Source: Patescibacteria group bacterium
GTDB taxonomy: Bacteria > Patescibacteriota > Patescibacteriia > UBA2591 > JAQUPP01
Assembly (NCBI GenBank): GCA_041649955.1
Contig: JBAZMD010000003.1
Location: 877-64,876, forward strand
Length of the DNA: 64,000 nt
Direction: 5' to 3'
Shown: piece after piece, positions 1-64,000 of the stretch
How positions within the stretch are numbered: position 1 is the stretch's first letter
Layout of the letters: every line of letters starts with the position of its first letter
Position numbers and translations under genes: made by a program
Notes under the pieces: model-generated
Database searches by the model: none
Told to the model about the DNA's origin: nothing
What the model saw: the letters and a program-made list of their open reading frames with translations, nothing else

Positions 1-37
1 GGAACTCCAAATAGACGAATCCGGACTTAAACAAATT

Positions 38-1429
38 TTGGAAGAAAATTTTAAATCATTGGAAAAACCGGTCCAAAACGCCAGAATTGAATTAACCAAG
101 CAAGAATTGGTTTTATCGGAAGAAACGCCGGGTTTTATTCTGGATTATGAAAATGGAATTAAGCAAATGGAAACCAATTTGCGATTTTTTCAAAATATTG
201 AAGTGCAAATTCCGGTTAAAGAACTTGAACCTCAGATAAAAATCAGCGAATGTTCAGAAATTTTTAATCAAGCTCAGGATTTATTCAATTCAGCGTCTTA
301 TATAATACAATACGGCAAAAAGGAAAAAAAGTTATTGCCGGATAAATGGGCTGAATGGTTGGAATTTACTAAAGATAACGGCGATCAAATAAGCCTAACT
401 TTTAATCAAGAAAAAATTAAAGAATTTATAAAACCATTGGCTGCGGAAATTGATGTTGAACCGATTGACGCTCAATTTAAAATAGAAAATGACAAGGTGG
501 TTGAATTTTCATCCGGTCAATCCGGCATGAAATTAAATATTGATGCTTCTGCTCAGATTATTATTCAAGCATTTTTAGATGATTTGTCGCAAAATAAAAT
601 TGGCGGAGAAATCCAAAAAAATAAAGAAATTAAATTGATTGTTGAAGAAATCAAGCCGACTCATATTGTTGAAAATATCAATGATTTGGGCATTAAAGAA
701 TTAGTTGGCCGAGGAGCTTCTGATTTTAGCGGCAGTCCGCAGAATCGCCGCCTTAACATTAAAGTCGGCGCTCAAAAATTAAACGGTATTTTAATCAAAC
801 CCGAAGAAGAATTTTCTATTATTAATGCGATTGGACCCGTTGATAAAGAAGCCGGTTTTCTCCCAGAGTTGGTTATCAAAGGAGATCGAACCGTGCCGGA
901 ATATGGAGGCGGTCTTTGCCAATTAGGAACAACCATGTTTAGGGTAGCTTTAAACGCAGGCGTGCCAATTACCCAGCGCTCTCCTCATTCTTATAGAGTT
1001 GTTTACTATGAACCAGCCGGTATGGATGCTACTATATATTCGCCTCAGCCGGATTTAAGATTTATCAATGATACTGAACATTATCTCTTGATTCAGACAA
1101 AAATAGAAGGAAATAATTTAATTTTTGAATTATACGGCACGCCGGACGGCCGAAAAGTTGAGACTACCAAACCTAAAATTTTTAATATCACCAAACCGGG
1201 TCCGATTAGATATATTGAGACAGATACCCTGGCGCCGGGCGTAAAAAAGAAAGTTGAGTCAGCCCATCAAGGCGCTGATGCGGAATTTAAAAATATTATT
1301 ACTTTTTCAAACGGCACGGTCAGGGAAGATGTTTGGAAAAGCCATTATAAACCTTGGCCGGAAGTTTGGATGATCGGCAAGGAAAAAATAACATCGCCGG
1401 AACCGCAAATTAATCAACCAACAAATTAA
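38..1429 (+). CDS. VanW domain-containing protein (possibly N-terminally truncated by window edge)
   Basis: Conserved VanW-type segment 'GGGLCQLGTTMFRVALNAGVPITQRSPHSYRVVYYEPAGMDATIY'; long ORF from ORF track. Confidence 0.65.
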   Translation: MEENFKSLEKPVQNARIELTKQELVLSEETPGFILDYENGIKQMETNLRFFQNIEVQIPVKELEPQIKISECSEIFNQAQDLFNSASYIIQYGKKEKKLLPDKWAEWLEFTKDNGDQISLTFNQEKIKEFIKPLAAEIDVEPIDAQFKIENDKVVEFSSGQSGMKLNIDASAQIIIQAFLDDLSQNKIGGEIQKNKEIKLIVEEIKPTHIVENINDLGIKELVGRGASDFSGSPQNRRLNIKVGAQKLNGILIKPEEEFSIINAIGPVDKEAGFLPELVIKGDRTVPEYGGGLCQLGTTMFRVALNAGVPITQRSPHSYRVVYYEPAGMDATIYSPQPDLRFINDTEHYLLIQTKIEGNNLIFELYGTPDGRKVETTKPKIFNITKPGPIRYIETDTLAPGVKKKVESAHQGADAEFKNIITFSNGTVREDVWKSHYKPWPEVWMIGKEKITSPEPQINQPTN

Positions 1430-1441
1430 AAAATTGAAAAA

Positions 1442-3496
1442 ATGAATATAACTGAATTAGCCAGAGTTTTAAAAGTTACACCGCAAGAGCTTAAGGAAAA
1501 ATTACCCGAGCTCGGTTTTCATATTGGTTTAAGAGCGATTCAAATTCCGGACGATCAGGCTAATAAAGTAATAGAATCTTGGCACGAAGCGGAAAAAAAA
1601 TCTGCTTTGCTTCAAAAAATTAAAGATAAAATGTCGCGCGTGGCAGATGAAGAAGAAATTGTTAAAATTAATTCTATTTCTATCCCGCCGACAATTCAGG
1701 TTTATCGCTTGGCTGAGAGATTAAAAATGCCCATTACTAAATTAATGGGAGAGCTGATTAAAAATGGAGTTTTAGCCAGTATTAATGAAAATTTAGATTT
1801 TGAAGTTGCGGCGATTGTTGCCGAAAAATTGGGATTTAAAGCGACCAGGGGCGAGGAAGGAGAAGAAATAAAGAAGAAAAAAATGATTAAAGAAAGATTG
1901 GAAGAAGTTTTGGCGCAAGAAGACAAAAATGATTTGATTATGCGTCCGCCAGTGGTAGTGGTAATGGGTCATGTTGATCACGGCAAGACCACTATTTTGG
2001 ACGCTATTCGCCAAACTCATGTTGCTGACAAAGAAGTGGGCGGCATTACTCAAAAAATCGGCGCCTATCAGGTGATTGTTCCTATAAAAGAAAAAGAACA
2101 ATCATCCCGAGCGAAGCGAGGGATAGATAGCACATCAAGCCGCACAATTACTTTTATAGACACGCCGGGCCATGAAACATTTCAAGCCATGCGATCAAGA
2201 GGCGGAGAAGCGGCTGATATTGCCGTTTTAGTGGTGGCGGCTGATGATAAAATTCAGCCTCAAACCATTGAATCAATAAAAATTATTCAGCAAGAAAATT
2301 TGCCGTTTATAGTGGCGATTAATAAAATAGATAAACCTGAAGCAGATGTTGAAAGAGTCAAAAAAGGTTTGTCGGAAATTAATTTAATACCCGAAGATTG
2401 GGGCGGTTCGGTTATTTGCGTGCCGGTTTCAGGCAAAACAAAACAAGGAATTGATGAATTATTGGAAATGATAATTCTTTTGGCAGATATGAAAAAAGAT
2501 AAATTAATGGCCAATCCTAAAGGAACATTGGTCGGAACGATTATTGAAACTCATCGCGACCCGGGCGCGGGTGAAGTGGCAAGTTTGATTATTTTTAACG
2601 GACTTTTGGAAAAAGGCACTAATCTTATTGCCGGGCATGGTTATGGAAGGGTTAAATTAATTAAGAATCGGGCTAATAAAGAAGTAGAAAAAGCGCCAAG
2701 CGGCATGCCGGTTCAAATTTTCGGTCTTAAAGGAGTGGTGAAGGTCGGAGATATTGTTGAAGAAGTGAAAGATAATAAAGAATTTAAAAAGAAAATTAAA
2801 GAAATTGATTTATCTTATCAAAAAAGAGGAGACAATAATCAAACACAAGGAGTAAAAGATAAAAAAACGACCAGAAAATCTCTTAATCTTATTTTAAGAG
2901 CTGATGTTTCCGGATCGCTTGAAGCTGTTATTCATGCTTTGGAAAAAATAAATCATCCGGAAGTAAAAATTAATATTTTAAAAAAAGATTTGGGCAATCT
3001 GACTGAAATTGACGTGGAATTAGCCAAAAATGCCAATGCTTGGCTGATTGGTTTTAACGTTGATATGACCAATCAAGCGAAACAAGCAGCCTCGGACATG
3101 GGAATCAAGATAAATATTTATCAAATTATTTACGATTTATTACAGAATGTCAAAGATGAAATGAATAAATCTTTTTCCATAGAAATTATAGAAGAAAAGA
3201 CCGGTAAATTGGAAGTTTTGGCGATTTTCAGAACTGCCGGCAAGGAAACAATTTTAGGTGGCCGGGTTGTAACCGGTAAAATATTTAAAGATAATATCGC
3301 CAGAGTTTGGGGAATAAATCAAGAATTAAAAGGCGAGGGAAAAATCGTTGAGCTTCAAGTTCATCATCAAGACGCGGCAGAAGCCAAACTTGGCACGGAA
3401 TGCGGATTGAAACTCGTCGGTTCGGCGGAAATTGTGGTGGGAGATTTTTTGGAAACTTATCGCGAAATTAAAAAAGAAAAGAAATTTATAGTTTAA
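1442..3496 (+). CDS. infB: Translation initiation factor IF-2
   Basis: G-domain motifs 'GHVDHGKTT', 'DTPGH', 'NKIDK'; typical IF-2 C-terminal domains; ~18-aa insertion between 'GAYQV' and 'ITFIDTPGH' relative to E. coli IF-2. Confidence 0.9.
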   Translation: MNITELARVLKVTPQELKEKLPELGFHIGLRAIQIPDDQANKVIESWHEAEKKSALLQKIKDKMSRVADEEEIVKINSISIPPTIQVYRLAERLKMPITKLMGELIKNGVLASINENLDFEVAAIVAEKLGFKATRGEEGEEIKKKKMIKERLEEVLAQEDKNDLIMRPPVVVVMGHVDHGKTTILDAIRQTHVADKEVGGITQKIGAYQVIVPIKEKEQSSRAKRGIDSTSSRTITFIDTPGHETFQAMRSRGGEAADIAVLVVAADDKIQPQTIESIKIIQQENLPFIVAINKIDKPEADVERVKKGLSEINLIPEDWGGSVICVPVSGKTKQGIDELLEMIILLADMKKDKLMANPKGTLVGTIIETHRDPGAGEVASLIIFNGLLEKGTNLIAGHGYGRVKLIKNRANKEVEKAPSGMPVQIFGLKGVVKVGDIVEEVKDNKEFKKKIKEIDLSYQKRGDNNQTQGVKDKKTTRKSLNLILRADVSGSLEAVIHALEKINHPEVKINILKKDLGNLTEIDVELAKNANAWLIGFNVDMTNQAKQAASDMGIKINIYQIIYDLLQNVKDEMNKSFSIEIIEEKTGKLEVLAIFRTAGKETILGGRVVTGKIFKDNIARVWGINQELKGEGKIVELQVHHQDAAEAKLGTECGLKLVGSAEIVVGDFLETYREIKKEKKFIV

Positions 3497-3698
3497 ATGG
3501 CCGCGAAATTCGCCCTCACTCAACGCTCCAAACCCTTGAAAATTATACTCGTTTTATTCTGAAAAATTCATAACTCCTCCCGAATAGGTCGTCAAACAGA
3601 TGAATTTTTCAATAAAACTCCTTAATTTTCTAAGGCTTTTACGCGACTTCGTTCAGGTGAACTTCGCTCATAGTGTGTTAATTAATTATTTATTATTT

Positions 3699-4415
3699 AT
3701 GAAAGGAATTATTTTAGCCGGCGGCAACGGCAGCAGATTATTGCCGTGTACCAAAGTCATCAATAAACATCTTTTGAATGTTTACGATAAACCGATGATT
3801 TATTATCCCTTGGAAACCTTGGTTAAAGCTGATATAAAAGAAATCCTTTTGGTTACCGGCGGTAATAATCCCGGTGATTTTTTAAAATTATTGGGCAGCG
3901 GCAAGGAATGGGGAATTAAAGAAATGCATTATGCTTATCAAGAAGGTGCTGGCGGTATTGCCGAAGCTTTGGGTTTGGCTGAAGATTTCGCCGATAATGA
4001 ACCGATTGCCGTTATTTTGGGAGATAATATTTTTGAAGATGATTTTTCTCAAGCAGTGAAAGATTTTAAATTTCAAGCAAAAGGCGCCAAGCTTTTTTTA
4101 AAAGAAGTTCAAGATCCTCAGCGTTTTGGCGTGGCGGAAATTAAGGACAATAAAATTATTGATATTCAAGAAAAACCGGCTAATCCTAAAAGCAAATATG
4201 CCGTGACCGGTCTTTATATGTACGATTCGCAAGTTTTTGATATTATAAAAAACATCAAGCCCTCCAAAAGAGGAGAGCTTGAAATTACTGATGTTAATAA
4301 TTTTTACATTAAACAAGGCACAGCCAGTTCAGAAATTGTTAAAGGATTTTGGTCGGATGCCGGAACATTTTCTTCGCTTTTGAAATCGGCAAATTTGGTG
4401 GCGCAATCAAAATAA
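3699..4415 (+). CDS. Sugar-phosphate nucleotidyltransferase (glucose-1-phosphate thymidylyl/uridylyltransferase-like)
   Basis: 'MKGIILAGGNGSRLLPCTKVINKHLLNVYDKPMIYYPLE' matches the G-x-G-T-R-L signature region of RmlA/GalU-type nucleotidyltransferases; ORF-track start 3600 is a likely spurious N-extension, ATG at 3699 in frame. Confidence 0.75.
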   Translation: MKGIILAGGNGSRLLPCTKVINKHLLNVYDKPMIYYPLETLVKADIKEILLVTGGNNPGDFLKLLGSGKEWGIKEMHYAYQEGAGGIAEALGLAEDFADNEPIAVILGDNIFEDDFSQAVKDFKFQAKGAKLFLKEVQDPQRFGVAEIKDNKIIDIQEKPANPKSKYAVTGLYMYDSQVFDIIKNIKPSKRGELEITDVNNFYIKQGTASSEIVKGFWSDAGTFSSLLKSANLVAQSK

Positions 4416-4416
4416 C

Positions 4417-5934
4417 TTATTGAATTTTTAATTTAAAAAATCCTTCTTTGTCTCCCGCTTTGCCGAGACAAAACAAATATGAGTTGGAATCGGCCAAGCA
4501 GGTGGAAATTTGTTCGCTTGAGAAAATCAGATGATTATTGAATCCGCCGCGATTATCTATTTCAAGAAGAAAAACTTGATTTTGCCGGGAAGACGCATCG
4601 GATGTAATATATAAAAGATAATTTTGAGTCGGATAGAGAGAAGCATCAGAAATTATTGGGCTGAGACGATTGATAATTTCTCTTTTAAACGGATTTTGTT
4701 CAGGATTATCGCCGGAAATATCCAATATTAAAAGTTCGTGATCATTATAATAGAAATAATTATTTTTAGAGGTGAAAGACAGAAGTTCAGAGGATTGGAT
4801 GTTTGTGGAAATATTTAATTGACCGAATGAATCAGGAGCAAGAATCATAACTTCTTTTTTGCCATTGTTAGTTAAAAATCTTGAATTTCCCGGAGGTTGA
4901 ATTTCGGAAAAACTAAGTGGAAGATTTGGCAATTCCTGCTGAGCGATTAAGATATTTTGCCCGTTATTTTTTTTATTTAACCAATATTTTTCCAAGAATA
5001 ATTTTTTCTGGCGTATTGTTAAAATTTCAATAGTTTCAGAAGATTCCAACCAATCCGTAAAAGGATTATTAATTTGGAAAAAAACAGACATTTTATTATC
5101 GGATAAGTCCATGGAATAAACAGTATTATCCAGTTTGGCTAAAACTGTATTCGGCAGATTTTTTGCCCATTTGATATTAATAATATTTTTTTGCTTATTA
5201 ATCCCCGCAAAATTAAATTTTGAAAATTCTTGATTTAAATTAATAAGTTTTTTCTCCGCCCAATCAAAAACAAAATAAGTATTTTTTTTATCTTTTTCAG
5301 CCGAGAACAAAATACTTTTTGCATTCGGAGCAAAAGATATAAAATTAATTTCTCCGATATCGGTTAATTTTTCCAAAGGAATCAAGTTTTCTTTTTCAGT
5401 AATAAACAATTTGAATTGCTGGCTGGGCTTGGAAGAATCAGAGCTGACTTGATAGACAATTTTATCTTTATTGGGACTAGACCATTTGTTTGTAATTTTT
5501 CCTTCATCCAGCCAAACGGGTTGGGGGGAATTTAAAAATAATTGAATGAATTGGAAAGAAGTGGTTTGGTTGGGTTTAATTTCAACTTTTTTATTCCAGG
5601 AATGATAACCGTTTTTTTGGACTTCCACTGAATATTGTCCGGGTAGAATATTAGAAATTAAAGAAGCGGTTGTTCCTTGCCGTTTGACCATGCCAAAAAT
5701 ATCTTTATAAAATAAAAGAGAATCATACCAATGGTGTTCAATTGATGTTTTGCCATTAACTACCACTAAAGCGTCTCGCGGATACGAATCAACGAATAAA
5801 TTGCCGGTTTTAGTCAGTCGATGAGTTCTGAAATCAAATTGATACCCCTTGGCGTAAAATATTAAAGGCGGGGCAGCAGCAATAAAAGCAAGAGTAAAAA
5901 ATATAATTAAAAAAATTCTAATTTTTTTTGGCAT
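4417..5934 (-). CDS. Membrane-anchored PEGA-domain protein with C-terminal beta-rich domain
   Basis: N-terminal hydrophobic helix (IFLIIFFTLAFIAAAPPLIF); PEGA-like segment 'VVVNGKTS...PGQYSVEVQKNGYHSWNKKVEI'. Confidence 0.5.
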   Translation of the reverse strand: MPKKIRIFLIIFFTLAFIAAAPPLIFYAKGYQFDFRTHRLTKTGNLFVDSYPRDALVVVNGKTSIEHHWYDSLLFYKDIFGMVKRQGTTASLISNILPGQYSVEVQKNGYHSWNKKVEIKPNQTTSFQFIQLFLNSPQPVWLDEGKITNKWSSPNKDKIVYQVSSDSSKPSQQFKLFITEKENLIPLEKLTDIGEINFISFAPNAKSILFSAEKDKKNTYFVFDWAEKKLINLNQEFSKFNFAGINKQKNIINIKWAKNLPNTVLAKLDNTVYSMDLSDNKMSVFFQINNPFTDWLESSETIEILTIRQKKLFLEKYWLNKKNNGQNILIAQQELPNLPLSFSEIQPPGNSRFLTNNGKKEVMILAPDSFGQLNISTNIQSSELLSFTSKNNYFYYNDHELLILDISGDNPEQNPFKREIINRLSPIISDASLYPTQNYLLYITSDASSRQNQVFLLEIDNRGGFNNHLIFSSEQISTCLADSNSYLFCLGKAGDKEGFFKLKIQ

Positions 5935-5946
5935 AAATTAAATAAT

Positions 5947-7206
5947 ATGTCTAAATTCATTATTCAAGGCGGAAAACATTTAAAAGGCGAAGTGGAAATA
6001 AAAGGCATGAAAAATGCGATTACTCCCATTATCGCGGCTACTCTTTTAACCGACGAAACTTGCGTTATTGATAATGTTCCAAAAATTTCCGATGTTGATA
6101 AAATGATTGATATTTTAAAAAGCTTGAGCAGTGAAATATCTTGGACCGGCGATCAGCAATTGACGATTTGCAATAAAAATATTTCTTTAAAAAGTTTGGA
6201 TGAGAAAGCGGTTAAAAGTTTGCGTTCTTCAATTTTATTTCTCGGTCCGTTATTAGCCAGATTTGGTAAGGTTGATTTACCGGAACCGGGCGGTTGCATT
6301 ATTGGCAAGCGGCCGATTGATGTTCATTTATCCGCTTTGAAAAGTTTAGGCGCTCAGATTATTGAAGATAATGGTTTTTATCATCTCAAAGCCGACAAGT
6401 TAATTGGCAGTAAGATTATTCTACCAGAATTTTCCGTTACCGCAACAGAGAATATCTTAATGGCTGCGGTCAAAGCTCAGGGCCAAACGATTATTAAATT
6501 GGCTGCCGAAGAACCTCATGTCCAGGATCTATGCAATTTTCTGAATAAAATGGGAGCGAAAATTTCCGGCATTGGCACTCATACTTTAATCATTGACGGA
6601 GTTGATAAGTTAAAAGGCACTCAATATAAAATTATTCCCGATCAAATAGAAATCGGCACTTTTATAGTTCTGGCCGCGGTCACTCATTCAGAGTTGCATA
6701 TTAAAAATATTGTTCCCGAACACTTGGATTTGATTCTTTTAAAATTAAAAGAAATCGGCGTTAAATTTGAATTAAAAGAAAATCAGTTGGATATTTATCC
6801 TTCATATAATTTAAAAGCTTTTAAATTGCAGGCTTTGCCTTATCCGGGTTTCCCCACTGATTTGCAGGCTCCATTCGCGCTTTTGGCAACTCAATGCAAT
6901 GGCGTCAGTTTGATCCAAGATCCGCTTTATGAAAGCCGGATGAGTTATGTCGGAGAATTGATTAAAATGGGAGCTAACGCGATTGTCGCTGATCCGCATC
7001 GCATAATTATCAGCGGTCCAACGCCTTTATACGGCCAAGAAATAAAAAGTTTTGATTTGCGCGCCGGAGCCACTTTGATTATTGCTGGTCTTTTAGCCGA
7101 AGGACAAACCGTTATTAACCAAGTTGAAATTGTTGACCGTGGTTATGAAAAAATTGAAAAAAGATTATCCCATCTCGGAGCTGAAATCAAGCGGGCGGAA
7201 AATTAA
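5947..7206 (+). CDS. murA: UDP-N-acetylglucosamine 1-carboxyvinyltransferase
   Basis: 'IQGGKHLKGEVEIKGMKNA', catalytic Cys context 'PGGCIIGKRPIDVH', full length ~419 aa. Confidence 0.9.
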   Translation: MSKFIIQGGKHLKGEVEIKGMKNAITPIIAATLLTDETCVIDNVPKISDVDKMIDILKSLSSEISWTGDQQLTICNKNISLKSLDEKAVKSLRSSILFLGPLLARFGKVDLPEPGGCIIGKRPIDVHLSALKSLGAQIIEDNGFYHLKADKLIGSKIILPEFSVTATENILMAAVKAQGQTIIKLAAEEPHVQDLCNFLNKMGAKISGIGTHTLIIDGVDKLKGTQYKIIPDQIEIGTFIVLAAVTHSELHIKNIVPEHLDLILLKLKEIGVKFELKENQLDIYPSYNLKAFKLQALPYPGFPTDLQAPFALLATQCNGVSLIQDPLYESRMSYVGELIKMGANAIVADPHRIIISGPTPLYGQEIKSFDLRAGATLIIAGLLAEGQTVINQVEIVDRGYEKIEKRLSHLGAEIKRAEN

Positions 7207-7369
7207 TTATTGTTAATAAATAGGATTGACTAATTTTTAAGGAGTGTTATATTAATTTCTATGCCCGCCTAAATTTTATTAAGATAGTTCATTTTTTAAA
7301 TCTAGGTGGAGCAAAATTAAACTTAAGAAGCATTGAAATATTATTTGAATTAATAAAATTTAAGCGGGT

Positions 7370-7696
7370 ATGTTAGCAATCAAACTATCAAGAATAGGAA
7401 AAAAACATCAGCCGTCTTTTAGACTGCTGGTTTTAGAAAAGTCCAAAGATCCGTGGGGAAATTTTTTGGAAGACTTGGGATATTATAATCCTTTGACCAA
7501 AAAATCATCTCTTAATAATGAGCGGATAAATTATTGGATTTCCAAAGGCGCTCAACCGACCAAGACGGTTCATAATTTGTTGGTTAATCTGCAAATTATT
7601 GCCGGCAAAAAGGTTAAGGTAACAAAAGTAACAATGAAAAATCAGGAAGCCAAGAAACAAGCCGATGCGAAAGAAGGAGAAAAAGCGGAAAAATAA
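7370..7696 (+). CDS. rpsP: 30S ribosomal protein S16
   Basis: 'MLAIKLSRIGKKHQPSFRLLVLEKSKDPWGNFLEDLGYYNP' canonical S16 N-terminus; upstream TTGACT-16nt-TATATT promoter at ~7226-7255. Confidence 0.9.
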   Translation: MLAIKLSRIGKKHQPSFRLLVLEKSKDPWGNFLEDLGYYNPLTKKSSLNNERINYWISKGAQPTKTVHNLLVNLQIIAGKKVKVTKVTMKNQEAKKQADAKEGEKAEK

Positions 7697-7771
7697 AGTG
7701 TTAGTCATTGAGACTTTTTGTTTTTCGTTAGAGTATTTTTATAATAGAAGATTTTTAAAAAATATAAAAAT

Positions 7772-8350
7772 ATGGTTATAGAAAAAGAGCCAACCAAAGA
7801 AATCAGAAATGAAATAGGTAAAAATCTTTCTGAAAAAGAAAGAGGACTTTTTTCTAAATTTAGAGAGAAAGCCGGAGATATAGGAAGAATCTTTATGTTA
7901 GCTACTTTGTTTGCAATAGGAACAGAGGCTCTAGCTAGTGAAGCTAAACCAGAAAAAGATATACGTTTAATTAGTACTATAGAAACTATGGGAAACTTAA
8001 TGAAAAGCGGAGTGGCCATAGAAAAGACAGATGATGGATTTGATGACTTTGTTTTTTCTAAACAGTATGTGCCAGATCCAGAAGGAATAATTGGTAGTTA
8101 TGTAAAACAAGAAATAGCATCAGTGGATGGAGTAACTACTGATTCTATAAAAATTACAGAAAAAAATCCACAAAAATTTGAAATCATTGCATATAATTCC
8201 GACGGATCAGAAGATCATATATTTACAGCAGAAGGTAAGGCGGATAGTTTAACTACCACTAAAAATGGAAAAACTCTTCAATCTCTCTCGAGTGAAGATC
8301 TTGAAAATCAGATACGTCAACAATTAAAAGCCCGACACCAAGGTCACTAA
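7772..8350 (+). CDS. Hypothetical protein (possible signal/TM segment), inserted between rpsP and KH-protein gene
   Basis: ORF only; hydrophobic stretch 'IFMLATLFAIGTEALA'; no recognisable domain. Confidence 0.4.
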   Translation: MVIEKEPTKEIRNEIGKNLSEKERGLFSKFREKAGDIGRIFMLATLFAIGTEALASEAKPEKDIRLISTIETMGNLMKSGVAIEKTDDGFDDFVFSKQYVPDPEGIIGSYVKQEIASVDGVTTDSIKITEKNPQKFEIIAYNSDGSEDHIFTAEGKADSLTTTKNGKTLQSLSSEDLENQIRQQLKARHQGH

Positions 8351-8366
8351 CTAAAATATTTTTATT

Positions 8367-8636
8367 ATGCCTATTGTCATAAAAACTACTGATCAAGAAA
8401 TTACAACCCTTATTCAAAAGTTAAATAAGTTAAAAGAAGAAGACAAAGATTTACTTATTTCTCTTTTGAGTCTTTTAAAAAAGAACGAGATTCGGATATT
8501 AAATCAAGATAAAAATTTATTAGAAATTTTACTAAAAAATATAAAAGAAAAGAGACAGGCTTTAAAAAATCTTAACGAACAAAAATTAAAAGAAATCTTA
8601 AAAACAGAAATAAGTTTTTTAGAAAACGTCAAATGA
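8367..8636 (+). CDS. Hypothetical coiled-coil protein
   Basis: ORF only; Leu/Lys/Glu-rich heptad-like sequence. Confidence 0.3.
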   Translation: MPIVIKTTDQEITTLIQKLNKLKEEDKDLLISLLSLLKKNEIRILNQDKNLLEILLKNIKEKRQALKNLNEQKLKEILKTEISFLENVK

Positions 8637-8818
8637 TCTCTTGACAGATTTTTTATTTTTTGTTATAGTATATAAAGTAAAAGTGCCAGTCTCAAATGTT
8701 TGTAAATTTTAAAAAACATTTGGAAAAAGGTCGGAAGGCTGGATGATTTAAAAGGTAGCAAGTATTGATGTCCTGACTTAGAAGGTGCAGGAATCAAGCA
8801 AACCATAAAAATACCAAT

Positions 8819-9127
8819 ATGGCAGTAAAAGCAAAAGATCAAGAATTTATAGAGTACGTTGTCAAGGCGCTTGTAGTCCACCCAGACGATGTTAAAGTCG
8901 TTCGCACAGTTGACGAAATGGGTGTTCTTCTTTCTTTAAGGCTTAATCCGGAAGATATGGGACAAATAATTGGTCGAGAAGGTTCAACCGCTCGAGCAAT
9001 TAGAACTCTTATCCGCATTATCGGCTTAAGAAATAATGCGCGCATTAATCTTAAAATCGAAGAACCGGAAGGATCTACACGCGGAGTGAGAAGCACTTCC
9101 AGCGCGGTAGACGATTTAAAATTATAA
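8819..9127 (+). CDS. KH-domain RNA-binding protein (YlqC/UPF0109 family)
   Basis: 'VVKALVVHPDDVKV...IIGREGSTARAIRTLI' = KH GXXG motif; conserved position between rpsP and trmD. Confidence 0.8.
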   Translation: MAVKAKDQEFIEYVVKALVVHPDDVKVVRTVDEMGVLLSLRLNPEDMGQIIGREGSTARAIRTLIRIIGLRNNARINLKIEEPEGSTRGVRSTSSAVDDLKL

Positions 9128-9147
9128 TTTTTACTCAATAGGGAAAT

Positions 9148-9182
9148 AAAATCACTACCCTTTTGGGTGGTGGTTTTATTTT
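9148..9182 (+). terminator. Rho-independent terminator after KH-protein gene
   Basis: Hairpin aaatcactaccc/gggtggtggttt followed by T-run. Confidence 0.5.
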
Positions 9183-9237
9183 AACGATTTTGTCTGCGAG
9201 GGCAAATCAAAGGCGAAGCCCGAGCAGGTATAAAATC

Positions 9238-9360
9238 GTTACCCCCTCTTTTATCTCAACGATAAATTTTCGATAATCGTTAGGATAAAAGGCGAAGCCG
9301 CTTCACTTACGGAATATTGTAAAACGAAAGGCTCTCGATGGAGTAAAAGAGGGGGTGCTC
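9238..9360. repeat. Degenerate inverted-repeat element (family B-like: TACCCCCTCTTTTATCTC ... GAGTAAAAGAGGGGGTGCTC)
   Basis: Inverted termini seen directly; internal segment 'ataaaaggcgaagccgcttcacttacggaatattgtaaaacg' resembles internal segment of element at 29119-29245. Confidence 0.5.
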
Positions 9361-9427
9361 AAAAATCTAATAAAAAATTTGCTCCGCCGGTTGGCGGATC
9401 AAACTTGAATTTTTTAAAATTTTTGGC

Positions 9428-10102
9428 ATGAAATTTGATATTTTGACAATTTTCCCGGATATTTTTGAAAATTATTTCAATGCTTCAATTATTAAACGAG
9501 CTCAAGAAAAAAAAATAATTAAAATTAAGGTTCATAATTTTCGTTCTTTCACTGCCGACAAACATAAAAAAGTTGATGACAAACCTTATGGCGGCGGTCC
9601 GGGAATGATTTTAAAAATAGAACCATTATATAATGCTCTTACAAAACTAAAATTTTTTCCAAAAACCAAGAATCAGAAAATTATTTTATTCACTCCGCAA
9701 GGAAAAAAGTTTGATCAAAAAATGGCAAGACGTTTGTCAAAATTGGAAAGAATAATTTTAATCTGCGGGCGATACGAAGGCGTAGATGCCAGAATTGATA
9801 AATTTATTGATGAAAAAATTTCCATTGGCGATTATGTTTTGACAGGAGGAGAACTACCGGCCATGATTTTGACAGATGCTATTACCAGATTGATTCCAGG
9901 GGTTATTACTTCAGAATCTCTTAAAGAAGAGTCATTCGGCGATTCAGAGTTAACCACAGAATATCCACAATACACCCGTCCGGAAGTCTTTACATTTAAA
10001 GATAAATTTAGTAAAATTAAAAAACTTATTGTGCCGAAAGAATTGCTTTCAGGCAATCATCAAAAAATAGAGAAATGGAGACAAAAACATTTCGGCAGTT
10101 AA
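9428..10102 (+). CDS. trmD: tRNA (guanine37-N1)-methyltransferase
   Basis: 'MKFDILTIFPDIFENYF...GGGPGM' canonical TrmD. Confidence 0.9.
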   Translation: MKFDILTIFPDIFENYFNASIIKRAQEKKIIKIKVHNFRSFTADKHKKVDDKPYGGGPGMILKIEPLYNALTKLKFFPKTKNQKIILFTPQGKKFDQKMARRLSKLERIILICGRYEGVDARIDKFIDEKISIGDYVLTGGELPAMILTDAITRLIPGVITSESLKEESFGDSELTTEYPQYTRPEVFTFKDKFSKIKKLIVPKELLSGNHQKIEKWRQKHFGS

Positions 10103-10233
10103 TAAGAGTACGTTGACAATTTAGATATTAGAAGCCTATTAATCTAAAAACATTAGTCTATTCAAACGCAAATCAAAGCGGGTAGCTAATCTGTTTCTTA
10201 ATTATAAATTTTGGATCAAATAATCTCTTTTAA

Positions 10234-11750
<1,517 letters not shown>

Positions 11751-11949
11751 AGAGGACTTATATTTTTTCTATTACTTTCGAGTAATAGAAAAATTAAGGT
11801 CGAAGGTTAGTTTACCCGCTTTGATTTGCGTTTTTAGAGCAAGAAAACCAGTTGACTTAACTGGTTTTTTTGTTTAGAATAAATAACAACTCCGACGCTT
11901 TGAAGGTCGGAGCCCCGACTGTAACGTCGGGGTGAGAATATTTAAAATA

Positions 11950-12112
11950 GGGGTTGACCCCCATACCTGAACGGCGATAAAATACTCAGTAACGTATTTT
12001 TAAATTTTTTTAAAAATAGAAATAAATTTTATAATTTAAAACAGATTAATCAAATAAAATGAACAATTTCTCGCATTTTAAAAATATATCGCCGTTTGGT
12101 GCGGGGGTTGAC
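11950..12112. repeat. MITE-like inverted-repeat element, family A (termini GGGGTTGACCCCCATACCTGAACGGCGAT / ATCGCCGTTTGGTGCGGGGGTTGAC, AT-rich core)
   Basis: Perfect/near-perfect 25-bp terminal inverted repeats in 16S-tRNA-Ile spacer. Confidence 0.6.
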
Positions 12113-12149
12113 TAATAATATAATTTTGTTAATATTAAAATGATTTTTT

Positions 12150-12224
12150 GCGCGAGTAGTTCAATGGTAGAACGCGTCTCTGATAAAGACGAGGTTGAAG
12201 GTTCGATTCCTTCCTCGCGCACCA
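12150..12224 (+). tRNA. tRNA-Ile (anticodon GAT), CCA encoded
   Basis: Cloverleaf: acceptor gcgcgag/ctcgcgc, anticodon loop ctGATaa, T-arm ggttcgattcc. Confidence 0.85.
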
Positions 12225-12298
12225 AAATAATAAAATATCAAATTATAATTTATAGCATAATTAAAACGTACTTTTAAAATTTAGAAAGGGGGTAGAAC

Positions 12299-13408
12299 AT
12301 GTCAAGAAAAAAGATGACGTATGCGGGGACAGGCGTTGATTATAATGCCATGGATCCATTCAAGCGACAGGCGCAACTTTCTGCGCGAAAGACTGCCGGA
12401 AATATCAAACGACTCGGTTTTTTAGAAGTTGAGATGAGTCGCGGCGAAAGTGTTTATCTTGTTGAAACACCAAATAGTTTTCTCGCTCAAGTTGAAGAAG
12501 GGCTTGGTACAAAAAATCTTGTCGCTGATGAGATGTATCGTCTTACCGGTAAGTCATATTACGATCAAATTGCGCAGTGTACTATGGCAATGATCGTGAA
12601 TGATATGATTACGCTTGGCGCATTACCATACTCAGCGGCAATGCATCTTGCTGTCGGTACTTCCAACTGGTTTAATGATAAAAAACGGTGTTATGATCTT
12701 ATTGAGGGTTGGAAGAAGGCGTGCAATCTCGCACGCTGTGCATGGGGCGGAGGCGAAACGCCAACCTTGAAAGGTATTATCATACCAAGCACAGTCTTAC
12801 TCTCTGGTTCGGCAAGCGGTATTATAAAGCCAAAAAAGCGGCTTATTAATAACGTGAACATTCAGAATGGCGATGCGATTATCTTTGTCGAAAGTTCAGG
12901 TATTCATGCAAACGGTCTTACAATGGCTCGAGAGATTGCCGACAAGTTGCCGGACGGCTACATGACAAATCTTATTGATGGACGAACCTATGGCGAAACA
13001 CTGCTCGACCCCACTCACATTTACGTCTCACTTGTTGAAGACTGTCTTAATCGCGGTGTTAATATCCATTATGCGGTGAATATCACGGGACATGGCTGGC
13101 GCAAATTGATGCGTGCGCCCAAACCATTTGCCTACATTGTTGAATATTTGCCGAAGCAACTTCCAATCTTTGATTTTTTGCAAAAGCATGGTCCTGTGGA
13201 TGACAAGGAAGCATATGGTAATTTCAACATGGGTGCGGGATTTGCGCTATATGTGCCGGAGACAGACATAACAAAAATTCAAGAAGTGGCTAAAAATCTT
13301 GGATTTAATGTATTGTACGCCGGACATATTGAACGAAACAAAATGAAGAAAGTCGTTATTAAACCAAAGGGTCTTGAATATGCTGGAACAACACTCGGTG
13401 TTCGTTGA
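12299..13408 (+). CDS. PurM-like (AIR synthase-related) protein; GC content clearly higher than neighbours
   Basis: Motif correspondence with PurM: 'GVDYNA', 'GLGTKNL', 'MIVNDMITLGALPY', 'GGGETPTL', 'SSGIHANG', 'NITGHGW', 'FNMGAGF'; strong RBS aaaggggg; hairpin terminator at ~13415-13455. Confidence 0.7.
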   Translation: MSRKKMTYAGTGVDYNAMDPFKRQAQLSARKTAGNIKRLGFLEVEMSRGESVYLVETPNSFLAQVEEGLGTKNLVADEMYRLTGKSYYDQIAQCTMAMIVNDMITLGALPYSAAMHLAVGTSNWFNDKKRCYDLIEGWKKACNLARCAWGGGETPTLKGIIIPSTVLLSGSASGIIKPKKRLINNVNIQNGDAIIFVESSGIHANGLTMAREIADKLPDGYMTNLIDGRTYGETLLDPTHIYVSLVEDCLNRGVNIHYAVNITGHGWRKLMRAPKPFAYIVEYLPKQLPIFDFLQKHGPVDDKEAYGNFNMGAGFALYVPETDITKIQEVAKNLGFNVLYAGHIERNKMKKVVIKPKGLEYAGTTLGVR

Positions 13409-13650
13409 CAGATAATAATCTCCAAAGGGGGTTCGCAATCAATATAGCGAGCCCCTTCTTATTTTCATAAAAGTATTGAAAAATTTTATGAAATGAGTTA
13501 TAATTAATTCATAAAATAAAATAGCTTGATTTTATTTAAAATTTTTGGTAGAATAAGTTCAAATAAAGTTGAAATAATTACACTATTTTTTTGGGCACTT
13601 GGCGCAGTAAGAGTCTGTTAATAACTATATTTGCAGATTAGTATCACAGA

Positions 13651-14364
13651 GTGTATAATATATACATGAAATCAAAGTGGTACGAATTAAAAAATAATGC
13701 TGTTAAATTACGCCAACAAGGGATTTCTATAGGTAAAATTGAACATCGCCTAAAAATACCTCGTTCAACTCTCAGCGGTTGGTTTAAGAATATTCAATTA
13801 ACGCCGAAACAGAAGAAAAAATTATTGGCAAATCAAAAAAATGCTTTAGTTAAAGCGCGTAAAAAAGCGGTTTTTTGGCATAACGAGCAGAAAAAAATAA
13901 GACTTCAAGAAGCAGAAAACGAGGCTATTAAAACATTAAAGAATATTGATATTAATAATCAAAATATTCTTGAAGTGGCGATAGCTTTTCTCTATCTGGG
14001 CGAGGGATCAAAAAATAATTTAGAAACTGCTCTTGGCAGTTCAAATCCATTAATTTTAAAATTTTTCGTGGCAGCAATCAGAAAGGTTTATAAATTAGAT
14101 ATCAATAAAATAAGATGTGAATTGAGTTTAAGGGCAGATCAAGATCCCGAAGAAATGAAGAAATTTTGGGCTAAAACTCTTAAATTGCCCATTTGTAATT
14201 TTAAACAAATAAATATAGACCGAAGAACAAAGGGATCTAAAACGTACCCTTATTACAAGGGTGTATGCCATTTAAGATGCAGTAATGCAGCCATTCAAAG
14301 AAAATTGATATATCTGGGAAATTTATTTTGTCATAAAGTAATAGATAAAAATTTGGGTTCATAG
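13651..14364 (+). CDS. LAGLIDADG-family homing endonuclease (single-motif) with N-terminal HTH-like region
   Basis: 'ILEVAIAFLYLGEGSKNN' fits LAGLIDADG motif; N-terminal 'GISIGKIEHRLKIPRSTLSGWFKN' HTH-like. Confidence 0.55.
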   Translation: MYNIYMKSKWYELKNNAVKLRQQGISIGKIEHRLKIPRSTLSGWFKNIQLTPKQKKKLLANQKNALVKARKKAVFWHNEQKKIRLQEAENEAIKTLKNIDINNQNILEVAIAFLYLGEGSKNNLETALGSSNPLILKFFVAAIRKVYKLDINKIRCELSLRADQDPEEMKKFWAKTLKLPICNFKQINIDRRTKGSKTYPYYKGVCHLRCSNAAIQRKLIYLGNLFCHKVIDKNLGS

Positions 14365-14381
14365 TTCAGCTGTCGTTTTAA

Positions 14382-14456
14382 GCGCGATTGGCTCAGTGGT
14401 AGAGCGCGTCGTTGACATCGACGAGGTCGCAGGTTCGATCCCTGCATCGCGCACCA
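14382..14456 (+). tRNA. tRNA-Val (anticodon GAC), CCA encoded
   Basis: Acceptor gcgcgat/atcgcgc, anticodon loop ttGACat, T-arm ggttcgatcc. Confidence 0.85.
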
Positions 14457-14460
14457 TAAA

Positions 14461-15129
14461 ATGAGGGATAAAATCAGAGATTTGTCTCTTATTTTATTTC
14501 TTGACAAAATAGTTATTTATTATATTATTAAAATAAATCAAAGAGCCGAAAGCTTTTTTGAAAAAGGAGGAGAAATGATCAAAGAAAAAAGAATAAATAG
14601 TTTTGTTGAAAAATTATTCAGCAGTAAAGACTATTGGCGTTTCCCTATCGGGGAAGCAAATCTTCTTAAAACCAAAGAAGTAGAAGGTTGGAATAAGAGA
14701 TTTAAAAAGAACAGCCGTAAAAATTTTGGCATTGATTTGAGAACGCCACTTAAATGCAAAGAATCCAACTGTTATTTAACTCAAAAACAAAGGTGCAAAG
14801 ACTGTCAAAAAACAGAAAAACAAAGAGTAGAACTTAATATTTCACTAAAACATTTCCCGGCGGTTTTCGATAGAATTTTCTTTGCGGAAAAAGCATTTGA
14901 TAAGGTTGCTCAACAATTCGGGTTAAGTTTGTCACAGACCAACATGGGAGATTGGAGATTATGGGAAAAAAATGAAAAAGGAAGTTTTTCTGTTGCCGAG
15001 TTGGAAGCATATGGTTTTCGCATAAGCGGAAGATTCAACGGCAAAATGAAGTTTCGAGACGCCAAGGGATTATTTATAGAGTTATTGAAAATTTATTTAG
15101 ATGCCCATAAAGACTGTTGCCAATGGTAA
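14461..15129 (+). CDS. Hypothetical protein (true start probably Met at ~14575, 'MIKEKRINSF')
   Basis: ORF only; Cys-rich segment 'CKESNCYLTQKQRCKDCQK'; followed by strong terminator. Confidence 0.4.
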   Translation: MRDKIRDLSLILFLDKIVIYYIIKINQRAESFFEKGGEMIKEKRINSFVEKLFSSKDYWRFPIGEANLLKTKEVEGWNKRFKKNSRKNFGIDLRTPLKCKESNCYLTQKQRCKDCQKTEKQRVELNISLKHFPAVFDRIFFAEKAFDKVAQQFGLSLSQTNMGDWRLWEKNEKGSFSVAELEAYGFRISGRFNGKMKFRDAKGLFIELLKIYLDAHKDCCQW

Positions 15130-15135
15130 TAAATA

Positions 15136-15176
15136 GGGGTCGAAAAGTTGAAAAACTTTCGACCCCTAAATTTTTT
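15136..15176 (+). terminator. Rho-independent terminator
   Basis: ggggtcgaaaag...ctttcgacccc hairpin + T-run. Confidence 0.7.
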
Positions 15177-15213
15177 CATTGCAAAATTTCAGAAAATGAG
15201 CTAATGTTAATTT

Positions 15214-16701
15214 ATGTTATCTAAAAATACGAACAATTTTAAGTTGAATTTGGAGTTCCTAAATAAGGATAAGAATTTTAGTTTTTTAAATAAACTCCAG
15301 AAGAAATTTCCCAAAGCGGAAATTTATTTGGTTGGCGGCGCAGTTAGAGATTTATTTTTAAAAAAGGAAACCAAAGATTATGATTTTGTCATCTGTAAAG
15401 TTAAAATATCTGATTTGGAAAAATTTTTAGCGAATTTGGGACAAGTGGAATTTGTCGGCAAAAGTTTTGGTGTTTTCAAGTTTACACCCAAGGGCGGAGA
15501 TAAGCATAATCCTTTTGATATTGCCTTGCCTCGCCGCGATTTTTCTTTTAATACCGGCGGTTATCGCGATGTGAAAGTTTTAACTAATCCCAACTTGCCG
15601 ATTGAAGAGGATTTATCTCGCCGCGATTTTACGATTAATGCCATTGCGGTTGAAATTAAAACAGGTAATATTATTGATCCGTTTAACGGCTTAAAAGACC
15701 TCAAAAACAAGATTATTCGGTCAGTTGGCAAGCCGAAAGATCGATTTAAAGAAGATTATTCCAGAATGCTGCGAGCGATAAGATTCGCCTGCCAATTGGA
15801 TTTCCAAATTGAAAAAAATACTTGGCAAGCCATTAAATCTAAAATTAAATCAATTACCAAAGCAGTGCCTTATGAAATTATTGCCCGGGAATTTCTAAAA
15901 TCTTTTTATTTCAATCCGGTTAAAGCTTTAGATTTATTTGATCAAAGCGGATTTTTTAAAGTAATAATGCCGGAAATTTTAAAAATGAAAAATTGTCCGC
16001 AACCGAAAAATTTTCATTCCGAAGGAGATGTTTGGGTGCATACGCGCTTGGCACTGGAAAAATTATTTTCTCCTCAATTCAAAAAGCAATTTGGCGATGA
16101 AAGACCGAATACAGAATTGATTATCGCCACTCTTTTCCATGATTTGGGAAAGCCGCCAACAATTCAAACTCCGGAAAAAAATCATACTGACCGTATTCGT
16201 TTTAATGAACATGATGTGGTGGGTGCGGAAAAAACCAAAAAAATTTGCGAGAGATTAAAATTTTCAAGTCCTGAAAATTTTGGTGTTGATCCGGAAAAAA
16301 TCGCCTGGTTGATTAAAAATCACATGCTTTTGGTCCACGGCAATGCTCTTAAAATGCGGCCTCAAACCATTGAAAAATATTTTTTTAATCCAAATTTGCC
16401 GGGCGAAAATTTGTTAAAACTTTCGTTTGCGGATATTTCGGCCACTATTTTGGAAAAAGGCCATTCGGATTTTGGTGATTTCAAAAATATGCTGAAAAGA
16501 ATTAAAGAATTAAAAAAATTAAGCGCCAACAAGAAGGAATTACCTAAGCCGATTTTAAACGGCAATGAAATTATGAAAGAATTTAAGTTAAAACCCGGAC
16601 CCAGAATAGGCGAATTGTTGGAGATTTTAAGAGAAAAACAGCTTGAAGGAAAAATTAAAGATAAAAAATCAGCCTTGACTTTTTTTAAAAACCTAATATA
16701 A
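15214..16701 (+). CDS. cca: CCA-adding tRNA nucleotidyltransferase with HD domain
   Basis: PolyA-pol/CCA head 'LVGGAVRDLFL...DYDFV...RRDFTINA'; HD motif 'HTRLALE...LFHDLGKP'. Confidence 0.8.
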   Translation: MLSKNTNNFKLNLEFLNKDKNFSFLNKLQKKFPKAEIYLVGGAVRDLFLKKETKDYDFVICKVKISDLEKFLANLGQVEFVGKSFGVFKFTPKGGDKHNPFDIALPRRDFSFNTGGYRDVKVLTNPNLPIEEDLSRRDFTINAIAVEIKTGNIIDPFNGLKDLKNKIIRSVGKPKDRFKEDYSRMLRAIRFACQLDFQIEKNTWQAIKSKIKSITKAVPYEIIAREFLKSFYFNPVKALDLFDQSGFFKVIMPEILKMKNCPQPKNFHSEGDVWVHTRLALEKLFSPQFKKQFGDERPNTELIIATLFHDLGKPPTIQTPEKNHTDRIRFNEHDVVGAEKTKKICERLKFSSPENFGVDPEKIAWLIKNHMLLVHGNALKMRPQTIEKYFFNPNLPGENLLKLSFADISATILEKGHSDFGDFKNMLKRIKELKKLSANKKELPKPILNGNEIMKEFKLKPGPRIGELLEILREKQLEGKIKDKKSALTFFKNLI

Positions 16702-16707
16702 TGATTT

Positions 16708-17424
16708 TTGTCTAAATTTTCAAGTCCAACCATGAATTTCAAAATTTTAATAATTTCGGAAGATAAGGATTATTTGGTTATTGAGAAGCCAAGCGGATTA
16801 TTGGTGCATCCTACCAAATATCAGAAAGAAAATACCTTAGTGGATTGGCTGATTGAAAATTATCCTGAAATAAAGCAAATTGATGGAGGCGAAAGGCCTG
16901 GAATTGTTCATCGTTTAGACCAAAATGTTTCAGGGTTGATGATAATCGCCAGAAATCAAAAATCATTTGAATATTTTATTGATCAGTTTAAAAATAGCCG
17001 GGTTAAAAAAGAATATTTGGCTCTGGTTTGCGGACGGCCCGCTCAAGAAAAAGGAACAATTGAATTGCCGATCGGCCGGACAAAAAAAGGAAAATTAGTT
17101 GTTGTGCAATCTAGAAAAAAGATTAAAATTTCCAAGCCGGCAGTAACCGAATACGAAGTTGTTCAAAAATTTCCAAAATTTACTTTATTAAAACTCAGGC
17201 CGTTTACCGGCCGAACGCATCAGATTCGTCTTCATCTGCAATCAATCGGCTGTCCGATTGTCGGAGACAAACAGCACGGCAAAGCAAAAACTGATTTAGA
17301 CAGAATTTTTCTCCATGCCAGTTATCTGGGTTTTTACGACTTGAATAATCAATGGCAAGAATTTAAAAGCGATTTACCAGAAGAACTAAAGAGTTTTCTT
17401 GAAAATTTCAAAACTGAAAGTTGA
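16708..17424 (+). CDS. RluA-family 23S rRNA/tRNA pseudouridine synthase
   Basis: 'LVIEKPSGLLVHP', catalytic 'HRLDQNVSGLMIIARN'. Confidence 0.85.
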   Translation: MSKFSSPTMNFKILIISEDKDYLVIEKPSGLLVHPTKYQKENTLVDWLIENYPEIKQIDGGERPGIVHRLDQNVSGLMIIARNQKSFEYFIDQFKNSRVKKEYLALVCGRPAQEKGTIELPIGRTKKGKLVVVQSRKKIKISKPAVTEYEVVQKFPKFTLLKLRPFTGRTHQIRLHLQSIGCPIVGDKQHGKAKTDLDRIFLHASYLGFYDLNNQWQEFKSDLPEELKSFLENFKTES

Positions 17425-17596
17425 AGAAATTTTTACTAGAAAACCTTTACCCCGCATTAAGCCCGCTTATAGAAAATATAATAAGTCGCAATTAAGCCGC
17501 AGGCGATGCAGCGCGCAAAATTAATATTAAAAATTAAATTTTATTAAGCTTTGGTGCGCGGGTAACAAATTTTTTAAATAAAAAAGTGAGATAAAA

Positions 17597-18151
17597 ATGG
17601 GTAAATTAATTATCATTTCCGGGCCCTCCGGGGCAGGTAAGGACAGCATAATTGAAGGTCTTAAAAAAGAGAATCTTGATTTTTTTGAAGTAGTAACCAC
17701 CACTACGCGTCCAATGAGGCAGGGCGAATCAGAAGGCCATCCTTATCATTTTGTTTCAAAAGAAAAATTTGAACAAATGATAAAAAATGATGAGTTGGTT
17801 GAACATGCTTTGGTTTACGAAAATTATTACGGTTCTCAGAAAAAAGATGTTGAAGAATTATTGAAGTCGGGCAAAACGGTTATTTTTAAAATTGATTGCC
17901 AAGGTGCAAAGACAATTAAAACCAAACTTCCTCAAGCAAAAGTAATTTTTATCATTTCGCCGTCAATTGAAATTTTGGAAAAACGATTGCGCGACAGAAA
18001 ACAAGATTCGGAAGAAGTGATTCAAAGGCGGGTAGCCGAAGCGCAAAAAGAATTAGCCACTCTTGATAATTGGGATTATGTTATTACTAATAAAGAAGGG
18101 GAATTAGAAGAAGCCGTGAAACGAGTTAAAGAAATTATTATTTCGCTTTAA
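17597..18151 (+). CDS. gmk: Guanylate kinase
   Basis: P-loop 'GPSGAGKDS', 'TTRPMRQGE..G..YHFV'. Confidence 0.9.
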   Translation: MGKLIIISGPSGAGKDSIIEGLKKENLDFFEVVTTTTRPMRQGESEGHPYHFVSKEKFEQMIKNDELVEHALVYENYYGSQKKDVEELLKSGKTVIFKIDCQGAKTIKTKLPQAKVIFIISPSIEILEKRLRDRKQDSEEVIQRRVAEAQKELATLDNWDYVITNKEGELEEAVKRVKEIIISL

Positions 18152-18177
18152 TATATTAATCAAAATTAAAATATAAT

Positions 18178-18522
18178 ATGGAAGATATAAAAAAAGAAAA
18201 AAAAGAAGCCAGCGTTACTGACATTAAACCGGGAATGATAATTAAAATTTATCAAAAAATAAAAGAACCCGATGCGAAAGGAAATATGAAAGAAAGAATC
18301 CAAATTTTTGAAGGTATGGTCATTTCTCGTCATGGCGGAAGTACGCCCGGAGCCACTTTTACCGTCAGCAGAAAAGCGGCTGACAATATCGGCGTGGAAA
18401 AAATTTATCCTTTATATTCGCCGACGATTTCAAAAATAGAAATAATGAAAAAGTTTAAAGTCAGAAGAGCTAAATTGAATTTCTTAAAAGATCATTCCAA
18501 AAAATTAAAGGAAATAAAATAA
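18178..18522 (+). CDS. rplS: 50S ribosomal protein L19
   Basis: 'ERIQIFEGMVISRHGGSTPGATFTVSRK...GVEKIYPLYSP' canonical L19. Confidence 0.9.
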   Translation: MEDIKKEKKEASVTDIKPGMIIKIYQKIKEPDAKGNMKERIQIFEGMVISRHGGSTPGATFTVSRKAADNIGVEKIYPLYSPTISKIEIMKKFKVRRAKLNFLKDHSKKLKEIK

Positions 18523-18539
18523 AGTAATTGTTATTTTGG

Positions 18540-18626
18540 GCGGACGTGGCGGAACTGGTATACGCGCATGCTTGAGGTGCATGTGGGAGCAATCCTGCGA
18601 GGGTTCGAATCCCTCCGTCCGCACCA
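18540..18626 (+). tRNA. tRNA-Leu (anticodon GAG), long variable arm, CCA encoded
   Basis: Acceptor gcggacg/cgtccgc, anticodon loop ttGAGgt, variable arm tgggagcaatcctgcga, T-arm gggttcgaatccc. Confidence 0.85.
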
Positions 18627-18653
18627 AAAACTAAAATATAGAAATTATAATAT

Positions 18654-18727
18654 GGGCCCGTGGTATACCGGTAACACGCTTCCATGGCATGGAAGAGTAA
18701 GGGGTTCGATTCCCCTCGGGTCCACCA
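18654..18727 (+). tRNA. tRNA-Ala (anticodon GGC) with G3:U70, CCA encoded
   Basis: Acceptor gggcccg/cgggtcc (G3-U70), anticodon loop atGGCat, T-arm ggggttcgattcccc. Confidence 0.85.
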
Positions 18728-18757
18728 AAATTTAACAGGGGCGTCGGGTTTTATCAG

Positions 18758-18829
18758 GGGCAATTAGCTCAATGGTAGAGCGTCTCGTTTACACCGAGAA
18801 GGTTGTAGGTTCGATCCCTACATTGCCCA
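18758..18829 (+). tRNA. tRNA-Val (anticodon TAC), no encoded CCA
   Basis: Acceptor gggcaat/attgccc, anticodon loop ttTACac, T-arm ggttcgatccc. Confidence 0.85.
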
Positions 18830-18878
18830 TTTAAGAGGGCAAATAAGGGCGAAATACACTCTTAAACATACAAATTTC

Positions 18879-18950
18879 GCCAGGGTAGCTCAGTGGTAGA
18901 GCGAAGGACTGAAAATCCTTGCGTTGGCAGTCCGATTCTGCCCCCTGGCA
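18879..18950 (+). tRNA. tRNA-Phe (anticodon GAA), no encoded CCA
   Basis: Acceptor gccaggg/ccctggc, anticodon loop ctGAAaa, T-arm ggcagtccgattctgcc. Confidence 0.85.
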
Positions 18951-18955
18951 TATTA

Positions 18956-18984
18956 AAAGACCGTAGATTTCTACGGTCTTTTAA
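18956..18984. terminator. Bidirectional Rho-independent terminator
   Basis: gaccgtagatttctacggtc hairpin flanked by A-run and T-run between convergent tRNA cluster and minus-strand gene. Confidence 0.7.
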
Positions 18985-19004
18985 TTATTTATATTTTTCA
19001 AATT

Positions 19005-19856
19005 TTACAGAGATTTTTTATAGACTTCCATAATTTCTCTCAACCGTTTTTCGTCAATGGCTGGCATTTCTATTCCCAAATTTTTGGCTTTTTGATTGGA
19101 TAAAACGCAATTGCTTCGTTTAGCGCTGGTAATATTATAAAGTTCATTCAAAGAAATTAATTCATATTGATGACTTGGATTGACTATTTCTTGATAGGCT
19201 TTGAGCATTTGTTCGTGGGTCAAATAATTGTCATTCACTAAATTTAAAATGCCAATCGGACGGATTTCGGCCAATTTAACCAAGGCCGGAAACATATCTT
19301 CAATTAAAGTCACGGAATTAGGTAAAGAAATAACTTTTTTATAAGAAATTATTTTATTAAGCAGATTGCGCGGATGAGAATGCATGGAAATCGGCATTCT
19401 GATTCTAAGTTGGAGAACGGGTAATTCTTTAAGCGCCATTTGCATCGCGACTCTCATTTGGGAATAAAAACTGCCGAAAAAATTCGGTTCATCTTCTTCG
19501 CTAAAAGGTGTTTCCGGCGTGCCGGAATAAATACAACCCGAAGCGATTTGGATCATAAAGCTTGACGCTTCCAGAGCGGCCAAAGCGACGTTAATCGCTC
19601 CCGCCACATTGACCGCCACAGTTTCTTGTTTATGAGTTTCACACCAATCAATATTCGGATAAGCTCTGACGCCGGCAAAATTAATCACCACATCAGGCTT
19701 GGTTTCCTGAAATTTTTTCTTTAAAGCCGGCAAATCGGTAATATCAATTCTTTCGCTGAAAACTTCAAAATTATTTTGTTTCAAATATTCCACGAATTTT
19801 CCGCCCATAAATCCGCTTGCCCCCAAAATATAAAAATTTGGTTTTTTATTTTCCAT
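19005..19856 (-). CDS. NAD(P)-dependent epimerase/dehydratase family protein (RmlD/dTDP-4-dehydrorhamnose reductase-like)
   Basis: N-terminal Rossmann 'ILGASGFMGGKF', short-chain dehydrogenase/epimerase architecture. Confidence 0.65.
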   Translation of the reverse strand: MENKKPNFYILGASGFMGGKFVEYLKQNNFEVFSERIDITDLPALKKKFQETKPDVVINFAGVRAYPNIDWCETHKQETVAVNVAGAINVALAALEASSFMIQIASGCIYSGTPETPFSEEDEPNFFGSFYSQMRVAMQMALKELPVLQLRIRMPISMHSHPRNLLNKIISYKKVISLPNSVTLIEDMFPALVKLAEIRPIGILNLVNDNYLTHEQMLKAYQEIVNPSHQYELISLNELYNITSAKRSNCVLSNQKAKNLGIEMPAIDEKRLREIMEVYKKSL

Positions 19857-19863
19857 ATTTGCT

Positions 19864-20005
19864 ATTATACCTATTTAAAATTTATTGGCAATCTTATAAT
19901 TTATTATCGGTATACTCATTTATACACAACAAAAGCATTGACAAAAAGCGGGGGGGGGTAAACTATAAGTAAGGTTAAAAATTAATTATTAACTTAATTT
20001 TTTTT
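19864..20005 (+). promoter_or_regulatory. Repeated upstream region copy 1: TTGACA-(19 nt incl. G9 tract)-TATAAG promoter-like + conserved 5' leader
   Basis: ~75 bp identical to 21120-21192 except G-tract length (9 G at 19950-19958); TTGACA at 19939-19944, TATAAG at 19964-19969. Confidence 0.55.
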
Positions 20006-20017
20006 CTCGAAGTTAGC

Positions 20018-20833
20018 TTGCGCTATATAAGAGAAGAAATGAAAACTATGTCAGAAAAAAAAGAAGGTCAGGTGCCACATCAAGAGCACGAAAAAGTAAT
20101 TGAGCAACAAGAAAAAACGATAGAAGAAATGAAAAAAGTATTAGCTGAAAAATTTCCTTTACATTATTATACTGTTTCGAAAAATGGAAAATTTTTTGGT
20201 GGTAATGCTCAATCTGGAGAGGATATTTTACAGGAGAATCCAAATCACGCTTATCACTTTAATAAAGAAAATGCTGAAAATTTTGTAAATTTAGATAAGG
20301 ATTATAAAATTCAAGAGATTGACAATGGAGAAACAGGTATTGATAGTATAATTTTTTGTAAGAAGATTTGTGGCATTCCTATGACTGAAAAAGAGAAAGA
20401 AACCCATGAAAAATATAGGGGCTTATCAAAAGAAATAGAGCGATGGGCAGAAGAGATGGAGATAGAATTGAAGAAAGCTATTACGTCAAATAAAGATCTT
20501 CATTACGAATACAGTTACGAAGAATTAGCAGGTTTTCCAGGAGATAAGTATAAGGAAGGAGACCCCGCTTACAAAGGAGTACACAAAAATAGTATTCAAG
20601 TTCGTCCTTTTGATGTTGAAAACAATTCAATACAGATTTATTTCGCGCCTCATGTTAATTATAAGACAGCAGCCGAAGGAGAACACAAATTAGTTAGCGT
20701 TACTGCCATTGAGATAGATCAAAAGAGATTTATAATAGAATATATTAAAAATACACCATTTTACAAAAAATTTAAGCCAACTATTATTTTAGACCAGCCA
20801 TCTGGATTCAAAGAGATTGTTACACCGGAATAG
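20018..20833 (+). CDS. Hypothetical protein (start possibly Met at 20039)
   Basis: ORF only; hydrophilic, no recognisable domain, no signal peptide. Confidence 0.45.
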   Translation: MRYIREEMKTMSEKKEGQVPHQEHEKVIEQQEKTIEEMKKVLAEKFPLHYYTVSKNGKFFGGNAQSGEDILQENPNHAYHFNKENAENFVNLDKDYKIQEIDNGETGIDSIIFCKKICGIPMTEKEKETHEKYRGLSKEIERWAEEMEIELKKAITSNKDLHYEYSYEELAGFPGDKYKEGDPAYKGVHKNSIQVRPFDVENNSIQIYFAPHVNYKTAAEGEHKLVSVTAIEIDQKRFIIEYIKNTPFYKKFKPTIILDQPSGFKEIVTPE

Positions 20834-21001
20834 AATAGTAGTGATTTGATTGTGTAACGAGTATTATCTTTGTTTAAATCTGAGATGTAAATATACCAAT
20901 CTTATCCCTGAATTATGGTTTTAATGTCATTATTTATGATACGAAGTCAAAAAATCTTGTGAATTCAAATATAATCCCATCTCTATTCAAGAAGAGTCAA
21001 T

Positions 21002-21033
21002 AAAAAATAAGGGTTTAAACCCTTATTTTTTAT
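21002..21033 (+). terminator. Rho-independent terminator
   Basis: aaaaaataagggtttaaacccttatttttt hairpin + T-run. Confidence 0.65.
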
Positions 21034-21192
21034 TATACCTATCTGAAATTCGTTGGCAATCTTATAATTTATTCTCTGTGTACTCATTTTGTACGTATAG
21101 ACATCTTGATTTATCAATAACAAAAGCATTGACAAAAAGCGGGGGGGGTAAACTATAAGTAAGGTTAAAAATTAATTATTAACTTAATTTTT
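21033..21192 (+). promoter_or_regulatory. Repeated upstream region copy 2: TTGACA-(18 nt incl. G8 tract)-TATAAG
   Basis: G8 at 21141-21148; otherwise identical 75-bp core to copy 1; contains a 24-bp insertion relative to copy 1 in the 5' half. Confidence 0.55.
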
Positions 21193-21233
21193 CCGAAATT
21201 GACTTAGTCATATAAGGAAAAATAGAAAAAATT

Positions 21234-21962
21234 ATGCCAGAAAAAAATAGAGGATTTAATCCTGACACTTCACAAAATAAAGGAATAAAATCTCAAAATA
21301 TAGAGCTCTACGATAAAGAAGGAAGAGTGCAAGACCCTGAAATTGCGCAGGTAATGGCTAAGATTGAGAAACCTTATCGAGAGCAGAAACGATGGGGAGT
21401 ATTTGGTCCGTCTAAGAAAACAATAGAAAAAGGAGAACAGCTTGCTGAAGAGAGAGGAGAGGAATCTTTAGAAGGGCGGAAAGATCATTTACGAAGGGAA
21501 ATAATAGATACTATAAACTATCTATTGCATAAAAAGGGAACAGAACGCAGTATTAGTTATACAGCAAAAGGAGTACACCAATTTGGAGGTCCATGGAGCA
21601 AGATGGTACAAAATACAGAGCATAAGTTGGATTTAGATATAGCAGACGGAATATCAATAAATTACACTCTAATTGGCGGTGGTTTTGCACCAGACGGCCT
21701 TTTAATGAATGGACATAGTTTAGATATTGACAGGCTTAGTTATGATGAAAGAAAAACACTATTAAAGGCATTAAAGGAAACGGCAGAGCCATACAAAGTT
21801 TCCGATAGAGAGAGAAGTTTAAAAAAGGAAAATTCAAGGATTCTGTCAGACGAGAAAGTAAAAGGAAAACAGGAATCAGAACATAAGATCGCAGCAGAAG
21901 GAGAATCCAAGGTTGCAGAGTTGTTAAAAGAATTAGCAAAAAAATATAAAGAGAAAAATTAG
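21234..21962 (+). CDS. Hypothetical protein
   Basis: ORF only; hydrophilic, Lys/Glu-rich C-terminus; unrelated in sequence to 20018-20833 product. Confidence 0.45.
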   Translation: MPEKNRGFNPDTSQNKGIKSQNIELYDKEGRVQDPEIAQVMAKIEKPYREQKRWGVFGPSKKTIEKGEQLAEERGEESLEGRKDHLRREIIDTINYLLHKKGTERSISYTAKGVHQFGGPWSKMVQNTEHKLDLDIADGISINYTLIGGGFAPDGLLMNGHSLDIDRLSYDERKTLLKALKETAEPYKVSDRERSLKKENSRILSDEKVKGKQESEHKIAAEGESKVAELLKELAKKYKEKN

Positions 21963-22127
21963 TAAGATTCTGGTAAATAAATTTTTAAGAGGAATTAGAA
22001 ACAGCACAAATACCGAAGTTATTTTAACTTCGGTATTTGAATTTAAAAATTAACTAAAGTCAAATTCGGGACTGTTATCAAGCAGTCCCTCTTTTCTTTT
22101 TTTAAAAAAGCGTTATAATAATCATAT

Positions 22128-23459
22128 ATGGCAAAAGAACTAACAAAAATGGATAAAATAATTTCGTTGTGCAAACGCCGAGGATTTATATTCCCCGGTT
22201 CTGAAATATACGGCGGATTGGCCAATTCTTGGGATTTTGGCCCTCTTGGCGTTGAATTGAAAAATAATATCAAACGAGCTTGGTGGAAAGAAATAGTCCA
22301 AAAAAGAGATGACGTGGTGGGATTGGACAGCTCCATTTTAACGCCTAAAATTGTTTGGGAAGCATCAGGACATTTGGAAAATTTTACCGATCCTTTGGTG
22401 GAATGCAAAAAATGCCATCAGAGATTCAGATCTGACAAAATTGAAGGCAAAAAATGCCCGGATTGCGGCGGCGAACTTACCGAAGGCAAGAAATTCAATC
22501 TCTTGATGAAAACTCATTTAGGCGCGGTTGAAGGCTCTCAAGACGAGGCCTATATGCGCGGCGAAACTTGCCAAGGAATTTATTTGAATTATTTGAATGT
22601 TAAAGAATCAATGAGAAAAAAATTGCCGTTTGGCGTTGCTCAAGTCGGAAAGGCATTTAGAAATGAAATAACGCCCGGGAATTTTATTTTCAGAACGCGC
22701 GAATTTGAACAAATGGAAATGCAATATTTTGTTTCGCCCAAAGATGCGAATGAATATTATCAAGAATGGAAAGATTGGACTTTTGATTGGTATAAAAATT
22801 TGGTTTATCGTCCGGAAAATTTGCGCTTGCGCCAGCATGAAAAAGACGAATTGGCGCATTATGCCAAAGAGGCATGGGACGTAGAATACAAAACGCCGTT
22901 TGACGATTGGAGCGAATTCGCAGGTATCCATAATCGCGGAGATTGGGATTTATCGCGGCATGGGAAATACAGTGGCACGGACATGAATTACACAGATGAA
23001 GAAACTAAAGAAAAATTTATTCCTTATGTTGACGAAGTTTCCATGGGTGCGGACAGGGCGGTGTTATTATTCTTAATTGACGCTTATGACGAAGTTGAAA
23101 CCAGATCCGGAGGTGAAAATGCGGTTCATGAAACGGAAATAGTTTTGCGTCTTCACAAAAATTTAGCCCCGATCAAAGTGGCGATTTTACCATTATCCAA
23201 AAAAGAAGAATTGTCTCAACCGGCCAAGGAAATTTATCACGATTTGCAAAAATATTTTATGTGCCAATATGACGAAACGGCTTCCATCGGAAAACGTTAT
23301 CGCCGCCAAGATGAAATCGGCACGCCTTATTGCGTAACTGTTGATTTTGAAAGTTTGGAAGACAAAAAAGTGACTGTCCGCGACCGAGATACCATGAAAC
23401 AAGAAAGAATTTTAATTTCCGAATTAACCGGTTGGTTAAAAGATAAATTAGAAAATTAA
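22128..23459 (+). CDS. glyQS: Glycine--tRNA ligase (alpha2 dimeric type)
   Basis: 'FIFPGSEIYGGLANSWDFGPLGVELKNNIK', class II aaRS motifs, Zn-knuckle 'CKKCHQRF...CPDCGG'. Confidence 0.9.
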   Translation: MAKELTKMDKIISLCKRRGFIFPGSEIYGGLANSWDFGPLGVELKNNIKRAWWKEIVQKRDDVVGLDSSILTPKIVWEASGHLENFTDPLVECKKCHQRFRSDKIEGKKCPDCGGELTEGKKFNLLMKTHLGAVEGSQDEAYMRGETCQGIYLNYLNVKESMRKKLPFGVAQVGKAFRNEITPGNFIFRTREFEQMEMQYFVSPKDANEYYQEWKDWTFDWYKNLVYRPENLRLRQHEKDELAHYAKEAWDVEYKTPFDDWSEFAGIHNRGDWDLSRHGKYSGTDMNYTDEETKEKFIPYVDEVSMGADRAVLLFLIDAYDEVETRSGGENAVHETEIVLRLHKNLAPIKVAILPLSKKEELSQPAKEIYHDLQKYFMCQYDETASIGKRYRRQDEIGTPYCVTVDFESLEDKKVTVRDRDTMKQERILISELTGWLKDKLEN

Positions 23460-23462
23460 GGT

Positions 23463-24743
23463 ATGTACTTTCAAACAAAATTATCTCAAGGCCTTCGCTT
23501 AATTACAGTGCCGGTTAAAAATGCCGAGTCAGTGACAATTGAAGTGCTTTTGCCAATTGGTTCGCGTTATGAAACCAAGGATTTAAACGGCGCTTCTCAT
23601 TTTATTGAACACATGATGTTTAAAGGCACAAAGCGCCGGCCGTCTGCTTTATTGGTGGCAAAAGAATTGGATAGTTTGGGAGCGAGATATAATGCGTTTA
23701 CTTCCAAAGATCACACCGGTTATTGGATAAAAGCGGTTGATAATAAAACGGAAAAAGCTTTTGATATTTTGTCCGACATGGTTTTTAATTCTGTTTTTGA
23801 TAAAGAAGAATTTGAAAAAGAAAAAAAAGTTATTTTGGAGGAAATCAAAATGTATGAAGAAAATCCCTTGCTTCATATTGAAGATATGTTTGAAAAAGTT
23901 TTATTTGGAAGCCATCCCTTGGGTTGGCTGGTAAGCGGGGATATGCCGACTGTTCAAAAAATGAGCCAGCAAAAATTAATGGCGTACAAAGAAAAATTTT
24001 ATCAGCCGAATCAGATGATTGTGGTGGTGGCGGGCAATATTAAAAATCAAGAAGCCATTAAATTGGTTAAAAAATATTTCGGCGCTTATCAAGGCAAAAA
24101 AAATAAAACTGATTTCTCGCTGTTTAAAAATGAAGAAAAAAAACATTGGCCCAAAGCGAATATTTTATTCAAAGATACCAATCAGGTCCAAATCGCTTTA
24201 GGCGGCCTGGGTTATTCTTATCATCATCGTGATTTGGAAGCCGCTTCTGTTTTAAGCCTTATTTTAGGCGGTAATATGAGTTCGCGTCTTTTTACCGAGA
24301 TAAGAGTAAAAAGAGGATTGGCTTATTTTGTGGAAATGGAATTGGGCGTTTATCAAGACACGGGCAGTTTTGAAATTCGGGCCGGAGTTGATAAAAATAG
24401 AACTGAAGAAACATTAAAAGTTATTTTGGAAGAATTAAATAAAATCAAAAAACAAGGCGCAAGCAAAGAAGAATTGACCCGAGCCAAAGATTATATTGAA
24501 GGAACAATGAAACTTTCTTTTGAAGAATCAGCCACTTTGGCTTCATGGTACGGCAGGCAGTTATTATTGGTTGGCAAGATTATTACGCCGAAAGAAAAAT
24601 TAAAAAAGATAAAAATGGTCAGCCAGTCGGATATTCAAAGAATAGCCAACCAGCTTTTTAAAAACAAAAATTTAAATTTGGCTATGATCGGGCCGTTTAA
24701 AGAAAATCGCCAATTCTTGCGGATTTTGCAAGATGAGATATAA
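23463..24743 (+). CDS. M16 family zinc peptidase (pitrilysin/insulinase-like)
   Basis: Inverted zincin motif 'HFIEHMMFKGT' (HxxEH). Confidence 0.85.
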   Translation: MYFQTKLSQGLRLITVPVKNAESVTIEVLLPIGSRYETKDLNGASHFIEHMMFKGTKRRPSALLVAKELDSLGARYNAFTSKDHTGYWIKAVDNKTEKAFDILSDMVFNSVFDKEEFEKEKKVILEEIKMYEENPLLHIEDMFEKVLFGSHPLGWLVSGDMPTVQKMSQQKLMAYKEKFYQPNQMIVVVAGNIKNQEAIKLVKKYFGAYQGKKNKTDFSLFKNEEKKHWPKANILFKDTNQVQIALGGLGYSYHHRDLEAASVLSLILGGNMSSRLFTEIRVKRGLAYFVEMELGVYQDTGSFEIRAGVDKNRTEETLKVILEELNKIKKQGASKEELTRAKDYIEGTMKLSFEESATLASWYGRQLLLVGKIITPKEKLKKIKMVSQSDIQRIANQLFKNKNLNLAMIGPFKENRQFLRILQDEI

Positions 24744-24770
24744 TTAAAGTATAAATATAAATCAAAATTT

Positions 24771-25829
24771 ATGTTTGAAAACCAAAATGATTCAAATCCA
24801 AAAAACACTATAATTTTTAAAATAGACCCTTTGTCGGTGGTTAAAGTTGTTTTAGTTCTTCTGGGTTTTTGGTTTTTGTATTTTATCCGAGATATTATTT
24901 TTATGGTTTTAATCGCGGTTTTTTTGGCCGTGATTATTAATCCCACGGTTAATTTTTTTGAAAAAAGAAAATTCCCCCGCTGGCTGGGAGCCTTTATTAT
25001 TTATTTGATTATTTTTTTGATTTTGACCGGTCTTGGTTTTGCCGCTTGGCCGACTATTACAGAACAAGGTAAATTTTTTATTAATCAAGTTCCGGAATTT
25101 TTTCAATCAATTGTGGGAAAAATACCCGTAATGGCGCAGCAGCAATTCTTAAAAATCGGCAATCAATGGATGAATCAAAATTTTTTGGGAGATAATAATA
25201 TATTCTCTTTTTTAGGAGATATTATAGGACAAATTATTTCTTTATTTATGGTCCTAATAATATCTTTTTATTTATCCATTCAAAAGCGAACTTTTTATAA
25301 TTCTCTGAATTTAATGATTCCAAACAGATATCGCCATTTTTTTGAGCATTTTATGGCCTTAGCTCAAAAAGAAGTCAGTGCTTGGGTGAGGGGTCAATTT
25401 ATTATCTGTTTAATTATTGGTATTTTAACTTATATTGGTTTATTATTTTTGAAAATTAAATTTGCTTTAATCTTGGCTATTATTGCCGGATTATTTGAAA
25501 TTATTCCGTTTATCGGTCCTGTTTTAGCAGCGGTTCTGGCTGTAATTGTCGCTTTTGTTCAAGCACCGCTTTTAGGTTTATTAGTATTAATTTTTTATAT
25601 TATTGTCCAGCAAATTGAACGCATTATAATCTCTCCAAGCGTGATGTATAAGGTTATTGGTCTTAATCCGGCAATGGCTTTAATAGTGGTATTAATTGGG
25701 GGTAAATTAGCCGGTGCGATTGGAATGATTATTTCCATCCCGATTGCCACGGTTATCAGCATTTTAATCCGCGATTATTTTAAAGAAAAAAGAGAAGTTG
25801 AACTTGAAGAAAAAAATTTAAAAGCGTAA
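24771..25829 (+). CDS. AI-2E family transporter (PerM/UPF0118 permease)
   Basis: 8-TM topology and typical AI-2E family sequence pattern. Confidence 0.75.
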   Translation: MFENQNDSNPKNTIIFKIDPLSVVKVVLVLLGFWFLYFIRDIIFMVLIAVFLAVIINPTVNFFEKRKFPRWLGAFIIYLIIFLILTGLGFAAWPTITEQGKFFINQVPEFFQSIVGKIPVMAQQQFLKIGNQWMNQNFLGDNNIFSFLGDIIGQIISLFMVLIISFYLSIQKRTFYNSLNLMIPNRYRHFFEHFMALAQKEVSAWVRGQFIICLIIGILTYIGLLFLKIKFALILAIIAGLFEIIPFIGPVLAAVLAVIVAFVQAPLLGLLVLIFYIIVQQIERIIISPSVMYKVIGLNPAMALIVVLIGGKLAGAIGMIISIPIATVISILIRDYFKEKREVELEEKNLKA

Positions 25830-25841
25830 ATATTATTTATT

Positions 25842-26849
25842 ATGTTTTCTAAAAAAATCGGTATAGATTTAGGGACGGCCAATATCTTGGTTTATGTGCA
25901 AGGAAGAGGTATTGTTACTGATGAACCGTCAGTGGTGGCGATTTCTACTGTTGATAACAGTGTTTTAGCTGTTGGCGACGAAGCCAAGGCAATGATCGGC
26001 CGTACTCCTGATTCAATTGTGGCGAAAAAACCCTTGAAAGACGGCGTGATTGCGGATTACAAAACAACCGAAGCCATGTTAAGATATTTTATCGGCAAAG
26101 CAATCGGACGTTTTCGTCTTTTCAGGCCGGAAGTTATGGTGGCAGTGCCGGGTGGCATTACTTCAACTGAACGAAGAGCGGTAATTGACGCGACTATGGC
26201 CGCCGGCGCTCGAGCGGCTTATATTATTAAAGAACCAATTGCTTCGGCTATTGGCGCGAATATTCCCATTGGTTCGGCTTCAGGGCATATGATTGTTGAC
26301 ATGGGTGGAGGAACAACTGAATCAGCTGTCATATCTTTAGGCGGAATTGTTGCTTCAACTTCCATCAGAGTGGCAGGAAATAAATTGGACGCGGCAATTA
26401 TGGTCTTTATTAGAAAAAAATATAATTTAGCAATTGGCGAAAGAACAGCTGAAGATATTAAAATTAGAGTTGGTTCCGCTTTGCCATTAGAAAAAAAATT
26501 AAAAATGGATATTAAAGGCAGAGATATGATTACCGGTTTGCCGAAAATTATTACCATTGATTCTGATGATATAACCGAAGCTATTCAAGATGAACTTAAT
26601 GCTATTGTTTCAGCAATAAAATCCGTGCTTTATGAAACTCCACCCGAATTGGCGGCTGATATTATGGAAAAGGGCATGGTTCTATCCGGAGGCACGGCTT
26701 TGATCAGAAATATAGATAAACTTTTTACCCAGGTTACCGGCGTGCCGGCTTATGTAGCCGAAGAACCACTGCTTTGCGTGGCTCGAGGAACAGGCATAGC
26801 CTTGGAGAATTTGGATTCTTATAAAAAGAGTCTTATGGCAATGAAATAA
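25842..26849 (+). CDS. mreB: Rod shape-determining protein MreB
   Basis: '[14 protein letters not shown]', 'VDMGGGTTE', actin-fold motifs. Confidence 0.9.
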
Positions 26850-26902
26850 AGGGCTTTCTTCAAATTTTAGAGTCCGGTAGGACGAATAAAATTTGATTAG
26901 AA

Positions 26903-27052
26903 AACCTTTACCCCCTCCTTTTGAGTGCTTTTAAATTCATATATAAAGACTTAATAAAGAAAGAGAGACAATTCTAAAATATAAAAGTTAGTTATCTTAA
27001 ACAACGGATTTAAAGGAGTACTGAAAGCATCTAAAAGGAGGGGGTACTCAAA
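26903..27052. repeat. Family-B inverted-repeat element, 'empty' copy (~150 bp, no ORF)
   Basis: Termini 'AACCTTTACCCCCTCCTTTTGAGTGCTTTT' and 'GGAGTACTGAAAGCATCTAAAAGGAGGGGGTACTCAAA' match (in reverse orientation) both ends of the GIY-YIG-containing element at 29758-30050. Confidence 0.65.
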
Positions 27053-27111
27053 ATTATAGTAAAATTTCCTTCTCCGCCAGCCGGCGGATCTAAAATTTTA
27101 ATAATTTTGGT

Positions 27112-28221
27112 ATGGTTATCGGTATTGATGCTTCGCGGGCAAATCGTCCGCAAAAAACAGGCGTTGAGTGGTATTCTTACCATTTGATTCAAGAATTTAA
27201 AAAAATCCCTCTGCCTCAGGGGGATAAATTTATTTTATACGCGCCGGAAAAACTAAAAGGCGACTTGGGAATTATGCCGGCCGGCTGGAAAGCTCAAATT
27301 TTATCTTGGCCTTTGAAATATTTTTGGACTCAAAAGAGATTGTCTTGGGAAATGTTGATTAATCCGCCGGATATTTTATTTGTTCCGGCTCATTGTTTGC
27401 CTGTTTTCTGCCGAGCCAAAAAAATAATGACCATTCACGATTTGGGATTCAAGCGTTTTCCGAAAGCTTATACTTTTGGGCAGAGAATTTATTACTCAAT
27501 GGTTCATTCTTTCGCCGCCAAATATGCCGACAAAATTATCACCCCGTCGGAATTTACAAAAGCAGAAATAATAAATTTATATAAAACAGATCCGAATAAA
27601 ATAGTCGTTATTCCCTTGGGATATAATAAATATTATAATTTAGTTGAAGATAAAAATAAAATAGAAGAAATTTTAACCAAATATCAGATTAAAAAGCCTT
27701 ATCTTTTTTTTGTCGGCCGGTTGGAGAAAAAGAAAAATATCAAAGGATTGGTTGATGCCTATCAGCAGCTTTTAAAACAAAATTATTCTTTGCAATTGGT
27801 TCTCGCCGGAAGTCCGGGATTCGGTTATCAAGAGGTAAAATCCCAAATTAAATCTTTGAGAGAAAAAATTCGTCAGATTAATTATGTTGAACCGAAAGAT
27901 TTGGTTTATTTGTATGCTAGCGCAGAAGCATTCATTTTCCCTTCTTTTTATGAAGGTTTTGGTATTCCTTTACTTGAAGCAATGGCTTGTGGCTGTCCGA
28001 TTGTTGCCTCAAATCAGGGTTCTTTGCCAGAAGTTGCTCAAGATGCGGCCTTGTATTTTGACCCCAGAAATTCCTTGCAAATGGTTGAAGCGATAAAAAG
28101 AATAATTAATGAGCAAGATTTAAGAAAAGAATTAATAGAAAAAGGATTGGCCAGAGTGAAAGAATTTTCTTGGCAAAAATGCGCTGAAAAAACTTTTAAA
28201 ACATTTAAAAATATAATTTAA
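27112..28221 (+). CDS. Glycosyltransferase family 4 (GT1-fold, retaining)
   Basis: C-terminal 'FPSFYEGFGIPLLEAMACGCPIVASN' EX7E-type motif. Confidence 0.85.
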   Translation: MVIGIDASRANRPQKTGVEWYSYHLIQEFKKIPLPQGDKFILYAPEKLKGDLGIMPAGWKAQILSWPLKYFWTQKRLSWEMLINPPDILFVPAHCLPVFCRAKKIMTIHDLGFKRFPKAYTFGQRIYYSMVHSFAAKYADKIITPSEFTKAEIINLYKTDPNKIVVIPLGYNKYYNLVEDKNKIEEILTKYQIKKPYLFFVGRLEKKKNIKGLVDAYQQLLKQNYSLQLVLAGSPGFGYQEVKSQIKSLREKIRQINYVEPKDLVYLYASAEAFIFPSFYEGFGIPLLEAMACGCPIVASNQGSLPEVAQDAALYFDPRNSLQMVEAIKRIINEQDLRKELIEKGLARVKEFSWQKCAEKTFKTFKNII

Positions 28222-28226
28222 AAAAT

Positions 28227-28949
28227 ATGAAAATACTTAAAGATGCCGGAAGTTTTGTAATTTTAACGCCTGAAGAAAATTTGAAATCGCAATTATTAAC
28301 CATTGAAAGAGCAGGGAGAACTTGTTATCAATCAGTTGCTCAAGAAATTACTCAAGAAACAGCGGAAAAATTCGTTAAAATGATTTTAAAACTCGGGCAT
28401 GAAAGCGTGATGGAGCACAGTTTGATGATTGTTCAATTTAATGATTGTTCCCGCGGTTTGACTCACGAATTGGTTCGCCATCGCATAATGGGTATTTCTC
28501 AAGAATCAACTCGTTATGTGGATTATGCCAAACCGGGAGCGGAAGTGGATTTGGAAAAATTTGAATTAAAATGCGTTGTCCCGGCTCATAAAGATGAAAA
28601 TGAAAAAGTGAAATTAGCTGACGGACGGGAAATGTCCATGGCCGAAATGCTTCAAGAAACGGAAAATTTTTATCGAGGCTTGAGAAAAGCGGGTTGGCTG
28701 CCGCAAGATGCCAGACAAATTTTGCCTACGGCGATTAAATCGCAAATTGTTGTTTCGGCGAATTTTCGCGAGTGGCGGCATATTTTTAAAATGCGAACTG
28801 CCAGGCCGGCTCATTGGGAAATCAGAGAGGTATTAGGGAAATTATTGGAAAAATTAAAAACGATTATTCCGGTTGTTTTTGAAGATTTTGTGGAAGCGGG
28901 TAAAGACGAAAATGGATTAAAATATTTTGAAAAAATCTCTCGCTCATAA
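28227..28949 (+). CDS. thyX: Flavin-dependent thymidylate synthase
   Basis: ThyX signature 'HELVRHRIMGISQESTRYV' (RHRx7S). Confidence 0.85.
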   Translation: MKILKDAGSFVILTPEENLKSQLLTIERAGRTCYQSVAQEITQETAEKFVKMILKLGHESVMEHSLMIVQFNDCSRGLTHELVRHRIMGISQESTRYVDYAKPGAEVDLEKFELKCVVPAHKDENEKVKLADGREMSMAEMLQETENFYRGLRKAGWLPQDARQILPTAIKSQIVVSANFREWRHIFKMRTARPAHWEIREVLGKLLEKLKTIIPVVFEDFVEAGKDENGLKYFEKISRS

Positions 28950-28958
28950 TAATAAAAC

Positions 28959-28996
28959 AAAAAATGACGATTATAAAGTTGTAATCGTCATTTTTT
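28959..28996 (+). terminator. Rho-independent terminator
   Basis: aaaaaatgacgattataaagttgtaatcgtcatttttt. Confidence 0.7.
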
Positions 28997-29011
28997 GTTT
29001 GGAATAAAATA

Positions 29012-29085
29012 CGGTCCGGACGGGGCTCGAACCCGCAACCTCATCCGTGACAGGGATGCGATCTAACCAGTTGATCTACCGGACC
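29012..29085 (-). tRNA. tRNA-Asp (anticodon GTC), no encoded CCA
   Basis: Reverse complement folds: acceptor ggtccgg/ccggacc, anticodon loop ctGTCac, T-arm gcgggttcgagcccc. Confidence 0.85.
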
Positions 29086-29118
29086 ATTGAAATTATTATA
29101 TCAATTTTTTATTTCTTG

Positions 29119-29245
29119 GCAAGCCCCCACACCAAACTTGTCGTTAATCTTACGAACAAGAAGGTATAAAGGCAAAGCCGCTTCGCTTTTATAATTTTGT
29201 ATAATAGAACTTCTGCGTTGAGTTGTGGTGTGGGGGCAAGCCCCC
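29119..29245. repeat. MITE-like element family A (termini GCAAGCCCCCACACCAAAC / GTTGTGGTGTGGGGGCAAGCCCCC)
   Basis: Terminal inverted repeats seen directly; 20 bp upstream of tRNA-Asp 5' end. Confidence 0.6.
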
Positions 29246-29297
29246 AAAAACAAATACTGCTCTTATAAAAAGGAAGCAGTATTTGTTTTTAAAGGTA

Positions 29298-29645
29298 TTA
29301 TTTTTTTATGGATTTAACCAATTCGGTGAAAACTTTCGGATAATTGCAAGCCAAGTTAGCCAAAGTTTTTCTGTCCAATTCTATTTTATTCTTTTTCAAA
29401 TCGTCAATAAATTTGGAATAAACAGTTCCGTTCTCTCGGCAACCGGCATTGATTTTAATCAACCATAAAGATCGGGCTGTTCTTTTCTTAACTTTTCTGC
29501 CTTGATAAGCGAAATTACCGGCTCTCCAAAGAGCGATTTTAGCTAATTTAAATTTATTTTTTCGGCCCCATTTAAAACCCTTTGCTTCTTTAAGTACATT
29601 TTTTCTTCTTTTAAGATGGGCCAGACCGCGTTTTACTCTAGGCAT
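29298..29645 (-). CDS. rplT: 50S ribosomal protein L20
   Basis: 'MPRVKRGLAHLKRRKNVLKEAKGF...ARSLWLIKINAGCRENG' canonical L20. Confidence 0.9.
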   Translation of the reverse strand: MPRVKRGLAHLKRRKNVLKEAKGFKWGRKNKFKLAKIALWRAGNFAYQGRKVKKRTARSLWLIKINAGCRENGTVYSKFIDDLKKNKIELDRKTLANLACNYPKVFTELVKSIKK

Positions 29646-29757
29646 ATACCAAATTTTTTAACCCAGCATTTTAAATATTTAGCCGGGGGATTTATTAAAT
29701 TTATTATTATTTCCTTTAATATATTATTAATCGTATAAAGAGCTGGGTTATTTAAAA

Positions 29758-30050
29758 TTTGAGTACCCCCTCCTTTTAGATGCTTTCAGTACTCCTTTTA
29801 ATTCGTTTTTTAAGATAACCCCAAGCACTTTTATATTTTTTAAGCTGTTTTTCTCGTTCCATTGCGTCTTTTTTATCTTGGTAGGCTTCATAATATATTA
29901 AGCCTAAAATTTGTTTCTCGCGTTGGTGGGTTTTAATTCTTTTCTTCAAGTCCGTAGAGAAACCAACATATATCGTTTCATTCGGTAATTTGACTAGATA
30001 GACATAATACATAAGTTCAAAAGCACTCAAAAGGAGGGGATAAAGGTTTT
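29758..30050 (-). mobile_element. Family-B TIR element carrying a GIY-YIG nuclease gene, inserted between rpmI and rplT
   Basis: Termini match the empty element at 26903-27052; internal ORF is GIY-YIG. Confidence 0.65.
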
Positions 30051-30078
30051 GTTGCTCCGACTTAACGTCCGGAGACAA
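29776..30078 (-). CDS. Small GIY-YIG nuclease family protein (true start probably Met at ~30012, 'MYYVYLVKL')
   Basis: 'YYVYLVKLPNETIYVGFSTDLKKRIKTHQ' = GIY-YIG motif block; ORF-track N-extension is encoded by the element's inverted-repeat terminus. Confidence 0.75.
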   Translation of the reverse strand: MSPDVKSEQQNLYPLLLSAFELMYYVYLVKLPNETIYVGFSTDLKKRIKTHQREKQILGLIYYEAYQDKKDAMEREKQLKKYKSAWGYLKKRIKRSTESI

Positions 30079-30084
30079 AACTCT

Positions 30085-30264
30085 TTAAATATAACTTTTA
30101 ACAGTTTTGGCGTAAGTTTTATAAACAGATTTATCAGATCTTTTATTTTTAGTTTTACTGCCTTTTTCTCGAGCATTAAAATGATCCTGCCCGCAAGTTT
30201 TATGCACGACCTTGCCAGTTTTCGTTAATCTGAATCTTTTGACAATTGCTTTATTTGTTTTCAT
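30085..30264 (-). CDS. rpmI: 50S ribosomal protein L35 (59 aa; below ORF-track size cutoff)
   Basis: Translation 'MKTNKAIVKRFRLTKTGKVVHKTCGQDHFNAREKGSKTKNKRSDKSVYKTYAKTVKSYI'; ATG overlaps infC stop (ATGA); classic infC-rpmI-rplT order. Confidence 0.8.
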   Translation of the reverse strand: MKTNKAIVKRFRLTKTGKVVHKTCGQDHFNAREKGSKTKNKRSDKSVYKTYAKTVKSYI

Positions 30265-30770
30265 ATATTTTTTTTAACAACTAAGGCGCTAATTCTGCCG
30301 CCCTGTCTTTTAAGCGGTTGTTCTATTATAATATTTTCTCCTAAAAGTTCAATAAATTGTTTGATTAATTTTTCGGCCAAATCAGCGTGTAATTTTTCTC
30401 GGCCGCGCAGAAATAATTCCACTTGAACCTTATGGCCTTCGGCTATGAATTCTTTGGCTTTTTCCACTTTAAGCTCCAAATCATGCTGGCCGATGCGAGA
30501 ACTTAATCTGATGCCTTTAACGCCGCCTGATTTTTGCAGTTTTCTTTCTTTCTTTTGTTTTTTAAGCAAATTGTATTTAAACTGGCTGAAATCTACAATC
30601 TTGGCAATCGGAGGATCGGCAGTTGGATCAAGTTCCATTAAATCCAACCCTTTTTCACGGGCTGATTCAAGGGCTTTTGAAGTTTCTAAAGTGCCGACAT
30701 TTACGCCGTTCTCATCAATTAGGCGAACTTTGAGGGCAGTTATTTGTTTGTTTGTACGATAAAATTTCAC
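30261..30770 (-). CDS. infC: Translation initiation factor IF-3 (GTG start)
   Basis: 'ITALKVRLIDENGVNVGTLETSKALESAREKGLDLMELDPTADPPIAKIVDFSQFKY' canonical IF-3; first codon GTG at 30768-30770. Confidence 0.9.
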   Translation of the reverse strand: MKFYRTNKQITALKVRLIDENGVNVGTLETSKALESAREKGLDLMELDPTADPPIAKIVDFSQFKYNLLKKQKKERKLQKSGGVKGIRLSSRIGQHDLELKVEKAKEFIAEGHKVQVELFLRGREKLHADLAEKLIKQFIELLGENIIIEQPLKRQGGRISALVVKKNI

Positions 30771-30784
30771 GATTTAAAAATTAT

Positions 30785-30915
30785 TTATTTAATGGTGTCC
30801 CAGTACCAAAATCCGAACAAAAGTTGTGATAAGATAGAATTGGAAACACGGTGCTCGCCTGCGGCTAATTTCATCTTATCATATAGTTTGCCGAGAGATT
30901 TGCTACGGGACACTC
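30785..30915 (-). promoter_or_regulatory. Structured leader upstream of infC (candidate L20-binding autoregulatory leader)
   Basis: Long nested helix: GGTGTCCCAGTAC...(GATAAGAT...ATCTTATC)...GCTACGGGACAC, lies between tmRNA 3' end and infC start. Confidence 0.4.
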
Positions 30916-30948
30916 AATTTTCTAGTCCCGCTTTAGCGGGAAGAAAAT

Positions 30949-31326
30949 TGGTGGAGATGGCGGGTACTTCCCCCGCGTCCGGGAAAATTATAGATAAAAA
31001 CGTTTACCTTCATTTTTCAGTTATTTTCTTGATTAAAAAGTGATAACTGAACAAAACCTTTTTAATCAGAGCTTGATTTTGGTTTTCGGAAAATCCAGAC
31101 AAGCAACTGGATTAACTTATCCGATAATATAATACGTCATGATTCGAGCATCGGCACTGTAAATCCTAACGGCTACAGCGTTAAGCTATAGCAAAGTTTA
31201 AATTTGTGTTGGCATTTATATCTGCCGTAGAAAATTAACGTATTTCTGATTTATTTCCTATTAAAAAATAGGAATGTACGGAAGGTAATTTTTATCCAAA
31301 TCAACCGTCAATTTTTGAGCATCCCC
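30949..31326 (-). ncRNA. ssrA: tmRNA (SsrA), one-piece, ~378 nt, tag peptide ANTNLNFAIA
   Basis: Minus-strand 5' GGGGAUG pairs with 3' CAUCUCC (G3:U wobble) + ACCA; 3' end 'ggacgcgggggaagtacccgccatctccacca' aligns with E. coli 'GGACGCGGGUUCAACUCCCGCCAGCUCCACCA'; internal ORF gcc aac aca aat tta aac ttt gct ata gct TAA; upstream consensus TTGACA-16-TATAAT promoter (31373-31400, minus). Confidence 0.85.
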
Positions 31327-31391
31327 ATAAAATTATTTGCAATGGAGATCTTTTTAAAGATCAATATTAGATATTATATACCTTTTAAATT

Positions 31392-31548
31392 AAATGTCAA
31401 CCCCGTAGAACAACTTTGACCTCTCTTTTAATTGCGGGTAATAAATAGGCAAAATATAATAAAGTAATCTACTTTTAACTTAAAGATTAGTAAATTTAAC
31501 CGAGAGTAAGCAATTGTCAAAGTTAATCTACGGGGTCAAGGTCTTTTT
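31392..31548. repeat. Inverted-repeat element (termini GTCAACCCCGTAGAACAACTTTGAC / GTCAAAGTTAATCTACGGGGTCAAGG)
   Basis: ~26-bp terminal inverted repeats; left end overlaps tmRNA -35, right end overlaps smpB stop region. Confidence 0.5.
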
Positions 31549-31975
31549 GTTCTCGTCTTTTATAATCCCGTTCTTTAATGGCTTCGCGCTTGTCCCATTG
31601 TTTTTTTCCTCGCGCCAAGCCGCATTCTATTTTTACGAGGCCGCCTTTGGTATAAACTTTAAGGGGAATAAGCGTCACTCCTTTCACTTTCATTTTTCCG
31701 ATTAAAGTTCTGATTTCCTTTTTTTTGATCAATAATTTTCTAGTATGAGTCGGATTATAATTTTGCTGGACATTAAAAGCGGGAGGGTAAGGCGAGATAT
31801 GGACATTGATTAATTCTAATGCTCCTTGATTATTAATTGAAACATATCCGCCGGTTAAATTTATTTTTCCGTATTTTGCGGATTTAACTTCCGGCCCAGT
31901 CAAAATAATTCCGGCTTCAAAGGTCTCCAGAATTTCATAATTGAAATAGGCTTTTTTATTGGTGGCGATGATCAT
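31523..31975 (-). CDS. smpB: SsrA-binding protein
   Basis: 'KKAYFNYEILETFEAGIILTGPEVKS' canonical SmpB N-terminus. Confidence 0.9.
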   Translation of the reverse strand: MIIATNKKAYFNYEILETFEAGIILTGPEVKSAKYGKINLTGGYVSINNQGALELINVHISPYPPAFNVQQNYNPTHTRKLLIKKKEIRTLIGKMKVKGVTLIPLKVYTKGGLVKIECGLARGKKQWDKREAIKERDYKRREQKDLDPVD

Positions 31976-32077
31976 AAGAGTATTGTAGCATATTGAGTTT
32001 AATATGAGAATATGCTATATTAAATTTAAGTGATTGTGTTATAATATTATTATATTATATTTTTATGCGCATTGGTA

Positions 32078-32127
32078 TTGATTGCCGTCCCAGTACTAGA
32101 TTCGCCGGTAGGCAAATCAGTACGGGA
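32078..32127. promoter_or_regulatory. Palindromic hairpin/operator-like element GTCCCAGTAC-N22-GTACGGGAC in smpB/glycosyltransferase divergent promoter region
   Basis: Shares both 9-10-nt arms with the infC leader helix (30795/30902). Confidence 0.4.
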
Positions 32128-32191
32128 CATCGCTTTGTTGAAAGATAAGAGAAAGTAAATTTAGATTAATGAGATTTAACCGAAAAAATTT

Positions 32192-33349
32192 ATGAGAATA
32201 GGCATAGACGCTCGAACAATTTTAAACCCGGAAAAAAATATTGGAGGCGGAGTTGGCCATTATATTTATCAATTGGTCAAGCATTTGCTTAAAATAGACA
32301 AAAAAAATACTTATGTTCTGTTTTTTGACCGCTCGGTTCAAAAACGCCGCTTAGCCAAATTTAAACAGAGTAATGTTTTAATCAGATTTTTTCCGTTTGT
32401 TCAATACACCAGATTAATGCCCAAATCATACACTAATTTTTTGATCAGCGCTTATTTAAACAAAGAAGAGCTTGATGTTTTCCATTCTCCGACTTTGGCT
32501 TTGCCATTTTCTTATAAAAAACCATGCGTAGTAACAGCTCATGATTTGGCGATTTATAAATTCCCGGAACTTTATTCCGATAAACACAATGTTTTATCAA
32601 AAACCGAGATTCCAACCGCCATTAAAGAAGCTAAAAAAATTATTACCGCCAGCCATTCTACGGCTAAAGATATTCACGAAATTTTCGGGACTTCTATTGA
32701 TAAAATTAAAGTGGTTCTTCATGGTTTGGATGAAAGATTTTTTGAAAAACAATCCGAAGAGAGCATTAAAAAAATTAAATCCAAATACGGCATTAAAAAA
32801 GATTATTTGCTTTTCCTAGGGACTCTTGATTTGAGGAAGAATATTATTCGTATTATTTCGGCCTATGAAAGATTGAGAGAAAAAATGAAATCCAATTCTT
32901 TGCCTGATATTCAATTGGTTTTGGCCGGCGCCAAAGGATTTAAATTCCATGATATTGAAAAGAAAATTTCAGCTTCAAAATATAAAAAAGACATTATTTT
33001 GCCCGGATATATTGCCGCTGATGATCTTAATCCGCTTTTCGGAGGAGCTGAAGTTTTTGTTTTTCCTTCATTTTATGAAGGGTTCGGTTTGCCGATTCTT
33101 GAAGCAATGGCCAATGGCGTCCCGGTTGTCGCTTCCAATATCTCTGCTATGCCAGAAACAGCCGGCGGTCATGCAATTTTGGTTGATTCATACGATGTTT
33201 CTCAAATCAGCGACGCCGTTTATCGCTTATTGACTAATAAAGAATTAAGAGATAAACTAAGTGAAGAAGGCAGACAATACGCTCAAAAATTCAATTGGGA
33301 TAAAACGGCTGAGGAGACATTAAAAATTTATTATCAAGCGAGTGAGTGA
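32192..33349 (+). CDS. Glycosyltransferase family 4
   Basis: 'FVFPSFYEGFGLPILEAMANGVPVVASN'. Confidence 0.85.
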   Translation: MRIGIDARTILNPEKNIGGGVGHYIYQLVKHLLKIDKKNTYVLFFDRSVQKRRLAKFKQSNVLIRFFPFVQYTRLMPKSYTNFLISAYLNKEELDVFHSPTLALPFSYKKPCVVTAHDLAIYKFPELYSDKHNVLSKTEIPTAIKEAKKIITASHSTAKDIHEIFGTSIDKIKVVLHGLDERFFEKQSEESIKKIKSKYGIKKDYLLFLGTLDLRKNIIRIISAYERLREKMKSNSLPDIQLVLAGAKGFKFHDIEKKISASKYKKDIILPGYIAADDLNPLFGGAEVFVFPSFYEGFGLPILEAMANGVPVVASNISAMPETAGGHAILVDSYDVSQISDAVYRLLTNKELRDKLSEEGRQYAQKFNWDKTAEETLKIYYQASE

Positions 33350-33453
33350 AATGAAAATTTATTTTCATTTCCGAGCGAGAGCAGATAACACAGGGTTCAA
33401 TACCCTTTATAAAGAGGTCAGTATTTTATAAAATAAAAATTAATTTAAAATTT

Positions 33454-33900
33454 ATGGCAGAATTCACACAAGAAACATTAGGCTCTGAATTTTCGGGCAA
33501 TAAAAAATCACCCAGCAGGCGAATGGGGATTATTTTATTAATTGCCGGAATTATTATTTTAGTCGGAATCGTAGTTATGCTGTTGCTGATGGTTATTCCA
33601 GTTAAACAAACTTCTTGGCAAGCGGTGAATGTCGACAATAATCAGATATACTTTGGTCATATTGTTAAAGATAATGGCAAAGTGTTGATTTTGAAAGACG
33701 TCCATTATTTACAGATGCAGCAAATAGCGGCAACTAAAGAAGGAGAACAGCCAAGCCAACAATTAACAGTTGTTAAAGCAGGCAGCGAAGTTTACGGACC
33801 GACCGGCGAGATGATAATTAATTGGGATCATATTGTTTTCACTCAAAAACTTAGAACAGATTCACAAGTTATTGCAGCTATCAATAACTTGGGTAAATAA
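33454..33900 (+). CDS. Hypothetical single-pass membrane protein
   Basis: ORF; TM 'GIILLIAGIIILVGIVVMLLLMVIPV'. Confidence 0.4.
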   Translation: MAEFTQETLGSEFSGNKKSPSRRMGIILLIAGIIILVGIVVMLLLMVIPVKQTSWQAVNVDNNQIYFGHIVKDNGKVLILKDVHYLQMQQIAATKEGEQPSQQLTVVKAGSEVYGPTGEMIINWDHIVFTQKLRTDSQVIAAINNLGK

Positions 33901-33923
33901 GAATTATCGCCTTAATTTTTATT

Positions 33924-35822
33924 ATGGCTAAAAGATATTTATCAGGCCTAGAGCAATTTAGGCCTGAAAATTCTTCTTTTAAAACAAAGAAGTTAGATCG
34001 GTCAAAATCAAAAAAGCCGAATACCTTTGGCTTCTTTTTTATTTTATTGATTTTGGTTTTAGCGGCCAGTGTCGGCGCTTTTTTTTATTTTAATTCGCAC
34101 AAAACGCAAAATGACAACGAAGAGGTAAAATTTTGGCTGGATTACAGTCATGAGCAAATAATCGGCCAAGAAAACACTTTCTCTGTTTTTGTCAAAAATG
34201 AAGAAAAAAATGATTTGGAAAACGTGGAAGTTGTTTTGAATTTTCCCGAAAAATTTATTTTTACTTCCAGCGCGCCGGAATGCAATCAAACCTTGGTTCA
34301 CGGCTGCGTTTGGCTTTTTCCTAAAATCAGCCAAGACGAGCTTAAAAGAATTGATTTAAAAGGCAAATTACTCGGTTTGGCCGATGAAGAAGGCATATTT
34401 GAAGGCAAGCTTAATTTTCGCCTTTCCGGGTTTTCCGCTGATTTTCAAAAAAAATTTTCTGACAGCGTTATTTTAAAACCGGTTATCAGTATCCAATGGG
34501 AAACACCCGAAACTTATAATTTTAGCGAAACCCTAACTTCTTCATTACTGGTTGAAAATACCAGTAATGAGAATATTCCTTCTCTTCAGGTAAATATTGA
34601 CACCGGCCCCGATTTTATTATTAATGTTTCCCGTCCCGAAGCTCAAAAAGAAGAAAATGAAATTAAGTGGACAATTGATAATCTCGGTCCAAATGAAACA
34701 AAATTATTGGAAATTGACGGTTATACCAAAAATTCTCTTTTAGAAGAATTGAATTTTAAGATGGAGGCCGGAATTTTGAATAATAATCAATTCTCCCCTC
34801 AATTTTCCGAAGAAAAAAGAATAAGTATTCAAAAATTTGATTTAAGCGTTACTTTGGAAGCGGCCTCAAAAAGAGATACAGAGCAGAGCATCAGTTGGGG
34901 AGGCATGCTGCCGATTAATTTGATTTATCAAAACAACAGTTTTAAAACCATTAAAGATTTAGTTCTTCAATTAAAATTAACCAATGCTTCATATATTGAT
35001 TTTATAGGACTTAAGAAATCTTTTTGGCAGTATTTCAGCGAGGATAATATTTCGCCGCTTATTCAGTCAAAAATTTGGTCTTCCAATATCAGCTCAAATT
35101 CTTTGGATGAATATATTATTTCTTGGGATAAAAAAATAAATCCTGATTTTGCGGAAATTGTTCCCGGTGCGAGCGGAAAAATAAGTTTTAATTTGCCGAT
35201 TAAGCAGCTTAACGCGATTGTTAATGCCGGTTCTCAATCTAAAATTGAAATTCAAGCTTTGGCAAATGGACAATTAGCCGATGCTTCAAGATTATTTGAA
35301 ATAGAGGGACCTAAAATAAATGTTAAAATAAATACGAACATTAATTTAAACGCCGAGGCTCGTTATTACGATGATGAGAATGCGGTTATCGGCCAAGGAT
35401 CCTTACCTCCTCAGGTCGGTCAAGAAACCCGTTATTGGATTTTTTGGCAATTAAAAAATACCACCAATCCGGCGGAAAATATTTCAGTTAAAACTAAATT
35501 GCCGGCCGGTGTTTCTTGGCTTGGGCAAACAAAAGCCAGTCATGGTGTAATTTCTTACAATGAATTTACTCGTGAAATAAATTGGCAAATTTCGCAATTA
35601 GACGCTTATCAAGGAGGATCTTACTCCTTTGTAGAATCGTCTTTTGAGGTCAGCATTACGCCTGATTCTTCATCTTTAGGCCAAGTATTATTTTTAACCG
35701 ATCCAACAACCATGGAAGCAAAAGATCAGTTTACCGGCAATATAATTCAAGATCAAAAACCTTCGCTTGATACCAATTTGCAAGGCGATCCAATAGGTGA
35801 AGGAAAGGGTAAGGTGATTTGA
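33924..35822 (+). CDS. Hypothetical large membrane-anchored extracellular protein
   Basis: N-terminal TM 'FFFILLILVLAASVGAFFYF' then 570-aa hydrophilic beta-rich region; no recognised domain. Confidence 0.45.
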   Translation: MAKRYLSGLEQFRPENSSFKTKKLDRSKSKKPNTFGFFFILLILVLAASVGAFFYFNSHKTQNDNEEVKFWLDYSHEQIIGQENTFSVFVKNEEKNDLENVEVVLNFPEKFIFTSSAPECNQTLVHGCVWLFPKISQDELKRIDLKGKLLGLADEEGIFEGKLNFRLSGFSADFQKKFSDSVILKPVISIQWETPETYNFSETLTSSLLVENTSNENIPSLQVNIDTGPDFIINVSRPEAQKEENEIKWTIDNLGPNETKLLEIDGYTKNSLLEELNFKMEAGILNNNQFSPQFSEEKRISIQKFDLSVTLEAASKRDTEQSISWGGMLPINLIYQNNSFKTIKDLVLQLKLTNASYIDFIGLKKSFWQYFSEDNISPLIQSKIWSSNISSNSLDEYIISWDKKINPDFAEIVPGASGKISFNLPIKQLNAIVNAGSQSKIEIQALANGQLADASRLFEIEGPKINVKINTNINLNAEARYYDDENAVIGQGSLPPQVGQETRYWIFWQLKNTTNPAENISVKTKLPAGVSWLGQTKASHGVISYNEFTREINWQISQLDAYQGGSYSFVESSFEVSITPDSSSLGQVLFLTDPTTMEAKDQFTGNIIQDQKPSLDTNLQGDPIGEGKGKVI

Positions 35823-35894
35823 TCCCTTGCATAAAAAATATTAATATAAATTAAAATGACCCCCGTATTATGGAGGGTCATTTTTATAATTCAT

Positions 35895-36383
35895 TTACTT
35901 ATTCTTGCCGATATTGTTATACCACAAGTTTATCTCGAGGCCCATAAAAAAAAGAGCAAAACACGCTACAAAGATAAGAATTGAATATATAATACTTATT
36001 CCTCCTTTGTCTTTGCAGAAGGTTATCAATAGGAATTTACCATCTTTCGCAGCCATGGTGTCTATTTCTTTTATTTTTTGAGTCTGTCCCATATTTGAGA
36101 GATTTTGTTCATATTGAAAACATCCATTCTGATTAAAGCCCTGGTAAATAATTGATTCAACGCCATGACCTATTAGGACAGAATCAAATCCAACCTTAAA
36201 AAATTTGTATTTGGAATCGACTTGAAAATCTGGTTGTAAAGTTAAATTTGGTTTTACAATAAAATAATTGGAGCGAATCTCATTGAGATTAATAGTTCTA
36301 CTTCCTCCATCATTTGAAGTCCAAATTACGATGTTCCAAGCAATCCCCGCTATTATTAAAATAGCAAGCAAAATTTTCTTCAT
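35895..36383 (-). CDS. Hypothetical membrane protein (N- and C-terminal TM helices), last gene of ACP-like operon
   Basis: ORF; start overlaps upstream ACP stop (ATGA). Confidence 0.4.
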   Translation of the reverse strand: MKKILLAILIIAGIAWNIVIWTSNDGGSRTINLNEIRSNYFIVKPNLTLQPDFQVDSKYKFFKVGFDSVLIGHGVESIIYQGFNQNGCFQYEQNLSNMGQTQKIKEIDTMAAKDGKFLLITFCKDKGGISIIYSILIFVACFALFFMGLEINLWYNNIGKNK

Positions 36384-36616
36384 TTTATCCCCCTTTCTTC
36401 AAAATACCTAATCACGCTGCCTACTGTTGTAAGTTTGCCTTCTTCTTCATCTGGAATTTTTATATTGAACTTTCTTTCAAAAGCCAAGAATAATTCCAGA
36501 ATATTCAGAGAATCAGCCCCAAGGTCATCTATAAAACGAGCCGAATCCACAACTTGTTCCTTGTTGACCCTAAGTGTCTTCACAATAATTTTTATTACTT
36601 CTTTTCTTATATCCAT
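36380..36616 (-). CDS. Acyl carrier protein (canonical DSL Ser present)
   Basis: 'DDLGADSLNILEL' phosphopantetheine attachment motif; 78 aa acidic. Confidence 0.75.
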   Translation of the reverse strand: MDIRKEVIKIIVKTLRVNKEQVVDSARFIDDLGADSLNILELFLAFERKFNIKIPDEEEGKLTTVGSVIRYFEERGIK

Positions 36617-36633
36617 TATTCCTCCTATTTTTT

Positions 36634-36903
36634 TTAACTATGATATGCCTCTACTTCTTCTACGACATGTTCAGCTAAACTTTCTATAGTATAACTATCA
36701 CGTTTATCCACTTCCATTGTGAGATCCATCCCAATATCATATTTTTCTTCAAGATAACAAAATATAAAAACGCAATCTACATCATTTAATCCTAAGTCAT
36801 CTACCAGTCGTGGATTATTCAGTATTTTTTCTTTCGGAATCGGGAAATTATTGGAAATGAATTTTTTAATTTCTTCTTTGATTTCTTCTATACTTATTTC
36901 CAT
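36634..36903 (-). CDS. ACP-like protein with Ser->Asn at attachment site
   Basis: 'VDDLGLNDVDCVFI' in place of DSL; ACP-sized, acidic. Confidence 0.55.
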   Translation of the reverse strand: MEISIEEIKEEIKKFISNNFPIPKEKILNNPRLVDDLGLNDVDCVFIFCYLEEKYDIGMDLTMEVDKRDSYTIESLAEHVVEEVEAYHS

Positions 36904-37184
36904 TTTATCCCCCTTTTTTCAAGATATTTGATTACACTGCCCACTGTGGTTAGTTTCTCAGCTTCTTCTTCTGTAATTTCTATGTTGAATTTTGTTTCTA
37001 AATCAAAAATAAAATCAATCATATCCATATCATTTCCGCCAAGATCATCAATAAAACGGGATGAATCTGTAATCTCTGTTTCTTCCACTCCAAATTTATC
37101 CATAGTTAACTTTATTACTTCTTCTCTTATATTCATTATTCCTCTCCTTTTTAAGGTACTGCGTTTCGCCAAATCTATATCCAC
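36894..37184 (-). CDS. ACP-like protein paralog of 36380-36616 with Ser->Asn (true start likely internal Met 'MNIREEV' ~37135)
   Basis: 'SSRFIDDLGGNDMDMIDFIFDLETKFNIEITEEEAEKLTTVGSVIKYLEKRGIK' vs 'SARFIDDLGADSLNILELFLAFERKFNIKIPDEEEGKLTTVGSVIRYFEERGIK'. Confidence 0.55.
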   Translation of the reverse strand: MDIDLAKRSTLKRRGIMNIREEVIKLTMDKFGVEETEITDSSRFIDDLGGNDMDMIDFIFDLETKFNIEITEEEAEKLTTVGSVIKYLEKRGIKWK

Positions 37185-37220
37185 ATTTGGTTATTGTTAT
37201 TTAAGCAGATTTTTGGGTTT

Positions 37221-37387
37221 TCGTCAACCCCCACACCAAACGGCGATTTGTATTTTTTTAAATACGAAATTATTTAATTCTGTATTTAAGATTACTTATT
37301 TATTTGTCTAAAATTTATCTTATTTCGAAAATCCAAAAAATACAAAAATTGAGCATTTATCGCCATTCTGGTGTGGGGGTCAAGCCC
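37221..37387. repeat. MITE-like element family A (termini CGTCAACCCCCACACCAAACGGCGAT / ATCGCCATTCTGGTGTGGGGGTCAAGCCC)
   Basis: Near-perfect 26-bp TIRs, AT-rich ~110-bp core, between ACP-like operon and ileS. Confidence 0.6.
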
Positions 37388-37441
37388 TTGCTTTTTTATT
37401 TTTTTCTGTTAAAATTAAGTTATTAAAACTTTTTATCCAAT

Positions 37442-40384
37442 ATGGCTCAAATAAATTTTTTACAAATTGAAGAGGAAATTCTGAAATTTTGGCGGGAAAA
37501 AGAGATTTTTAATAAATCTTTGTCAAAAAAAGCCCCTCAGGGCAATTTTGTCTTTTTTGAAGGTCCGCCAACCGCCAATGGCCGTCCGCATATCGGCCAT
37601 GCTTTAACGCGTTTTTACAAAGACGCGGTTTTACGGTACAAAACAATGCAAGGATTTCACGTTGATCGCAAGGCAGGTTGGGACACTCAGGGTTTACCGG
37701 TTGAACTTGAAGTGGAAAAAGAAATTGGCATCAGCGGCAAGCCGGATATTGAAAAATTCGGCATTGATAAATTCAATCAAAAATGCCGCGAAAATGTTTG
37801 GAAATACAAAGATGAATGGGAAAAAATGACCGAAAGAATCGGTTTTTGGCTGGACTTAAAGCATCCGTATGTGACTTATGATTCGTCTTACATTGAAACC
37901 ATTTGGTGGATTTTGGCGAAAATTTGGAACAAAGGATTGCTTTATCAGGATTATAAAGTTGTGCCTTGTTGTCCGCGCTGCGGCACGGCCTTATCTTCTC
38001 ACGAAGTCGCTCAGGGTTATCAAAATATTGAAGAAACCTCGGTTTATTTAAAATTTAAAATTACAAATCAAGAAAATACTTATCTTTTGGCTTGGACAAC
38101 TACGCCTTGGACTTTGCCCGGAAATGTAGCTTTGGCGGTGAATAAGGGCGTTGATTATGTAAAAATTTCAAAAGAAGTTTTTCCGTCTGAGTCCGCGTTA
38201 AGTCCGCGTCAGTCAGTGTCTAAGGAATATTGGATTTTGGCGAAAAACAGATTAAGCGTGATTGACGGAGATTATAAAATCATTGAAGAATTCCTGGGAG
38301 AAAAATTATTAAATTTTGATTATCAACCGCTTTTTGATTTTATCAAACCCGAAAAACGGGCTTGGTTTGTTATTCATGGAGATTTTGTTTCCACAGAAGA
38401 CGGCACGGGTGTTGTCCATATTGCTCCGGCTTTTGGCGAAGAGGATATGGAAGTTGGCAAGAAAAATGATTTGCCCGTTTTGGTTACAGTGGAGCTTGAT
38501 GGAAAAATGAAAAATGAAATTAAACCTTGGGCCGGAATGTGGGTTAAAGATGCTGACCCCTTGATTATTAAAGATTTGGAAAACAGAAAAATTTTACTTA
38601 AAACGGAAAAAATTCATCATGATTATCCTTTTTGCTGGCGCTGCAAAACTCCTTTGCTCTATTACGCCAAGTTGTCTTGGTTTATAAAAGTTACTGATCC
38701 TCAGGTGAAAGAAAATTTAATTAAAAACAGCCAAACTATCAATTGGGTTCCGGCTCACATCAAAGAGGGGAGATTTGGCGAATGGCTTAAAAATATCAGA
38801 GATTGGGCGATTTCCCGCGAAAGATATTGGGGTACGCCTTTGCCGATTTGGGAATGTCAAAAATGCAAACACCGTGAATGCGTCGGTTCATTTGAAGAAT
38901 TGGCAAAAAAAACAAATAAAAATTTAGGAGAAAATTTTGATCCCCATCGGCCGCAAATTGACGGATTAACCTGGTCTTGTCCGGATTGCGGCGGAGAAAT
39001 GAAAAGAGTGTTGGAGGTTTTGGATTGCTGGTTTGACTCAGGCTCTATGCCTTTTGCACAATGGCATTATCCTTTTGAAAATGTTGAAAAAATCAACAAT
39101 GGTCAAAGCTACCCTGCTGATTTTATTTCCGAAGCAATGGACCAAACCAGGGGTTGGTTTTATTCACTTTTGGCAATTTCAACTTTAATTGACAAGGGTG
39201 CCAGTTATAAAAACGTGATTTGTCTTGATTTTGTTTTGGATGCCGCAGGCGAAAAAATGTCCAAATCAAAGGGCAATGTTGTTTTTTGGGATGCGGTGGA
39301 GCAGTACGGCGCTGATCCAATCAGATGGTTTTTATATACAGTCAATCAATCCAGCGAGAGCAAATCGTTTGATCCGGCTGAAATTAAAAAAGCCACTCAG
39401 CGGATGTTTTTGATTTTTTGGAATGTTTTTGAATTTTATAATACTTATGGCTTAAAGGTTTCCGATCCGCCCGCTGGCGGAAAGAAATCAGAAAATATTA
39501 TTGATCAGTGGATTTTGACCAAATTTTCTTTATTAATTAAAGAAGCCGGTCAGAAAATGGATAAATACGATTTAACCGGAACAACCAGGACTATTGAAGC
39601 TTTTATTACTGATTTATCGCAATGGTATTTACGGCGTTCCCGCGATCGATTTTCCGATAAATCAGAAGAAGCAAATCAAACTCTTTATTATGTTTTATTA
39701 AATTTAACGAAATTATTGGCTCCCTTTACGCCATTCTGTGCTGAAAAATTATATCTTGATTTGACTCAAGGAAAAATCAAAGAATCTGTTCATTTGGATG
39801 ATTGGCCCACAGCTGACGAAGAATTAATAAAACAAGGAGAAAAATTATTGGAAGAAATGGAAACGGTCAGAAAAATTTGCGAAATATCGCACAATCTCAG
39901 ATTAAAAGCGAAAATTAAGGTTCGCCAGCCGCTTAAAACACTTTCCATAAAAATTAAACCATTTATTAACCAAGGTTTGATTGATCTGATTAAAAACGAG
40001 GTTAATCTGAAAGAAATTAATTTTGTGGAAAATTTGCCACAAGGAGATGGTTGGCAGACAAATGAAGACTCAGAAATCAAATTATCTCTCGAAATAAATA
40101 TCACTCCGGAGCTGAAAAAAGAAGGATTAGCGCGGGAGTTAACCAGAAATATTAATTCTCTGCGAAAAGAATCAGGTTTAACGCAAAAAGATCAAGTTGA
40201 TATTTATTATCAAACTTCTTTCGTGGACCTTGAAGAAGTAATGAATGATTTTGCGGATCTTCTGAAAGAAAAAACCGCCAGCAAGAATATTTTTGAAAAA
40301 ATTCCAGAACAATCTTTAATTCAAAAAGAATTTGACATTGATGGAAATAAGATGTCTATTGCTTTGGTTTTAGCGAAAAATTAA
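37442..40384 (+). CDS. ileS: Isoleucine--tRNA ligase
   Basis: HIGH 'PTANGRPHIGHAL', KMSKS 'KMSKSKGN', editing domain, Zn Cys clusters. Confidence 0.9.
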   Translation: MAQINFLQIEEEILKFWREKEIFNKSLSKKAPQGNFVFFEGPPTANGRPHIGHALTRFYKDAVLRYKTMQGFHVDRKAGWDTQGLPVELEVEKEIGISGKPDIEKFGIDKFNQKCRENVWKYKDEWEKMTERIGFWLDLKHPYVTYDSSYIETIWWILAKIWNKGLLYQDYKVVPCCPRCGTALSSHEVAQGYQNIEETSVYLKFKITNQENTYLLAWTTTPWTLPGNVALAVNKGVDYVKISKEVFPSESALSPRQSVSKEYWILAKNRLSVIDGDYKIIEEFLGEKLLNFDYQPLFDFIKPEKRAWFVIHGDFVSTEDGTGVVHIAPAFGEEDMEVGKKNDLPVLVTVELDGKMKNEIKPWAGMWVKDADPLIIKDLENRKILLKTEKIHHDYPFCWRCKTPLLYYAKLSWFIKVTDPQVKENLIKNSQTINWVPAHIKEGRFGEWLKNIRDWAISRERYWGTPLPIWECQKCKHRECVGSFEELAKKTNKNLGENFDPHRPQIDGLTWSCPDCGGEMKRVLEVLDCWFDSGSMPFAQWHYPFENVEKINNGQSYPADFISEAMDQTRGWFYSLLAISTLIDKGASYKNVICLDFVLDAAGEKMSKSKGNVVFWDAVEQYGADPIRWFLYTVNQSSESKSFDPAEIKKATQRMFLIFWNVFEFYNTYGLKVSDPPAGGKKSENIIDQWILTKFSLLIKEAGQKMDKYDLTGTTRTIEAFITDLSQWYLRRSRDRFSDKSEEANQTLYYVLLNLTKLLAPFTPFCAEKLYLDLTQGKIKESVHLDDWPTADEELIKQGEKLLEEMETVRKICEISHNLRLKAKIKVRQPLKTLSIKIKPFINQGLIDLIKNEVNLKEINFVENLPQGDGWQTNEDSEIKLSLEINITPELKKEGLARELTRNINSLRKESGLTQKDQVDIYYQTSFVDLEEVMNDFADLLKEKTASKNIFEKIPEQSLIQKEFDIDGNKMSIALVLAKN

Positions 40385-40394
40385 AATTAAAAAA

Positions 40395-41108
40395 ATGACC
40401 TCACACCTTAATGGAATTATTTTGGAATCTCAAAATTTCAGGGAAAATGATCGTGTTTTAATTTTTTATTCCCAAGAATTAGGTAAAATTGAAATTTTGG
40501 TGAGGGGAGCGCGAAAAATAAAAAGCAAACTGAATCCTTTTATTTCGCCATTCGCTTTGTTGGAGCTGGTTGTCGCGCCTGGCAAAAGTTTTTATCATTT
40601 AATCGGCGGGGAAGTTAAAAGATATTTTAAGGGCGTCAGCGGAGATTATAAAAAAATAATTCACGCTACCAATTTATTCCGGCGGATAAGTGTTCTGATA
40701 AATCTTCACAGGCCTGATTCAAAAATTTCTGTTTTACTGGTAAGATTTTTGGAAAAAATTGATCAAATCAATCCGTCAAAAATCCAAATTATTTATTACG
40801 CCTGTCTGATTAAATTATTGTCTTTATTGGGTTATCGGCCGGAAATAAAACAATGTTTTGACTGCCGCAAAGACGCCAAATTATTGGGGGAAAATATTTA
40901 TTTTGATTTTGAAAAAGGCGGAATCTGCTGCGTTAAATGCAGGGAAAACAGAATATCAGCGGTAAAAATCAATTCAAAAATTTTGGAAATTTTACATAAT
41001 CTTTTATATAAAAATTTTGATTATTTGGAAAATTGGCATTTTGACGAGAAAAGTTTTTTAGCTGCTCAGAATATCATCAAAAAGTTTTATCGATGGCACC
41101 TAAAATAG
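40395..41108 (+). CDS. recO: DNA repair protein RecO
   Basis: N-terminal OB-fold pattern 'GIILESQNFRENDRVLIFYSQELGKIEILVRGARK'; C-terminal Cys4 'CFDCRK...CCVKCR'. Confidence 0.8.
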   Translation: MTSHLNGIILESQNFRENDRVLIFYSQELGKIEILVRGARKIKSKLNPFISPFALLELVVAPGKSFYHLIGGEVKRYFKGVSGDYKKIIHATNLFRRISVLINLHRPDSKISVLLVRFLEKIDQINPSKIQIIYYACLIKLLSLLGYRPEIKQCFDCRKDAKLLGENIYFDFEKGGICCVKCRENRISAVKINSKILEILHNLLYKNFDYLENWHFDEKSFLAAQNIIKKFYRWHLK

Positions 41109-41153
41109 CTTCTTAGCTTGTAGCTTATTAGCTTTTTAGGACCAATAAGCTAA

Positions 41154-42266
<1,113 letters not shown>

Positions 42267-42269
42267 TTT

Positions 42270-42959
42270 ATGTTATATCAAAAAAAGAAAAAATATTTAT
42301 TCAGAACAATCGGCAGATGGGCTCCAATCAGAGCAATAAAAAGATTTTATTATAAAATTTGGGCTTTAAAATATAAGCAAATCCACATTGTCGTTGATAC
42401 TTGCGCGCTTTTAAGCAGCCGCGAAATAGAAAGATTGGCTTGCTTAAAAAATATTTGGGTTCCGCGTTCTGTTTGGCAGCAAATCGGGAGAATGGTTAAT
42501 CCGGAACTTGTTTGCGTTGAAGAACCTGATAAAGAAGATTGTTTGGTTTCCAAAACGCCGTTAAAATCGGAAATTCTTATTAAGAAAACCAAGGAAGCGG
42601 CGCAAAGAGCAGAAGTTATTATGACCCAAATGTTAAATAAACATCATTGGAAAATCATTTCTTCGCGCGGAACAGGAATTGTGGGATGGATTAGTCGAAG
42701 GAAAGTTGATGATTTGGATCCAGAAATTAAAAAAGAATTAAAAGCTCTTTTGAAAAAGAGAAGCCAAAAATTTGATCCGGAAATAAGTTTGGGCGATTTG
42801 GTTGGCAGCACGGATTTGAGAATTTTAGCCGCGGCCATTTTTTTGCTCAGGCGCAAAAAAATTGAAAACAAGCTGGTAATAATTTCCGAAGACAGAATTT
42901 TATCTTTAATATCCAGAAATCAAGGAATAAAAGTTTTAAGATCAACCAAAGATTTATAA
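42270..42959 (+). CDS. PIN-domain protein (YacL-like putative RNase)
   Basis: 'IHIVVDTCALLS' and 'TDLRILAAAIFL' PIN acidic-residue motifs. Confidence 0.5.
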   Translation: MLYQKKKKYLFRTIGRWAPIRAIKRFYYKIWALKYKQIHIVVDTCALLSSREIERLACLKNIWVPRSVWQQIGRMVNPELVCVEEPDKEDCLVSKTPLKSEILIKKTKEAAQRAEVIMTQMLNKHHWKIISSRGTGIVGWISRRKVDDLDPEIKKELKALLKKRSQKFDPEISLGDLVGSTDLRILAAAIFLLRRKKIENKLVIISEDRILSLISRNQGIKVLRSTKDL

Positions 42960-42976
42960 AAATAAAGTTATAAGGA

Positions 42977-43660
42977 TTGCATATATTTATGCTTAATCAA
43001 AGATCAAAATATTTACAAATAGCTTTTAACCGCTCTCTTGATGAAGTAAGAAATATGATCGCACTGCTTCCTGCTTCGGAAAAAATAATTATTGAAGCCG
43101 GAACTCCTTTGATTAAAAAATACGGCAAGACGGGTATAATTGCATTAAAAAATTGGTGGAGTGGGAAAATACAGAAACAGGGGTATATTGTTGCTGATTT
43201 AAAATGTATGGATAGGGGCTCAAGAGAAGTTGAAGCAGTTGCTGAGGCAGGTGCTTCCGCGGCTACTTGTTTGGGTTTAGCGCCGACGGAAACTATAAAT
43301 GAATTTATTAGAGAATGCGAGAAAGCCGGTATTGATTCAATGATTGATATGATGAATGTTGAATTTCCGTTTGAAATTTTACAAAAATTAAAAAAACTTC
43401 CTACCGTGGTTGTATTACACCGCGGAGTAGATGAAAAAGAAAAAAACAGAGAAAAAAAGATTCCGCATGATCAAATTCATAAGATAAAAGGAACTTATGG
43501 CAATGTTTTAATATCAGTCGCAGGCGGAGAAACTCCGCGCGATGTTGTAAGAACTTTTTTTAATGATTCTAATATTGCTGTAATTTGGCAATCATTTTAC
43601 GAAACACCGGGAAATACCGCTAATTTAGCGCAGGAATTTTTAAAAACGATCAAAAAATAA
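42977..43660 (+). CDS. 3-hexulose-6-phosphate synthase-like (OMP decarboxylase suprafamily) protein, paralog 1
   Basis: 'LQIAFNRSLDEV...IIEAGTPLIKKYG...YIVADLKCMD' matches HPS/KGPDC signature (E, D-x-K-x-x-D). Confidence 0.65.
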   Translation: MHIFMLNQRSKYLQIAFNRSLDEVRNMIALLPASEKIIIEAGTPLIKKYGKTGIIALKNWWSGKIQKQGYIVADLKCMDRGSREVEAVAEAGASAATCLGLAPTETINEFIRECEKAGIDSMIDMMNVEFPFEILQKLKKLPTVVVLHRGVDEKEKNREKKIPHDQIHKIKGTYGNVLISVAGGETPRDVVRTFFNDSNIAVIWQSFYETPGNTANLAQEFLKTIKK

Positions 43661-44583
43661 TGCCGACGAAAAATATAAAAAATAAATTTAACCCGATCAT
43701 CTTGGCAATTATTATTGCAATGATTATAAATCCAAGTTTAAGTATAATTTTAATGATTATACTTATTATTTATATCAAAAAAAATCCCAAATCTTCGTTT
43801 TTTGATTTAATTAAAAAAAATATAGGGAATAATACAGATAGTCAAACAATGGAAGAAACCGAGCAATCAATTGTTGAAAAAATAACCTCAATTAAACCTT
43901 TTATTACTCAGTCTTTTTTTAACCAAACAAGACTGGTAAAAAACAAAAAATATCTTCAAATCGCCCTTAACAGCACGCTTGAAGAGGCGAGAGAAATTAT
44001 TTCGCAAATTCCGGTTTCAGATAGAATCTTAATTGAAGCCGGAACGCCTTTAATAAAAATATATGGGGCAGGCGCTATTTCGCAAATTAGAAATATGGCT
44101 CCCGCTGGAACTTACATAGTTGCTGATAATAAATGCGCGGATTTAGCGGCGCGCGAAGTGGAGATGATGGCTAATGCCGGCGCTAATGCGTCAACTTGTC
44201 TTGGAATTGCGCCGATTGAAACGATTGATAGCTTTATAGAGGAATGCGGAAAATTCAATATTGATTCAATGATTGATATGATGAATGTTGAAAATGCTCT
44301 TTCGGTTTTAAAAAAATTAAAAAAACTCCCCAATGCAGTGATACTACACAGGGGAGTCGATGAAAGCGAATTTTCTAAAGAAAAACAGATTCCTTATTAT
44401 CAAATAAAACAGATTAAAGGAAATTACAATATTTTAGTCGCCGTGGCCGGAGGAGATACTATCAGAGAAGTGCAACGGGCAATTTTTAATGATGCTGATA
44501 TTGTCGTTGTCTGGAAAAATTTTTATCAATCAAATGCTGAAACCGCCAAACTGGCAGAATCTTTTTTGGGAGAAATAAGATAA
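43660..44583 (+). CDS. HPS-like (OMPDC suprafamily) paralog 2 with N-terminal membrane anchor
   Basis: N-terminal TM 'IILAIIIAMIINPSLSIILMIILIIYI'; C-terminal 220 aa ~50% identical to paralog 1 ('LQIALNSTLEEA...LIEAGTPLIKIYG...YIVADNKCAD'). Confidence 0.6.
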   Translation: MPTKNIKNKFNPIILAIIIAMIINPSLSIILMIILIIYIKKNPKSSFFDLIKKNIGNNTDSQTMEETEQSIVEKITSIKPFITQSFFNQTRLVKNKKYLQIALNSTLEEAREIISQIPVSDRILIEAGTPLIKIYGAGAISQIRNMAPAGTYIVADNKCADLAAREVEMMANAGANASTCLGIAPIETIDSFIEECGKFNIDSMIDMMNVENALSVLKKLKKLPNAVILHRGVDESEFSKEKQIPYYQIKQIKGNYNILVAVAGGDTIREVQRAIFNDADIVVVWKNFYQSNAETAKLAESFLGEIR

Positions 44584-44598
44584 GGACTTATTTTATTA

Positions 44599-45363
44599 TT
44601 ATTTTGGTTTGACTGCCTGAGAAATTGCTTTTATCCCTTCTAGCACTTCAACCGGCAAGGCAAAGATTACTGTTTTTGACGGATCAGGATTTATTTTTTC
44701 AATAGTTTGCAGAGTTCTCATTGAAAGACCGCCCGAAACCGAGCTAAGCACTTGAGCCGCCTGAGCCAAGCGTTCGGAGGCCTGAAATTCTCCCTCTGCT
44801 CTGATGATAACAGCACGGCGTTCTCGTTCAGATTCGGCTTGTTTTGCCATAACGCGTTTCATATCAGCCGGCAATTCAATATCTTGTATTTTTATGTCCG
44901 TAACCAATATTCCCCATGATTGAGTGGCAGCTACGACAATTTTCTGAATTTCTTCCGCTATTTTTTCTCTTTCCGAAAGCAAAGAATCAAGTTCAATGCC
45001 GCCTATTACGTCTCTGAGAGCAGCTTGAGCATATTGAGAAACGGCAAGAGTATAATCTTTAATATTTAAAATTGCGTTTTCCGCTGATTGCACTTGAAAA
45101 TACACAACCGCGTTTATACCGACAGGAACATTGTCTTTTGTAATTACTTCTTGCTGAGGAATGTCCGTAGTCGTGATACGCATATCAATTTTTATCATTC
45201 TTTGAAAACCCGGGAAAATCCAAGTCAGTCCCGGTTGTTTTGTTCCGGTATATTTTCCAAGCGTTAAGACAACAGCTCGTTCATATTGATCAATAATCCT
45301 AAAACCGGAGAGGAAAAAGAAAATGATGATTATTAAGATTGGCCAAGTTAAAAGTATTCCCAT
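44599..45363 (-). CDS. SPFH/band-7 (stomatin/prohibitin-like) membrane protein
   Basis: N-terminal TM; 'ITKDNVPVGINAVVYFQV...AESERERRAVIIRAEGE'. Confidence 0.8.
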   Translation of the reverse strand: MGILLTWPILIIIIFFFLSGFRIIDQYERAVVLTLGKYTGTKQPGLTWIFPGFQRMIKIDMRITTTDIPQQEVITKDNVPVGINAVVYFQVQSAENAILNIKDYTLAVSQYAQAALRDVIGGIELDSLLSEREKIAEEIQKIVVAATQSWGILVTDIKIQDIELPADMKRVMAKQAESERERRAVIIRAEGEFQASERLAQAAQVLSSVSGGLSMRTLQTIEKINPDPSKTVIFALPVEVLEGIKAISQAVKPK

Positions 45364-45517
45364 AATTTTAATAATTAAATTTTGTAAATTATTTGATTGT
45401 TATTGTTTGACTGATATTATTATACTATATTTGAAAAAATCAAACAATAGCTATCGCGAAATTTTATAGCGAATTAGCAAAAGTGGAATAGTTGGAGTAA
45501 AAATATATTCAAAAAAT

Positions 45518-45544
45518 AAATACCTGTTTTAAAAACAGGTATTT
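45518..45544. terminator. Hairpin terminator
   Basis: aaatacctgttttaaaaacaggtattt + T-run. Confidence 0.6.
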
Positions 45545-45550
45545 ATTTTT

Positions 45551-45570
45551 TTGGAGCGGGCTCCACCACC
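45551..45570. repeat. Solo copy of family-A left terminus (TTGGAGCGGGCTCCACCACC)
   Basis: Identical 20-mer again at 45851-45870; the two copies bracket the GIY-YIG gene. Confidence 0.55.
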
Positions 45571-45578
45571 AATATGTT

Positions 45579-45878
45579 TTACATTAAGCTTTTTTCTATT
45601 CTAATTTTAAGCTGATGATAAACCCGACTATATTTTTTTAATCGAGACTCTCTTTGTTTAGCGTCTTCTCTAGATTTATATGATTCGTAATAAATTATTT
45701 CAAATGGACGTCTCGGTTTAGTCGCTTTAACTAATCCTTTATTATGTTCAATAAAACGTTTTTTTAAATCGTCAGTAAAACCAATGTATAATTTTTTATC
45801 TTTTTTACTTTTCAATAAATATACATAAAACATAATCAGTTGGAAATTTTGGAGCGGGCTCCACCACCTGAATGGCAA
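45579..45878 (-). CDS. Small GIY-YIG nuclease family protein (true start likely Met 'MFYVYLLKS' ~45833)
   Basis: 'FYVYLLKSKKDKKLYIGFTDDLKKRFIEHNKG' GIY-YIG block; ORF-track N-terminus 'MPFRWWSPLQ' is read from the inverted-repeat terminus. Confidence 0.75.
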   Translation of the reverse strand: MPFRWWSPLQNFQLIMFYVYLLKSKKDKKLYIGFTDDLKKRFIEHNKGLVKATKPRRPFEIIYYESYKSREDAKQRESRLKKYSRVYHQLKIRIEKSLM

Positions 45879-46002
45879 TGTATTTTTTATAAATGCGAAA
45901 TCATTGCTTCTAATAAATAAATCTATATTTTTTTTCTTTATAATCTAATCTTTTTCAAAAATACATAACAAGCATTTATTGCCATTCTGGTGGTGGAGCG
46001 GG
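45851..46002. repeat. MITE-like element family A variant (GAGCGGGCTCCACCACCTGAATGGCAAT / ATTGCCATTCTGGTGGTGGAGCGGG), right end overlapping tRNA-Trp 3' end
   Basis: TIRs seen directly; right terminus contains tRNA-Trp acceptor 3' strand + CCA. Confidence 0.55.
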
Positions 46003-46067
46003 TAAGGGGAGTCGGACCCCTGTCAACAGCTTGGAAAGCTGTGGTAATACCGTTATACGATACCCGC
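45997..46067 (-). tRNA. tRNA-Trp (anticodon CCA)
   Basis: rc folds: acceptor gcgggta/tacccgc, anticodon loop ttCCAag, T-arm aggggtccgactcccct; 3' 'tCCA' present within the repeat. Confidence 0.75.
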
Positions 46068-46164
46068 CTGCGCTTTTTGCAAAAAGCTTCGGCGGGCAGG
46101 CCCGCTTTAGCTTTCCGTTTTAAAATTTGACTATGCCCCGTATCCGCCAGCTGGCGGAAAAGGA

Positions 46165-46238
46165 TGGTCGGGCTGCTGGGAATCGAACCCAGTCTATCTG
46201 CTCCCAAAGCAGACGTACTACCGGTATACTACAGCCCG
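46165..46238 (-). tRNA. tRNA-Pro (anticodon TGG), CCA encoded
   Basis: rc folds: acceptor cgggctg/cagcccg, anticodon loop ttTGGga, T-arm ctgggttcgattcccag. Confidence 0.8.
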
Positions 46239-46242
46239 ATTT

Positions 46243-47781
46243 TTAATATATTTTAGTCAAATCAATTCCAGTGTAATAATATTTTAAAATTTGAGAAAAA
46301 TTTGCGCCTTGATTGGCGGCGACGATCGCGCTGCGTTGAGGCATACCCACGCCGTGTCCCAATAAAGTTTTTCCTGCCCCGGGCGGATCTGTTTTGGAAA
46401 CCAAATAAGCTACTGGCGCCGCGGTCATTGCCGCTTCAATAGATGAACGGGTTCGCCCGTCGCTTTGAGCGAAATAATAAGCGGAAATCGGATTATTTTG
46501 ATAAGTTGCCACGACACCTTGCGTCGCGGTTAAAGCGGTTAAAGTATTGGTCATTCTTAATTCGCGTTGATAACCTCGGTAAACCTGATCTGCCTGAGTG
46601 GATCGCACAGTAAATAATGAATCTCCGTCCGGTGTATTGGTATATTTGGGACTGATATATCTGGAGGTGGCATAAGTTCTGGCGGCAATTGCTTGAGCTT
46701 TTAAAAATTCTATCGGAGAAGAATCTCCCGCTTCACCCAATCCTTTTAAATAATCTTCCATCGGCAATTGGTTGATTAACCAAAGCCGTTGAGTTGAGGC
46801 ATTATATTGTATCTCCATATCACCTCGAAATTCATTATCATTTTCTCCGCCATCCCAGAATGGTCCGTTTTGCCAACTTTGAATTTTAAAAATTGTTGAA
46901 TCATCTCCTTTAAATTTCACAAAAGAATCCAGCATCATTAATCTTTTTCCTTTGTCATCAAGAATAAAATATCGTTTAAGTTTAAAATCAAAATCAACTT
47001 CCAAAATTCCGCCATCACTGACGCGAATTAAAAGTTTATTATTTTGATCAAGAAGTTGGTAGGCTTTTTTATCAAGAGTTAAAATTTTAAAAGGCAAATA
47101 ATCTTTTTTTTCTTTTTCTTCTAAATAAAGTAAGCCGACTCTTATATCTGGCCCTTCAGATGTGCATTGAAAAAGAGGCTGAGAAGCAATGGTTATATCT
47201 GACGGAATGCTTTGCCAAAAAGTTGTTCCTGTTGTCGGTGTCGGTGAGGGCGTTGGAGTCGGTGTTGGTGTGGGCGTTGGCACGGGAGTTGGAGCAGGAG
47301 ATACGGATGAAGAACCGGAAATTACTTTTAAAGCAATTTCAATTTCTCCGCCAGGAATTAAAGTATTGCCGGCAAAAAGATTTAATTTTTCCCAATATAA
47401 ACCGGGCTGGCTCGGAGCCAAAAGAGTAAAACTGAAAACTATTTCTCCCTGAGGATCAATTGTTGAAGCGGAATTAATTCGGTTTGGCGCGTTATTGTCA
47501 TACCAAGTTGGATGGTAGAATTTTCCTTTCATTCCGGAGACAGTTCGCAAAGTTAAAGCTTGAGTGCCGGTGCCGCTCCAATACATTTGGCCTGTATTTT
47601 TAAATTTAACCCAATAATTTGCGATTCCGCCAATAGTTACTTCCGGTATGCCAGCTGAACTTTGTTCTAATCTTTGGGCTTGATAATCTGATTGAGCGAA
47701 AGTTTTATTTGGGAAAGCCAAAGACAAGGCCGGTAACAGCCCGAAAATCAAAATAATTTTTGAATAAAAAATCTTTCGCAT
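46243..47781 (-). CDS. SpoIID/LytB domain protein with Pro/Thr-rich linker
   Basis: 'FLKAQAIAARTYATSRY', 'DQVYRGYQRE'; linker 'PAPTPVPTPTPTPTPTPSPTPT'; N-terminal signal peptide. Confidence 0.75.
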   Translation of the reverse strand: MRKIFYSKIILIFGLLPALSLAFPNKTFAQSDYQAQRLEQSSAGIPEVTIGGIANYWVKFKNTGQMYWSGTGTQALTLRTVSGMKGKFYHPTWYDNNAPNRINSASTIDPQGEIVFSFTLLAPSQPGLYWEKLNLFAGNTLIPGGEIEIALKVISGSSSVSPAPTPVPTPTPTPTPTPSPTPTTGTTFWQSIPSDITIASQPLFQCTSEGPDIRVGLLYLEEKEKKDYLPFKILTLDKKAYQLLDQNNKLLIRVSDGGILEVDFDFKLKRYFILDDKGKRLMMLDSFVKFKGDDSTIFKIQSWQNGPFWDGGENDNEFRGDMEIQYNASTQRLWLINQLPMEDYLKGLGEAGDSSPIEFLKAQAIAARTYATSRYISPKYTNTPDGDSLFTVRSTQADQVYRGYQRELRMTNTLTALTATQGVVATYQNNPISAYYFAQSDGRTRSSIEAAMTAAPVAYLVSKTDPPGAGKTLLGHGVGMPQRSAIVAANQGANFSQILKYYYTGIDLTKIY

Positions 47782-47880
47782 ATCGTATATTCTAACAAAA
47801 AACTAAAATTAGTCAATCCCGTATCTTTTGATAGCAGAGCAATTGCCAAATTGTTATTTTTTGATATAATTTAATTAAAT

Positions 47881-49302
47881 ATGAGTTTAACCAGTTTGGT
47901 CAGTAAAAATACGTTTGTCCATTTAGTCGGCAAAATAATCAGTCTTTTTCTGAGTCTGATTATTTTCAGTATGATTACTCACTATTTGGGCACGGAAGGA
48001 TTTGGTCAATTCACGACCGTGACTTCATTCCTTCAAGTTTTTGCCATTTTTGCCAATCTTGGTTTATATTTGGTTTTTATTCAAATACTTTCCGCGCCTA
48101 AAACAGACGAAAAAAAAGTGATCAGCGATTTTTTCAGTTTTCGCTTAATTTCCAGTATTGTTCTTTTATTCATTGCTCCGTTGATTGCTCTATCGATTCC
48201 TCAATATTCCGGTTTGATAAAAATCGGAATATTTATTACTGTTTTCAGTTATATTTTCACTTCTTTGAGTCAGTTATTGACCGGTTTTTTTCAAACTAAA
48301 ATGCAAATTAAAAAAGTGGTTTTTGCCGAAATTGCCGGCCGCTTGGTTTTATTGATTTTGACCGAATCGGCTATTTTGTTAAAAACGCATTTGATCGGAA
48401 TTTTAGTCGCTCTTATTTTTTCCAGCTTGGTTGAATTTTATGTTCTTTACCGCTTTTTGGGACAGCAAATCAAAATATCTTTATTGCCTGATTTTCATGC
48501 CCATTTGAATATTTTCAAAAAATCTTGGCCGGTCGCTCTTTCAATGATTTTGACAACAGTTTATTTCAAGGGCGATACGATTATTCTTTCTTTATTTCAA
48601 TCACAGAATGATGTCGGTATTTACGGCGCGTCTTATCGGATTTTGGAAACTCTGATTTTATTCCCGCCGATTTTTGTCGGGTTGATTATGCCTTATTTAA
48701 GCCGTTCTTGGGCCGAGAAAAATCTTGAATCTTTTAAAATGATTTTCCAAAAATCTTTTGATTTTTTTATGGTCATTATTTGGCCGCTCATTATCGGAAC
48801 AATGTGTTTGGCCGCGCCTTTGATGATGTTTGTTGCCGGTGCTGATTTTCTTGTTTCCGCGCCGCCGCTCAGAATTTTAATTTGGGCCACCGGTCTGATT
48901 TTCTTGGGAACTTTGTCAACTTATGCCGTGGTTGCCATAGAAAAACAAAAATTAATGCTTCCTTTTTATTTTATTTCCGCCTTGGTCGGCCTAATCGGTT
49001 ATCTTATTTTTATTCCTACATATTCTTATTATGGCGCGGCTTATATGACTATTGTCGCCGAATTATTGACCACGGCTTTGTCTTTTTGGATTATTTATAA
49101 AACAACTAAATTTTTGCCGAATTTTAAAATCGGTTCAAAATCGCTTCTGGCCAGCTTGATTATGGGATTTTTTCTGTTGATTTTAAGCGGCCAAAATTTA
49201 TTCTTCTTGATTTTCGTGGCAATAATAATATATTTCGCCGCACTTTATTTTTTAAAAACAATTTCTTCTCAAACCATTAAAGAAATTGCGAATTTGAAAT
49301 AA
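47881..49302 (+). CDS. Polysaccharide/oligosaccharide flippase (Wzx-like, MOP superfamily)
   Basis: ~14 TM, typical Wzx length and topology; TTGCCA-17-TATAAT promoter upstream. Confidence 0.7.
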   Translation: MSLTSLVSKNTFVHLVGKIISLFLSLIIFSMITHYLGTEGFGQFTTVTSFLQVFAIFANLGLYLVFIQILSAPKTDEKKVISDFFSFRLISSIVLLFIAPLIALSIPQYSGLIKIGIFITVFSYIFTSLSQLLTGFFQTKMQIKKVVFAEIAGRLVLLILTESAILLKTHLIGILVALIFSSLVEFYVLYRFLGQQIKISLLPDFHAHLNIFKKSWPVALSMILTTVYFKGDTIILSLFQSQNDVGIYGASYRILETLILFPPIFVGLIMPYLSRSWAEKNLESFKMIFQKSFDFFMVIIWPLIIGTMCLAAPLMMFVAGADFLVSAPPLRILIWATGLIFLGTLSTYAVVAIEKQKLMLPFYFISALVGLIGYLIFIPTYSYYGAAYMTIVAELLTTALSFWIIYKTTKFLPNFKIGSKSLLASLIMGFFLLILSGQNLFFLIFVAIIIYFAALYFLKTISSQTIKEIANLK

Positions 49303-49305
49303 TTT

Positions 49306-50595
49306 ATGTATATTTTTTATTTTTTGGTTTTAATTTGCACTGTTTTGCCGGCATATCAAATAAGATTTCAGATTTTTGGTTTGCCGATGACTTTATTGGA
49401 AGTAATGACTTTAATTTTATTTGTTGTTTGGCTGGTAGAAAAAATCAAAAATCAAAAATCAAAAATCAAAATTACAATTCAAAATTTAAAATTAAACAGC
49501 TGGTTCTGGATAATTGCGATTTGGTTAATAGTAGCCACCATTTCCATGTTTATTGCTCCGAACTTGCGAGAGGCAGCTGGGATTTGGAAGGCGTATTTTG
49601 TTGAGCCGATTCTTTTATTAATAGTTTTCCTTGACTTGATAAAAACAAAAAAAGATTTAAATTTAATTTTAAACGCGTTGATTTTTTCCGCTTTTTATTG
49701 TTCTGTTTGGGCGATTTGTCAAAAGATTTTTCATTTCGGCGGCATGATGAGCACTGAAGTTTGGAGCGCGCCGAAAATTTGGCGGGCGACCGGTCCGTTT
49801 CCCCAATCAAATTTTTTAGGATTGTATTTGGGCCCGATTATTGTGCTGACTTTCGGGCAAATAATCGCAAATCGTAAAAAATGTTTATGGTTTATAATTT
49901 ATAGTTTAGTGCTTATATTATCATTCGCGGCAATAATTCTGGCACGTTCTAATGGAGCGATATTGGGGGTTTTAGCCGGCTTGGTTTTTATGGGCCTTAT
50001 TTATAAATCAAGCAGAAAATGGACAACAATTTCTTTAATTATTTTATTATTAATTATCAAATTACTGCCGGTGGCGCGAAATTATGTTTGGCAAGAAGCG
50101 ACTTTTCATAATCTTTCCGGACAATTGCGGGTTAACATTTGGCAAGGCGCGATTTCTTTGATTAAAACCAATCCGATTCTTGGCGTAGGCCTAGACGGCT
50201 ATCAAAATTTAATTCCTCAATATCAAGCCAGATTTTATGACCCGATAACGCATCAATTGATTTCCGTGGAAACCCATCCTTATCCGCATAATTTATTTTT
50301 AGCTCTTTGGTGCGAACTGGGATTGGCGGGTTTGATTATTTTCTTAATTATTATTTTTCAATTTTTTAAATTTGGATTTAGGGAATTGTTTAGAAATTTG
50401 AAATTTAAAATTAGAAATTCAGACTCGGGAAAAAATAATCCAATATTAATTCTTGCGCTTTTATCATCTATGATCACAATACTAGTTCACGGAGCAGTTG
50501 ATACTCCTTATTTTAAAAATGATTTGTCAATTTTATTTTGGCTGATTATCGGCTTGACAATTTGTCTAAAATCTGATATTATCAAAGATAATTAG
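49306..50595 (+). CDS. O-antigen ligase/polymerase family membrane protein (Wzy/RfaL-like) containing (AAAAATC)4 repeat
   Basis: Multi-TM with large periplasmic loop and Wzy_C-like region; heptamer repeat at 49440-49467 within codons ~45-55. Confidence 0.6.
   Translation: MYIFYFLVLICTVLPAYQIRFQIFGLPMTLLEVMTLILFVVWLVEKIKNQKSKIKITIQNLKLNSWFWIIAIWLIVATISMFIAPNLREAAGIWKAYFVEPILLLIVFLDLIKTKKDLNLILNALIFSAFYCSVWAICQKIFHFGGMMSTEVWSAPKIWRATGPFPQSNFLGLYLGPIIVLTFGQIIANRKKCLWFIIYSLVLILSFAAIILARSNGAILGVLAGLVFMGLIYKSSRKWTTISLIILLLIIKLLPVARNYVWQEATFHNLSGQLRVNIWQGAISLIKTNPILGVGLDGYQNLIPQYQARFYDPITHQLISVETHPYPHNLFLALWCELGLAGLIIFLIIIFQFFKFGFRELFRNLKFKIRNSDSGKNNPILILALLSSMITILVHGAVDTPYFKNDLSILFWLIIGLTICLKSDIIKDN
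49440..49467 (+). repeat. Heptanucleotide tandem repeat (AAAAATC)x4 (+ partial) inside coding sequence
   Basis: Read directly: aaaaatc aaaaatc aaaaatc aaaaatc aaaatt. Confidence 0.9.
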
Positions 50596-50612
50596 AAAAA
50601 AGGAGGGGAATC

Positions 50613-50825
50613 ATGAACGGAGAGTATTTTTTACAATACACACAGAATTGGGATGGGAATATAATTAAAATAGGGCTCAAGTCCACGACGCTAACAGAAG
50701 CGATTAAAGAAGCGAATAAACAGTGGCGTGGAGTTAAGGCGGAGTATAAGAAAAAAAAGGGTCCATATACGTTGGTTCCGTCTCATCCGAAACTAGTGGA
50801 AATCATGTCATTAGATTTAAAATGA
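50613..50825 (+). CDS. Hypothetical small protein
   Basis: ORF with RBS aaaggagggg; no known domain. Confidence 0.4.
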   Translation: MNGEYFLQYTQNWDGNIIKIGLKSTTLTEAIKEANKQWRGVKAEYKKKKGPYTLVPSHPKLVEIMSLDLK

Positions 50826-50941
50826 AGTAATATCCATTGGATGTTGTAGTGTAAGGTGGTCATTGACTCAAAATCATTGATCACCTTTTTTTATTTGACA
50901 TTTGACAAATTTTTAAAATCTTTTATACTGAATAATAATAA

Positions 50942-51430
50942 ATGTCTGCTTATCGGCAGACAAAGGAGGAAGAAATGAAAAAGTTTTTTAGCAGCGGAAA
51001 GACGAAAAAGTTTTTTCAAATGTTCTTTTTAAACCTTTTAGGTATATTGTGGGTCGGGTACTTTTTTCTCTTTTGGTTGGTAATTAATGGCAAAATACCA
51101 TTGAAAGTATTAGCCGGGCCATTTGTTATAGCAATGATGGTCGCGGGAATTTTGATGAATATAGCCCAGGAAGTGAAATTTACCCCGAGTTATAAATTAC
51201 TCCAGTTTTATTTGTTTATTTTCGGTTTTGCAGCGGTATCTACCGGAGGATATTATTTTGCGCCGATAGGACCGCAATGTATTTATTGGAGTAAAGCAAG
51301 TATAGCTATTAACCTATTTTGCGTTGTCCAGATATTTGTTGGAGTTTTAACAATAAATACTGTGATAGAAATGGGCATAGCGCAGAGATGTTTAAAAAGA
51401 GCAAAAAAATATTCAGAAAAGGGGCTTTAA
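50942..51430 (+). CDS. Hypothetical 4-TM membrane protein
   Basis: ORF; TTGACA...TATACT promoter at ~50897-50930. Confidence 0.4.
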   Translation: MSAYRQTKEEEMKKFFSSGKTKKFFQMFFLNLLGILWVGYFFLFWLVINGKIPLKVLAGPFVIAMMVAGILMNIAQEVKFTPSYKLLQFYLFIFGFAAVSTGGYYFAPIGPQCIYWSKASIAINLFCVVQIFVGVLTINTVIEMGIAQRCLKRAKKYSEKGL

Positions 51431-51502
51431 TCGCCCCTTTTGGTTTTGACGAATAGGAAAAAAAGATATAAAATATAAGATAAGAATCTTACCAATTAAT
51501 TT

Positions 51503-51763
51503 ATGTTTTTTGTTTATATTTTAAAAAGCTCTAAAAATAAATGGTTTTATATCGGGTCAACTTCAGATTTAAATAAAAGATTAGAAGAACATAATTTAGG
51601 AAAAGTTGTTTCTACTAATTTTTATCGACCATTAAAATTAATTTATTACGAAGCTTATTTTTCTGAAAAAGACGCAAGACATCGTGAACATAATTTAAAG
51701 TTAAAATCTAGAGCTTTTGTTCAATTAAAAAAGAGACTTAAGAGTACATTAGAAAATATATAA
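51503..51763 (+). CDS. Small GIY-YIG nuclease family protein
   Basis: 'MFFVYILKSSKNKWFYIGSTSDLNKRLEEHN' GIY-YIG block. Confidence 0.8.
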   Translation: MFFVYILKSSKNKWFYIGSTSDLNKRLEEHNLGKVVSTNFYRPLKLIYYEAYFSEKDARHREHNLKLKSRAFVQLKKRLKSTLENI

Positions 51764-51780
51764 AATTTAATTATCTTTAA

Positions 51781-51900
51781 GAGGCGTGCCTCCACACCAA
51801 ACGGGAGTGGAGAAAATAAATAATATTTTAACGGCATAATCTATAAAGGTAAATATACGGGAGATAAATATAATATCCCCGTTTGGTGTGGAGGCGTGGC
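51781..51900. repeat. MITE-like element family A (GAGGCGTGCCTCCACACCAAACGGGAG / CCCCGTTTGGTGTGGAGGCGTGGC), right terminus overlapping tRNA-Ser 5' end
   Basis: TIRs seen directly; last 10 nt = tRNA-Ser acceptor 5' strand. Confidence 0.55.
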
Positions 51901-51979
51901 TGAGTGGTCGAAAGCGGCAGTTTCGAAAACTGCTATACCCGTAAGGGTATCAGAGGTTCGAATCCTCTCGCCTCCGCCA
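51890..51979 (+). tRNA. tRNA-Ser (anticodon CGA), long variable arm, CCA encoded
   Basis: Acceptor ggaggcg/cgcctcc, anticodon stem gcagt/actgc loop ttCGAaa, variable arm tatacccgtaagggtatc, T-arm gaggttcgaatcctc. Confidence 0.8.
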
Positions 51980-51989
51980 GATTACCAAG

Positions 51990-53318
51990 TTGGAACTGGA
52001 TAATTTTATGAAAAAAATAAAAATTGTAATCAGTACCGCTTTTCAAGACGCTGGCGATGCTACCAGGGCTATTGAAATTGCTAAAGCTTTGAGGAAATAT
52101 CAGCCGGGTGATATTGATGCCAGAATAATTTTTATTTCTCACGGCAGTAAATTTGAACAGAAAGTTCTTGATCTTGGTTTTGAGATTTATCAGGCTAAAC
52201 CGAAATTGCCCGGGGTTGGTTTGTATCAAGACCTTGGCATGACCATTACTAATCTTGTTGGCACGGAAAAATTGGCCGAAGAAATGATTAAGGGAGAAAT
52301 AGAAACATATAAAGAAATAAAACCGGATGTTGTTTTGCATGGTTTTTGGCCAATGGCTAGTCTGGCGAGAAGAATGATGGATAAAGAAATTCCGGGAATC
52401 TGTTTTGTCCCACTCCCGCTTGTTTCCAGTTTTTTTGATGTCCTCCCCGATGTGCCGGAACAATTAAAAATATTCTCCATTTTTTCAAAACCGGTGCGTC
52501 TGTGGCTGTTCCGCCACATTCCTAATTTTGTAAAAAGCAGAGTGCCAATTTTAAGGCAAAATAATATCAGACACGCTGTCTACAAGCTTGGTTGGAAAGG
52601 AAAAAAGCTGGTCAACACTTTTGATTTGTTAAAAGCCGATTTAACCATAGTCAATGATTTGCCCGACTATTACGATCAGAGCAAATTTCCGCCAAATGTA
52701 GTGTTTACCGGACCGCTATTTTCCATGCCGAATAGTAATGAACAGATTGATCCAGAAATATTGAAGGTGTTTGATCCGAACAATGGCAAGCAAAAAGTTT
52801 TCTGTACTTTGAGCAGTTCTGGTTCGGAAGAGATGCTTAAAGAAGTTATAAAAGTATTTACTTATGGAGAAGGACTAAATTGGAATGCCGTTATTCTTTC
52901 TCCGCATTTTGGAGTTGAAGAAGCATATAAAATACTGGGCAAAAGAGAATGTGTGTATATCACAGATAAATTCATTCCTGCACAAAAAGTAAATGCTATG
53001 GCCGATATTGTAATTTGCCACGGTGGGCAAGGAACAGTGCAAACCGCGATACATTCCGGCACGCCACTGGTTGGAGTAGCCGCTCAACAGGAACAATTTA
53101 TCAATTTATCCAATGTTGAGTCTCGCGGAGCTGGTATTCGTATCTCTAAAACCAAGTGGAGTGCAAAAAACATACAAAGGTCTGTTTCCAAAATTATGTC
53201 CGATAGGAAGTACAAGAAATCCGTACTGAAGTTAAGAGATTGTATTATGGCAACGGACGGAGCCAGAAATGCCGCTAGCGCAATTTGGAAAAAGATAGAA
53301 GAATTATTACTGATTTAG
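51990..53318 (+). CDS. GT1-family UDP-glycosyltransferase (MGT/MurG-like) (true start probably Met at 52008)
   Basis: 'VICHGGQGTVQTAIHSGTPLVGV' UDPGT C-terminal signature region. Confidence 0.75.
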   Translation: MELDNFMKKIKIVISTAFQDAGDATRAIEIAKALRKYQPGDIDARIIFISHGSKFEQKVLDLGFEIYQAKPKLPGVGLYQDLGMTITNLVGTEKLAEEMIKGEIETYKEIKPDVVLHGFWPMASLARRMMDKEIPGICFVPLPLVSSFFDVLPDVPEQLKIFSIFSKPVRLWLFRHIPNFVKSRVPILRQNNIRHAVYKLGWKGKKLVNTFDLLKADLTIVNDLPDYYDQSKFPPNVVFTGPLFSMPNSNEQIDPEILKVFDPNNGKQKVFCTLSSSGSEEMLKEVIKVFTYGEGLNWNAVILSPHFGVEEAYKILGKRECVYITDKFIPAQKVNAMADIVICHGGQGTVQTAIHSGTPLVGVAAQQEQFINLSNVESRGAGIRISKTKWSAKNIQRSVSKIMSDRKYKKSVLKLRDCIMATDGARNAASAIWKKIEELLLI

Positions 53319-53491
53319 TAGATTTTTTGAGCAAAACTTGGAACGTCGAACCATATTGGATTTTCTTTGTAAAATCGACGTAATTGGCGTATCATTTTAT
53401 CAATACGGCCGTAAAATAAGGCCTTTAAGGCTAATGCCGGTTCAAACTTTCGGACATCGCCACCGTTTTTAAAATATTATTTTTATAATTT

Positions 53492-54361
53492 ATGATTATT
53501 CCCACAAAAAAATTACTCAGCGGATTTTCAATGCCGGAATATGGTTTTGGAACTTGGCAAATGGGTGGCAGAAAAGAACGTGATTTTCAAAATGACGATA
53601 AAGCCGACATTAACGCCATTAAAACAGCGATTGATTTGGGTATTACTCATATTGATACCGCCGAATTATACGCGGACGGATATACGGAAACTTTAGTAGC
53701 TCAAGCCATAAAAGGATATGAGCGTTCAAAGCTTTTTATTGTCTCAAAAGTTGGGTTTTCGTGTTTGAGTTATTCTGGTATTTTAGAAGCTTGCAAAAAT
53801 AGTTTGAAACGATTGCAAACAGATTATTTGGATTTATATTTATTGCATCGCTATAATCCGGAAATTCCGTTAAAAGAAAGTATTCAAGCTTTAAGCGAGC
53901 TTAAAGACGCCGGCTTGGTGAAAGAAATCGGCGTTTGCAATTTTGGTCCCGAACATCTCAAAGAAGCCCAGACATATACAAAACATAAAATTGTTTGCGA
54001 TCAGGTGCATTATAATCTCCAATTCAGAGAACCCGAAAAAAGCGGTCTTTTGGATTATTGCCAAAAAAATGACGTGATGCTTATTGCTTGGAGGCCTACG
54101 GGCAAGGGTGATTTACTCCAGGAAATTCCCGAAGTGTTAAAAACTATATGCGATAAATATAAAAAGACACCTGCTCAGATTGCAATCAATTGGCTTATTT
54201 CTCAGCAAAATGTGGTAACGCTTTCAAAAACAAGAAACAAAGAGCATTTCTTGGAAAATTTGGGAGCTTTGGGATGGAATATGAAAAAAGAAGATATTGA
54301 AAAGTTAAGAAAAGAATATCCAAATCAAAAAGATATTTCTGACGTGGTGCCTTTGGGATAA
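53492..54361 (+). CDS. Aldo/keto reductase
   Basis: 'GFGTWQMGG', 'IDTAELYADGYTE', 'LDLYLLH' AKR signatures. Confidence 0.85.
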   Translation: MIIPTKKLLSGFSMPEYGFGTWQMGGRKERDFQNDDKADINAIKTAIDLGITHIDTAELYADGYTETLVAQAIKGYERSKLFIVSKVGFSCLSYSGILEACKNSLKRLQTDYLDLYLLHRYNPEIPLKESIQALSELKDAGLVKEIGVCNFGPEHLKEAQTYTKHKIVCDQVHYNLQFREPEKSGLLDYCQKNDVMLIAWRPTGKGDLLQEIPEVLKTICDKYKKTPAQIAINWLISQQNVVTLSKTRNKEHFLENLGALGWNMKKEDIEKLRKEYPNQKDISDVVPLG

Positions 54362-54467
54362 TTTTAAAATTTATGGAAAAAATGTTTATAAAAAATAGAA
54401 AAAATCAGATTAAATCAGACTAAAAAAATTTTCAAAAATACAATTCTCGCAGAAGATTTCATGAAAA

Positions 54468-54785
54468 TTGAAATTTAGAAATTATCATCTAAATAGTAGA
54501 ATTATGAAAATTAAAAAGAATGTCCAGCAAAAATATTTTGAAGCGATAATTGACGGTAGAAAAAGATTTGAAGTAAGATTGGCCGATTTCAAATGCAAGC
54601 CCGGCGATACTATTGTTTTGGTTGAGCAAAAAGACAAAACAAAAAATTCTACAGGCAGGAAAGTTGAATGCGAAGTTTTGTATAAACTTAACACTAAAGA
54701 GCTTAATAAATTTTACACAAAGAAAGATATTGAAAAATACGGCTTGTTGATTTTAGCCGTGCGTAAAAAATTTAAATTTAAATAA
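54468..54785 (+). CDS. ASCH/DUF3850-like small protein
   Basis: 'KYFEAIIDGRKRFEVRLADFKCKPGDTIVLVE' resembles DUF3850/ASCH core. Confidence 0.45.
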   Translation: MKFRNYHLNSRIMKIKKNVQQKYFEAIIDGRKRFEVRLADFKCKPGDTIVLVEQKDKTKNSTGRKVECEVLYKLNTKELNKFYTKKDIEKYGLLILAVRKKFKFK

Positions 54786-54803
54786 AAATTGTTAAAATAA
54801 ATT

Positions 54804-55397
54804 ATGTTGCAATATTTAGTTTTTGTTGGAGCAGCGGTTCAACTAGCGGGAGTTTTTTCTTATATAAAAGAAACTTTAAAAGGAAATACCAAGCCGAATA
54901 AAGTTACTTGGCTGATGTGGTCTATTGCTCCATTAATAGCAACTTTCGCGGCGCTTTCAAGCGGAGTGAGATGGTCTGTCTTTCCTGTTTTTATGGCCGG
55001 ATTCGGTCCTTTGTTAGTTTTTATCGCTTCTTTTGTAAATAAAAATTCTTATTGGAAATTGGAAAAATTTGATTATCTTTGCGGCCTTTGTTCAATATTG
55101 GCACTTATTTTTTGGGGTATAACCAAAGAACCGATTATCGCGATTATATTTGCAATAGCGAGCGATGGATTTGCGGGAATTCCCACTTTGGTAAAATCGT
55201 GGAAATATCCGGAAACAGAAACCGTTACCGCTTACACTACCGGCTTATTCAATGCGCTTACAAGTTTCGCGGCGATAAAAATTTGGAATTTTTCATCATG
55301 CGCTTTTCCTGCATATTTGGTGGTTATGTGTATTTCTCTAATTTTTTCAGTTTATCATCGCAAAATTTTTAAAAAAATATTTGCTGTTAAAAAATAA
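54804..55397 (+). CDS. Hypothetical multi-pass membrane protein
   Basis: ORF with ~5 TM helices. Confidence 0.4.
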   Translation: MLQYLVFVGAAVQLAGVFSYIKETLKGNTKPNKVTWLMWSIAPLIATFAALSSGVRWSVFPVFMAGFGPLLVFIASFVNKNSYWKLEKFDYLCGLCSILALIFWGITKEPIIAIIFAIASDGFAGIPTLVKSWKYPETETVTAYTTGLFNALTSFAAIKIWNFSSCAFPAYLVVMCISLIFSVYHRKIFKKIFAVKK

Positions 55398-55442
55398 ATT
55401 CATTTCAATCTTATTAATTTAAATGTATTAAAATCATATTTT

Positions 55443-56696
55443 ATGACTCAAAATTCACCACAAACTGCAGTTCAAAATTTCGCGGAACTCGGCATTGCTC
55501 CGGCGCTTTATAATAGTCTCTTAAAGTTAAATCTTACTGTTCCGACGCCGATTCAGCAAAAAACAATTCCAATAGCTCTTGAAGGAAAAGATGTTGTCGG
55601 TATTGCTCAAACCGGAACCGGAAAAACACTTGCTTTCGGGCTTCCGATGATTCAACGTCTTAATCAAATAAAAGGTTGTGGGCTTGTTATTTTGCCTACC
55701 CGCGAACTTGCTTTGCAGGTTGATGAAGCATTATACAAAGTGGGCGCGGCGGTGGGATTAAGAACAGCCGTGGTAATCGGCGGAGCGCCAATGGGCGCGC
55801 AAATCCGCGCCTTAAACAGAAATCCTCATATTATTATTGCCACACCCGGCCGTTTAAATGATCATCTTCAGCAAAGAACAGTTCGGCTTAATAATGTGGT
55901 TATCGTGGTCTTAGATGAAGCGGATAGAATGCTGGATATGGGATTTGCGCCGCAAATTAAATCCATACTTCAAGTAGTTTCTCCGGAAAGACAGACAATG
56001 CTTTTTTCCGCCACTATGCCGGTTGAAATTTTGACCATGGCAAAAACTTATATGAAACTTCCGATACAAATTGAAGTCGCGCCGACCGGAACGACTGTGG
56101 AAAAAGTTACGCAAGAAATTTTTATTATTCCGCAGCAAGATAAATTTCCGTTATTGGAAAAAATATTAACGCAATATAAAGGATCAATCCTTATTTTTAC
56201 ACGGACAAAACACGGCGCGAAAAAATTAAACGAATCAATTCAATCTTTGGGATATACGGCAAATGAAATTCATTCAAACAGATCTCTCGGTCAGCGAAGA
56301 GAAGCGCTTACCGGATTTAAAACCGGTAAATACAGAGTATTGGTCGCGACTGATGTCGCATCTCGCGGAGTGGATGTTGTCGGCATTGAATTGGTTATCA
56401 ATTATGATTTGCCGGAAAACAGCGAAGATTACGTGCATCGCATCGGCCGAACAGCGCGAGCCGGAGCGGTCGGGCATGCCATATCGTTTGCCACTCCATA
56501 TCAAAGAGGAGAGTTAAGGGATATTGAACGTTTGGTCAGAAAAAATATTCCAATTTCAAAAACTCCGGAACTTCCTCCAATGAGAAAAGGATTAACGCAA
56601 CAAAAAACAGAAATGCCGAGAAGACGGGAAAATACCGCTCCAAAAAACAGAGATGATTATCGATCATATAGATTTCATAAACCCAGAAGATATTAA
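55443..56696 (+). CDS. DEAD-box ATP-dependent RNA helicase
   Basis: Q-motif, 'AQTGTGKT', 'PTRELA', 'DEAD', 'SAT', 'HRIGRTAR'. Confidence 0.9.
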   Translation: MTQNSPQTAVQNFAELGIAPALYNSLLKLNLTVPTPIQQKTIPIALEGKDVVGIAQTGTGKTLAFGLPMIQRLNQIKGCGLVILPTRELALQVDEALYKVGAAVGLRTAVVIGGAPMGAQIRALNRNPHIIIATPGRLNDHLQQRTVRLNNVVIVVLDEADRMLDMGFAPQIKSILQVVSPERQTMLFSATMPVEILTMAKTYMKLPIQIEVAPTGTTVEKVTQEIFIIPQQDKFPLLEKILTQYKGSILIFTRTKHGAKKLNESIQSLGYTANEIHSNRSLGQRREALTGFKTGKYRVLVATDVASRGVDVVGIELVINYDLPENSEDYVHRIGRTARAGAVGHAISFATPYQRGELRDIERLVRKNIPISKTPELPPMRKGLTQQKTEMPRRRENTAPKNRDDYRSYRFHKPRRY

Positions 56697-56705
56697 TTTT
56701 AATTT

Positions 56706-57959
56706 ATGCAAGAAACTATAGAAATATTTGATGTGGCGGTTATCGGCGGTGGACCGGCGGGGATGATGGCAGCCGGAAGAGCAGCGGAGTTGGGAGCCAG
56801 CGTGGTGCTTTTGGAAAAAAATAATAATCTCGGAAAAAAATTGCTAATGACCGGCAAAGGCAGATGCAATCTGACGCAAAATCAACCGGACAATCGGGAA
56901 TTTATTAAAAAAATCGGTGCGAACGGGAAATTTTTATTTTCATCTTTGGCTTGTTTCGGTCCGGAAGAAACAATGCAATTTTTCAAATCGCATAACTTGC
57001 CGCTTAAAACGGAAAGAGGAAAAAGAGTTTTTCCAACATCCGACCACGCGGAAGATGTGTTGAAAGTTCTGCAAAGATATCTCAAAGAAAACAAAGTTAA
57101 ATTTATTTATGGATCGGAAATTTTTGATTTTAAATTGGAAAACAATCGGATTGAAAAAATAAAATTAAAAGACGGGTTTGTTCAGGCGCGCAATTATATT
57201 ATCGCCGTGGGCGGGAAATCTTACCCGACCACCGGATCAACAGGCGATGGTTATCAATGGGCGAAGAGAATGGGACATACCATTATTGAGACAAATCCGA
57301 CGCTTGTTCCTGTCAGAACGAATGAATCTTGGATTCAGCATTTACAAGGATTGAGTTTAAAAAATGTTGCGATTAATATTTTTCAAAATAATAAAAAACA
57401 AGCCACTCGTTTCGGCGAAATGATTTTTACTCATTTTGGATTAAGCGGCCCGATTATTCTTGACGCGAGCAGGGAAATCGGGGAGCTTCTTAAAAAAGGA
57501 GAAGTGGAAATTGAAATTGATTTTAAGCCGGCGCTTGATTTTAAACAGCTTGACGAGCGATTAAAAAGAGATTTTCAGGAAAGTGCCAATAAAAATTTTG
57601 AAAATTATTTGCCCCAACTTGTTCCCAAGAAAATGATCGGCGTGATAATCAAATTATCGGGAATTATCGCCAACACGAAAATTCATGCCATTACCAAAGA
57701 AGAGCGGAAAATTTTAGTTCATCTTTTGAAAGAAATGAAAGTGTCAGTGGTGGGATTAATGGGATATGACCAGGCGATTGCGACCAGCGGCGGCGTCAGT
57801 TTGAAAGAAGTGGATTCAAAAACGATGAAATCTAAAATTATTGATAATTTGTTTTTTGCCGGCGAAATTTTGGATCTTGACGGTCCGACCGGCGGATATA
57901 ATCTTCAAATTTGTTGGAGCACCGGCTACGCAGCCGGAACTCACGCAGCTGTTAAATAA
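56706..57959 (+). CDS. HI0933/BaiN-family FAD-dependent oxidoreductase
   Basis: 'FDVAVIGGGPAGMMAA...GKKLLMTGKGRCNLTQ'. Confidence 0.8.
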   Translation: MQETIEIFDVAVIGGGPAGMMAAGRAAELGASVVLLEKNNNLGKKLLMTGKGRCNLTQNQPDNREFIKKIGANGKFLFSSLACFGPEETMQFFKSHNLPLKTERGKRVFPTSDHAEDVLKVLQRYLKENKVKFIYGSEIFDFKLENNRIEKIKLKDGFVQARNYIIAVGGKSYPTTGSTGDGYQWAKRMGHTIIETNPTLVPVRTNESWIQHLQGLSLKNVAINIFQNNKKQATRFGEMIFTHFGLSGPIILDASREIGELLKKGEVEIEIDFKPALDFKQLDERLKRDFQESANKNFENYLPQLVPKKMIGVIIKLSGIIANTKIHAITKEERKILVHLLKEMKVSVVGLMGYDQAIATSGGVSLKEVDSKTMKSKIIDNLFFAGEILDLDGPTGGYNLQICWSTGYAAGTHAAVK

Positions 57960-57963
57960 ATTT

Positions 57964-58509
57964 ATGGCGATAAAGATAACTTATTTTGTCCACGGAACGA
58001 CAACTGATAATGAAAAAGAAATATCTTCCGGCTGGCATGATGTCGGGCTTTCGGATTTGGGAATCAGGCAATCAATAACTTTGAAAGATCAAATTAAAGA
58101 TAAAAAATTTGATGTTATTTTTTGTTCTGATTTAAAAAGAGCTGTTGATTCGGCAAATCTGACTTTTAAAAAAGTCGTGCCGATTATTACCGACAAAAGA
58201 TTAAGAGAATGTAATTATGGAAAATTTAACGCTCAGTCATCAGTAATTGTTGAACCGATGCAGGAAAAATGTATTAAAGAAAAATTTCCCGAAGGCGAAG
58301 GTTATGAAGATGTAAAAAATAGAATTTCTGATTTTCTTAATTTTTTGAGAAAAAATTATGACGGAAAATCTATTGCGATTGTGGCGCATAAAGCCCCGCA
58401 ACTTGCGTTAGATGTTTTGTTAAAAAATAAAACATGGGAACAAGCGTTTGTTGATGATTGGCGAAAAAGAAAAGCATGGCAGCCGGGTTGGGAATATATT
58501 ATTAAATAA
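57964..58509 (+). CDS. Histidine phosphatase (phosphoglycerate mutase-like) family protein
   Basis: 'ITYFVHGTTTDN' RHG-like motif; ORF-track start 57841 is a likely overlap-extension. Confidence 0.6.
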   Translation: MAIKITYFVHGTTTDNEKEISSGWHDVGLSDLGIRQSITLKDQIKDKKFDVIFCSDLKRAVDSANLTFKKVVPIITDKRLRECNYGKFNAQSSVIVEPMQEKCIKEKFPEGEGYEDVKNRISDFLNFLRKNYDGKSIAIVAHKAPQLALDVLLKNKTWEQAFVDDWRKRKAWQPGWEYIIK

Positions 58510-58518
58510 AATAAAAAT

Positions 58519-59313
58519 ATGTTTGATTTTTTTAAAGCGATTATTTTGGGAGTGGTTGAAGGCATAACGGAATTTTTGCCTATTTCTTCAACCGGACACC
58601 TGATTATTGTTAATCGCTGGATTTATTTCAGCCAAGATTTTACAAAAATGTTTGACGTGGTTATTCAGCTCGGCGCGATTTTCGCCGTTATTTTTTATTT
58701 TAAAAAACAATTATGGCCATTCAGTCATAACAAAGAAAAACAAGCAGAAGCCATTGATTTATGGAAAAAAACGATTATCGGAGTTATCCCGGCCATAATT
58801 TTGGGCGCGCTTTTGGGTGATTTTATTGAAAAAAAATTATTCGGTTTATTGACCGTTTCTTTGGCCTTGATTATCGGAGGTATTTTGCTGATTATTATTG
58901 AAAAAAGAAAAAAAGAAAGTAAAATATTTTCCATAGCAAAAATGAGTTATAAAACCGCGCTGTTGGTTGGCTTAATTCAATGTTTGGCAATGATTCCGGG
59001 CGTGTCGCGCTCAGCCGCGACCATTATCGGCGCCATGCTTTTGGGCGCTTCGCGCTTGTTGGCCGTGCAATTTTCTTTTTTCTTGGCCATTCCGACCATG
59101 GTTGCCGCTTCGGGCTACAGTTTGTTAAAATATGGAATGGCAATGAGCAAAATGGATATTCTTATTCTTTTAACCGGATTTATTGTTTCTTTTTTGGTTG
59201 CTTGGGCGGTCATAGCTTTTTTGATAAAATATATTCAGCGAAAAAATTTTACGCCATTCGGATATTATAGAATAGTTTTAGGATTATTGGTTTTATCTCT
59301 TCTTTTACTATAA
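58519..59313 (+). CDS. uppP: Undecaprenyl-diphosphatase
   Basis: 'ILGVVEGITEFLPISSTGHLII' and 'PGVSRSAATI' BacA motifs. Confidence 0.9.
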   Translation: MFDFFKAIILGVVEGITEFLPISSTGHLIIVNRWIYFSQDFTKMFDVVIQLGAIFAVIFYFKKQLWPFSHNKEKQAEAIDLWKKTIIGVIPAIILGALLGDFIEKKLFGLLTVSLALIIGGILLIIIEKRKKESKIFSIAKMSYKTALLVGLIQCLAMIPGVSRSAATIIGAMLLGASRLLAVQFSFFLAIPTMVAASGYSLLKYGMAMSKMDILILLTGFIVSFLVAWAVIAFLIKYIQRKNFTPFGYYRIVLGLLVLSLLLL

Positions 59314-59317
59314 AATT

Positions 59318-60268
59318 ATGATCATAGACCCGCACGTGCATTGTCGCGATGGCAAACAAGCATATAAGGAAACCATAGAGCATGTTTTTAAAATTGCCGG
59401 CGAGCAGGGCGTGAATAAAATTTTTGACATGCCGAATACCAATCCGCCAATTTTATTTGAAAAAGATATTAAGGCAAGATTAAAACTCGTCCCCAAAAAC
59501 AGAAAAAATGACTACTATTTATATATCGGTTTGACCGCTAACCAAAAGCAATTGAAAGAGGCGGTAAGATGTTATAATAAATATCGCGAGGTTATCGGTT
59601 TTAAATTATATGCCGGAAAATCAACAGGTAATTTGGCAATTATTAAAGAAAAGGAACAAAAAGAGATTTATAAAATTCTTTCAGATTTTAACTACAAAGG
59701 CGTATTGGCCGTCCACTGCGAAAAAGAAAGTTTTTTAAAACCAAAACTTTGGAATCCGTTAAAACCGATTACGCATTTTTATGCCAGACCAAAACAAGCT
59801 GAAATAGAATCAATCAAAGACCAAATAAAATTCGTCAAAGAAACTGATTTCAAAGGAATTTTGCATATTTGCCATGTTTCTTGTCCGGAATCCGTGGAAT
59901 TGGTAAATCAAGCGCGAAAAGAAATAAAAATTACCTGCGGCGTCACGCCGCATCATATTTTGTGGAGTAATGAAATATTAAAAAAACCGGACGGTTTGCT
60001 TTATACTACCAATCCGCCGTTAAGAAACAAAGAAGACGTAAAAAAATTAATAAAATGTTTAAAAGACGGCAAAATAGATTGGATAGAAACCGATCACGCG
60101 CCGCATGTCATTGGCGAAAAATTATTTTTACCATATCTGTCCGGTTATCCGTCTTTATATCTTTATAAAAATTTCGTGGAAAAATTTTTACCGAGCATCG
60201 GATTGAGTAGAAAACAAATTAAAAAAATGACATTTGAGAATATTTGTAAAACATTTAAAATTATTTAA
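59318..60268 (+). CDS. Dihydroorotase-like amidohydrolase
   Basis: 'IIDPHVHCRDGKQ' metal-binding His-x-His start, amidohydrolase fold length. Confidence 0.55.
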   Translation: MIIDPHVHCRDGKQAYKETIEHVFKIAGEQGVNKIFDMPNTNPPILFEKDIKARLKLVPKNRKNDYYLYIGLTANQKQLKEAVRCYNKYREVIGFKLYAGKSTGNLAIIKEKEQKEIYKILSDFNYKGVLAVHCEKESFLKPKLWNPLKPITHFYARPKQAEIESIKDQIKFVKETDFKGILHICHVSCPESVELVNQARKEIKITCGVTPHHILWSNEILKKPDGLLYTTNPPLRNKEDVKKLIKCLKDGKIDWIETDHAPHVIGEKLFLPYLSGYPSLYLYKNFVEKFLPSIGLSRKQIKKMTFENICKTFKII

Positions 60269-60272
60269 TTAT

Positions 60273-60686
60273 ATGAAAATAGTCAGCGCTTGTTTGGTCG
60301 GAATAAAATGCAGATGGGACGGCGGCTCAAGGCCATGTCCCAAAGTTATTGATTTAATGAAACGCGGCAAAGCGATTCCGGTTTGTCCCGAGCAGCTCGG
60401 CGGATTAACAACGCCCAGATTGCCGGCAGAGCAAAAAGGCAATAAAGTTTTTAGAAAAAATAAAAAAGATGTAACAGTGGAATTTAAAAGAGGAGCCGAG
60501 ATTGGACTAAAAATCGCCCAGATGGTAAACTGCAAAGAAGCGATATTAAAATCAAAATCTCCGTCTTGCGGTTCGGGCGAAATTCCCGATGGCACTTTTT
60601 CCGGAAAACTAATCAAGGGTGATGGTGTTTTTACCGCGCTTTTAAAAAAACATAAAATCAAAGTATTAACTGAAAAAGAAATATAA
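60273..60686 (+). CDS. DUF523-family protein (2-thiouracil desulfurase-like)
   Basis: 'KIVSACLVGIKCRWDGG...PVCPEQLGGLTTPR...SPSCGSG' conserved Cys pattern of DUF523. Confidence 0.55.
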   Translation: MKIVSACLVGIKCRWDGGSRPCPKVIDLMKRGKAIPVCPEQLGGLTTPRLPAEQKGNKVFRKNKKDVTVEFKRGAEIGLKIAQMVNCKEAILKSKSPSCGSGEIPDGTFSGKLIKGDGVFTALLKKHKIKVLTEKEI

Positions 60687-60694
60687 TAAAATTT

Positions 60695-62314
60695 ATGAAA
60701 ACAAAATATATTTTCGTGATGGGCGGGGTGATGTCAGGAGTCGGCAAGGGGATTGCAGTTGCTTCAATCGCCAAAATTTTACAAAGCAAAGGCTATCGCG
60801 TTTCGGCGATTAAAATTGATCCTTATATCAATGTTGACGCCGGCACGATGAACCCAATGGAACATGGCGAGGCATTCGTGACCGAAGACGGACTGGAAAC
60901 AGATCAAGATCTCGGCAATTACGAACGTTTTTTAAATCAGAATATTTACAAAACAAATTACATGACCACGGGCAGCGTTTATCAAGCCGTGATTAACAGA
61001 GAAAGAAACTTGGAATATGGCGGCCGGTGCGTTGAAGTGGTTCCTGATATTCCGAATGAAGTGATTGACCGGATTAAAAAAGCGGTTCGAGCGACCAAAT
61101 CGGAAATTATGATTATTGAAATCGGCGGCACGGTCGGCGAATATCAGAATATGCTTTTTTTGGAAGCAGCCAGAATGATGCATTTAAATTCACCCGAAGA
61201 TGTTATTTTTATCATGCTTTCTTTCTTGCCGGTTCCTTCAAAAATCGGCGAAATGAAAACAAAACCAACTCAGCAGGCGGTCAGAACTATTAATTCAGCC
61301 GGTATTCAACCGGATTTTATTTTAGCTCGGGCGGCAGTGCCTTTGGATAAAGTGAGAAAAAGAAAAATTTCCATTTTTTGCAATCTTAATGAAAACGATG
61401 TTATTTCCGCGCCGGATGTCACTTCTATTTATGACATTCCGATGAATTATGAAAAAGACAAACTGGGCGCGAAAATTTTGGAAAAATTTAATTTAAAAGC
61501 GCGCAAAGGCGATTTAAAATCTTGGGCCAAGGCGGCGAAAATAATGAAAAACGCCAAGAAAACGGTTAATATCGGATTGGTGGGAAAATATTTTCGAACC
61601 GGCCAATTTATTTTAAGCGATTCTTATATTTCAGTGATAGAAGCGGTTAAGCACGGATGCTGGATTAATAATTGCCGGCCAAATTTTCATTGGATTAACA
61701 CTGATGAAATTGCCAGCCATGGCGTAAAAATTTTAGACAAATTGGACGGGGTGATTGTGCCGCAGGGCTGGGGTTCGCGCGGTTCGGAAGAAATGATCAA
61801 GGCGATTCAATATTGTCGAGAAAAAAAGAAACCGTATTTCGGTTTGTGTTATGGAATGCAAATGGCCGTGATTGAATTCGCCCGCCATGTTTGCAAATTA
61901 AGAAAAGCGAATTCCGAAGAAGCTGACCCGAAAACTCCGCATCCGGTGATTCATATTATGCCGAATCAAAAAGAATATTTGGCCAAAAAACAATACGGCG
62001 GTACGATCAGATTGGGAGCTTGGCCGTGCGCTTTAAAAAAAGGAACAAAAATTTATAACATTTATCAGCAGGAAAAAATATTTGAAAGACATCGCCATCG
62101 TTATGAATTTAATAATAAATATCGCGAGTTGATGATTAAAAACGGTTTGATAATCGGCGGCACTTCGCCGGACGATAAATTGGTGGAAGCGATTGAATTG
62201 AATAATCATCCGTTTTTTGTCGGCACACAATTTCATCCTGAATATAAATCAAGATTTTTAGAACCGCATCCTTTGTTTAAAGCCTTTATTAAGGCGTGTT
62301 TAGGGAAGAAATAA
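60695..62314 (+). CDS. pyrG: CTP synthase
   Basis: 'KYIFVMGGVMSGVGKGI', GATase domain 'GLCYGMQ', 'HRHRYE'. Confidence 0.92.
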   Translation: MKTKYIFVMGGVMSGVGKGIAVASIAKILQSKGYRVSAIKIDPYINVDAGTMNPMEHGEAFVTEDGLETDQDLGNYERFLNQNIYKTNYMTTGSVYQAVINRERNLEYGGRCVEVVPDIPNEVIDRIKKAVRATKSEIMIIEIGGTVGEYQNMLFLEAARMMHLNSPEDVIFIMLSFLPVPSKIGEMKTKPTQQAVRTINSAGIQPDFILARAAVPLDKVRKRKISIFCNLNENDVISAPDVTSIYDIPMNYEKDKLGAKILEKFNLKARKGDLKSWAKAAKIMKNAKKTVNIGLVGKYFRTGQFILSDSYISVIEAVKHGCWINNCRPNFHWINTDEIASHGVKILDKLDGVIVPQGWGSRGSEEMIKAIQYCREKKKPYFGLCYGMQMAVIEFARHVCKLRKANSEEADPKTPHPVIHIMPNQKEYLAKKQYGGTIRLGAWPCALKKGTKIYNIYQQEKIFERHRHRYEFNNKYRELMIKNGLIIGGTSPDDKLVEAIELNNHPFFVGTQFHPEYKSRFLEPHPLFKAFIKACLGKK

Positions 62315-62340
62315 GGATTAAAGAAGCCATTCTTAATTAA

Positions 62341-63051
62341 TTGATTATGATGCAATCTGAATTAAAAAATAAGTATCAAGATTTATTTAGGAAATTTGAA
62401 ATAGATAAGAAAACAGGGCGTTTTAAGAATCATCCCCAAATTAAATTTCCGACCTTCCCGTATATTGGCTCAAAGTACGGTAAATCTAAAAAGATTTTGA
62501 TTGTTGGGTTAGATATTGGTTTAGATGAAAAAATTGGAGGAATCCAATCGTTTAAAGAAAGACGACAAGCAATAGAAGATAGGCCGTTGTCAAAACACAA
62601 TCCACATATTGCAGGAACATATTTTACTGCGTTATTTTTTCTAAAGGATAGTCTTAATTTACAAAATTATTGGAATAATCTCAAAAATATATTTTCTTGT
62701 CAGAAGGCGTTACAAGATCAAAACAAATTGCCCTCTATTAATCCATTATCATATATTGCTTTAATAAACTATTATAAATTTGTTTCAATAAATAGAATAA
62801 ATAGAACTGGCGGAGAAAATAGAATTCATTTAGATGAAGAAATTGAATTAAATTTTTTCATTGAGGAAGTCAAAATTTTAAATCCAGATATTATCATCTT
62901 TCAAAGTAATTCTTTTAAGCATAATAAAAAGTTATTAAACAAATTATTAGACATAAGAAAGTTGGTTTATATCGGACCACATCCAGCATATAGAGGAAAA
63001 CGAGAGCCAAATTATTTTATTAAAAAGATTTCCCGAAGTTATCCACATTGA
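62341..63051 (+). CDS. Hypothetical protein (weak uracil-DNA-glycosylase-superfamily-like pattern)
   Basis: 'KKILIVGLDIG' and C-terminal 'GPHPAYRG' loosely resemble UDG motif A/B; low confidence. Confidence 0.35.
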   Translation: MIMMQSELKNKYQDLFRKFEIDKKTGRFKNHPQIKFPTFPYIGSKYGKSKKILIVGLDIGLDEKIGGIQSFKERRQAIEDRPLSKHNPHIAGTYFTALFFLKDSLNLQNYWNNLKNIFSCQKALQDQNKLPSINPLSYIALINYYKFVSINRINRTGGENRIHLDEEIELNFFIEEVKILNPDIIIFQSNSFKHNKKLLNKLLDIRKLVYIGPHPAYRGKREPNYFIKKISRSYPH

Positions 63052-63186
63052 CTTATTTTGACTTTTTTTGTATAGTACCTATTACAACAATTTTTAAAAT
63101 GTTAAAAACTATAAAACAAAACATAATTGTTTTTTCAAACAATCTACAATTAAGCGGCTGATTTTGCTGTCCTTTTTGGGCAGTTT

Positions 63187-63212
63187 AAAAACCGCTTAAA
63201 GCGGTTTTTTTT
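63187..63212 (+). terminator. Rho-independent terminator
   Basis: aaaaaccgcttaaagcggtttttttt. Confidence 0.7.
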
Positions 63213-63498
63213 CTTATCTTGTAAAATTTTAAATCCCGAGTTTATCGAGGGAGTAGAAAATTTCAAGACAAGATAAAGAACCCTGTTAAATCCCGCGGAG
63301 CGGGAATTTCGCCAGAGGCGAAATTATTTAACAGGGTGAGCGAAACTCTAGTAAAATTTTATTCGTCTTTCAGACTCTAAAATTTTGAGAGTTTCCTCAG
63401 TACTTTGACAATTTAATAATCGAAAATAGAAATAGAGTAATGTATCAATATCGTCCAATTTAAATTAAAGTAAGTTTTTTCACAAAATATTTTTTGTG

Positions 63499-64000
63499 AG
63501 TTAAGTGGTGAATTAGAAAATTAGAGTGTGTGGTGGATGCCTAGACATCAAAAGCCGATAAAGGACGTAGCAGCCTGCGATAAGCTTCGGGGAGGTGGCA
63601 AGCAACCTTTGATCCGGAGATTTCCGAATGGGGTAACCTATTTGCGCCAAAACGCAAATGGCTATGACTTTAGTTATAGCCGGGAACCTGGGGAAGTGAA
63701 ACATCTCAGTACCCAGAGGAAAATAAAGTGATAACGTATTCCCTTAGTAGTGGCGAGCGAAAAGGGAGAAGTCTAAATCTTAAGAGATCTAAGCTAGATA
63801 AGGGGTCTGTCGCAAGATGGAATCTTTTGTCCAGTAAAAGGCATTAGCGCTAAAATATCTTTTGAGAGGTTGTGAGATTGTTAATGTTTTATTCGCTATT
63901 GAATAAAGTTAGAATTTAGTTTCTTAGTCGAAAAACCTGGAAAGGTTTACCATAGAAGGTGATAGGCCTGTAGACGAAAAGATTTTAAATTCTAATAGTT
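63499..64000 (+). rRNA. rrl: 23S ribosomal RNA, 5' portion (continues beyond window)
   Basis: 'ggtggatgcctag', 'gaaggacgtag', 'gggaaccggggaactgaaacatctcagtaccc'-like 'cctggggaagtgaaacatctcagtacccagaggaaaa', 'gtagtggcgagcgaaa'. Confidence 0.85.

Follow-up and report, generated by a model that had tools for sequence, protein, structure and literature searches.

We analyzed a 64,000-nt stretch (the window) of contig JBAZMD010000003.1, from a tiny genome of the Patescibacteria (CPR); all coordinates refer to this window, and all features described lie on its forward strand. Annotation with Rfam, Pfam and ARAGORN yields a cluster in the order rpsP-KH-trmD-16S, continued further downstream by cca-rluA-gmk-rplS, and bears out a preliminary description that had placed the 16S rRNA gene within this set of genes. 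The cluster opens with rpsP, encoding ribosomal protein S16 (7370–7696; Pfam Ribosomal_S16, E = 2.9e-18), a gene for a KhpA-type KH-domain RNA-binding protein (8819–9127; Pfam KH_KhpA-B, E = 3e-20) and trmD, encoding the tRNA m1G37 methyltransferase (9428–10102; Pfam tRNA_m1G_MT, E = 3.2e-57), whose product is 100% identical to the TrmD of a Patescibacteria MAG. After a spacer of 125 nt comes a full-length 16S rRNA gene with no insertion (10228–11750; Rfam RF00177, 1454.7 bits, model positions 1–1533); it had rightly been called complete, with a start at 10235 that lies 7 nt too late. The absence of rimM had also been claimed, and a RimM/PRC-barrel domain is found in none of the window ORFs scanned.

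Downstream of 16S, ARAGORN places the canonical post-16S spacer tRNA, tRNA-Ile(GAT) (12150–12224), which follows 16S in every relative examined and is preceded here by a promoter-like TTGACT at 12108 (promoter scan). An AIRS/PurM-like gene (12299–13408; Pfam AIRS/AIRS_C) and an ORF that is conserved in the CPR and has an HTH at its N terminus (13651–14364) together form a strain-variable insert (12299–14364) between tRNA-Ile and tRNA-Val(GAC) (14382–14456; ARAGORN); the insert is absent here in the relatives L082 and L085. Pfam then identifies cca (15214–16701), an RluA-family pseudouridine synthase (16708–17424), gmk (17597–18151) and rplS (18178–18522). The preliminary description had this order right and overlooked a 222-aa hypothetical ORF between tRNA-Val and cca (14461–15129, from the ORF list), which has no Pfam or PHROG match and no alignment in L082. 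Its LAGLIDADG label for the ORF at 13651–14364 is unsupported: the ORF has 951 homologues and matches phrog_1207 (E = 1.6e-33), its Pfam matches are limited to a weak N-terminal HTH, and zero Pfam families score above the curated cut-off. The block cca-rluA-kinase-rplS has the same order in L082, L084, L085, L087 and L089, with rluA missing from L087, and tRNA-Val(GAC) is the kept partner of tRNA-Ile in L081, L082, L084 and L085. A tRNA cluster 3′ of rplS, Leu(GAG)-Ala(GGC)-Val(TAC)-Phe(GAA) (18540–18950; ARAGORN), is kept in L082 and L085 and partly in L087.

Because rRNA genes are classic sites of metagenome mis-assembly, and because the GC content steps from about 35% to 43–46% across 16S, one may ask whether the 16S gene was mis-joined into the trmD region. 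However, the same rpsP-KH-trmD-16S junction occurs in L081–L083, whose TrmD is 96–99% identical to that of the window, in independent NCBI (GCA_028690995.1), ENA (ERZ27249449) and JGI (3300014208) assemblies; the window, L081 and L082 are 100% identical over a 141-nt stretch that runs from the trmD stop through the 125-nt spacer into the 16S 5′ end. The comparison of gene order that had been proposed finds the arrangement repeated down to 64% TrmD identity, with trmD directly before 16S in L084–L087, L089 and L090 (TrmD 64–68% identical) and with trmD-16S spacers of 125–315 nt across the window and its relatives. The 16S of L090 is only 75% identical to the window 16S, so the adjacency spans a deep divergence, and the junction persists across lineages whose 16S is only 72–78% identical. 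It recurs in dozens of unrelated CPR contigs, and the 16S leader and trailer are mutually complementary, which would not arise at a chimeric join. The chimeric contig that had been named as a possible refutation is thus ruled out by independent assemblies and by relatives with the same junction; a reading so improbable is refuted for practical purposes.

The sequences around 16S resemble the control elements of a single gene. A promoter-like site (10113–10142) begins 10 nt past the trmD stop codon and consists of TTGACA (10113–10118), an 18-nt spacer and TATTAA (10137–10142), with 10 of 12 matches; it is 100% identical in L081 and L082. By itself, the match in the window does not differ significantly from shuffles (fraction 0.095), and a promoter scan requiring T at position 6 of the −10 element does not list it; the weight of this putative promoter comes only from conservation across lineages. 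An exact TTGACA within −20 to +50 of the trmD stop is present at 16 of 25 distinct CPR junctions, compared to 3.0% of control windows, and the TGA stop codon of trmD itself forms part of the hexamer in L093, L095, L120 and L131. The trmD-16S spacers of L084, L085 and L089 (314–315 nt) contain no exact TTGACA.

An inverted-repeat search and cofolding identified a predicted pre-16S processing stem, whose 21-nt leader arm (10164–10184) is the perfect complement of the trailer arm (11813–11833). Leader and trailer cofold with −65 kcal/mol, against −29.6 ± 3.7 kcal/mol for shuffles (z = −9.7), and in most other lineages examined long leader/trailer stems are found whose sequences are unrelated while the pairing is kept. 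Immediately behind the trailer, a terminator scan finds a hairpin and T-run resembling an intrinsic terminator (11840–11879; −16.1 kcal/mol, z = −6.0), and the blastn block shared with L081 and L082 stops at 11874, the end of this putative terminator. Such a hairpin lies 85–190 nt after 16S in 14 of 17 distinct CPR loci, compared to 8.5% of shuffles, and is present even where 23S follows 1.4–3.4 kb further on; the terminator scan finds none behind 16S in L087, L090 and L092.

These elements suggest that 16S is probably a self-contained, single-gene rRNA transcription unit docked immediately behind trmD, an arrangement of deep CPR ancestry. As read from the sequence, a sigma-70-type promoter at 10113–10142 would start transcripts about 80 nt before mature 16S, the leader (10164–10184) and trailer (11813–11833) pair around 16S into a long stem that would be cleaved as a classical RNase III-type pre-16S substrate, and transcription would stop at the hairpin and T-run (11840–11879). 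The downstream genes, namely tRNA-Ile(GAT), the variable inserts, tRNA-Val, cca, rluA, gmk, rplS and the tRNA cluster, would form separate units, and 23S-5S would be expressed independently, 52 kb away behind pyrG. The 125-nt trmD-16S spacer contains no terminator-like structure by scan and folding (z = −0.44). Because no terminator separates trmD from 16S and its promoter, read-through into the 16S leader is possible; trmD transcripts probably enter the leader and would be cut off there, as a by-product rather than the main source of 16S.

The same terminator-free spacer also favors the rearranged super-operon that the preliminary description had suggested, where 16S would be transcribed mainly with rpsP, KH and trmD, perhaps as far as rplS, from upstream promoters, and where rRNA, ribosomal protein and tRNA-modification genes would be expressed from one long transcript. 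A second point in its favor is that trmD of L082 begins only a few nucleotides past the T-rich tract of the hairpin behind the KH gene, and therefore its expression needs either read-through or an internal promoter. Against it, the upstream genes have strong promoter-like sites of their own: a TTGACT-16-TATATT with TG for rpsP (7226–7253), and a TG-extended TTGACA-17-TATAGT with 11 of 12 matches for the KH gene (8641–8669), conserved in L082. The KH gene is followed by a terminator-like hairpin with an 18-bp stem and a T-rich tract (9143–9182; −24.4 kcal/mol, z = −7.5), also present in L082. The conserved TTGACA at the trmD stop (16 of 25 lineages) and the terminator-like hairpin behind 16S (14 of 17 lineages) likewise count against a shared transcript, and rRNA requires far higher transcription than an mRNA at the level of trmD.

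Strain-variable insertions further separate these units. The preliminary description had noted two hypothetical ORFs separating rpsP from KH, of 192 aa (7772–8350) and 89 aa (8367–8636); they are indeed present, but as part of a strain-specific insertion (about 7737–8639) that is absent from L081 and L082 by blastn. Neither Pfam nor PHROG assigns them a function. Two copies of the KH promoter segment border the insertion, one degenerate and one intact, and both flanks align to positions 9450–9481 of L082. Between the KH hairpin and trmD lies a second strain-specific insertion, 244 nt long and highly structured (9184–9427; minimum free energy −82 kcal/mol, z = −5.4), which has no Rfam match. 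What had been described as a degenerate repeat at 9238–9360 is an imperfect inverted repeat within it (9241–9272 and 9325–9356, 75% complementary), with no counterpart in near relatives. The TrmD proteins of L081 and L082 are 96–99% identical to that of the window, yet both relatives lack the two insertions. Overall, the rpsP-to-rplS cluster looks like a string of putative separate units; the gene order and the unlinked rRNA genes stand, whereas co-transcription of 16S with ribosomal protein genes is not supported as stated, and we regard it as unlikely.

We compared the locus with samples, rather than a census, from species-representative and metagenome collections, calling a locus CPR-like by a heuristic KH match of at least 55% identity. 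Among the matches listed, trmD has 16S downstream of it on the same strand in 7 of 18 species-representative loci classed as CPR-like; in the metagenome collection, 14 of 25 CPR-like loci have 16S no more than 1.5 kb downstream of trmD. The corresponding figure for non-CPR genome loci is 0 of 58. The E. coli trmD operon is rpsP-rimM-trmD-rplS and that of B. subtilis is rpsP-ylqC(KH)-ylqD-rimM-trmD-rplS. The window shares with these operons the order and strand of rpsP, the KH gene and trmD, with rplS further downstream on the same strand; it differs in lacking rimM, in having rplS 8 kb away behind 16S, two tRNAs, cca, rluA and gmk, and in the apparent division of its genes into several transcription units. 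In CPR loci, rimM and an adjacent rplS are generally both missing: among the matches listed, 0 of 43 CPR-like loci have rplS within 2 kb of trmD, versus 44 of 58 non-CPR loci, and the median KH-trmD gap is 122 nt in 67 CPR-like loci versus 580 nt in others.

Adjacency of trmD and 16S is the usual arrangement in many CPR lineages, and in several of these 23S still follows 1.4–3.4 kb behind 16S. What is special to the window's lineage, and the part of the claimed rearrangement that is specific to it, is the departure of 23S-5S and not the arrival of 16S. The ancestor of the CPR, or of a large CPR subgroup, may have had the order rpsP-KH-trmD, then 16S, then tRNA-Ile-tRNA-Ala-23S-5S, without rimM or an adjacent rplS; in the window's lineage, 23S-5S would have split off while 16S stayed on trmD.

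The junction might alternatively be a neutral relic, left over from a single ancestral rearrangement that small genomes with slowly changing gene order have preserved by inertia, and would then carry no mechanistic or regulatory meaning. The patchiness of the adjacency fits this account (11 of 18 CPR-like species-representative loci have no 16S in the flank, among the matches listed), as do the unrelated genes wedged between trmD and 16S in several loci and the finding, in the parts of two studies open to search, that reduced genomes commonly have unlinked rRNA genes whose neighbours are specific to the lineage (10.1101/705046; PMC8172020). However, the surroundings turn over rapidly (7737–8639, 9184–9427 and 12299–14364) at 96–99% TrmD identity while the junction persists. 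In addition, the trmD stop codon and the −35 element share nucleotides in four lineages, which gives a concrete reason for retaining the junction. We consider mere inertia quite unlikely; under the docked-unit reading, 16S may have remained attached to trmD because the rRNA promoter adjoins the 3′ end of that gene or extends into it.

Unlinked rRNA genes in the CPR are already published. According to the searchable parts of the two reports, 27 of 34 circularised CPR genomes have unlinked rRNA genes (Lui et al. 2021; PMC8172020), and Patescibacteria are among the clades that have them (Brewer et al.; 10.1101/705046). The window resembles these cases in its single-copy 16S, in its small, low-GC CPR genome and in the protein genes and tRNAs between its rRNA genes; those parts of the reports class the distances and do not give the position of 16S. 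In the searchable literature, we found no report of trmD-16S docking, of a promoter at the trmD stop or of a post-16S terminator in ‘nearly linked’ CPR loci.

The 23S rRNA gene lies on the same strand as 16S, as had been described, at a distance of 51,759 nt (51.8 kb); a greedy ORF call with a 70-aa minimum gives 52 ORFs in the intervening region, close to the 50 or so protein genes that had been stated. The window holds only its 5′ end, clipped by the window end (63510–64000; Rfam RF02541, 265 bits, model positions 1–405), and in this species the conserved upstream neighbour of 23S is pyrG, encoding CTP synthase (60695–62314; Pfam CTP_synth_N, E = 6e-103). For the remainder of 23S and the 5S gene, which the preliminary description had proposed to locate, the relative L171 shows the counterpart, with a complete homologous 23S at 12150–15321 and 5S at 15386–15494 of that locus.

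A canonical bacterial rrn operon consists of a promoter, leader, 16S, tRNA-Ile/tRNA-Ala, 23S and 5S, with RNase III stems around each rRNA. The window shares with it a putative sigma-70-like promoter, a 16S leader/trailer stem and tRNA-Ile(GAT) after 16S, and other CPR loci keep the order 16S-tRNA-Ile-tRNA-Ala-23S. In contrast, the window has a terminator-like hairpin right after the 16S trailer and 23S-5S 52 kb away behind pyrG, and tRNA-Ala(TGC) is found behind 5S in the close relative L171, where the order is pyrG-23S-5S-tRNA-Ile(TAT)-tRNA-Ala(TGC).

We located the rRNA genes of the window with Rfam covariance models, its tRNA genes with ARAGORN and its protein genes with Pfam profiles and ORF calls. 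The window belongs to a metagenome-assembled genome of Patescibacteria (CPR) and has a low GC content (~35%). A complete 16S rRNA gene occupies 10228–11750 on the forward strand (RF00177, 1454.7 bits, model positions 1–1533). Upstream of it, on the same strand, lie a murA-like gene (5947–7206), rpsP (7370–7696), two hypothetical ORFs (7772–8350 and 8367–8636), a KhpA-type KH gene (8819–9127) and trmD (9428–10102). Downstream, again on the forward strand, are tRNA-Ile(GAT) (12150–12224), a PurM/AIRS-like gene (12299–13408), an ORF that carries no LAGLIDADG signal (13651–14364), tRNA-Val(GAC) (14382–14456), another ORF (14461–15129), cca (15214–16701), an RluA-family gene (16708–17424), gmk (17597–18151), rplS (18178–18522) and a cluster of tRNA-Leu, -Ala, -Val and -Phe (18540–18950). 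The preliminary description had placed the 16S gene inside an rpsP-KH-trmD ... rplS cluster with the 23S gene ~52 kb away, and the three methods confirm this with small corrections.

Only the 5′ end of the 23S gene (63510–64000, forward strand, the first 405 model positions) lies within the window, whose end truncates it, and Rfam detected no 5S gene within the window. The 51,759 nt between the 16S end at 11750 and the 23S start at 63510 hold ~52 ORFs on both strands, among them the ordinary housekeeping genes glyS, mreB, thyX, rplT, infC, smpB with tmRNA, ileS, recO, tgt, uppP, pyrG and a DEAD-box helicase gene. Two adjoining ORFs in this interval (227 and 307 aa, 42977–44583) both match the OMP decarboxylase/HUMPS family. 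Brewer et al. (10.1101/705046) count Patescibacteria as one of the clades whose rRNA genes are unlinked, a term they apply when more than 1500 bp separate 16S from 23S; that distance is exceeded here. Lui et al. (PMC8172020) report unlinked genes in 27 of 34 circularised CPR genomes, where tRNAs, homing endonucleases and protein genes occupy the spacers. The separation itself is already documented in CPR and is not new.

An assembly error or chimeric contig, which the preliminary description named as grounds for refuting it, would create the trmD-16S junction artificially. We gathered contigs of close relatives by exact-protein look-ups of TrmD homologues, covering independent NCBI, ENA and JGI assemblies. 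In three loci whose TrmD is 96–99% identical to the window's (L081–L083), rpsP, KH and trmD are followed by a 99% identical 16S gene after the same 125-nt spacer, and the 141 nt that run from the trmD stop through the spacer into the 16S 5′ end agree at every base between the window, L081 and L082. Loci of relatives with 64–68% identical TrmD (L084–L087, L089 and L090) also place the 16S gene after trmD, with spacers of 182–315 nt. Since the junction recurs across independent assemblies and distant relatives, we reject a chimera or assembly error.

Behind the 16S gene, five relatives (L082, L084, L085, L087 and L089) keep a backbone of tRNA-Ile(GAT), tRNA-Val(GAC), cca, rluA, a nucleotide kinase gene, rplS and tRNAs, with the exceptions that L087 lacks rluA and that tRNA-Val(GAC) was not found there; the tRNA scan covered the first four of these relatives. 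The minimal version, in L085, spans 3.4 kb from 16S to rplS. Because this backbone is kept, the 16S gene is truly embedded between trmD and rplS in this lineage. The gaps between backbone genes act as hot spots of insertion: in the window the PurM-like gene and ORF 13651–14364 lie between tRNA-Ile and tRNA-Val, L082 has a MazG gene between 16S and tRNA-Ile as well as free-standing GIY-YIG ORFs, L084 an HTH/PycTM island between the two tRNAs, L081 histidine-biosynthesis genes and purA, and L089 dcd and a methyltransferase gene.

The kinase gene directly 5′ of rplS encodes a guanylate kinase in the window (17597–18151) and in L082, and a cytidylate-kinase-like gene (AAA_17/18) takes its position in L084, L085, L087 and L089 (TrmD 65–68% identical). 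The window has three small free-standing GIY-YIG ORFs of 86–100 aa (29776–30078 and 45579–45878 on the reverse strand, 51503–51763 on the forward strand), each adjoining tRNA genes (tRNA-Asp at 29011, tRNA-Gly/Pro at 45994–46238 and tRNA-Ser at 51890, respectively); similar ORFs occur in the trmD-rplS region of L082 (15039–15308 and 17109–17354) and L089 (18467–18727). A 148-aa ORF at 33454–33900 weakly matches PycTM, a Pycsar effector, and the PycTM/HTH island is clearer in L084 (14857–16727, between tRNA-Ile and tRNA-Val); the spots that bear PycTM are possibly defence islets at tRNA-linked hot spots.

Within this arrangement, the 16S gene appears to constitute a full transcription unit by itself: it is attached to the trmD end and has its own predicted promoter, processing stem and terminator. 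A TTGACA hexamer (10113–10118) begins 10 nt past the trmD stop codon and is followed, after an 18-nt spacer, by TATTAA (10137–10142). This 10/12 match is not significant alone (shuffle fraction 0.095); the promoter scan did not list it, its −10 element having no T at position 6, and it was scored separately. Support for it comes from other lineages: of 25 distinct trmD-16S junctions, 16 carry an exact TTGACA between −20 and +50 nt relative to the trmD stop, compared to 3.0% of control windows, usually with a 16–18-nt spacer and a TAnnnT −10 element. In L091 and L093 the full match is 12/12, and in L093, L095, L120 and L131 the TGA stop codon of trmD is inside the −35 hexamer (T-TGA-CA).

The segment 10164–10184 is perfectly complementary to 11813–11833 over 21 bp, and the leader and trailer cofold at −65 kcal/mol, compared to −29.6 ± 3.7 kcal/mol for shuffles (z = −9.7). 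A leader/trailer helix that brackets 16S as an RNase III substrate is a feature shared with the canonical rrn operon, and the window's helix would presumably be cleaved likewise. Comparable stems, differing in sequence, occur in most other lineages examined, as would be expected if they formed the RNase III helix of pre-16S rRNA. Past the stem, a terminator-like hairpin with a T-run (11840–11879; −16.1 kcal/mol, z = −6.0) coincides with the end of the similarity block shared with L081 and L082, at 11874. In the canonical rrn operon, by contrast, 23S and 5S are co-transcribed 3′ of 16S; here this hairpin intervenes and the 23S gene is 52 kb off. Similar hairpins stand 85–190 nt past the 16S gene in 14 of 17 distinct loci (8.5% of shuffles), including loci whose 23S gene is only 1.4–3.4 kb away. 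Since they occur even where the 23S gene is near, many CPR bacteria may have 16S functionally uncoupled from 23S, a state that may predate the physical separation of the two genes. Just beyond, two adjoining GC-rich hairpins (11890–11932; −26 kcal/mol, z = −4.2) precede an intergenic repeat (11949–12115) with a GGGGTTGAC promoter-like motif; the repeat recurs at 72–85% identity at 37220–37388 on the reverse strand and in L082 (14820–14923).

The alternative source of 16S rRNA is read-through from trmD, as in the super-operon of the preliminary description. The trmD-16S spacer is unstructured (z = −0.44) and no terminator-like site was listed in it, so transcripts of trmD probably extend into the 16S leader. 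Some co-transcription, limited in extent, is plausible, but read-through probably does not supply most of the 16S rRNA. An Rfam search of 7000–19200 (E ≤ 1) returned only rRNA and tRNAs, with no known RNA family in the KH-trmD or trmD-16S spacer. Further upstream, there are promoter-like sites before rpsP (7226–7253) and before KH (8641–8669; 11/12 matches, TG-extended), and KH is followed by a hairpin (−24.4 kcal/mol) and a T-rich tract; these predicted signals suggest that the trmD-region genes form several transcription units instead of one. The proposed super-operon holds as a gene order and is less likely as a single transcription unit; the locus is better described as a row of probably independent units, one of them a separate 16S unit attached to trmD. 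In L007, a Kerfeldbacteria locus, an ORF on the opposite strand between trmD and 16S (14880–15701) looks RNase III-like by eye (motif NEGLEFLGDRVLG).

The window shares with the trmD operon (rpsP-rimM-trmD-rplS) the position of rpsP 5′ of trmD on the same strand. It differs from it in having no rimM between rpsP and trmD, and in that rplS, which immediately follows trmD in that operon, starts at 18178, 8.1 kb after trmD. The reported absence of rimM was borne out, as no window ORF scanned matched a RimM/PRC-barrel domain. Among the loci listed, KH and trmD are a median of 122 nt apart in the 67 CPR-like ones and 580 nt apart elsewhere; the gap is no longer than 300 nt in 53 of the 67. A search for a RimM hidden in the window's hypothetical ORFs or in the larger CPR gaps found none in the former or in the four gap ORFs scanned in other CPR loci. 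The absence of rimM at the trmD locus is a CPR-wide feature.

Strain-specific insertions have modified this region. The 'degenerate repeat' described at 9238–9360 in the place of rimM exists as part of a 244-nt insertion (9184–9427) that is missing from L081 and L082; it is no replacement for rimM, since the corresponding site in relatives is only a few nucleotides long. Three hairpin domains give the insertion a very stable fold (−82 kcal/mol, z = −5.4). It has no Rfam match, resembles elsewhere only a partial 83-nt stretch (27034–27110, 73% similar) and may be either a small structured RNA or a miniature mobile element. As had been proposed, the two ORFs that separate rpsP from KH are inserted, and comparison with relatives adds that they are strain-specific; two copies of the KH promoter segment, one degenerate and one intact, flank this insertion.

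We then asked how common the trmD-16S adjacency is, using two collection scans with TrmD that yielded at least 160 loci and whose figures are samples, not a census. A locus was called CPR-like when its upstream KH protein was at least 55% identical to the window's. Among the loci listed, none of 43 CPR-like loci has rplS within 2 kb of trmD, compared to 44 of 58 non-CPR loci in the genome scan and 10 of 19 in the metagenome scan. Among those listed from species-representative genomes, a 16S gene follows trmD on the same strand in 7 of 18 CPR-like loci and in 0 of 58 non-CPR loci. For the listed metagenome contigs with enough flank, the 16S gene starts within 1.5 kb of trmD in 14 of 25 CPR-like and 2 of 19 non-CPR loci, and these two, with no KH gene found upstream, are possibly unclassified CPR. 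The scanned CPR 16S genes are only 72–78% identical to the window's, so the loci represent deep divergences.

In eight of these loci (L091–L095, L103, L120 and L160), the 23S gene lies 1.4–3.4 kb behind the 16S gene, separated from it by tRNA-Ile(GAT), usually together with tRNA-Ala(TGC). The most economical reading of these gene orders is that the old CPR arrangement was rpsP-KH-trmD / 16S-tRNA-Ile-tRNA-Ala-23S, and that in the window's lineage the 16S gene stayed in place and the 23S-5S pair was lost to another site. Insertion of a whole rRNA operon between trmD and rplS was considered and rejected, since the flanks of L103 and L120 contain no rplS match. The pair itself, beyond view in the window, is kept in L171, a 117.6-kb contig of a relative with 97% identical PyrG that also carries a 99% identical trmD; its order is pyrG, 23S (12150–15321), 5S (15386–15494), tRNA-Ile(TAT) and tRNA-Ala(TGC). 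A relative with 75% identical PyrG (L172) has no 23S gene beside pyrG, so the 23S gene came to its present site recently. Between pyrG and 23S, the window has a promoter-like site (TTGACT-17-TATAGT, 63048–63076), whose −35 element overlaps the TGA stop of ORF 62341–63051, and a terminator-like hairpin ~110 nt beyond it (63187–63209). The region 63048–63215 is conserved in L171, where the ORF itself is missing, and could be a small RNA unit.

These results add a concrete anatomy of the 16S unit at the trmD end, a position common to many deeply divergent CPR lineages. Our literature search, incomplete in coverage, found no mention of the trmD-16S adjacency or of a promoter at the trmD stop, and this comparative detail is possibly new. 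One may ask whether, across much of Patescibacteria, the promoter of 16S, or of the whole rRNA operon, is physically fused to the trmD 3′ end and serves as a functional coupling device, which we regard as unlikely. Were it so, transcription and translation of S16-KhpA-TrmD would reach the rRNA promoter and alter its activity, RNase III cutting of the pre-16S leader stem would generate the trmD mRNA 3′ ends, and the cell would couple its supply of a module for ribosome assembly and tRNA modification to rRNA synthesis, in organisms from which rimM and many regulators have been lost. If a full survey confirms the pattern, it would provide a positional marker by which 16S genes in fragmented CPR bins can be found or verified, it would suggest that a terminator after 16S preceded physical separation from 23S, and it would propose a link, open to testing, between the S16/KhpA/TrmD module and rRNA synthesis in bacteria with a poorly understood ribosome biogenesis.

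One gene of the cluster had been mislabeled: the 'LAGLIDADG gene' at 13651–14364 shows no profile, PDB sequence or predicted-fold signal of that family. It belongs to a large CPR family (~232 aa, 951 matches, 59–92% identity among those listed), whose members are mainly Patescibacteria where named, and has an N-terminal HTH. Pfam gave no LAGLIDADG profile and only weak HTH matches (E up to 10), the PDB sequence search returned nothing relevant, and PHROGs indicated an unknown function or a regulator. Its AlphaFold2 model (pLDDT 89.4) does not have the alpha-beta-beta-alpha-beta-beta-alpha LAGLIDADG fold; Foldseek found no PDB match with E ≤ 0.001, and the 50 matches listed, led by YfiB (TM 0.25), include no LAGLIDADG enzyme. 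The sole resemblance is an 'LYLGEGS' motif at a helix end, and with all these searches negative the LAGLIDADG identity is rejected. The C-terminal alpha/beta domain is confidently predicted and lacks a convincing PDB fold match, and a distant homologue (28%) lies just 3′ of trmD in L112, another of the loci.

Finally, translation starts in the window have distinctive surroundings. The 16S 3′ end (11735–11750) reads ...GGAACACCTCATTT, with the anti-Shine-Dalgarno CCUCA instead of CCUCC, and none of 49 window genes has GGAG or GAGG within 20 nt 5′ of its start. TATAAT-like hexamers stand 5–8 nt before several starts, e.g. 13666, 19856 (reverse strand), 22128 and 47881, a spacing that suggests leaderless mRNAs in the window. 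The 16S 3′ tails of L091–L094 and L160 have no CCUCC-like anti-Shine-Dalgarno at all (...GGATGGAAAATATTTTT or ...GGAATATTTCTTTTT), and other CPR loci retain CACCTCCTT there.

Follow-up and report, generated by a model that had tools for sequence, protein, structure and literature searches.

The five short repeats of family A in a 64-kb stretch of Patescibacteria (CPR) DNA (the window, by which we mean the whole 64,000 nucleotides analysed) are best explained as copies of a recently mobile non-autonomous DNA transposon, or MITE, of this group of bacteria; we put the probability of this reading at roughly 0.78. The copies are small and non-coding, they share terminal inverted repeats, they are bordered by a duplication of fixed length, and they are present in some genomes and absent from others at the same locus. 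MITEs in themselves are a known kind of element; family A is a previously undescribed family of them, and our literature search found no paper describing MITEs in Patescibacteria. The genomes of these bacteria are small, gene-dense and usually described as transposon-poor.

The window has a GC content of ~35% and contains ten tRNA genes and one tmRNA. The genes on which the argument turns are the following.

16S gene, 10228-11750; the 23S gene starts at 63510, with 52 kb between them
tRNA-Ile, 12150-12224
CCA-adding enzyme gene, 15214-16701
tRNA-Asp, 29011-29086, minus strand
tRNA-Gly(TCC), 45994-46067, minus strand
tRNA-Ser, 51890-51979

Four relatives (L029, L030, L031 and L072) have an IleS protein 94-95% identical to that of the window and are syntenic with its segment from 27 to 50 kb; another (L079) has an identical KH-domain protein and covers the segment from 0 to 13 kb. 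The PurM-like neighbour of the first copy, c1, had no close relative above 80% identity, and the empty site of c1 was reached through the KH-domain protein of L079 instead. Genome-wide statistics given below are based on 64 kb of the source genome and on scattered loci elsewhere.

All five copies are present where the preliminary description had placed them, and their limits, now taken from inverted-repeat tip to inverted-repeat tip, are refined as follows.

c1, 11958-12107, minus strand (orientation from IRL to IRR), 150 nt
c1 duplication TTGA, 4 bp, 11954-11957 and 12108-12111
c2, 29124-29236, plus strand, 113 nt
c2 duplication CAAG, 29120-29123 and 29237-29240
c2 extra CCCCC, 29241-29245, in place of the native TT
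c3, 37228-37379, plus strand, 152 nt
c3 duplication TCAA, 37224-37227 and 37380-37383
c3 flank GCCC, 37384-37387, in place of the native GGGG
c4, 45859-45998, plus strand, 140 nt, with the diverged tips CTCCACCACC / GGTGGTGGAG
c4 duplication CGGG, 45855-45858 and 45999-46002
c4 orphan copy TGGAGCGGG, 45850-45858
c5, 51789-51894, plus strand, 106 nt, with the tips CCTCC / GGAGG
c5 duplication CGTG, 51785-51788 and 51895-51898
orphan original 5' end of tRNA-Ser, GAGGCGTG, 51781-51788

The 20-mer originally quoted as the terminus matches the window three times at up to 3 mismatches, against 0 matches in 100 shuffles; a looser search and a repeat finder recovered both arms of all five copies, including the diverged c2 and c4. 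The left end of the family is approximately CCCCCACACCAAACGG[C/G]GAT, and the right end, read inward, is CCCCCACACCA[T/G]AACGG, that is, the left-end sequence with one extra base. Both arms of c5 are of the left-end type and both arms of c4 of the right-end type, while c2 is a diverged member whose match to the terminus is limited to the outer 14 nt. An AT-rich core of 140-150 nt is common to c1, c3 and c4; the cores of c2 and c5 differ, and the c2 core has a homologue in the core of an element at 9242-9355 that has other tips. Between c1 and the downstream tRNA-Ile there are 42 nt; the 16S gene ends ~200 nt before the copy, with terminator-like hairpins in between. The distance from c2 to the tRNA-Asp 5' end is 37 nt, rather than the 20 bp first reported. 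None of the window copies contains an ORF. The prediction that each would form a long hairpin if transcribed is borne out, all five folding at -43 to -54 kcal/mol, which against a simple mononucleotide shuffle corresponds to z scores between -3.9 and -7.4; no family of Rfam 15 was matched, the only hits being spurious long-hairpin microRNA matches far below threshold.

Evidence for mobility comes from the comparison of filled and empty sites. Copy c3 is absent at the same locus in L029, L031 and L072, where the uninterrupted sequence is CGTCAAGGGGTTGC; the empty site reads CGTCAA-GGGG-TTGC and the filled site CGTCAA[element]TCAA-GCCC-TTGC, and on the contig carrying P0005 the intergenic region at this locus is also short (151 nt). 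Copy c2 is absent from L029, whose empty site is TTGGCAAGTTAAAAAC; here TTGGCAAG-TT-AAAAAC corresponds to TTGGCAAG[element]CAAG-CCCCC-AAAAAC in the window. In L031 c5 is missing and tRNA-Ser is unbroken (...TCTAGGGAGGCGTGGCTGAG...). Finally, L079 lacks c1 and runs uninterrupted (...AAATGGGGTTGACTAAT...) between 16S and tRNA-Ile, a comparison made by eye over the ~20 nt that the two sequences share. At each of these four loci exactly 4 bp are duplicated in the filled site relative to the empty one, and c1, c2, c3 and c5 are all recent insertions. The comparison with related genomes that had been proposed as a check on insertion polymorphism therefore upholds the description of the elements as MITE-like: c1, c2, c3 and c5 are polymorphic and c4 is shared. 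This last copy is the only one in the window common to the relatives (L029, L031 and L072); its arms hardly differ there (a single substitution, in the left arm of L031), and its core is diverging.

The junctions of some copies are more complex than a simple cut-and-paste insertion with a 4-bp stagger would predict. At c2, c3 and L034a, 3-5 bases after the second copy of the duplication have been turned into the first bases of the element, CCCC(C); this run displaces 2-4 native bases, lengthens the direct repeat to 8-11 nt and forms a small GGGGG-N4-CCCC hairpin at one end. At c1 and c5 the run that matches CCCC(C) at the junction is native. Two explanations of the 9-11 nt direct repeats, a 9-bp target duplication and site-specific recombination of the att type, were both discarded, as the empty sites of c2 and c3 have no G/C run and copies in other lineages have only 4 bp. 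Three candidates are left to account for the CCCC junctions: repair synthesis at one junction may have switched template to the other, the run may be the remnant of a second tandem copy at the duplicated target that was later lost, or it may be the residue of the joint in a circular intermediate, where 4 nt link the right end to the left end.

Family A is not confined to the source genome. When 185,579 species-representative genomes were scanned with a degenerate 20-mer, true copies came to light in MAGs of Doudnabacteria, Saccharibacteria, Paceibacterota and Parcubacteria, and on one more contig labelled Gammaproteobacteria, whose 35% GC and element content look Patescibacterial; the remaining matches proved to be chance ones, inside a conserved protein-coding gene of GC-rich bacteria. 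A scan of metagenomes added ~19 further copies. The resulting non-redundant catalogue has 21 independent copies of 58-180 nt (5 from the window and 16 from other genomes), in which the outer 16 nt are almost invariant, the termini are conserved over 16-20 bp and the cores are unrelated. Identical flanking repeats border 19 of the 21 (4 bp, once 5 bp), and the flanks were counted as TCAA/TTGA 8 times (including the 5-bp TCAAG of L028), TTTA/TAAA 7 times, CAAG/CTTG twice and CAAA, CGTG and CGGG once each. The difference between left and right ends is consistent across phyla, as it would be if they descended from both ends of a parent insertion sequence. Among ~85 loci no transposase gene flanked by family A termini was found, in scans with near-exact 16-20-mers that could miss diverged or full-length elements; apart from the chance matches, the genome and metagenome scans yielded short elements only. 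There was no transposase domain among the ORFs of the window, and the viral collection yielded only chance matches and no parent element.

The targets have a common denominator, a 4-bp YNNR that is mostly TCAA/TTGA(C) or TTTA/TAAA. On the TTGA side, 7 of 8 flanks continue with C to give TTGAC, and a -10-like hexamer follows 16-18 nt beyond the flank at c1, c2, c3, L028 and L036 and, more loosely, at L021, L043 and L055. The strict -35/-10 pattern occurs at 4 of the 42 outward flanks, against a background of 0.29% (P ~7e-6). The relevant sites in the window are listed here.

tRNA-Ile promoter-like site TTGACT-16-TAATAT, 12108-12135, plus strand, with TG before the -10 box (promoter scanner)
tRNA-Asp promoter-like site TTGCCA-16-TATAAT, 29095-29122, minus strand, 11/12 matches, with TG (promoter scanner)
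element of a second hairpin family, 31401-31535, with tips CCCCGTAGAAC and the duplication TCAA

The TTGA of the tRNA-Ile site is the right-hand copy of the c1 duplication, and the first bases of the tRNA-Asp site are the left-hand copy of that of c2; at c3, the empty site reveals that the promoter of the divergent acyl-carrier-like gene (TTGACG-17-TTAAAT) predates the insertion. The element at 31401-31535 sits likewise in the promoter of the tmRNA (TTGACA-17-TATAAT). We had considered 'GGGGTTGAC' as a native promoter feature, since the tmRNA promoter has it with no family A copy, and dropped this reading because the GGGG there is the tip of the 31401-31535 inverted-repeat element. To judge from these sequences, family A inserts into the -35 hexamer, its duplication leaving a full hexamer on the native spacer and -10 box, and the hexamer as preferred target explains c1, c2 and c3 together with the sister element at the tmRNA.

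How do the tRNA genes fit into this picture? Within the window their proximity to the elements, which the preliminary description had emphasized, is real: 4 of the 5 copies have a tRNA within 50 nt, as do only 7-12% of intergenic bases (P ~1e-3). It does not extend to other Patescibacteria, where only 2 of the 16 independent copies do; the L043 copy is in the promoter region of tRNA-Leu, and at L042/L057 the element's final G doubles as G1 of tRNA-Tyr. The tRNA genes are not the general target, and the link to them is real but secondary. Copies c1 and c2 are promoter insertions at tRNA-Ile and tRNA-Asp, and not insertions at tRNA ends.

Copies c4 and c5 do overlap tRNA genes, and they rebuild the ends that they interrupt. 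Insertion of c5 was after nucleotide 9 of tRNA-Ser, and the overlap consists of 5 nt of the inverted repeat and the 4-nt duplication, 9 nt and not the 10 previously given. Nucleotides 6-9 of the L031 tRNA-Ser (CGTG) are the duplicated target; in the window the tip GGAGG followed by CGTG re-creates nucleotides 1-9, and the original 5' end is orphaned upstream. Copy c4 is the mirror image. Its right end had been correctly recognized as overlapping the 3' end of a tRNA, although the gene is the minus-strand tRNA-Gly(TCC) at 45994-46067 rather than tRNA-Trp: the last 5 nt of the element and the duplication encode the 3' end CCCGCTCCA, the CCCG duplicate and the tip CTCCA rebuilding ...CCCGCTCCA, and the original tail is orphaned past the element as TGGAGCGGG, the reverse complement of the tRNA-Gly ...CCCGCTCCA 3' end. 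In both copies the tips depart from CCCCC/GGGGG at precisely those bases that the tRNA requires, with a complementary change in the opposite tip. The empty site in L031 shows directly that at c5 the element inserted into a tRNA gene and regenerated its end, as originally suggested, and c4 has the same arrangement; what the 2 of 16 copies elsewhere do not support is a general targeting of tRNAs. The L031 tRNA-Ser has no encoded CCA, which together with the gene for a CCA-adding enzyme in the window makes repair of the 3' end after insertion feasible, and a tRNA whose 3' end had been altered by insertion could still mature.

We infer that the copies at tRNA ends are insertions that persisted where their G-rich tip came close to matching a G-rich acceptor end, with later fine-tuning, rather than products of active targeting. 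Our verdict is that the association in the window follows from insertion into strong -35 boxes and from the toleration of insertions by which tRNA ends are rebuilt.

The following mechanism would accommodate these observations. A transposase acting in trans, whose gene lies outside the window and which is presumably of a type that makes 4-bp staggered cuts, would generate the 4-bp duplications. The preferred target is YNNR, mostly TCAA/TTGA followed by C, that is the sigma-70 -35 hexamer, and otherwise TTTA/TAAA. Promoters survive insertion because a complete TTGAC, left by the duplication, remains next to the native spacer and -10 box. An element that lands a few bases into the G-rich acceptor end of a tRNA can be tolerated because its terminus is GGGGG, and tip and duplication together rebuild the tRNA end. 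One or a few bases of the tip would then adapt to the tRNA (GGGGG to GGAGG in c5, CTCCA in c4), and the opposite tip would probably change afterwards to match.

Selection for structure, with mobility an incidental property, is the first alternative to be weighed: the hairpins would be cis-acting insulators, terminators, signals for RNase III or RNase P, or small RNA genes. Six members of 97 nt have kept an outer stem and two inner hairpins in a three-way fold, with 7 compensatory pairs, and in several Saccharibacteria species (L021, L032 and L035) one copy occupies the same place between two divergent promoter-like sites. The near constancy of the c4 arms (a single substitution, in L031) while the core drifts is also what such selection would produce, and the altered flank of c3 resembles a terminator, a hairpin followed by a T-run. 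Complementary changes in the arms, however, are equally expected from the need of transposon ends to match or from arm-to-arm gene conversion, and close relatives, which lack 4 of the 5 window copies at the same loci, function nonetheless. Elements of either orientation occur, and comparison of L036 with L055, of L023 with L033 and of c4 with c3 reveals cores inverted with respect to the arms, a feature that speaks against a strand-specific RNA. The main hairpins match no Rfam family, are followed by no U-tract and were not called as terminators. We consider selection for structure improbable as the primary explanation. A main role in tRNA processing or termination, which had been offered as an alternative to insertion, is unlikely given the flipped cores and the empty sites, and it suffers further from the missing U-tract and from the distance of most members from any tRNA.

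A different enzyme is the next alternative, and to weigh it we must describe a further set of repeats in the window. Three GIY-YIG genes are present (Pfam E values 5e-11 to 2e-17), and the elements and cassettes associated with them are these.

ORF-less derivative of the 277-nt GIY-YIG element, 26910-27045
GIY-YIG element of 277 nt, 29765-30041, with CCCCC-tipped inverted repeats (CCCCCTCCTTTT...) and a 78-aa protein whose stop codon lies inside the repeat
GIY-YIG cassette in the left arm of c4, 45571-45846, minus strand, ORF from 45833 to 45582, 84 aa
22-nt direct repeat TTTTGGAGCGGGCTCCACCACC bounding the c4 cassette, 45549-45570 and 45847-45868
native tRNA-Ser promoter, 51446-51474; the c5-side cassette lies between it and c5
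GIY-YIG cassette before c5, 51496-51780, plus strand, ORF 51503-51760, 86 aa

The 277-nt element is absent from L029, and homologues in other Patescibacteria (L061 and L063) have the same bounding repeats. The c4 cassette is absent from L031 and present in L029, L030 and L072. The c5-side cassette, also absent from L031, is flanked by an imperfect direct repeat of ~20 nt over the -10 box and leader. A third cassette, in L058, has duplicated 15 nt of a tRNA 5' end. In the source genome the tiny GIY-YIG genes are mobile in their own right.

These genes raise the question of whether the CCCCC-tipped families, including family A, were mobilized by tiny GIY-YIG nucleases and not by a classical transposase. 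The 277-nt element combines CCCCC tips with a GIY-YIG protein and has an ORF-less derivative; repeats of the same kind enclose homologous ORFs in other Patescibacteria; GIY-YIG cassettes adjoin both c4 and c5; the core of c2 is homologous to that of an element with a GIY-YIG-type tip; and the window contains no transposase. Beyond CCCCC, however, the termini of family A are unlike those of the GIY-YIG element, and where the tips are of the GIY-YIG type, the outer flanks are conserved and the 4-bp duplication is missing. These features, together with a D-type unit (9242-9355) that is larger than its hairpin, point to a different insertion mechanism. In other lineages no GIY-YIG gene lies beside the family A copies, and the c4 cassette was clearly inserted into a pre-existing c4. 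GIY-YIG enzymes, moreover, are known as nucleases and not as strand-transferases. Mobilization by these nucleases is, on balance, improbable. The same low standing applies to its extension, in which family A and the elements at 31401-31535, 26910-27045 and 9242-9355 would form one superfamily spread across Patescibacteria, with autonomous members that are units of ~280 bp encoding only a GIY-YIG nuclease of 75-85 aa. Were this doubtful proposal true, it would describe an unrecognized kind of prokaryotic mobile element, in which a minimal GIY-YIG enzyme acts on hairpin or cruciform ends, and the 'duplication + CCCC' junctions of c2, c3 and L034a would be footprints of an unusual chemistry.

Single-strand elements of the HUH type (IS200/IS605- or IS91-like) would insert beside a specific tetranucleotide matched by a tetranucleotide inside the element, and what looks like a target duplication would then not be a genuine one. 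Only a few tetranucleotides flank the elements (TCAA, CAAG, TTTA), IS91 is known to target CAAG/CTTG, the closely related c1 and c3 share TCAA, and strong hairpins with a bulge conserved on one arm would suit the recognition of single-stranded DNA. Within the 97-nt subfamily, however, the tetranucleotide is CAAG, TCAA or TAAA; empty sites have one copy of it and filled sites two, around a perfect terminal inverted repeat; IS200/IS605 elements have no terminal inverted repeats; and no HUH gene is present in the window. We regard this origin as very improbable. That the termini are conserved tRNA flanks or decayed tRNA fragments, to which the overlap of tips with tRNA-Gly and tRNA-Ser and a CACCA string recalling a tRNA 3' end might point, has next to no probability, as c1, c2, c3 and c5 are missing in close relatives and are therefore not conserved tRNA flanks, the orthologous tRNA-Ser, tRNA-Asp and tRNA-Ile loci (checked as the preliminary description had advised) lack the elements, most members are far from any tRNA and no tRNA-like fold was detected in the elements.

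If family A is indeed a MITE, active selfish DNA is carried even by the small, gene-dense genomes of Patescibacteria. In such genomes, where nearly all sites are essential, it would have two niches for persistence, the -35 hexamer, which the duplication restores, and the tRNA ends, which are restored by the tip. The elements alter the sequence upstream of promoters and the structure of tRNA precursors between otherwise near-identical strains, and they can mislead the annotation of tRNAs and promoters as well as MAG assembly. Their termini, conserved across class-level lineages, could serve as markers of horizontal exchange and as a handle for finding the transposase.

Several known structures were compared with family A and set aside. 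In REP/BIME elements with RAYT the ~35-nt units are palindromes headed by GTAG and a Y1 transposase gene is associated with them; no arm of family A is a palindrome or carries that head, and Y1/HUH genes are missing from the window. Palindromes derived from IS200/IS605 do not agree with perfect terminal repeats and a true 4-mer duplication that varies within a subfamily. Integron attC sites (RYYYAAC ... GTTRRRY with extrahelical bases, in cassette arrays beside an integrase) were rejected, the AAAC/GTT lying 10 nt inside the arms and off consensus, the copies being dispersed and no integrase being present. An intrinsic terminator or tRNA-processing hairpin was dismissed, none being called at the main hairpins and the orthologous tRNA loci being empty, and readings as a retron or 6S RNA were rejected on anatomy.

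The closest parallel in form is with the Correia elements (CREE) of Neisseria, which are also ORF-less units of 100-160 bp with terminal inverted repeats of ~20-26 bp, occur in many intergenic copies, form long hairpins if transcribed and often have promoter elements at or across their ends; they have, like family A, no known cognate transposase. The sequences are unrelated, however, and the taxon is different. Correia elements duplicate TA and family A a 4-bp YNNR; the former have their own promoter and IHF sites, whereas in family A the -35 box is the target itself; and the family A termini are conserved across classes of Patescibacteria around unrelated cores. MITEs derived from insertion sequences (RUP from IS630-Spn1, and those of the IS5/IS1380 type) resemble family A in their slightly differing left and right ends, their fixed-length duplication, their architecture of deletion derivatives and their insertion polymorphism between strains, but for family A the search turned up no parent insertion sequence with such ends. 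Several IS families may be compatible with a 4-bp duplication and with ends that start with CC.

Integrative elements that target tRNA genes likewise reconstitute a functional tRNA end and leave an orphan partial copy beyond, as at c4, c5 and the tRNA-Tyr of L042. Unlike them, family A has no integrase, truly duplicates only 4 bp and supplies the rest from its own tip; it is found at both 5' and 3' ends of tRNAs, and most of its members are not at tRNAs at all. A last comparison is with the Rickettsia palindromic elements (RPE), short selfish palindromes that have proliferated in a reduced genome and are kept where they are tolerated, including stable-RNA genes. The RPEs lie in frame within protein-coding genes and have no clear terminal repeats or duplications, whereas the copies of family A are placed between genes or at their ends.

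The window holds a compact inverted-repeat element that encodes a GIY-YIG nuclease, together with a shortened derivative of it:

Window 29765-30041, minus-strand ORF from 30012 to 29779: GIY-YIG inverted-repeat element, 277 nt, with 23-bp inverted repeats (ACCCCCTCCTTTTAGATGCTTT...)
Window 26910-27045: ORF-less deletion derivative of this element, 136 nt

The nuclease, of 78 aa, is the sole coding content of the complete element, and the stop codon of its ORF is contained in the inverted repeat. The element is housed in an insertion of ~440 nt that is missing in the close relative L029; the derivative, which retains the two element ends and the final codons of the ORF, is also carried by L029. 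Homologues of the ORF are found in other Patescibacteria (79% identity in loci L061/L062 and 51% in L063-L071), where they are bounded by the same type of repeat and where the outer flanks are conserved (...YTTA immediately before the element and TRCTCA immediately after it).

A second group of GIY-YIG genes, encoding 84-86 aa, is free-standing and behaves as mobile cassettes, with target direct repeats of ~15-22 nt at their borders; the intervals that contain them are:

Window 45549-45868: GIY-YIG cassette in the left arm of c4, the family A hairpin element at tRNA-Gly
Window 51446-51788: GIY-YIG cassette between tRNA-Ser and its promoter
Locus L058, 2100-2560: GIY-YIG cassette within the 5' end of a tRNA, 15 nt of which are duplicated

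Given this placement, a tRNA promoter could drive the expression of each of the free-standing cassettes. The tRNA-Ser gene of the window has an encoded CCA end (51969-51979), and its orthologue in the close relative L031 (17437-17447) is without one (CGCCTCCGTTTT). The window also codes for a CCA-adding enzyme (15214-16701).

The second copies of the 4-bp target duplications of family A elements revealed a further kind of sequence change. At three junctions, the bases just past this duplication have been changed to repeat the CCCC with which the element begins:

Window 29241-29245: converted flank of copy c2
Window 37384-37387: converted flank of copy c3
Locus L034, 2142-2149: converted flank of copy L034a

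The native bases displaced by the conversion, as read in the empty sites, were TT and GGGG. At c3 the converted flank and a native T-run form a terminator-like hairpin (37373-37391; GTGGGGGTCAAGCCCTTGC then TTTTTTATTT), directly upstream of the ileS promoter region.

Family A is accompanied in the window by other hairpin elements:

Window 9242-9355: hairpin element with tips CCCCCTCTTTTATC, at the centre of a ~237-nt insertion
Window 31401-31535: member of a separate inverted-repeat family (CCCCGTAGAACAACTTTGAC...), flanked by a TCAA duplication

The ~237-nt insertion is found in L080 and is missing in L079, L081 and L083. The core of its element is ~65-70% identical to that of c2, so that families evidently exchange tips and cores. 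The 31401-31535 element, likewise present in L029, is inserted into the minus-strand promoter of the tmRNA (TTGACA-17-TATAAT), at its -35 box. Elsewhere, a direct repeat of 150-170 nt with a G8-9 run (19853-20005 and 21021-21195; copies 86-95% identical) precedes two uncharacterised ORFs (20018-20833 and 21234-21962).

The 16S (10228-11750) and 23S (63510-64000) genes are separated by 52 kb. Three terminator-like hairpins follow the 16S gene (11840-11935) and tRNA-Ile appears to have its own promoter; in the relative L079 a MazG-like ORF occupies the interval from 16S to tRNA-Ile instead. L080 (1-800 versus 1500-3100) is nearly identical to the window over the KH-domain and TrmD genes, the 9242-9355 element included, and differs from it in the 3' end of 16S and the region downstream. 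This pattern suggests that lineages have recombined or that the assembly is chimeric.

Loci L006 and L061 both come from GCA_964642485.1 (contigs CAZXPA010000015 and CAZXPA010000021), a MAG labelled "uncultured Gammaproteobacteria". This label is probably wrong, since the assembly has a GC content of 35% and contains two elements typical of Patescibacteria, one of family A and one of the GIY-YIG inverted-repeat type.

Follow-up and report, generated by a model that had tools for sequence, protein, structure and literature searches.

We analyzed a 64,000-nucleotide stretch of a Patescibacteria (CPR) contig, here called the window, in which two protein genes lie one after the other on the plus strand, downstream of a 16S rRNA gene and between the genes for tRNA-Ile(GAU) and tRNA-Val(GAC). 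The first encodes a PurM-family protein, and the second, ORF2, encodes a protein with an N-terminal helix-turn-helix (HTH). The open reading frames (ORFs) and RNA genes were found where a preliminary description of the sequence had placed them, with the start of ORF2 set at the ATG at 13666 and not at the GTG at 13651. The features are as follows.

10228-11750, plus strand: 16S rRNA gene, full length and without insertion (Rfam SSU_rRNA_bacteria, 1454.7 bits, model positions 1-1533)
12108-12135, plus strand: promoter-like site upstream of tRNA-Ile, TTGACT-16-TAATAT with an upstream TG (consensus scan only)
12150-12224, plus strand: tRNA-Ile(GAU) (ARAGORN and Rfam)
12299-13408, plus strand: PurM-family gene (FGAM cyclo-ligase/AIR synthase type), 369 amino acids (Pfam, TIGR00878, and PDB matches)
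13426-13466, plus strand: intrinsic-terminator-like hairpin (11 bp) with U-tract, 3' end of the tRNA-Ile/PurM unit (-19.7 kcal/mol)
13593-13608, plus strand: relic of a tRNA-Val 5' end (GGGCACTTGGCGCAGT), same sequence as nt 1-16 of tRNA-Val(GAC) in relatives
13616-13624, plus strand: degenerate DnaA-box-like element TGTTAATAA, at -50 from the ORF2 ATG, with 2 mismatches to the TGTGGATAA of relatives
13630-13659, plus strand: predicted ORF2 promoter, -35 TTGCAG (13631-13636) and -10 TATAAT (13654-13659), conserved across 83 loci (consensus scan)
13666-14364, plus strand: ORF2, 232 amino acids (homologs, alignments, and AlphaFold2 models)
14355-14372, plus strand: second tRNA-5'-like relic (GGGTTCATAGTTCAGCTG), resembling the tRNA-Val 5' end of relatives L030 and L032 (GGGCTCATAGTTCA...)
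14382-14456, plus strand: tRNA-Val(GAC), the invariant partner of ORF2 (ARAGORN and Rfam)
18540-18950, plus strand: tRNA array Leu(GAG)-Ala(GGC)-Val(UAC)-Phe(GAA) (ARAGORN)
63510-64000, plus strand: 23S rRNA gene, 5' part, cut off at the window end (Rfam LSU_rRNA_bacteria)

The preliminary description located the two genes in what would normally be rRNA operon spacer. This is true in a loose sense, in that the locus lies 3' of the 16S gene, but the 23S gene starts about 51.8 kb beyond the 16S end and the rRNA genes of this contig are unlinked. The window does not have the canonical arrangement of 16S-tRNAIle-tRNAAla-23S with the 23S gene a few kilobases downstream on the same strand, and neither ARAGORN nor Rfam detected a tRNA-Ala(UGC) gene in it. 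One relative (L001) has an intact rRNA operon, with purM within the spacer between tRNA-Ile and tRNA-Ala. The array at 18540 to 18950 is the syntenic continuation of the ORF2/tRNA-Val cluster of relatives, in which the order is Val(GAC)-Leu(GAG)-Val(UAC)-Phe(GAA)-Gly(GCC).

The two protein genes had also been presented as a pair, which the comparison with other loci did not bear out. They adjoin each other only in the window (adjacency was seen in 0/85 other ORF2 loci and 0/17 other purM loci), and a terminator-like hairpin and ORF2's own promoter separate them. The hairpin at 13426 to 13466 has a z score of -4.8, and none of 200 shuffled sequences folds as well. Because a folding scan found no hairpin between tRNA-Ile and purM, purM is probably read from the tRNA/rRNA promoters, and the site at 12108 to 12135 would be a candidate promoter for tRNA-Ile.

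ORF2 consists of an N-terminal HTH (residues 6 to 39), a long basic helix (47 to 92), and a C-terminal α/β domain (93 to 232) that carries the conserved motifs LYxGEGxK, RADQ, and D-x-RT...YKGVC. AlphaFold2 models of the protein have pLDDT values of 91.2 and 90.5 and place three short helices at residues 6 to 39. In the window protein, the Pfam families HTH_SB and HTH_7 match weakly (E values of 0.0035 to 0.005), and a profile search against the PDB recovers the PAI domain of Sleeping Beauty (E value of 4e-4). Across the family, HTH_23 matches 13/51 diverse members (best E value, 5.9e-7), and the HTH is thus recognizable and of the transposase/invertase type. Searches of PHROGs and NCBIfam returned nothing beyond HTH-type matches. 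The C-terminal domain has no detectable relatives and no Pfam model, while the family as a whole comprises 2114 clusters at 50% identity. As far as our literature search showed, this superfamily is undescribed, it has no structural relative in the PDB or BFVD, and a search for literature on tRNA-linked HTH genes turned up nothing specific.

The family is tied to tRNA genes. Nearly all of the members examined are located immediately 5' of a tRNA gene, a tRNA cluster can contain several of them, and tRNA-Val(GAC) adjoins ORF2 in 77/77 evaluable metagenome loci and in 5/5 other loci. For paralogs and more distant members, the tRNA that follows is Gly(GCC), Ile(UAU), Trp(CCA), Ala(GGC), or Val(GAC). 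The ORF2 stop codon lies inside the functional tRNA in 45/55 of the relatives' junctions; in the window there is no such overlap, and 17 nt separate ORF2 from tRNA-Val. C-terminal tails were considered as a proxy for tRNA overlap and dropped as too crude. Within the family, the stop codon would commonly fall in the tRNA D-arm. tRNA fragments are found on both sides of the window gene. The upstream relic (13593 to 13608) is identical to the 5' 16 nt of tRNA-Val(GAC) in six relatives (L031, L035, L049, L068, L073, and L079), and similar free tRNA-Val 5' fragments occur in L042 (17/18), L053, and L048. The downstream relic (14355 to 14372) supplies the last codons and the TAG stop of ORF2.

The promoter of ORF2 is conserved, with the consensus TTg..aatt.Gtac.actGatg.TATaaTgtATAcATG over 83 loci. 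Its -10 element ends only 6 nt 5' of the ATG, and the ORF2 mRNA would therefore be leaderless. Upstream of it, relatives carry TGTGGATAA at the position of the DnaA-box-like element: among 59 distinct upstream regions, 13 have it exactly and 27 have it within one mismatch, with control 40-nt windows giving 0.0002 and 0.0078. The ORF2 region was considered as an origin of replication and ruled out for the window, where the GC skew does not switch at this place and DnaA boxes are not enriched (19 found versus 16.4 expected).

ORF2 looks like a vertically inherited core gene because it evolves like FtsH: between the same pairs of genomes, the identities of ORF2 and FtsH are 64 and 60%, 56 and 58%, and 56 and 51%. 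The composition of the Val(GAC)-linked genes follows that of the host. Sporadic or horizontal spread relative to host genes was not seen in this subfamily and was seen in part in the wider family, whose occupancy is 4/12 at Gly(GCC) and 2/22 at Ile(UAU). Our tentative reading, held with somewhat less than even confidence, is that ORF2 belongs to a large Patescibacteria superfamily built 5' of specific tRNA genes, with leaderless messages that would serve as the 5' leader of the tRNA. The superfamily would represent either a tRNA-targeting insertion module, domesticated in the Val(GAC) case, or a new mechanism by which a DNA-binding regulator, possibly under DnaA control, is coupled to the transcription of a tRNA and its processing by RNase P.

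It is also conceivable, if doubtful, that the family still consists of selfish site-specific nucleases with a new fold that insert at the 5' parts of tRNA genes. Each insertion would come with its own promoter and with a tRNA 5' end that replaces the original one, thereby keeping the essential tRNA expressed. On bacterial chromosomes, the family would correspond to the free-standing homing endonucleases of phage tRNA clusters, for which T4 SegB is a precedent (PMC2330249). The junction geometry is indeed the same in subfamilies that are linked to different downstream tRNAs, and the sporadic paralogs, together with "empty" tRNA sites such as the tRNA-Val(GAC) of L013, which lacks ORF2, are as expected for mobile elements. 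Further pointers in this direction are the tRNA-Val 5' relics that the window, L042, L053, and L048 carry ahead of the promoter, the order Ile-Val-ORF2 instead of Ile-ORF2-Val in four loci (one variant, probably a single lineage), and the transposase/invertase type of the HTH. The family's conserved E/D/D/K/R/Y residues, among them E113, D158, and D185 as the conserved acidic residues, and its LAGLIDADG-like motif would also fit a nuclease. Against this, the Val(GAC)-linked subfamily shows the same degree of conservation as FtsH when identical genome pairs are compared, without excess similarity; it is host-like in composition and occupies one fixed junction in all 77 loci, and the protein matches no known nuclease fold or family.

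Turning to the upstream gene, its sequence marks it as a genuine PurM-family gene, and the proposal of an AIR synthase-like member of the PurM superfamily was upheld by Pfam, TIGR00878, and the PDB. Both the N-terminal AIRS domain (PF00586, 35.2 bits; cutoff, 24) and the C-terminal AIRS_C domain (PF02769, 37.9 bits; cutoff, 23.1) score above the Pfam gathering thresholds. In NCBIfam, purM is by far the best family, and TIGR00878 matches over its full length (residues 6 to 345 on model positions 1 to 330 of 332), with a score of 167.5 bits that is below the equivalog cutoff of 236.35. The best matches among solved structures are PurM proteins (E value of about 1e-30). The motifs VNDMITLGALP, EEGLGTK, GGGETP, SSGIHANGLT, and FNMGAGF were read from the sequence and the alignment with 9k05_A; the first of these is the window protein's version of DX4GAXP, the nucleotide/metal motif of the PurM superfamily. 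A Shine-Dalgarno-like AGGGGG lies 6 nt 5' of the start codon.

No other pur gene turned up in the 64 kb when all ORFs of 120 amino acids or more were scanned with Pfam, in agreement with the preliminary description. Members of the same PurM clade adjoin purL, purN, or purB in L002, L018, and L022, but pur genes are not enriched around the relatives' purM, and most relatives have no pur neighbors. The gene probably encodes a CPR-type PurM, the ATP-dependent FGAM-to-AIR cyclo-ligase. Given the sub-cutoff score, the solitary purM, and the scarcity of pur neighbors in relatives, a noncanonical substrate could still apply. A literature search on the CPR PurM clade found nothing specific.

The preliminary description had further called this gene GC rich, sharply different from its neighbors, and probably foreign. 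Its GC content is indeed the highest of the window ORFs, but the excess is modest (0.432 versus an ORF mean of 0.355; standard deviation, 0.032; z, 2.4), with two other ORFs reaching 0.42, and its GC3 (0.386 versus 0.314; z, 1.7) is within the window's range. Codon usage is what sets it apart. The Karlin-type distance of 0.472 ranks second of 51 window ORFs and first among the 24 that are 300 amino acids or longer, where the next value is 0.29; AGA is used at 6% versus 44% in the window, TTA at 9% versus 37%, and AAG at 50% versus 14%. In CPR relatives, purM is often far above the host in GC3 (0.65 versus 0.23), by up to 14 to 17 standard deviations relative to host genes and with the GC excess limited to the coding sequence, and the window copy looks largely ameliorated toward host composition. 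Translational selection was rejected as the source of the GC3 bias, which is absent from ribosomal-protein, EF-Ts, and HU neighbors; the highly expressed neighbors in relatives (S2, EF-Ts, S15, and HU) have a maximum host GC3 of 0.25 to 0.29.

The window PurM has more than 7998 relatives, the top ones being 72 to 80% identical and all from CPR; across CPR lineages, relatives at 68 to 88% identity occupy varying loci, which differ even between the closest of them. In two genomes whose S15 proteins are 56% identical and whose UPF0102 proteins are 37% identical, PurM is 82% identical. Identity is 88% between a "Nomurabacteria" copy and a "Sungiibacteriota" copy but 72% between two "Nomurabacteria" copies. 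Fourfold sites among the relatives are substantially diverged, at 35 to 50% identity versus about 26% expected. Given the GC3 offset, the conservation of PurM beyond that of S15, the varying loci, and the incongruence of lineage labels and similarity, purM appears to be horizontally exchanged within CPR. The suspicion of foreign origin was right in direction, but a source outside CPR was ruled out, as all close relatives are Patescibacteria. A same-strand tRNA gene lies no more than 530 nt upstream of purM at seven distinct loci. Carriage of purM by a recognizable integrative element was ruled out as well: att-type direct repeats flanking the gene were absent from the window, L001, L003, L016, and L023; no flanking integrase was found, and the tyrosine recombinases near purM look like XerC/D. 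L019 alone shows a duplicated tRNA-Ile 3' half, upstream of purM.

Vertical inheritance of purM, with GC-rich codons kept by selection (for expression or for the stability of an mRNA cotranscribed with tRNA) or by GC-biased gene conversion, is unlikely. It would account for a GC excess that is limited to the coding sequence, with exactly coinciding boundaries, for well-diverged fourfold sites alongside a GC3 of 0.55 to 0.69 in many hosts, and for the neighbors UPF0102, XerC-like, S15, and NYN that L003 and L116 share around purM. However, the bias is missing from the highly expressed neighbors, PurM far exceeds S15 in similarity when the same genomes are compared, the more distant CPR PurMs (L020 and L022) match their hosts in composition (z of about 0), and the closest relatives carry the gene at differing loci.

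The preliminary description had seen ORF2 as a LAGLIDADG homing endonuclease, either an intron relic or a free-standing gene. The motif behind this assignment is a resemblance of 12 residues (IAFLYLGEGSKN). Within the family, LAxLYLGEGxK is conserved, and E113 is present in at least 90% of an alignment of members at 27 to 57% identity, with the resemblance limited to those 12 residues. Several lines of search led us to reject the assignment. Pfam gave no LAGLIDADG match at an E value of 10 or below, nor any across 51 diverse members; two PDB profile searches returned HTH proteins only; and hhalign against a verified I-CreI sequence aligned 12 residues with a probability of 0.15%. In three Foldseek searches (full length against the PDB and the C-terminal domain against the PDB and BFVD), nothing was found at an E value of 1e-3 or below, and the best matches were OmpA-like and IspF folds with TM scores of 0.41 or less. 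The LAGLIDADG core is αββαββα with a four-stranded DNA-binding saddle, whereas the predicted topology of ORF2 is α-β-α-β-α-β-β-α. The broader suggestion of a free-standing gene linked to an RNA gene does have substance, because the ORF2 family is bound to tRNA genes, but this particular gene behaves as a vertical core gene. WhiA is a DNA-binding factor of Gram-positive bacteria made of a domesticated LAGLIDADG protein and an HTH. It is very improbable that ORF2 is a LAGLIDADG endonuclease with one motif and strong divergence, or a domesticated protein derived from such an enzyme, for which WhiA would be the precedent: the string L-A-x-L-Y-L-G-E-G-S/T-K is family wide and ends the first C-domain helix with an acidic residue at the canonical position, and a LAGLIDADG protein appears at BFVD rank 27 (E value of 1.8; TM score of 0.31), but the Pfam, PDB-profile, hhalign, and Foldseek results contradict it, and the helix that the confident model predicts between β1 and β2 would be incompatible with the αββαββα core.

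Taken together, these results are best explained by two unrelated transcription units lying side by side by chance, 3' of an unlinked 16S gene in a Parcubacteria-type genome, with an exchanged CPR PurM in one and a vertical, tRNA-linked ORF2 in the other; we put the probability of this explanation as a whole at about 0.55. Unit 1 would comprise tRNA-Ile(GAU), purM, and the terminator. The CPR PurM clade would move horizontally among CPR lineages and tend to land just 3' of tRNA genes; in the window lineage, it would have come to lie between tRNA-Ile(GAU) and the ORF2 promoter, its composition having drifted most of the way to that of the host. Unit 2 would comprise the promoter, the leaderless ORF2, and tRNA-Val(GAC). 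As the most likely mechanism, ORF2 would be a DNA-binding factor whose message shares a transcript with the tRNA and is in effect the tRNA's 5' leader. RNase P cleavage would then trim the message at its 3' end, taking the ORF2 stop codon with it in most relatives, so that ORF2 synthesis would be coupled to the transcription and processing of the tRNA operon, and the DnaA-box-like site at -50 may add a further level of control. Judging from the tRNA relics on either side of ORF2, the module may have originated as an insertion into a tRNA gene at its 5' end, with domestication following later.

Nucleotide synthesis is usually said to be absent from Patescibacteria. A conserved, compositionally foreign, and locus-variable PurM clade points to ongoing exchange of purine genes among these episymbionts, and purM shows that a GC island of just one gene can serve as a sign of it. 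With conservation like that of FtsH and no known domain beyond the HTH, ORF2 is a candidate for an unnamed core function in Parcubacteria-type cells. Because cleavage would leave the upstream message without a stop codon, the ORF2-tRNA architecture raises the question of whether RNase P processing of the tRNA precursor controls the fate of that message. The pattern of paralogs raises another, namely, whether bacterial chromosomes, like phage tRNA clusters, contain tRNA-targeting insertion modules. For annotation, the lesson is that a 12-residue LAGLIDADG-like string is insufficient for calling a homing endonuclease.

Several known systems bear comparison. Separation of 16S and 23S genes by tens of kilobases is common in Patescibacteria (bioRxiv 10.1101/705046), and the window follows this pattern, unlike L001 with its intact operon. 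With PurM (TIGR00878; PDB 1CLI, 3M84, and 9K05), the window protein shares both AIRS domains, an end-to-end alignment at about 30% identity, and the DX4GAXP, GGET, SSGxHxNG, and FNMGxG motifs, and some members of its clade adjoin purL, purN, or purB. It differs in having NITGHG for HITGGG, in its score (167.5, less than 236.35), and in being encoded by a solitary gene, as in most relatives. The CPR clade also differs in being unusually conserved (68 to 88%) across lineages, in a GC content above that of its hosts, and in often directly following a tRNA gene.

Like LAGLIDADG endonucleases (I-CreI and the rRNA-insertion enzymes of CPR; PMC11270868), ORF2 has a motif of 12 residues in which a conserved acidic residue ends a helix, and it is a small gene beside stable-RNA genes. 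It differs in having no family, profile, or fold match to them, in lying outside any intron, in a predicted β-α-β-α-β-β topology flanked by helices, and in its N-terminal HTH and long helix, vertical inheritance, and FtsH-like conservation.

T4 SegB, a GIY-YIG nuclease with demonstrated cleavage activity, is encoded in a phage tRNA cluster (PMC2330249). Common to this type and the ORF2 family are protein genes among tRNA genes, several family members per tRNA cluster, and an occupancy that varies by lineage, as in the ORF2 paralogs. In contrast, ORF2 is on a bacterial chromosome, its predicted C-terminal fold has no relative in the PDB or BFVD, its junction with the tRNA is fixed, its reading frame overlaps the tRNA in most relatives, and the main subfamily is vertical.

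WhiA serves as a conceptual model for ORF2, as a widely conserved chromosomal DNA-binding protein that joins an HTH to a domain of possible mobile-element ancestry. WhiA has two recognizable LAGLIDADG domains and a C-terminal HTH, whereas ORF2 has an N-terminal HTH and no recognizable LAGLIDADG fold, and the linkage to tRNA genes that characterizes ORF2 is not a feature of WhiA.

A survey with Rfam and ARAGORN of this AT-rich window (GC 0.357; a Patescibacteria, or CPR, MAG) placed the rRNA and tRNA genes around the two reading frames in question as follows.

10228-11750, complete 16S rRNA
12150-12224, tRNA-Ile(GAU)
12299-13408 (+), PurM-like gene (purM), 369 aa
13666-14364 (+), ORF2, 232 aa
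14382-14456, tRNA-Val(GAC)
18540-18950, additional tRNA array
from 63510 on, 5' end of 23S rRNA

Because the 23S gene is first seen at 63510, the 16S and 23S genes are unlinked in the window, an arrangement common in Patescibacteria (bioRxiv 10.1101/705046). Loci from relatives of either gene, numbered L001 to L116, were used for comparison. L001 (GCA_004196315.1, 4029-11562) has an intact operon in the order 16S, tRNA-Ile, purM, tRNA-Ala, 23S, 5S; its 16S-23S spacer also holds a mechanosensitive-channel-like gene between tRNA-Ala and 23S. The preliminary description had proposed a foreign, GC-rich PurM-like gene paired with a free-standing LAGLIDADG endonuclease in rRNA spacer. Its observation was partly confirmed and its interpretation partly supported: both reading frames are real, the second with its end at 14364 and a start that moves to ATG 13666.

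Assignment of the first gene to the PurM superfamily was correct. Its product matches Pfam AIRS and AIRS_C, aligns over its whole length with NCBIfam TIGR00878 (purM; 167.5 bits, below the cutoff of 236.35), matches solved PurM structures at an E value of about 1e-30, and retains the DX4GAXP motif (VNDMITLGALP) and the remaining PurM motifs intact. An exact copy in a public collection is annotated "AIR synthase-related protein" from "Patescibacteria group bacterium." A protein search returned more than 7998 relatives, of which the best 120 are 72 to 80% identical and the named ones nearly all Parcubacteria-type CPR. Members of the clade adjoin purN, purL, and purB in L002 and lie near purL and purN in L018 (a Parcubacteria MAG), and a Roizmanbacteria gene with 55% identity sits within a purN-purL-purM-purB cluster. 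These neighbors make the CPR form of PurM the best reading of the family. No purine-pathway enrichment emerged when 118 neighbors of 14 relatives were scanned as a pool, and, as had been reported, none of the window's other ORFs of 120 aa or more is a purine gene. A partial nucleotide metabolism is predicted for this genome from two adjoining ORFs (227 and 307 aa, 42977-44583), both matching the OMP decarboxylase/HUMPS family, and from genes for guanylate kinase (17597-18151), ThyX (28227-28949), and CTP synthase (60695-62314). The PurM-like gene adds a new member to a known family and has had an unusual population history.

That history appears in its composition. The sharp difference described earlier holds for codon usage, where the gene's distance of 0.472 is the highest of the long ORFs (0.29 or less in the 23 remaining ORFs that reach 300 aa), and is only modest for GC (0.432 versus an ORF mean of 0.355 ± 0.032) and GC3 (0.386 versus 0.314 ± 0.043). 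The top codon deviation in the window belongs to a 242-aa ORF at 21234-21962 (distance 0.527), which has no Pfam match. Relatives show the GC signal plainly: clade members in L003/L011 (Nomurabacteria; 6001-7116), L013 (8004-9113), L023, L019, and L116 (2377-3492) stand out as GC islands the size of the CDS within AT-rich CPR genomes, and the excess coincides with the start and end of the CDS. GC3 of gene and host is 0.65 and 0.23 in L003/L011 (z = 14 to 17 versus neighboring genes), 0.60 and 0.21 in L013, 0.69 and 0.45 in L023, and 0.50 and 0.34 in L014; in L116 the gene has a GC3 of 0.62 and an overall GC of 0.533, compared with 0.405 in the remainder of the locus. The genes of L020 and L022, at 50 to 55% identity, have the composition of their hosts.

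Identities are incongruent with taxonomic labels, a Nomurabacteria and a Sungiibacteriota copy being 88% identical, yet two Nomurabacteria copies only 72%. Between L003 and L116, PurM is 82% identical, ribosomal protein S15 56%, and UPF0102 37%. The loci of purM vary even between closest relatives, and in seven distinct loci a same-strand tRNA lies shortly upstream: Ile-GAU in the window, L001, and L019, Pro/Gly in L003, Tyr in L016, Pro in L023, and Arg in L116. From these comparisons, we conclude that the clade has probably been exchanged among CPR lineages and that the window copy would be an older resident, largely ameliorated. A foreign origin is supported in part, as far as incongruent identities and GC islands in relatives are signs of exchange, the named close relatives being nearly all CPR of the Parcubacteria type. 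Alternatively, selection or biased gene conversion could have kept the CDS GC rich. This explanation stays alive because fourfold sites within the clade are well diverged (35 to 50% identity) and the element boundaries that we looked for around purM were not found; however, highly expressed neighbors lack the GC bias.

No terminator-like structure separates tRNA-Ile from purM in the window, and 3' of purM there is a strong hairpin plus U-tract (13426-13466, -19.7 kcal/mol, z = -4.8), which makes cotranscription of tRNA-Ile and purM plausible. In L019 (289-447, 600-620), a 40-nt copy of the tRNA-Ile(GAU) 3' half (95% identical) lies 83 nt after the tRNA, with a 5' partial copy upstream and one more T-arm-like fragment, all 5' of purM; these may be integration or excision scars at tRNA-Ile(GAU). 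Adjacency of purM and ORF2 occurs in the window only, so the supposed pair is not a unit, and the two genes have no relation beyond adjacency. L030, L055, L086, and L104 carry tRNA-Ile(GAU)-ORF2-tRNA-Val(GAC) without purM. On the simplest history, the window lineage came to have purM 3' of tRNA-Ile(GAU) and 5' of the ORF2 promoter.

ORF2 is the more novel of the two genes, a member of an uncharacterized family built onto tRNA genes. LAGLIDADG enzymes are documented in CPR rRNA insertions (PMC11270868), and ORF2 had been taken for a LAGLIDADG homing-endonuclease-like gene; no test supported this. Pfam at an E value of ≤10 gave only weak helix-turn-helix (HTH) matches, NCBIfam and PHROGs added nothing, profiles of 30 close and 51 diverse members retrieved only HTH proteins from the PDB and only HTH families from Pfam, and hhalign against sequence-verified I-CreI aligned a 12-residue motif at a probability of 0.15%. 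Confident AlphaFold2 models (pLDDT 91.2 for the full-length protein; 90.5, with a pTM of 0.82, for the C-terminal domain) predict a three-helix HTH (residues 6 to 39), a long basic helix (47 to 92), and an α-β-α-β-α-β-β-α domain, which differs from the αββαββα LAGLIDADG core in having a helix between β1 and β2. Foldseek against PDB and BFVD gave no match at an E value of ≤1e-3, the best being OmpA-like and IspF sandwiches (TM ≤ 0.41). A motif, LAxLYLGEGxK, and residues R156, D158, Q159, D185, R187, Y197, and C201 are conserved family-wide. The protein may have an enzymatic role.

An exact copy of ORF2 (232 aa, ATG 13666) is held in a public collection as a hypothetical protein of "Patescibacteria group bacterium." The family comprises 951 clusters at 90% identity (E ≤ 1e-3, first search), its C-terminal domain 2114 clusters at 50% identity, and full-length members are nearly all 225 to 240 aa. 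ORF2 is tied to tRNA-Val(GAC) both in five loci retrieved by protein identity and in a set of 80 from metagenomes. Of the 77 metagenome loci that could be evaluated, 73 have the tRNA directly 3' in the same orientation; the other 4 share one variant arrangement, probably from a single lineage, with the tRNA about 60 nt 5' of the gene. The stop codon falls within the tRNA in 45 of 55 distinct junctions, 26 of which overlap by exactly 10 nt, with the TAG stop forming tRNA U8-A9-G10. The window belongs to the minority: its ORF2 and tRNA are 17 nt apart, and a vestigial tRNA-5'-like copy (14355-14372) supplies the last codons and stop. Directly 3' of this tRNA-Val(GAC) is a 222-aa ORF (14461-15129) that matches nothing in Pfam, NCBIfam, or PHROGs and, by HMM, falls outside the ORF2 family; since its near-consensus promoter (TTGACA-16-TATTAT, 14501-14528) is inside the listed ORF, the true start may be an internal ATG near 14575.

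Upstream of ORF2, 83 loci share the promoter consensus TTGnnA...TGnTATAAT-GTATAC-ATG, whose conserved position moved the window start to 13666. The -10 hexamer ends only 6 nt from the ATG, which implies a putatively leaderless mRNA. Directly 5' of the promoter, a 16-nt relic (13593-13608) is identical to the 5' end of relatives' tRNA-Val(GAC); three other loci have similar relics. Of 59 distinct upstream regions (relatives L029 to L108), 27 carry a DnaA-box-like sequence, TGTGGATAA (reverse complement of TTATCCACA), at -49/-50 of the ATG and directly 5' of the -35, 13 of them exactly, versus 0.8% of control windows. Its position is constant, and its orientation almost always so. In the window it takes a degenerate form (TGTTAATAA, 13616-13624, 2 mismatches). 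The only exact DnaA box of the window (TTATCCACA, 63039-63047) is about 460 nt 5' of 23S, where a 236-aa ORF without family match ends (62341-63051, GC 0.276). Three one-mismatch boxes within 480 nt (36704-37185) lie inside or close to a stretch poor in genes (36383-37442), which has a single short ORF lacking a Pfam match and is the sole 1-kb bin where GC skew is strongly negative (-0.255). An origin is not obvious here, as cumulative skew climbs again afterwards.

Within the same tRNA clusters, the gene directly 3' of ORF2 paralogs (24 to 30% identity) is tRNA-Gly(GCC) at two distinct loci, tRNA-Ile(UAU) at two, and tRNA-Trp(CCA) at one; a paralog in L005 has no tRNA directly 3'. Four distant members (27 to 31% identity), fetched independently, have tRNA-Ala(GGC) 3' in three cases and tRNA-Val(GAC) in one. 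These paralogs and distant members lie in L065/L066 (6694-7383), L096/L097/L100, L052, L057/L058, L030 (6828-7500, frameshifted), and L109 to L114. A cluster can hold several family members, and occupancy is 4/12 for Gly(GCC) and 2/22 for Ile(UAU); tRNA-Val(GAC) of L013 and tRNA-Ala(GGC) of the window are empty sites. We found no description of such a tRNA-linked family in the searchable literature, which is absence of evidence only.

The Val(GAC)-linked ORF2 keeps pace with FtsH in the same genome pairs (64 versus 60%, 56 versus 58%, and 56 versus 51% identity), has host-like composition, and keeps one fixed junction. We therefore favor, on these comparisons, a putative domesticated, vertically inherited DNA-binding factor, which plausibly originated by insertion at a tRNA 5' end and whose protein would be made from the tRNA-Val leader. 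In relatives, RNase P cutting of ORF2-tRNA transcripts could yield nonstop messages, an idea on which the neighboring tmRNA and SmpB genes of the window (30949-31326 and 31523-31975, -) bear. The main rival to domestication, an active nuclease, is at odds with the FtsH-like pace, host composition, and fixed junction of the Val(GAC)-linked form; what speaks for it is the paralog pattern, tRNA relics, and variable left flank of the family, in which it resembles free-standing homing endonucleases of phage tRNA clusters such as SegB (PMC2330249).
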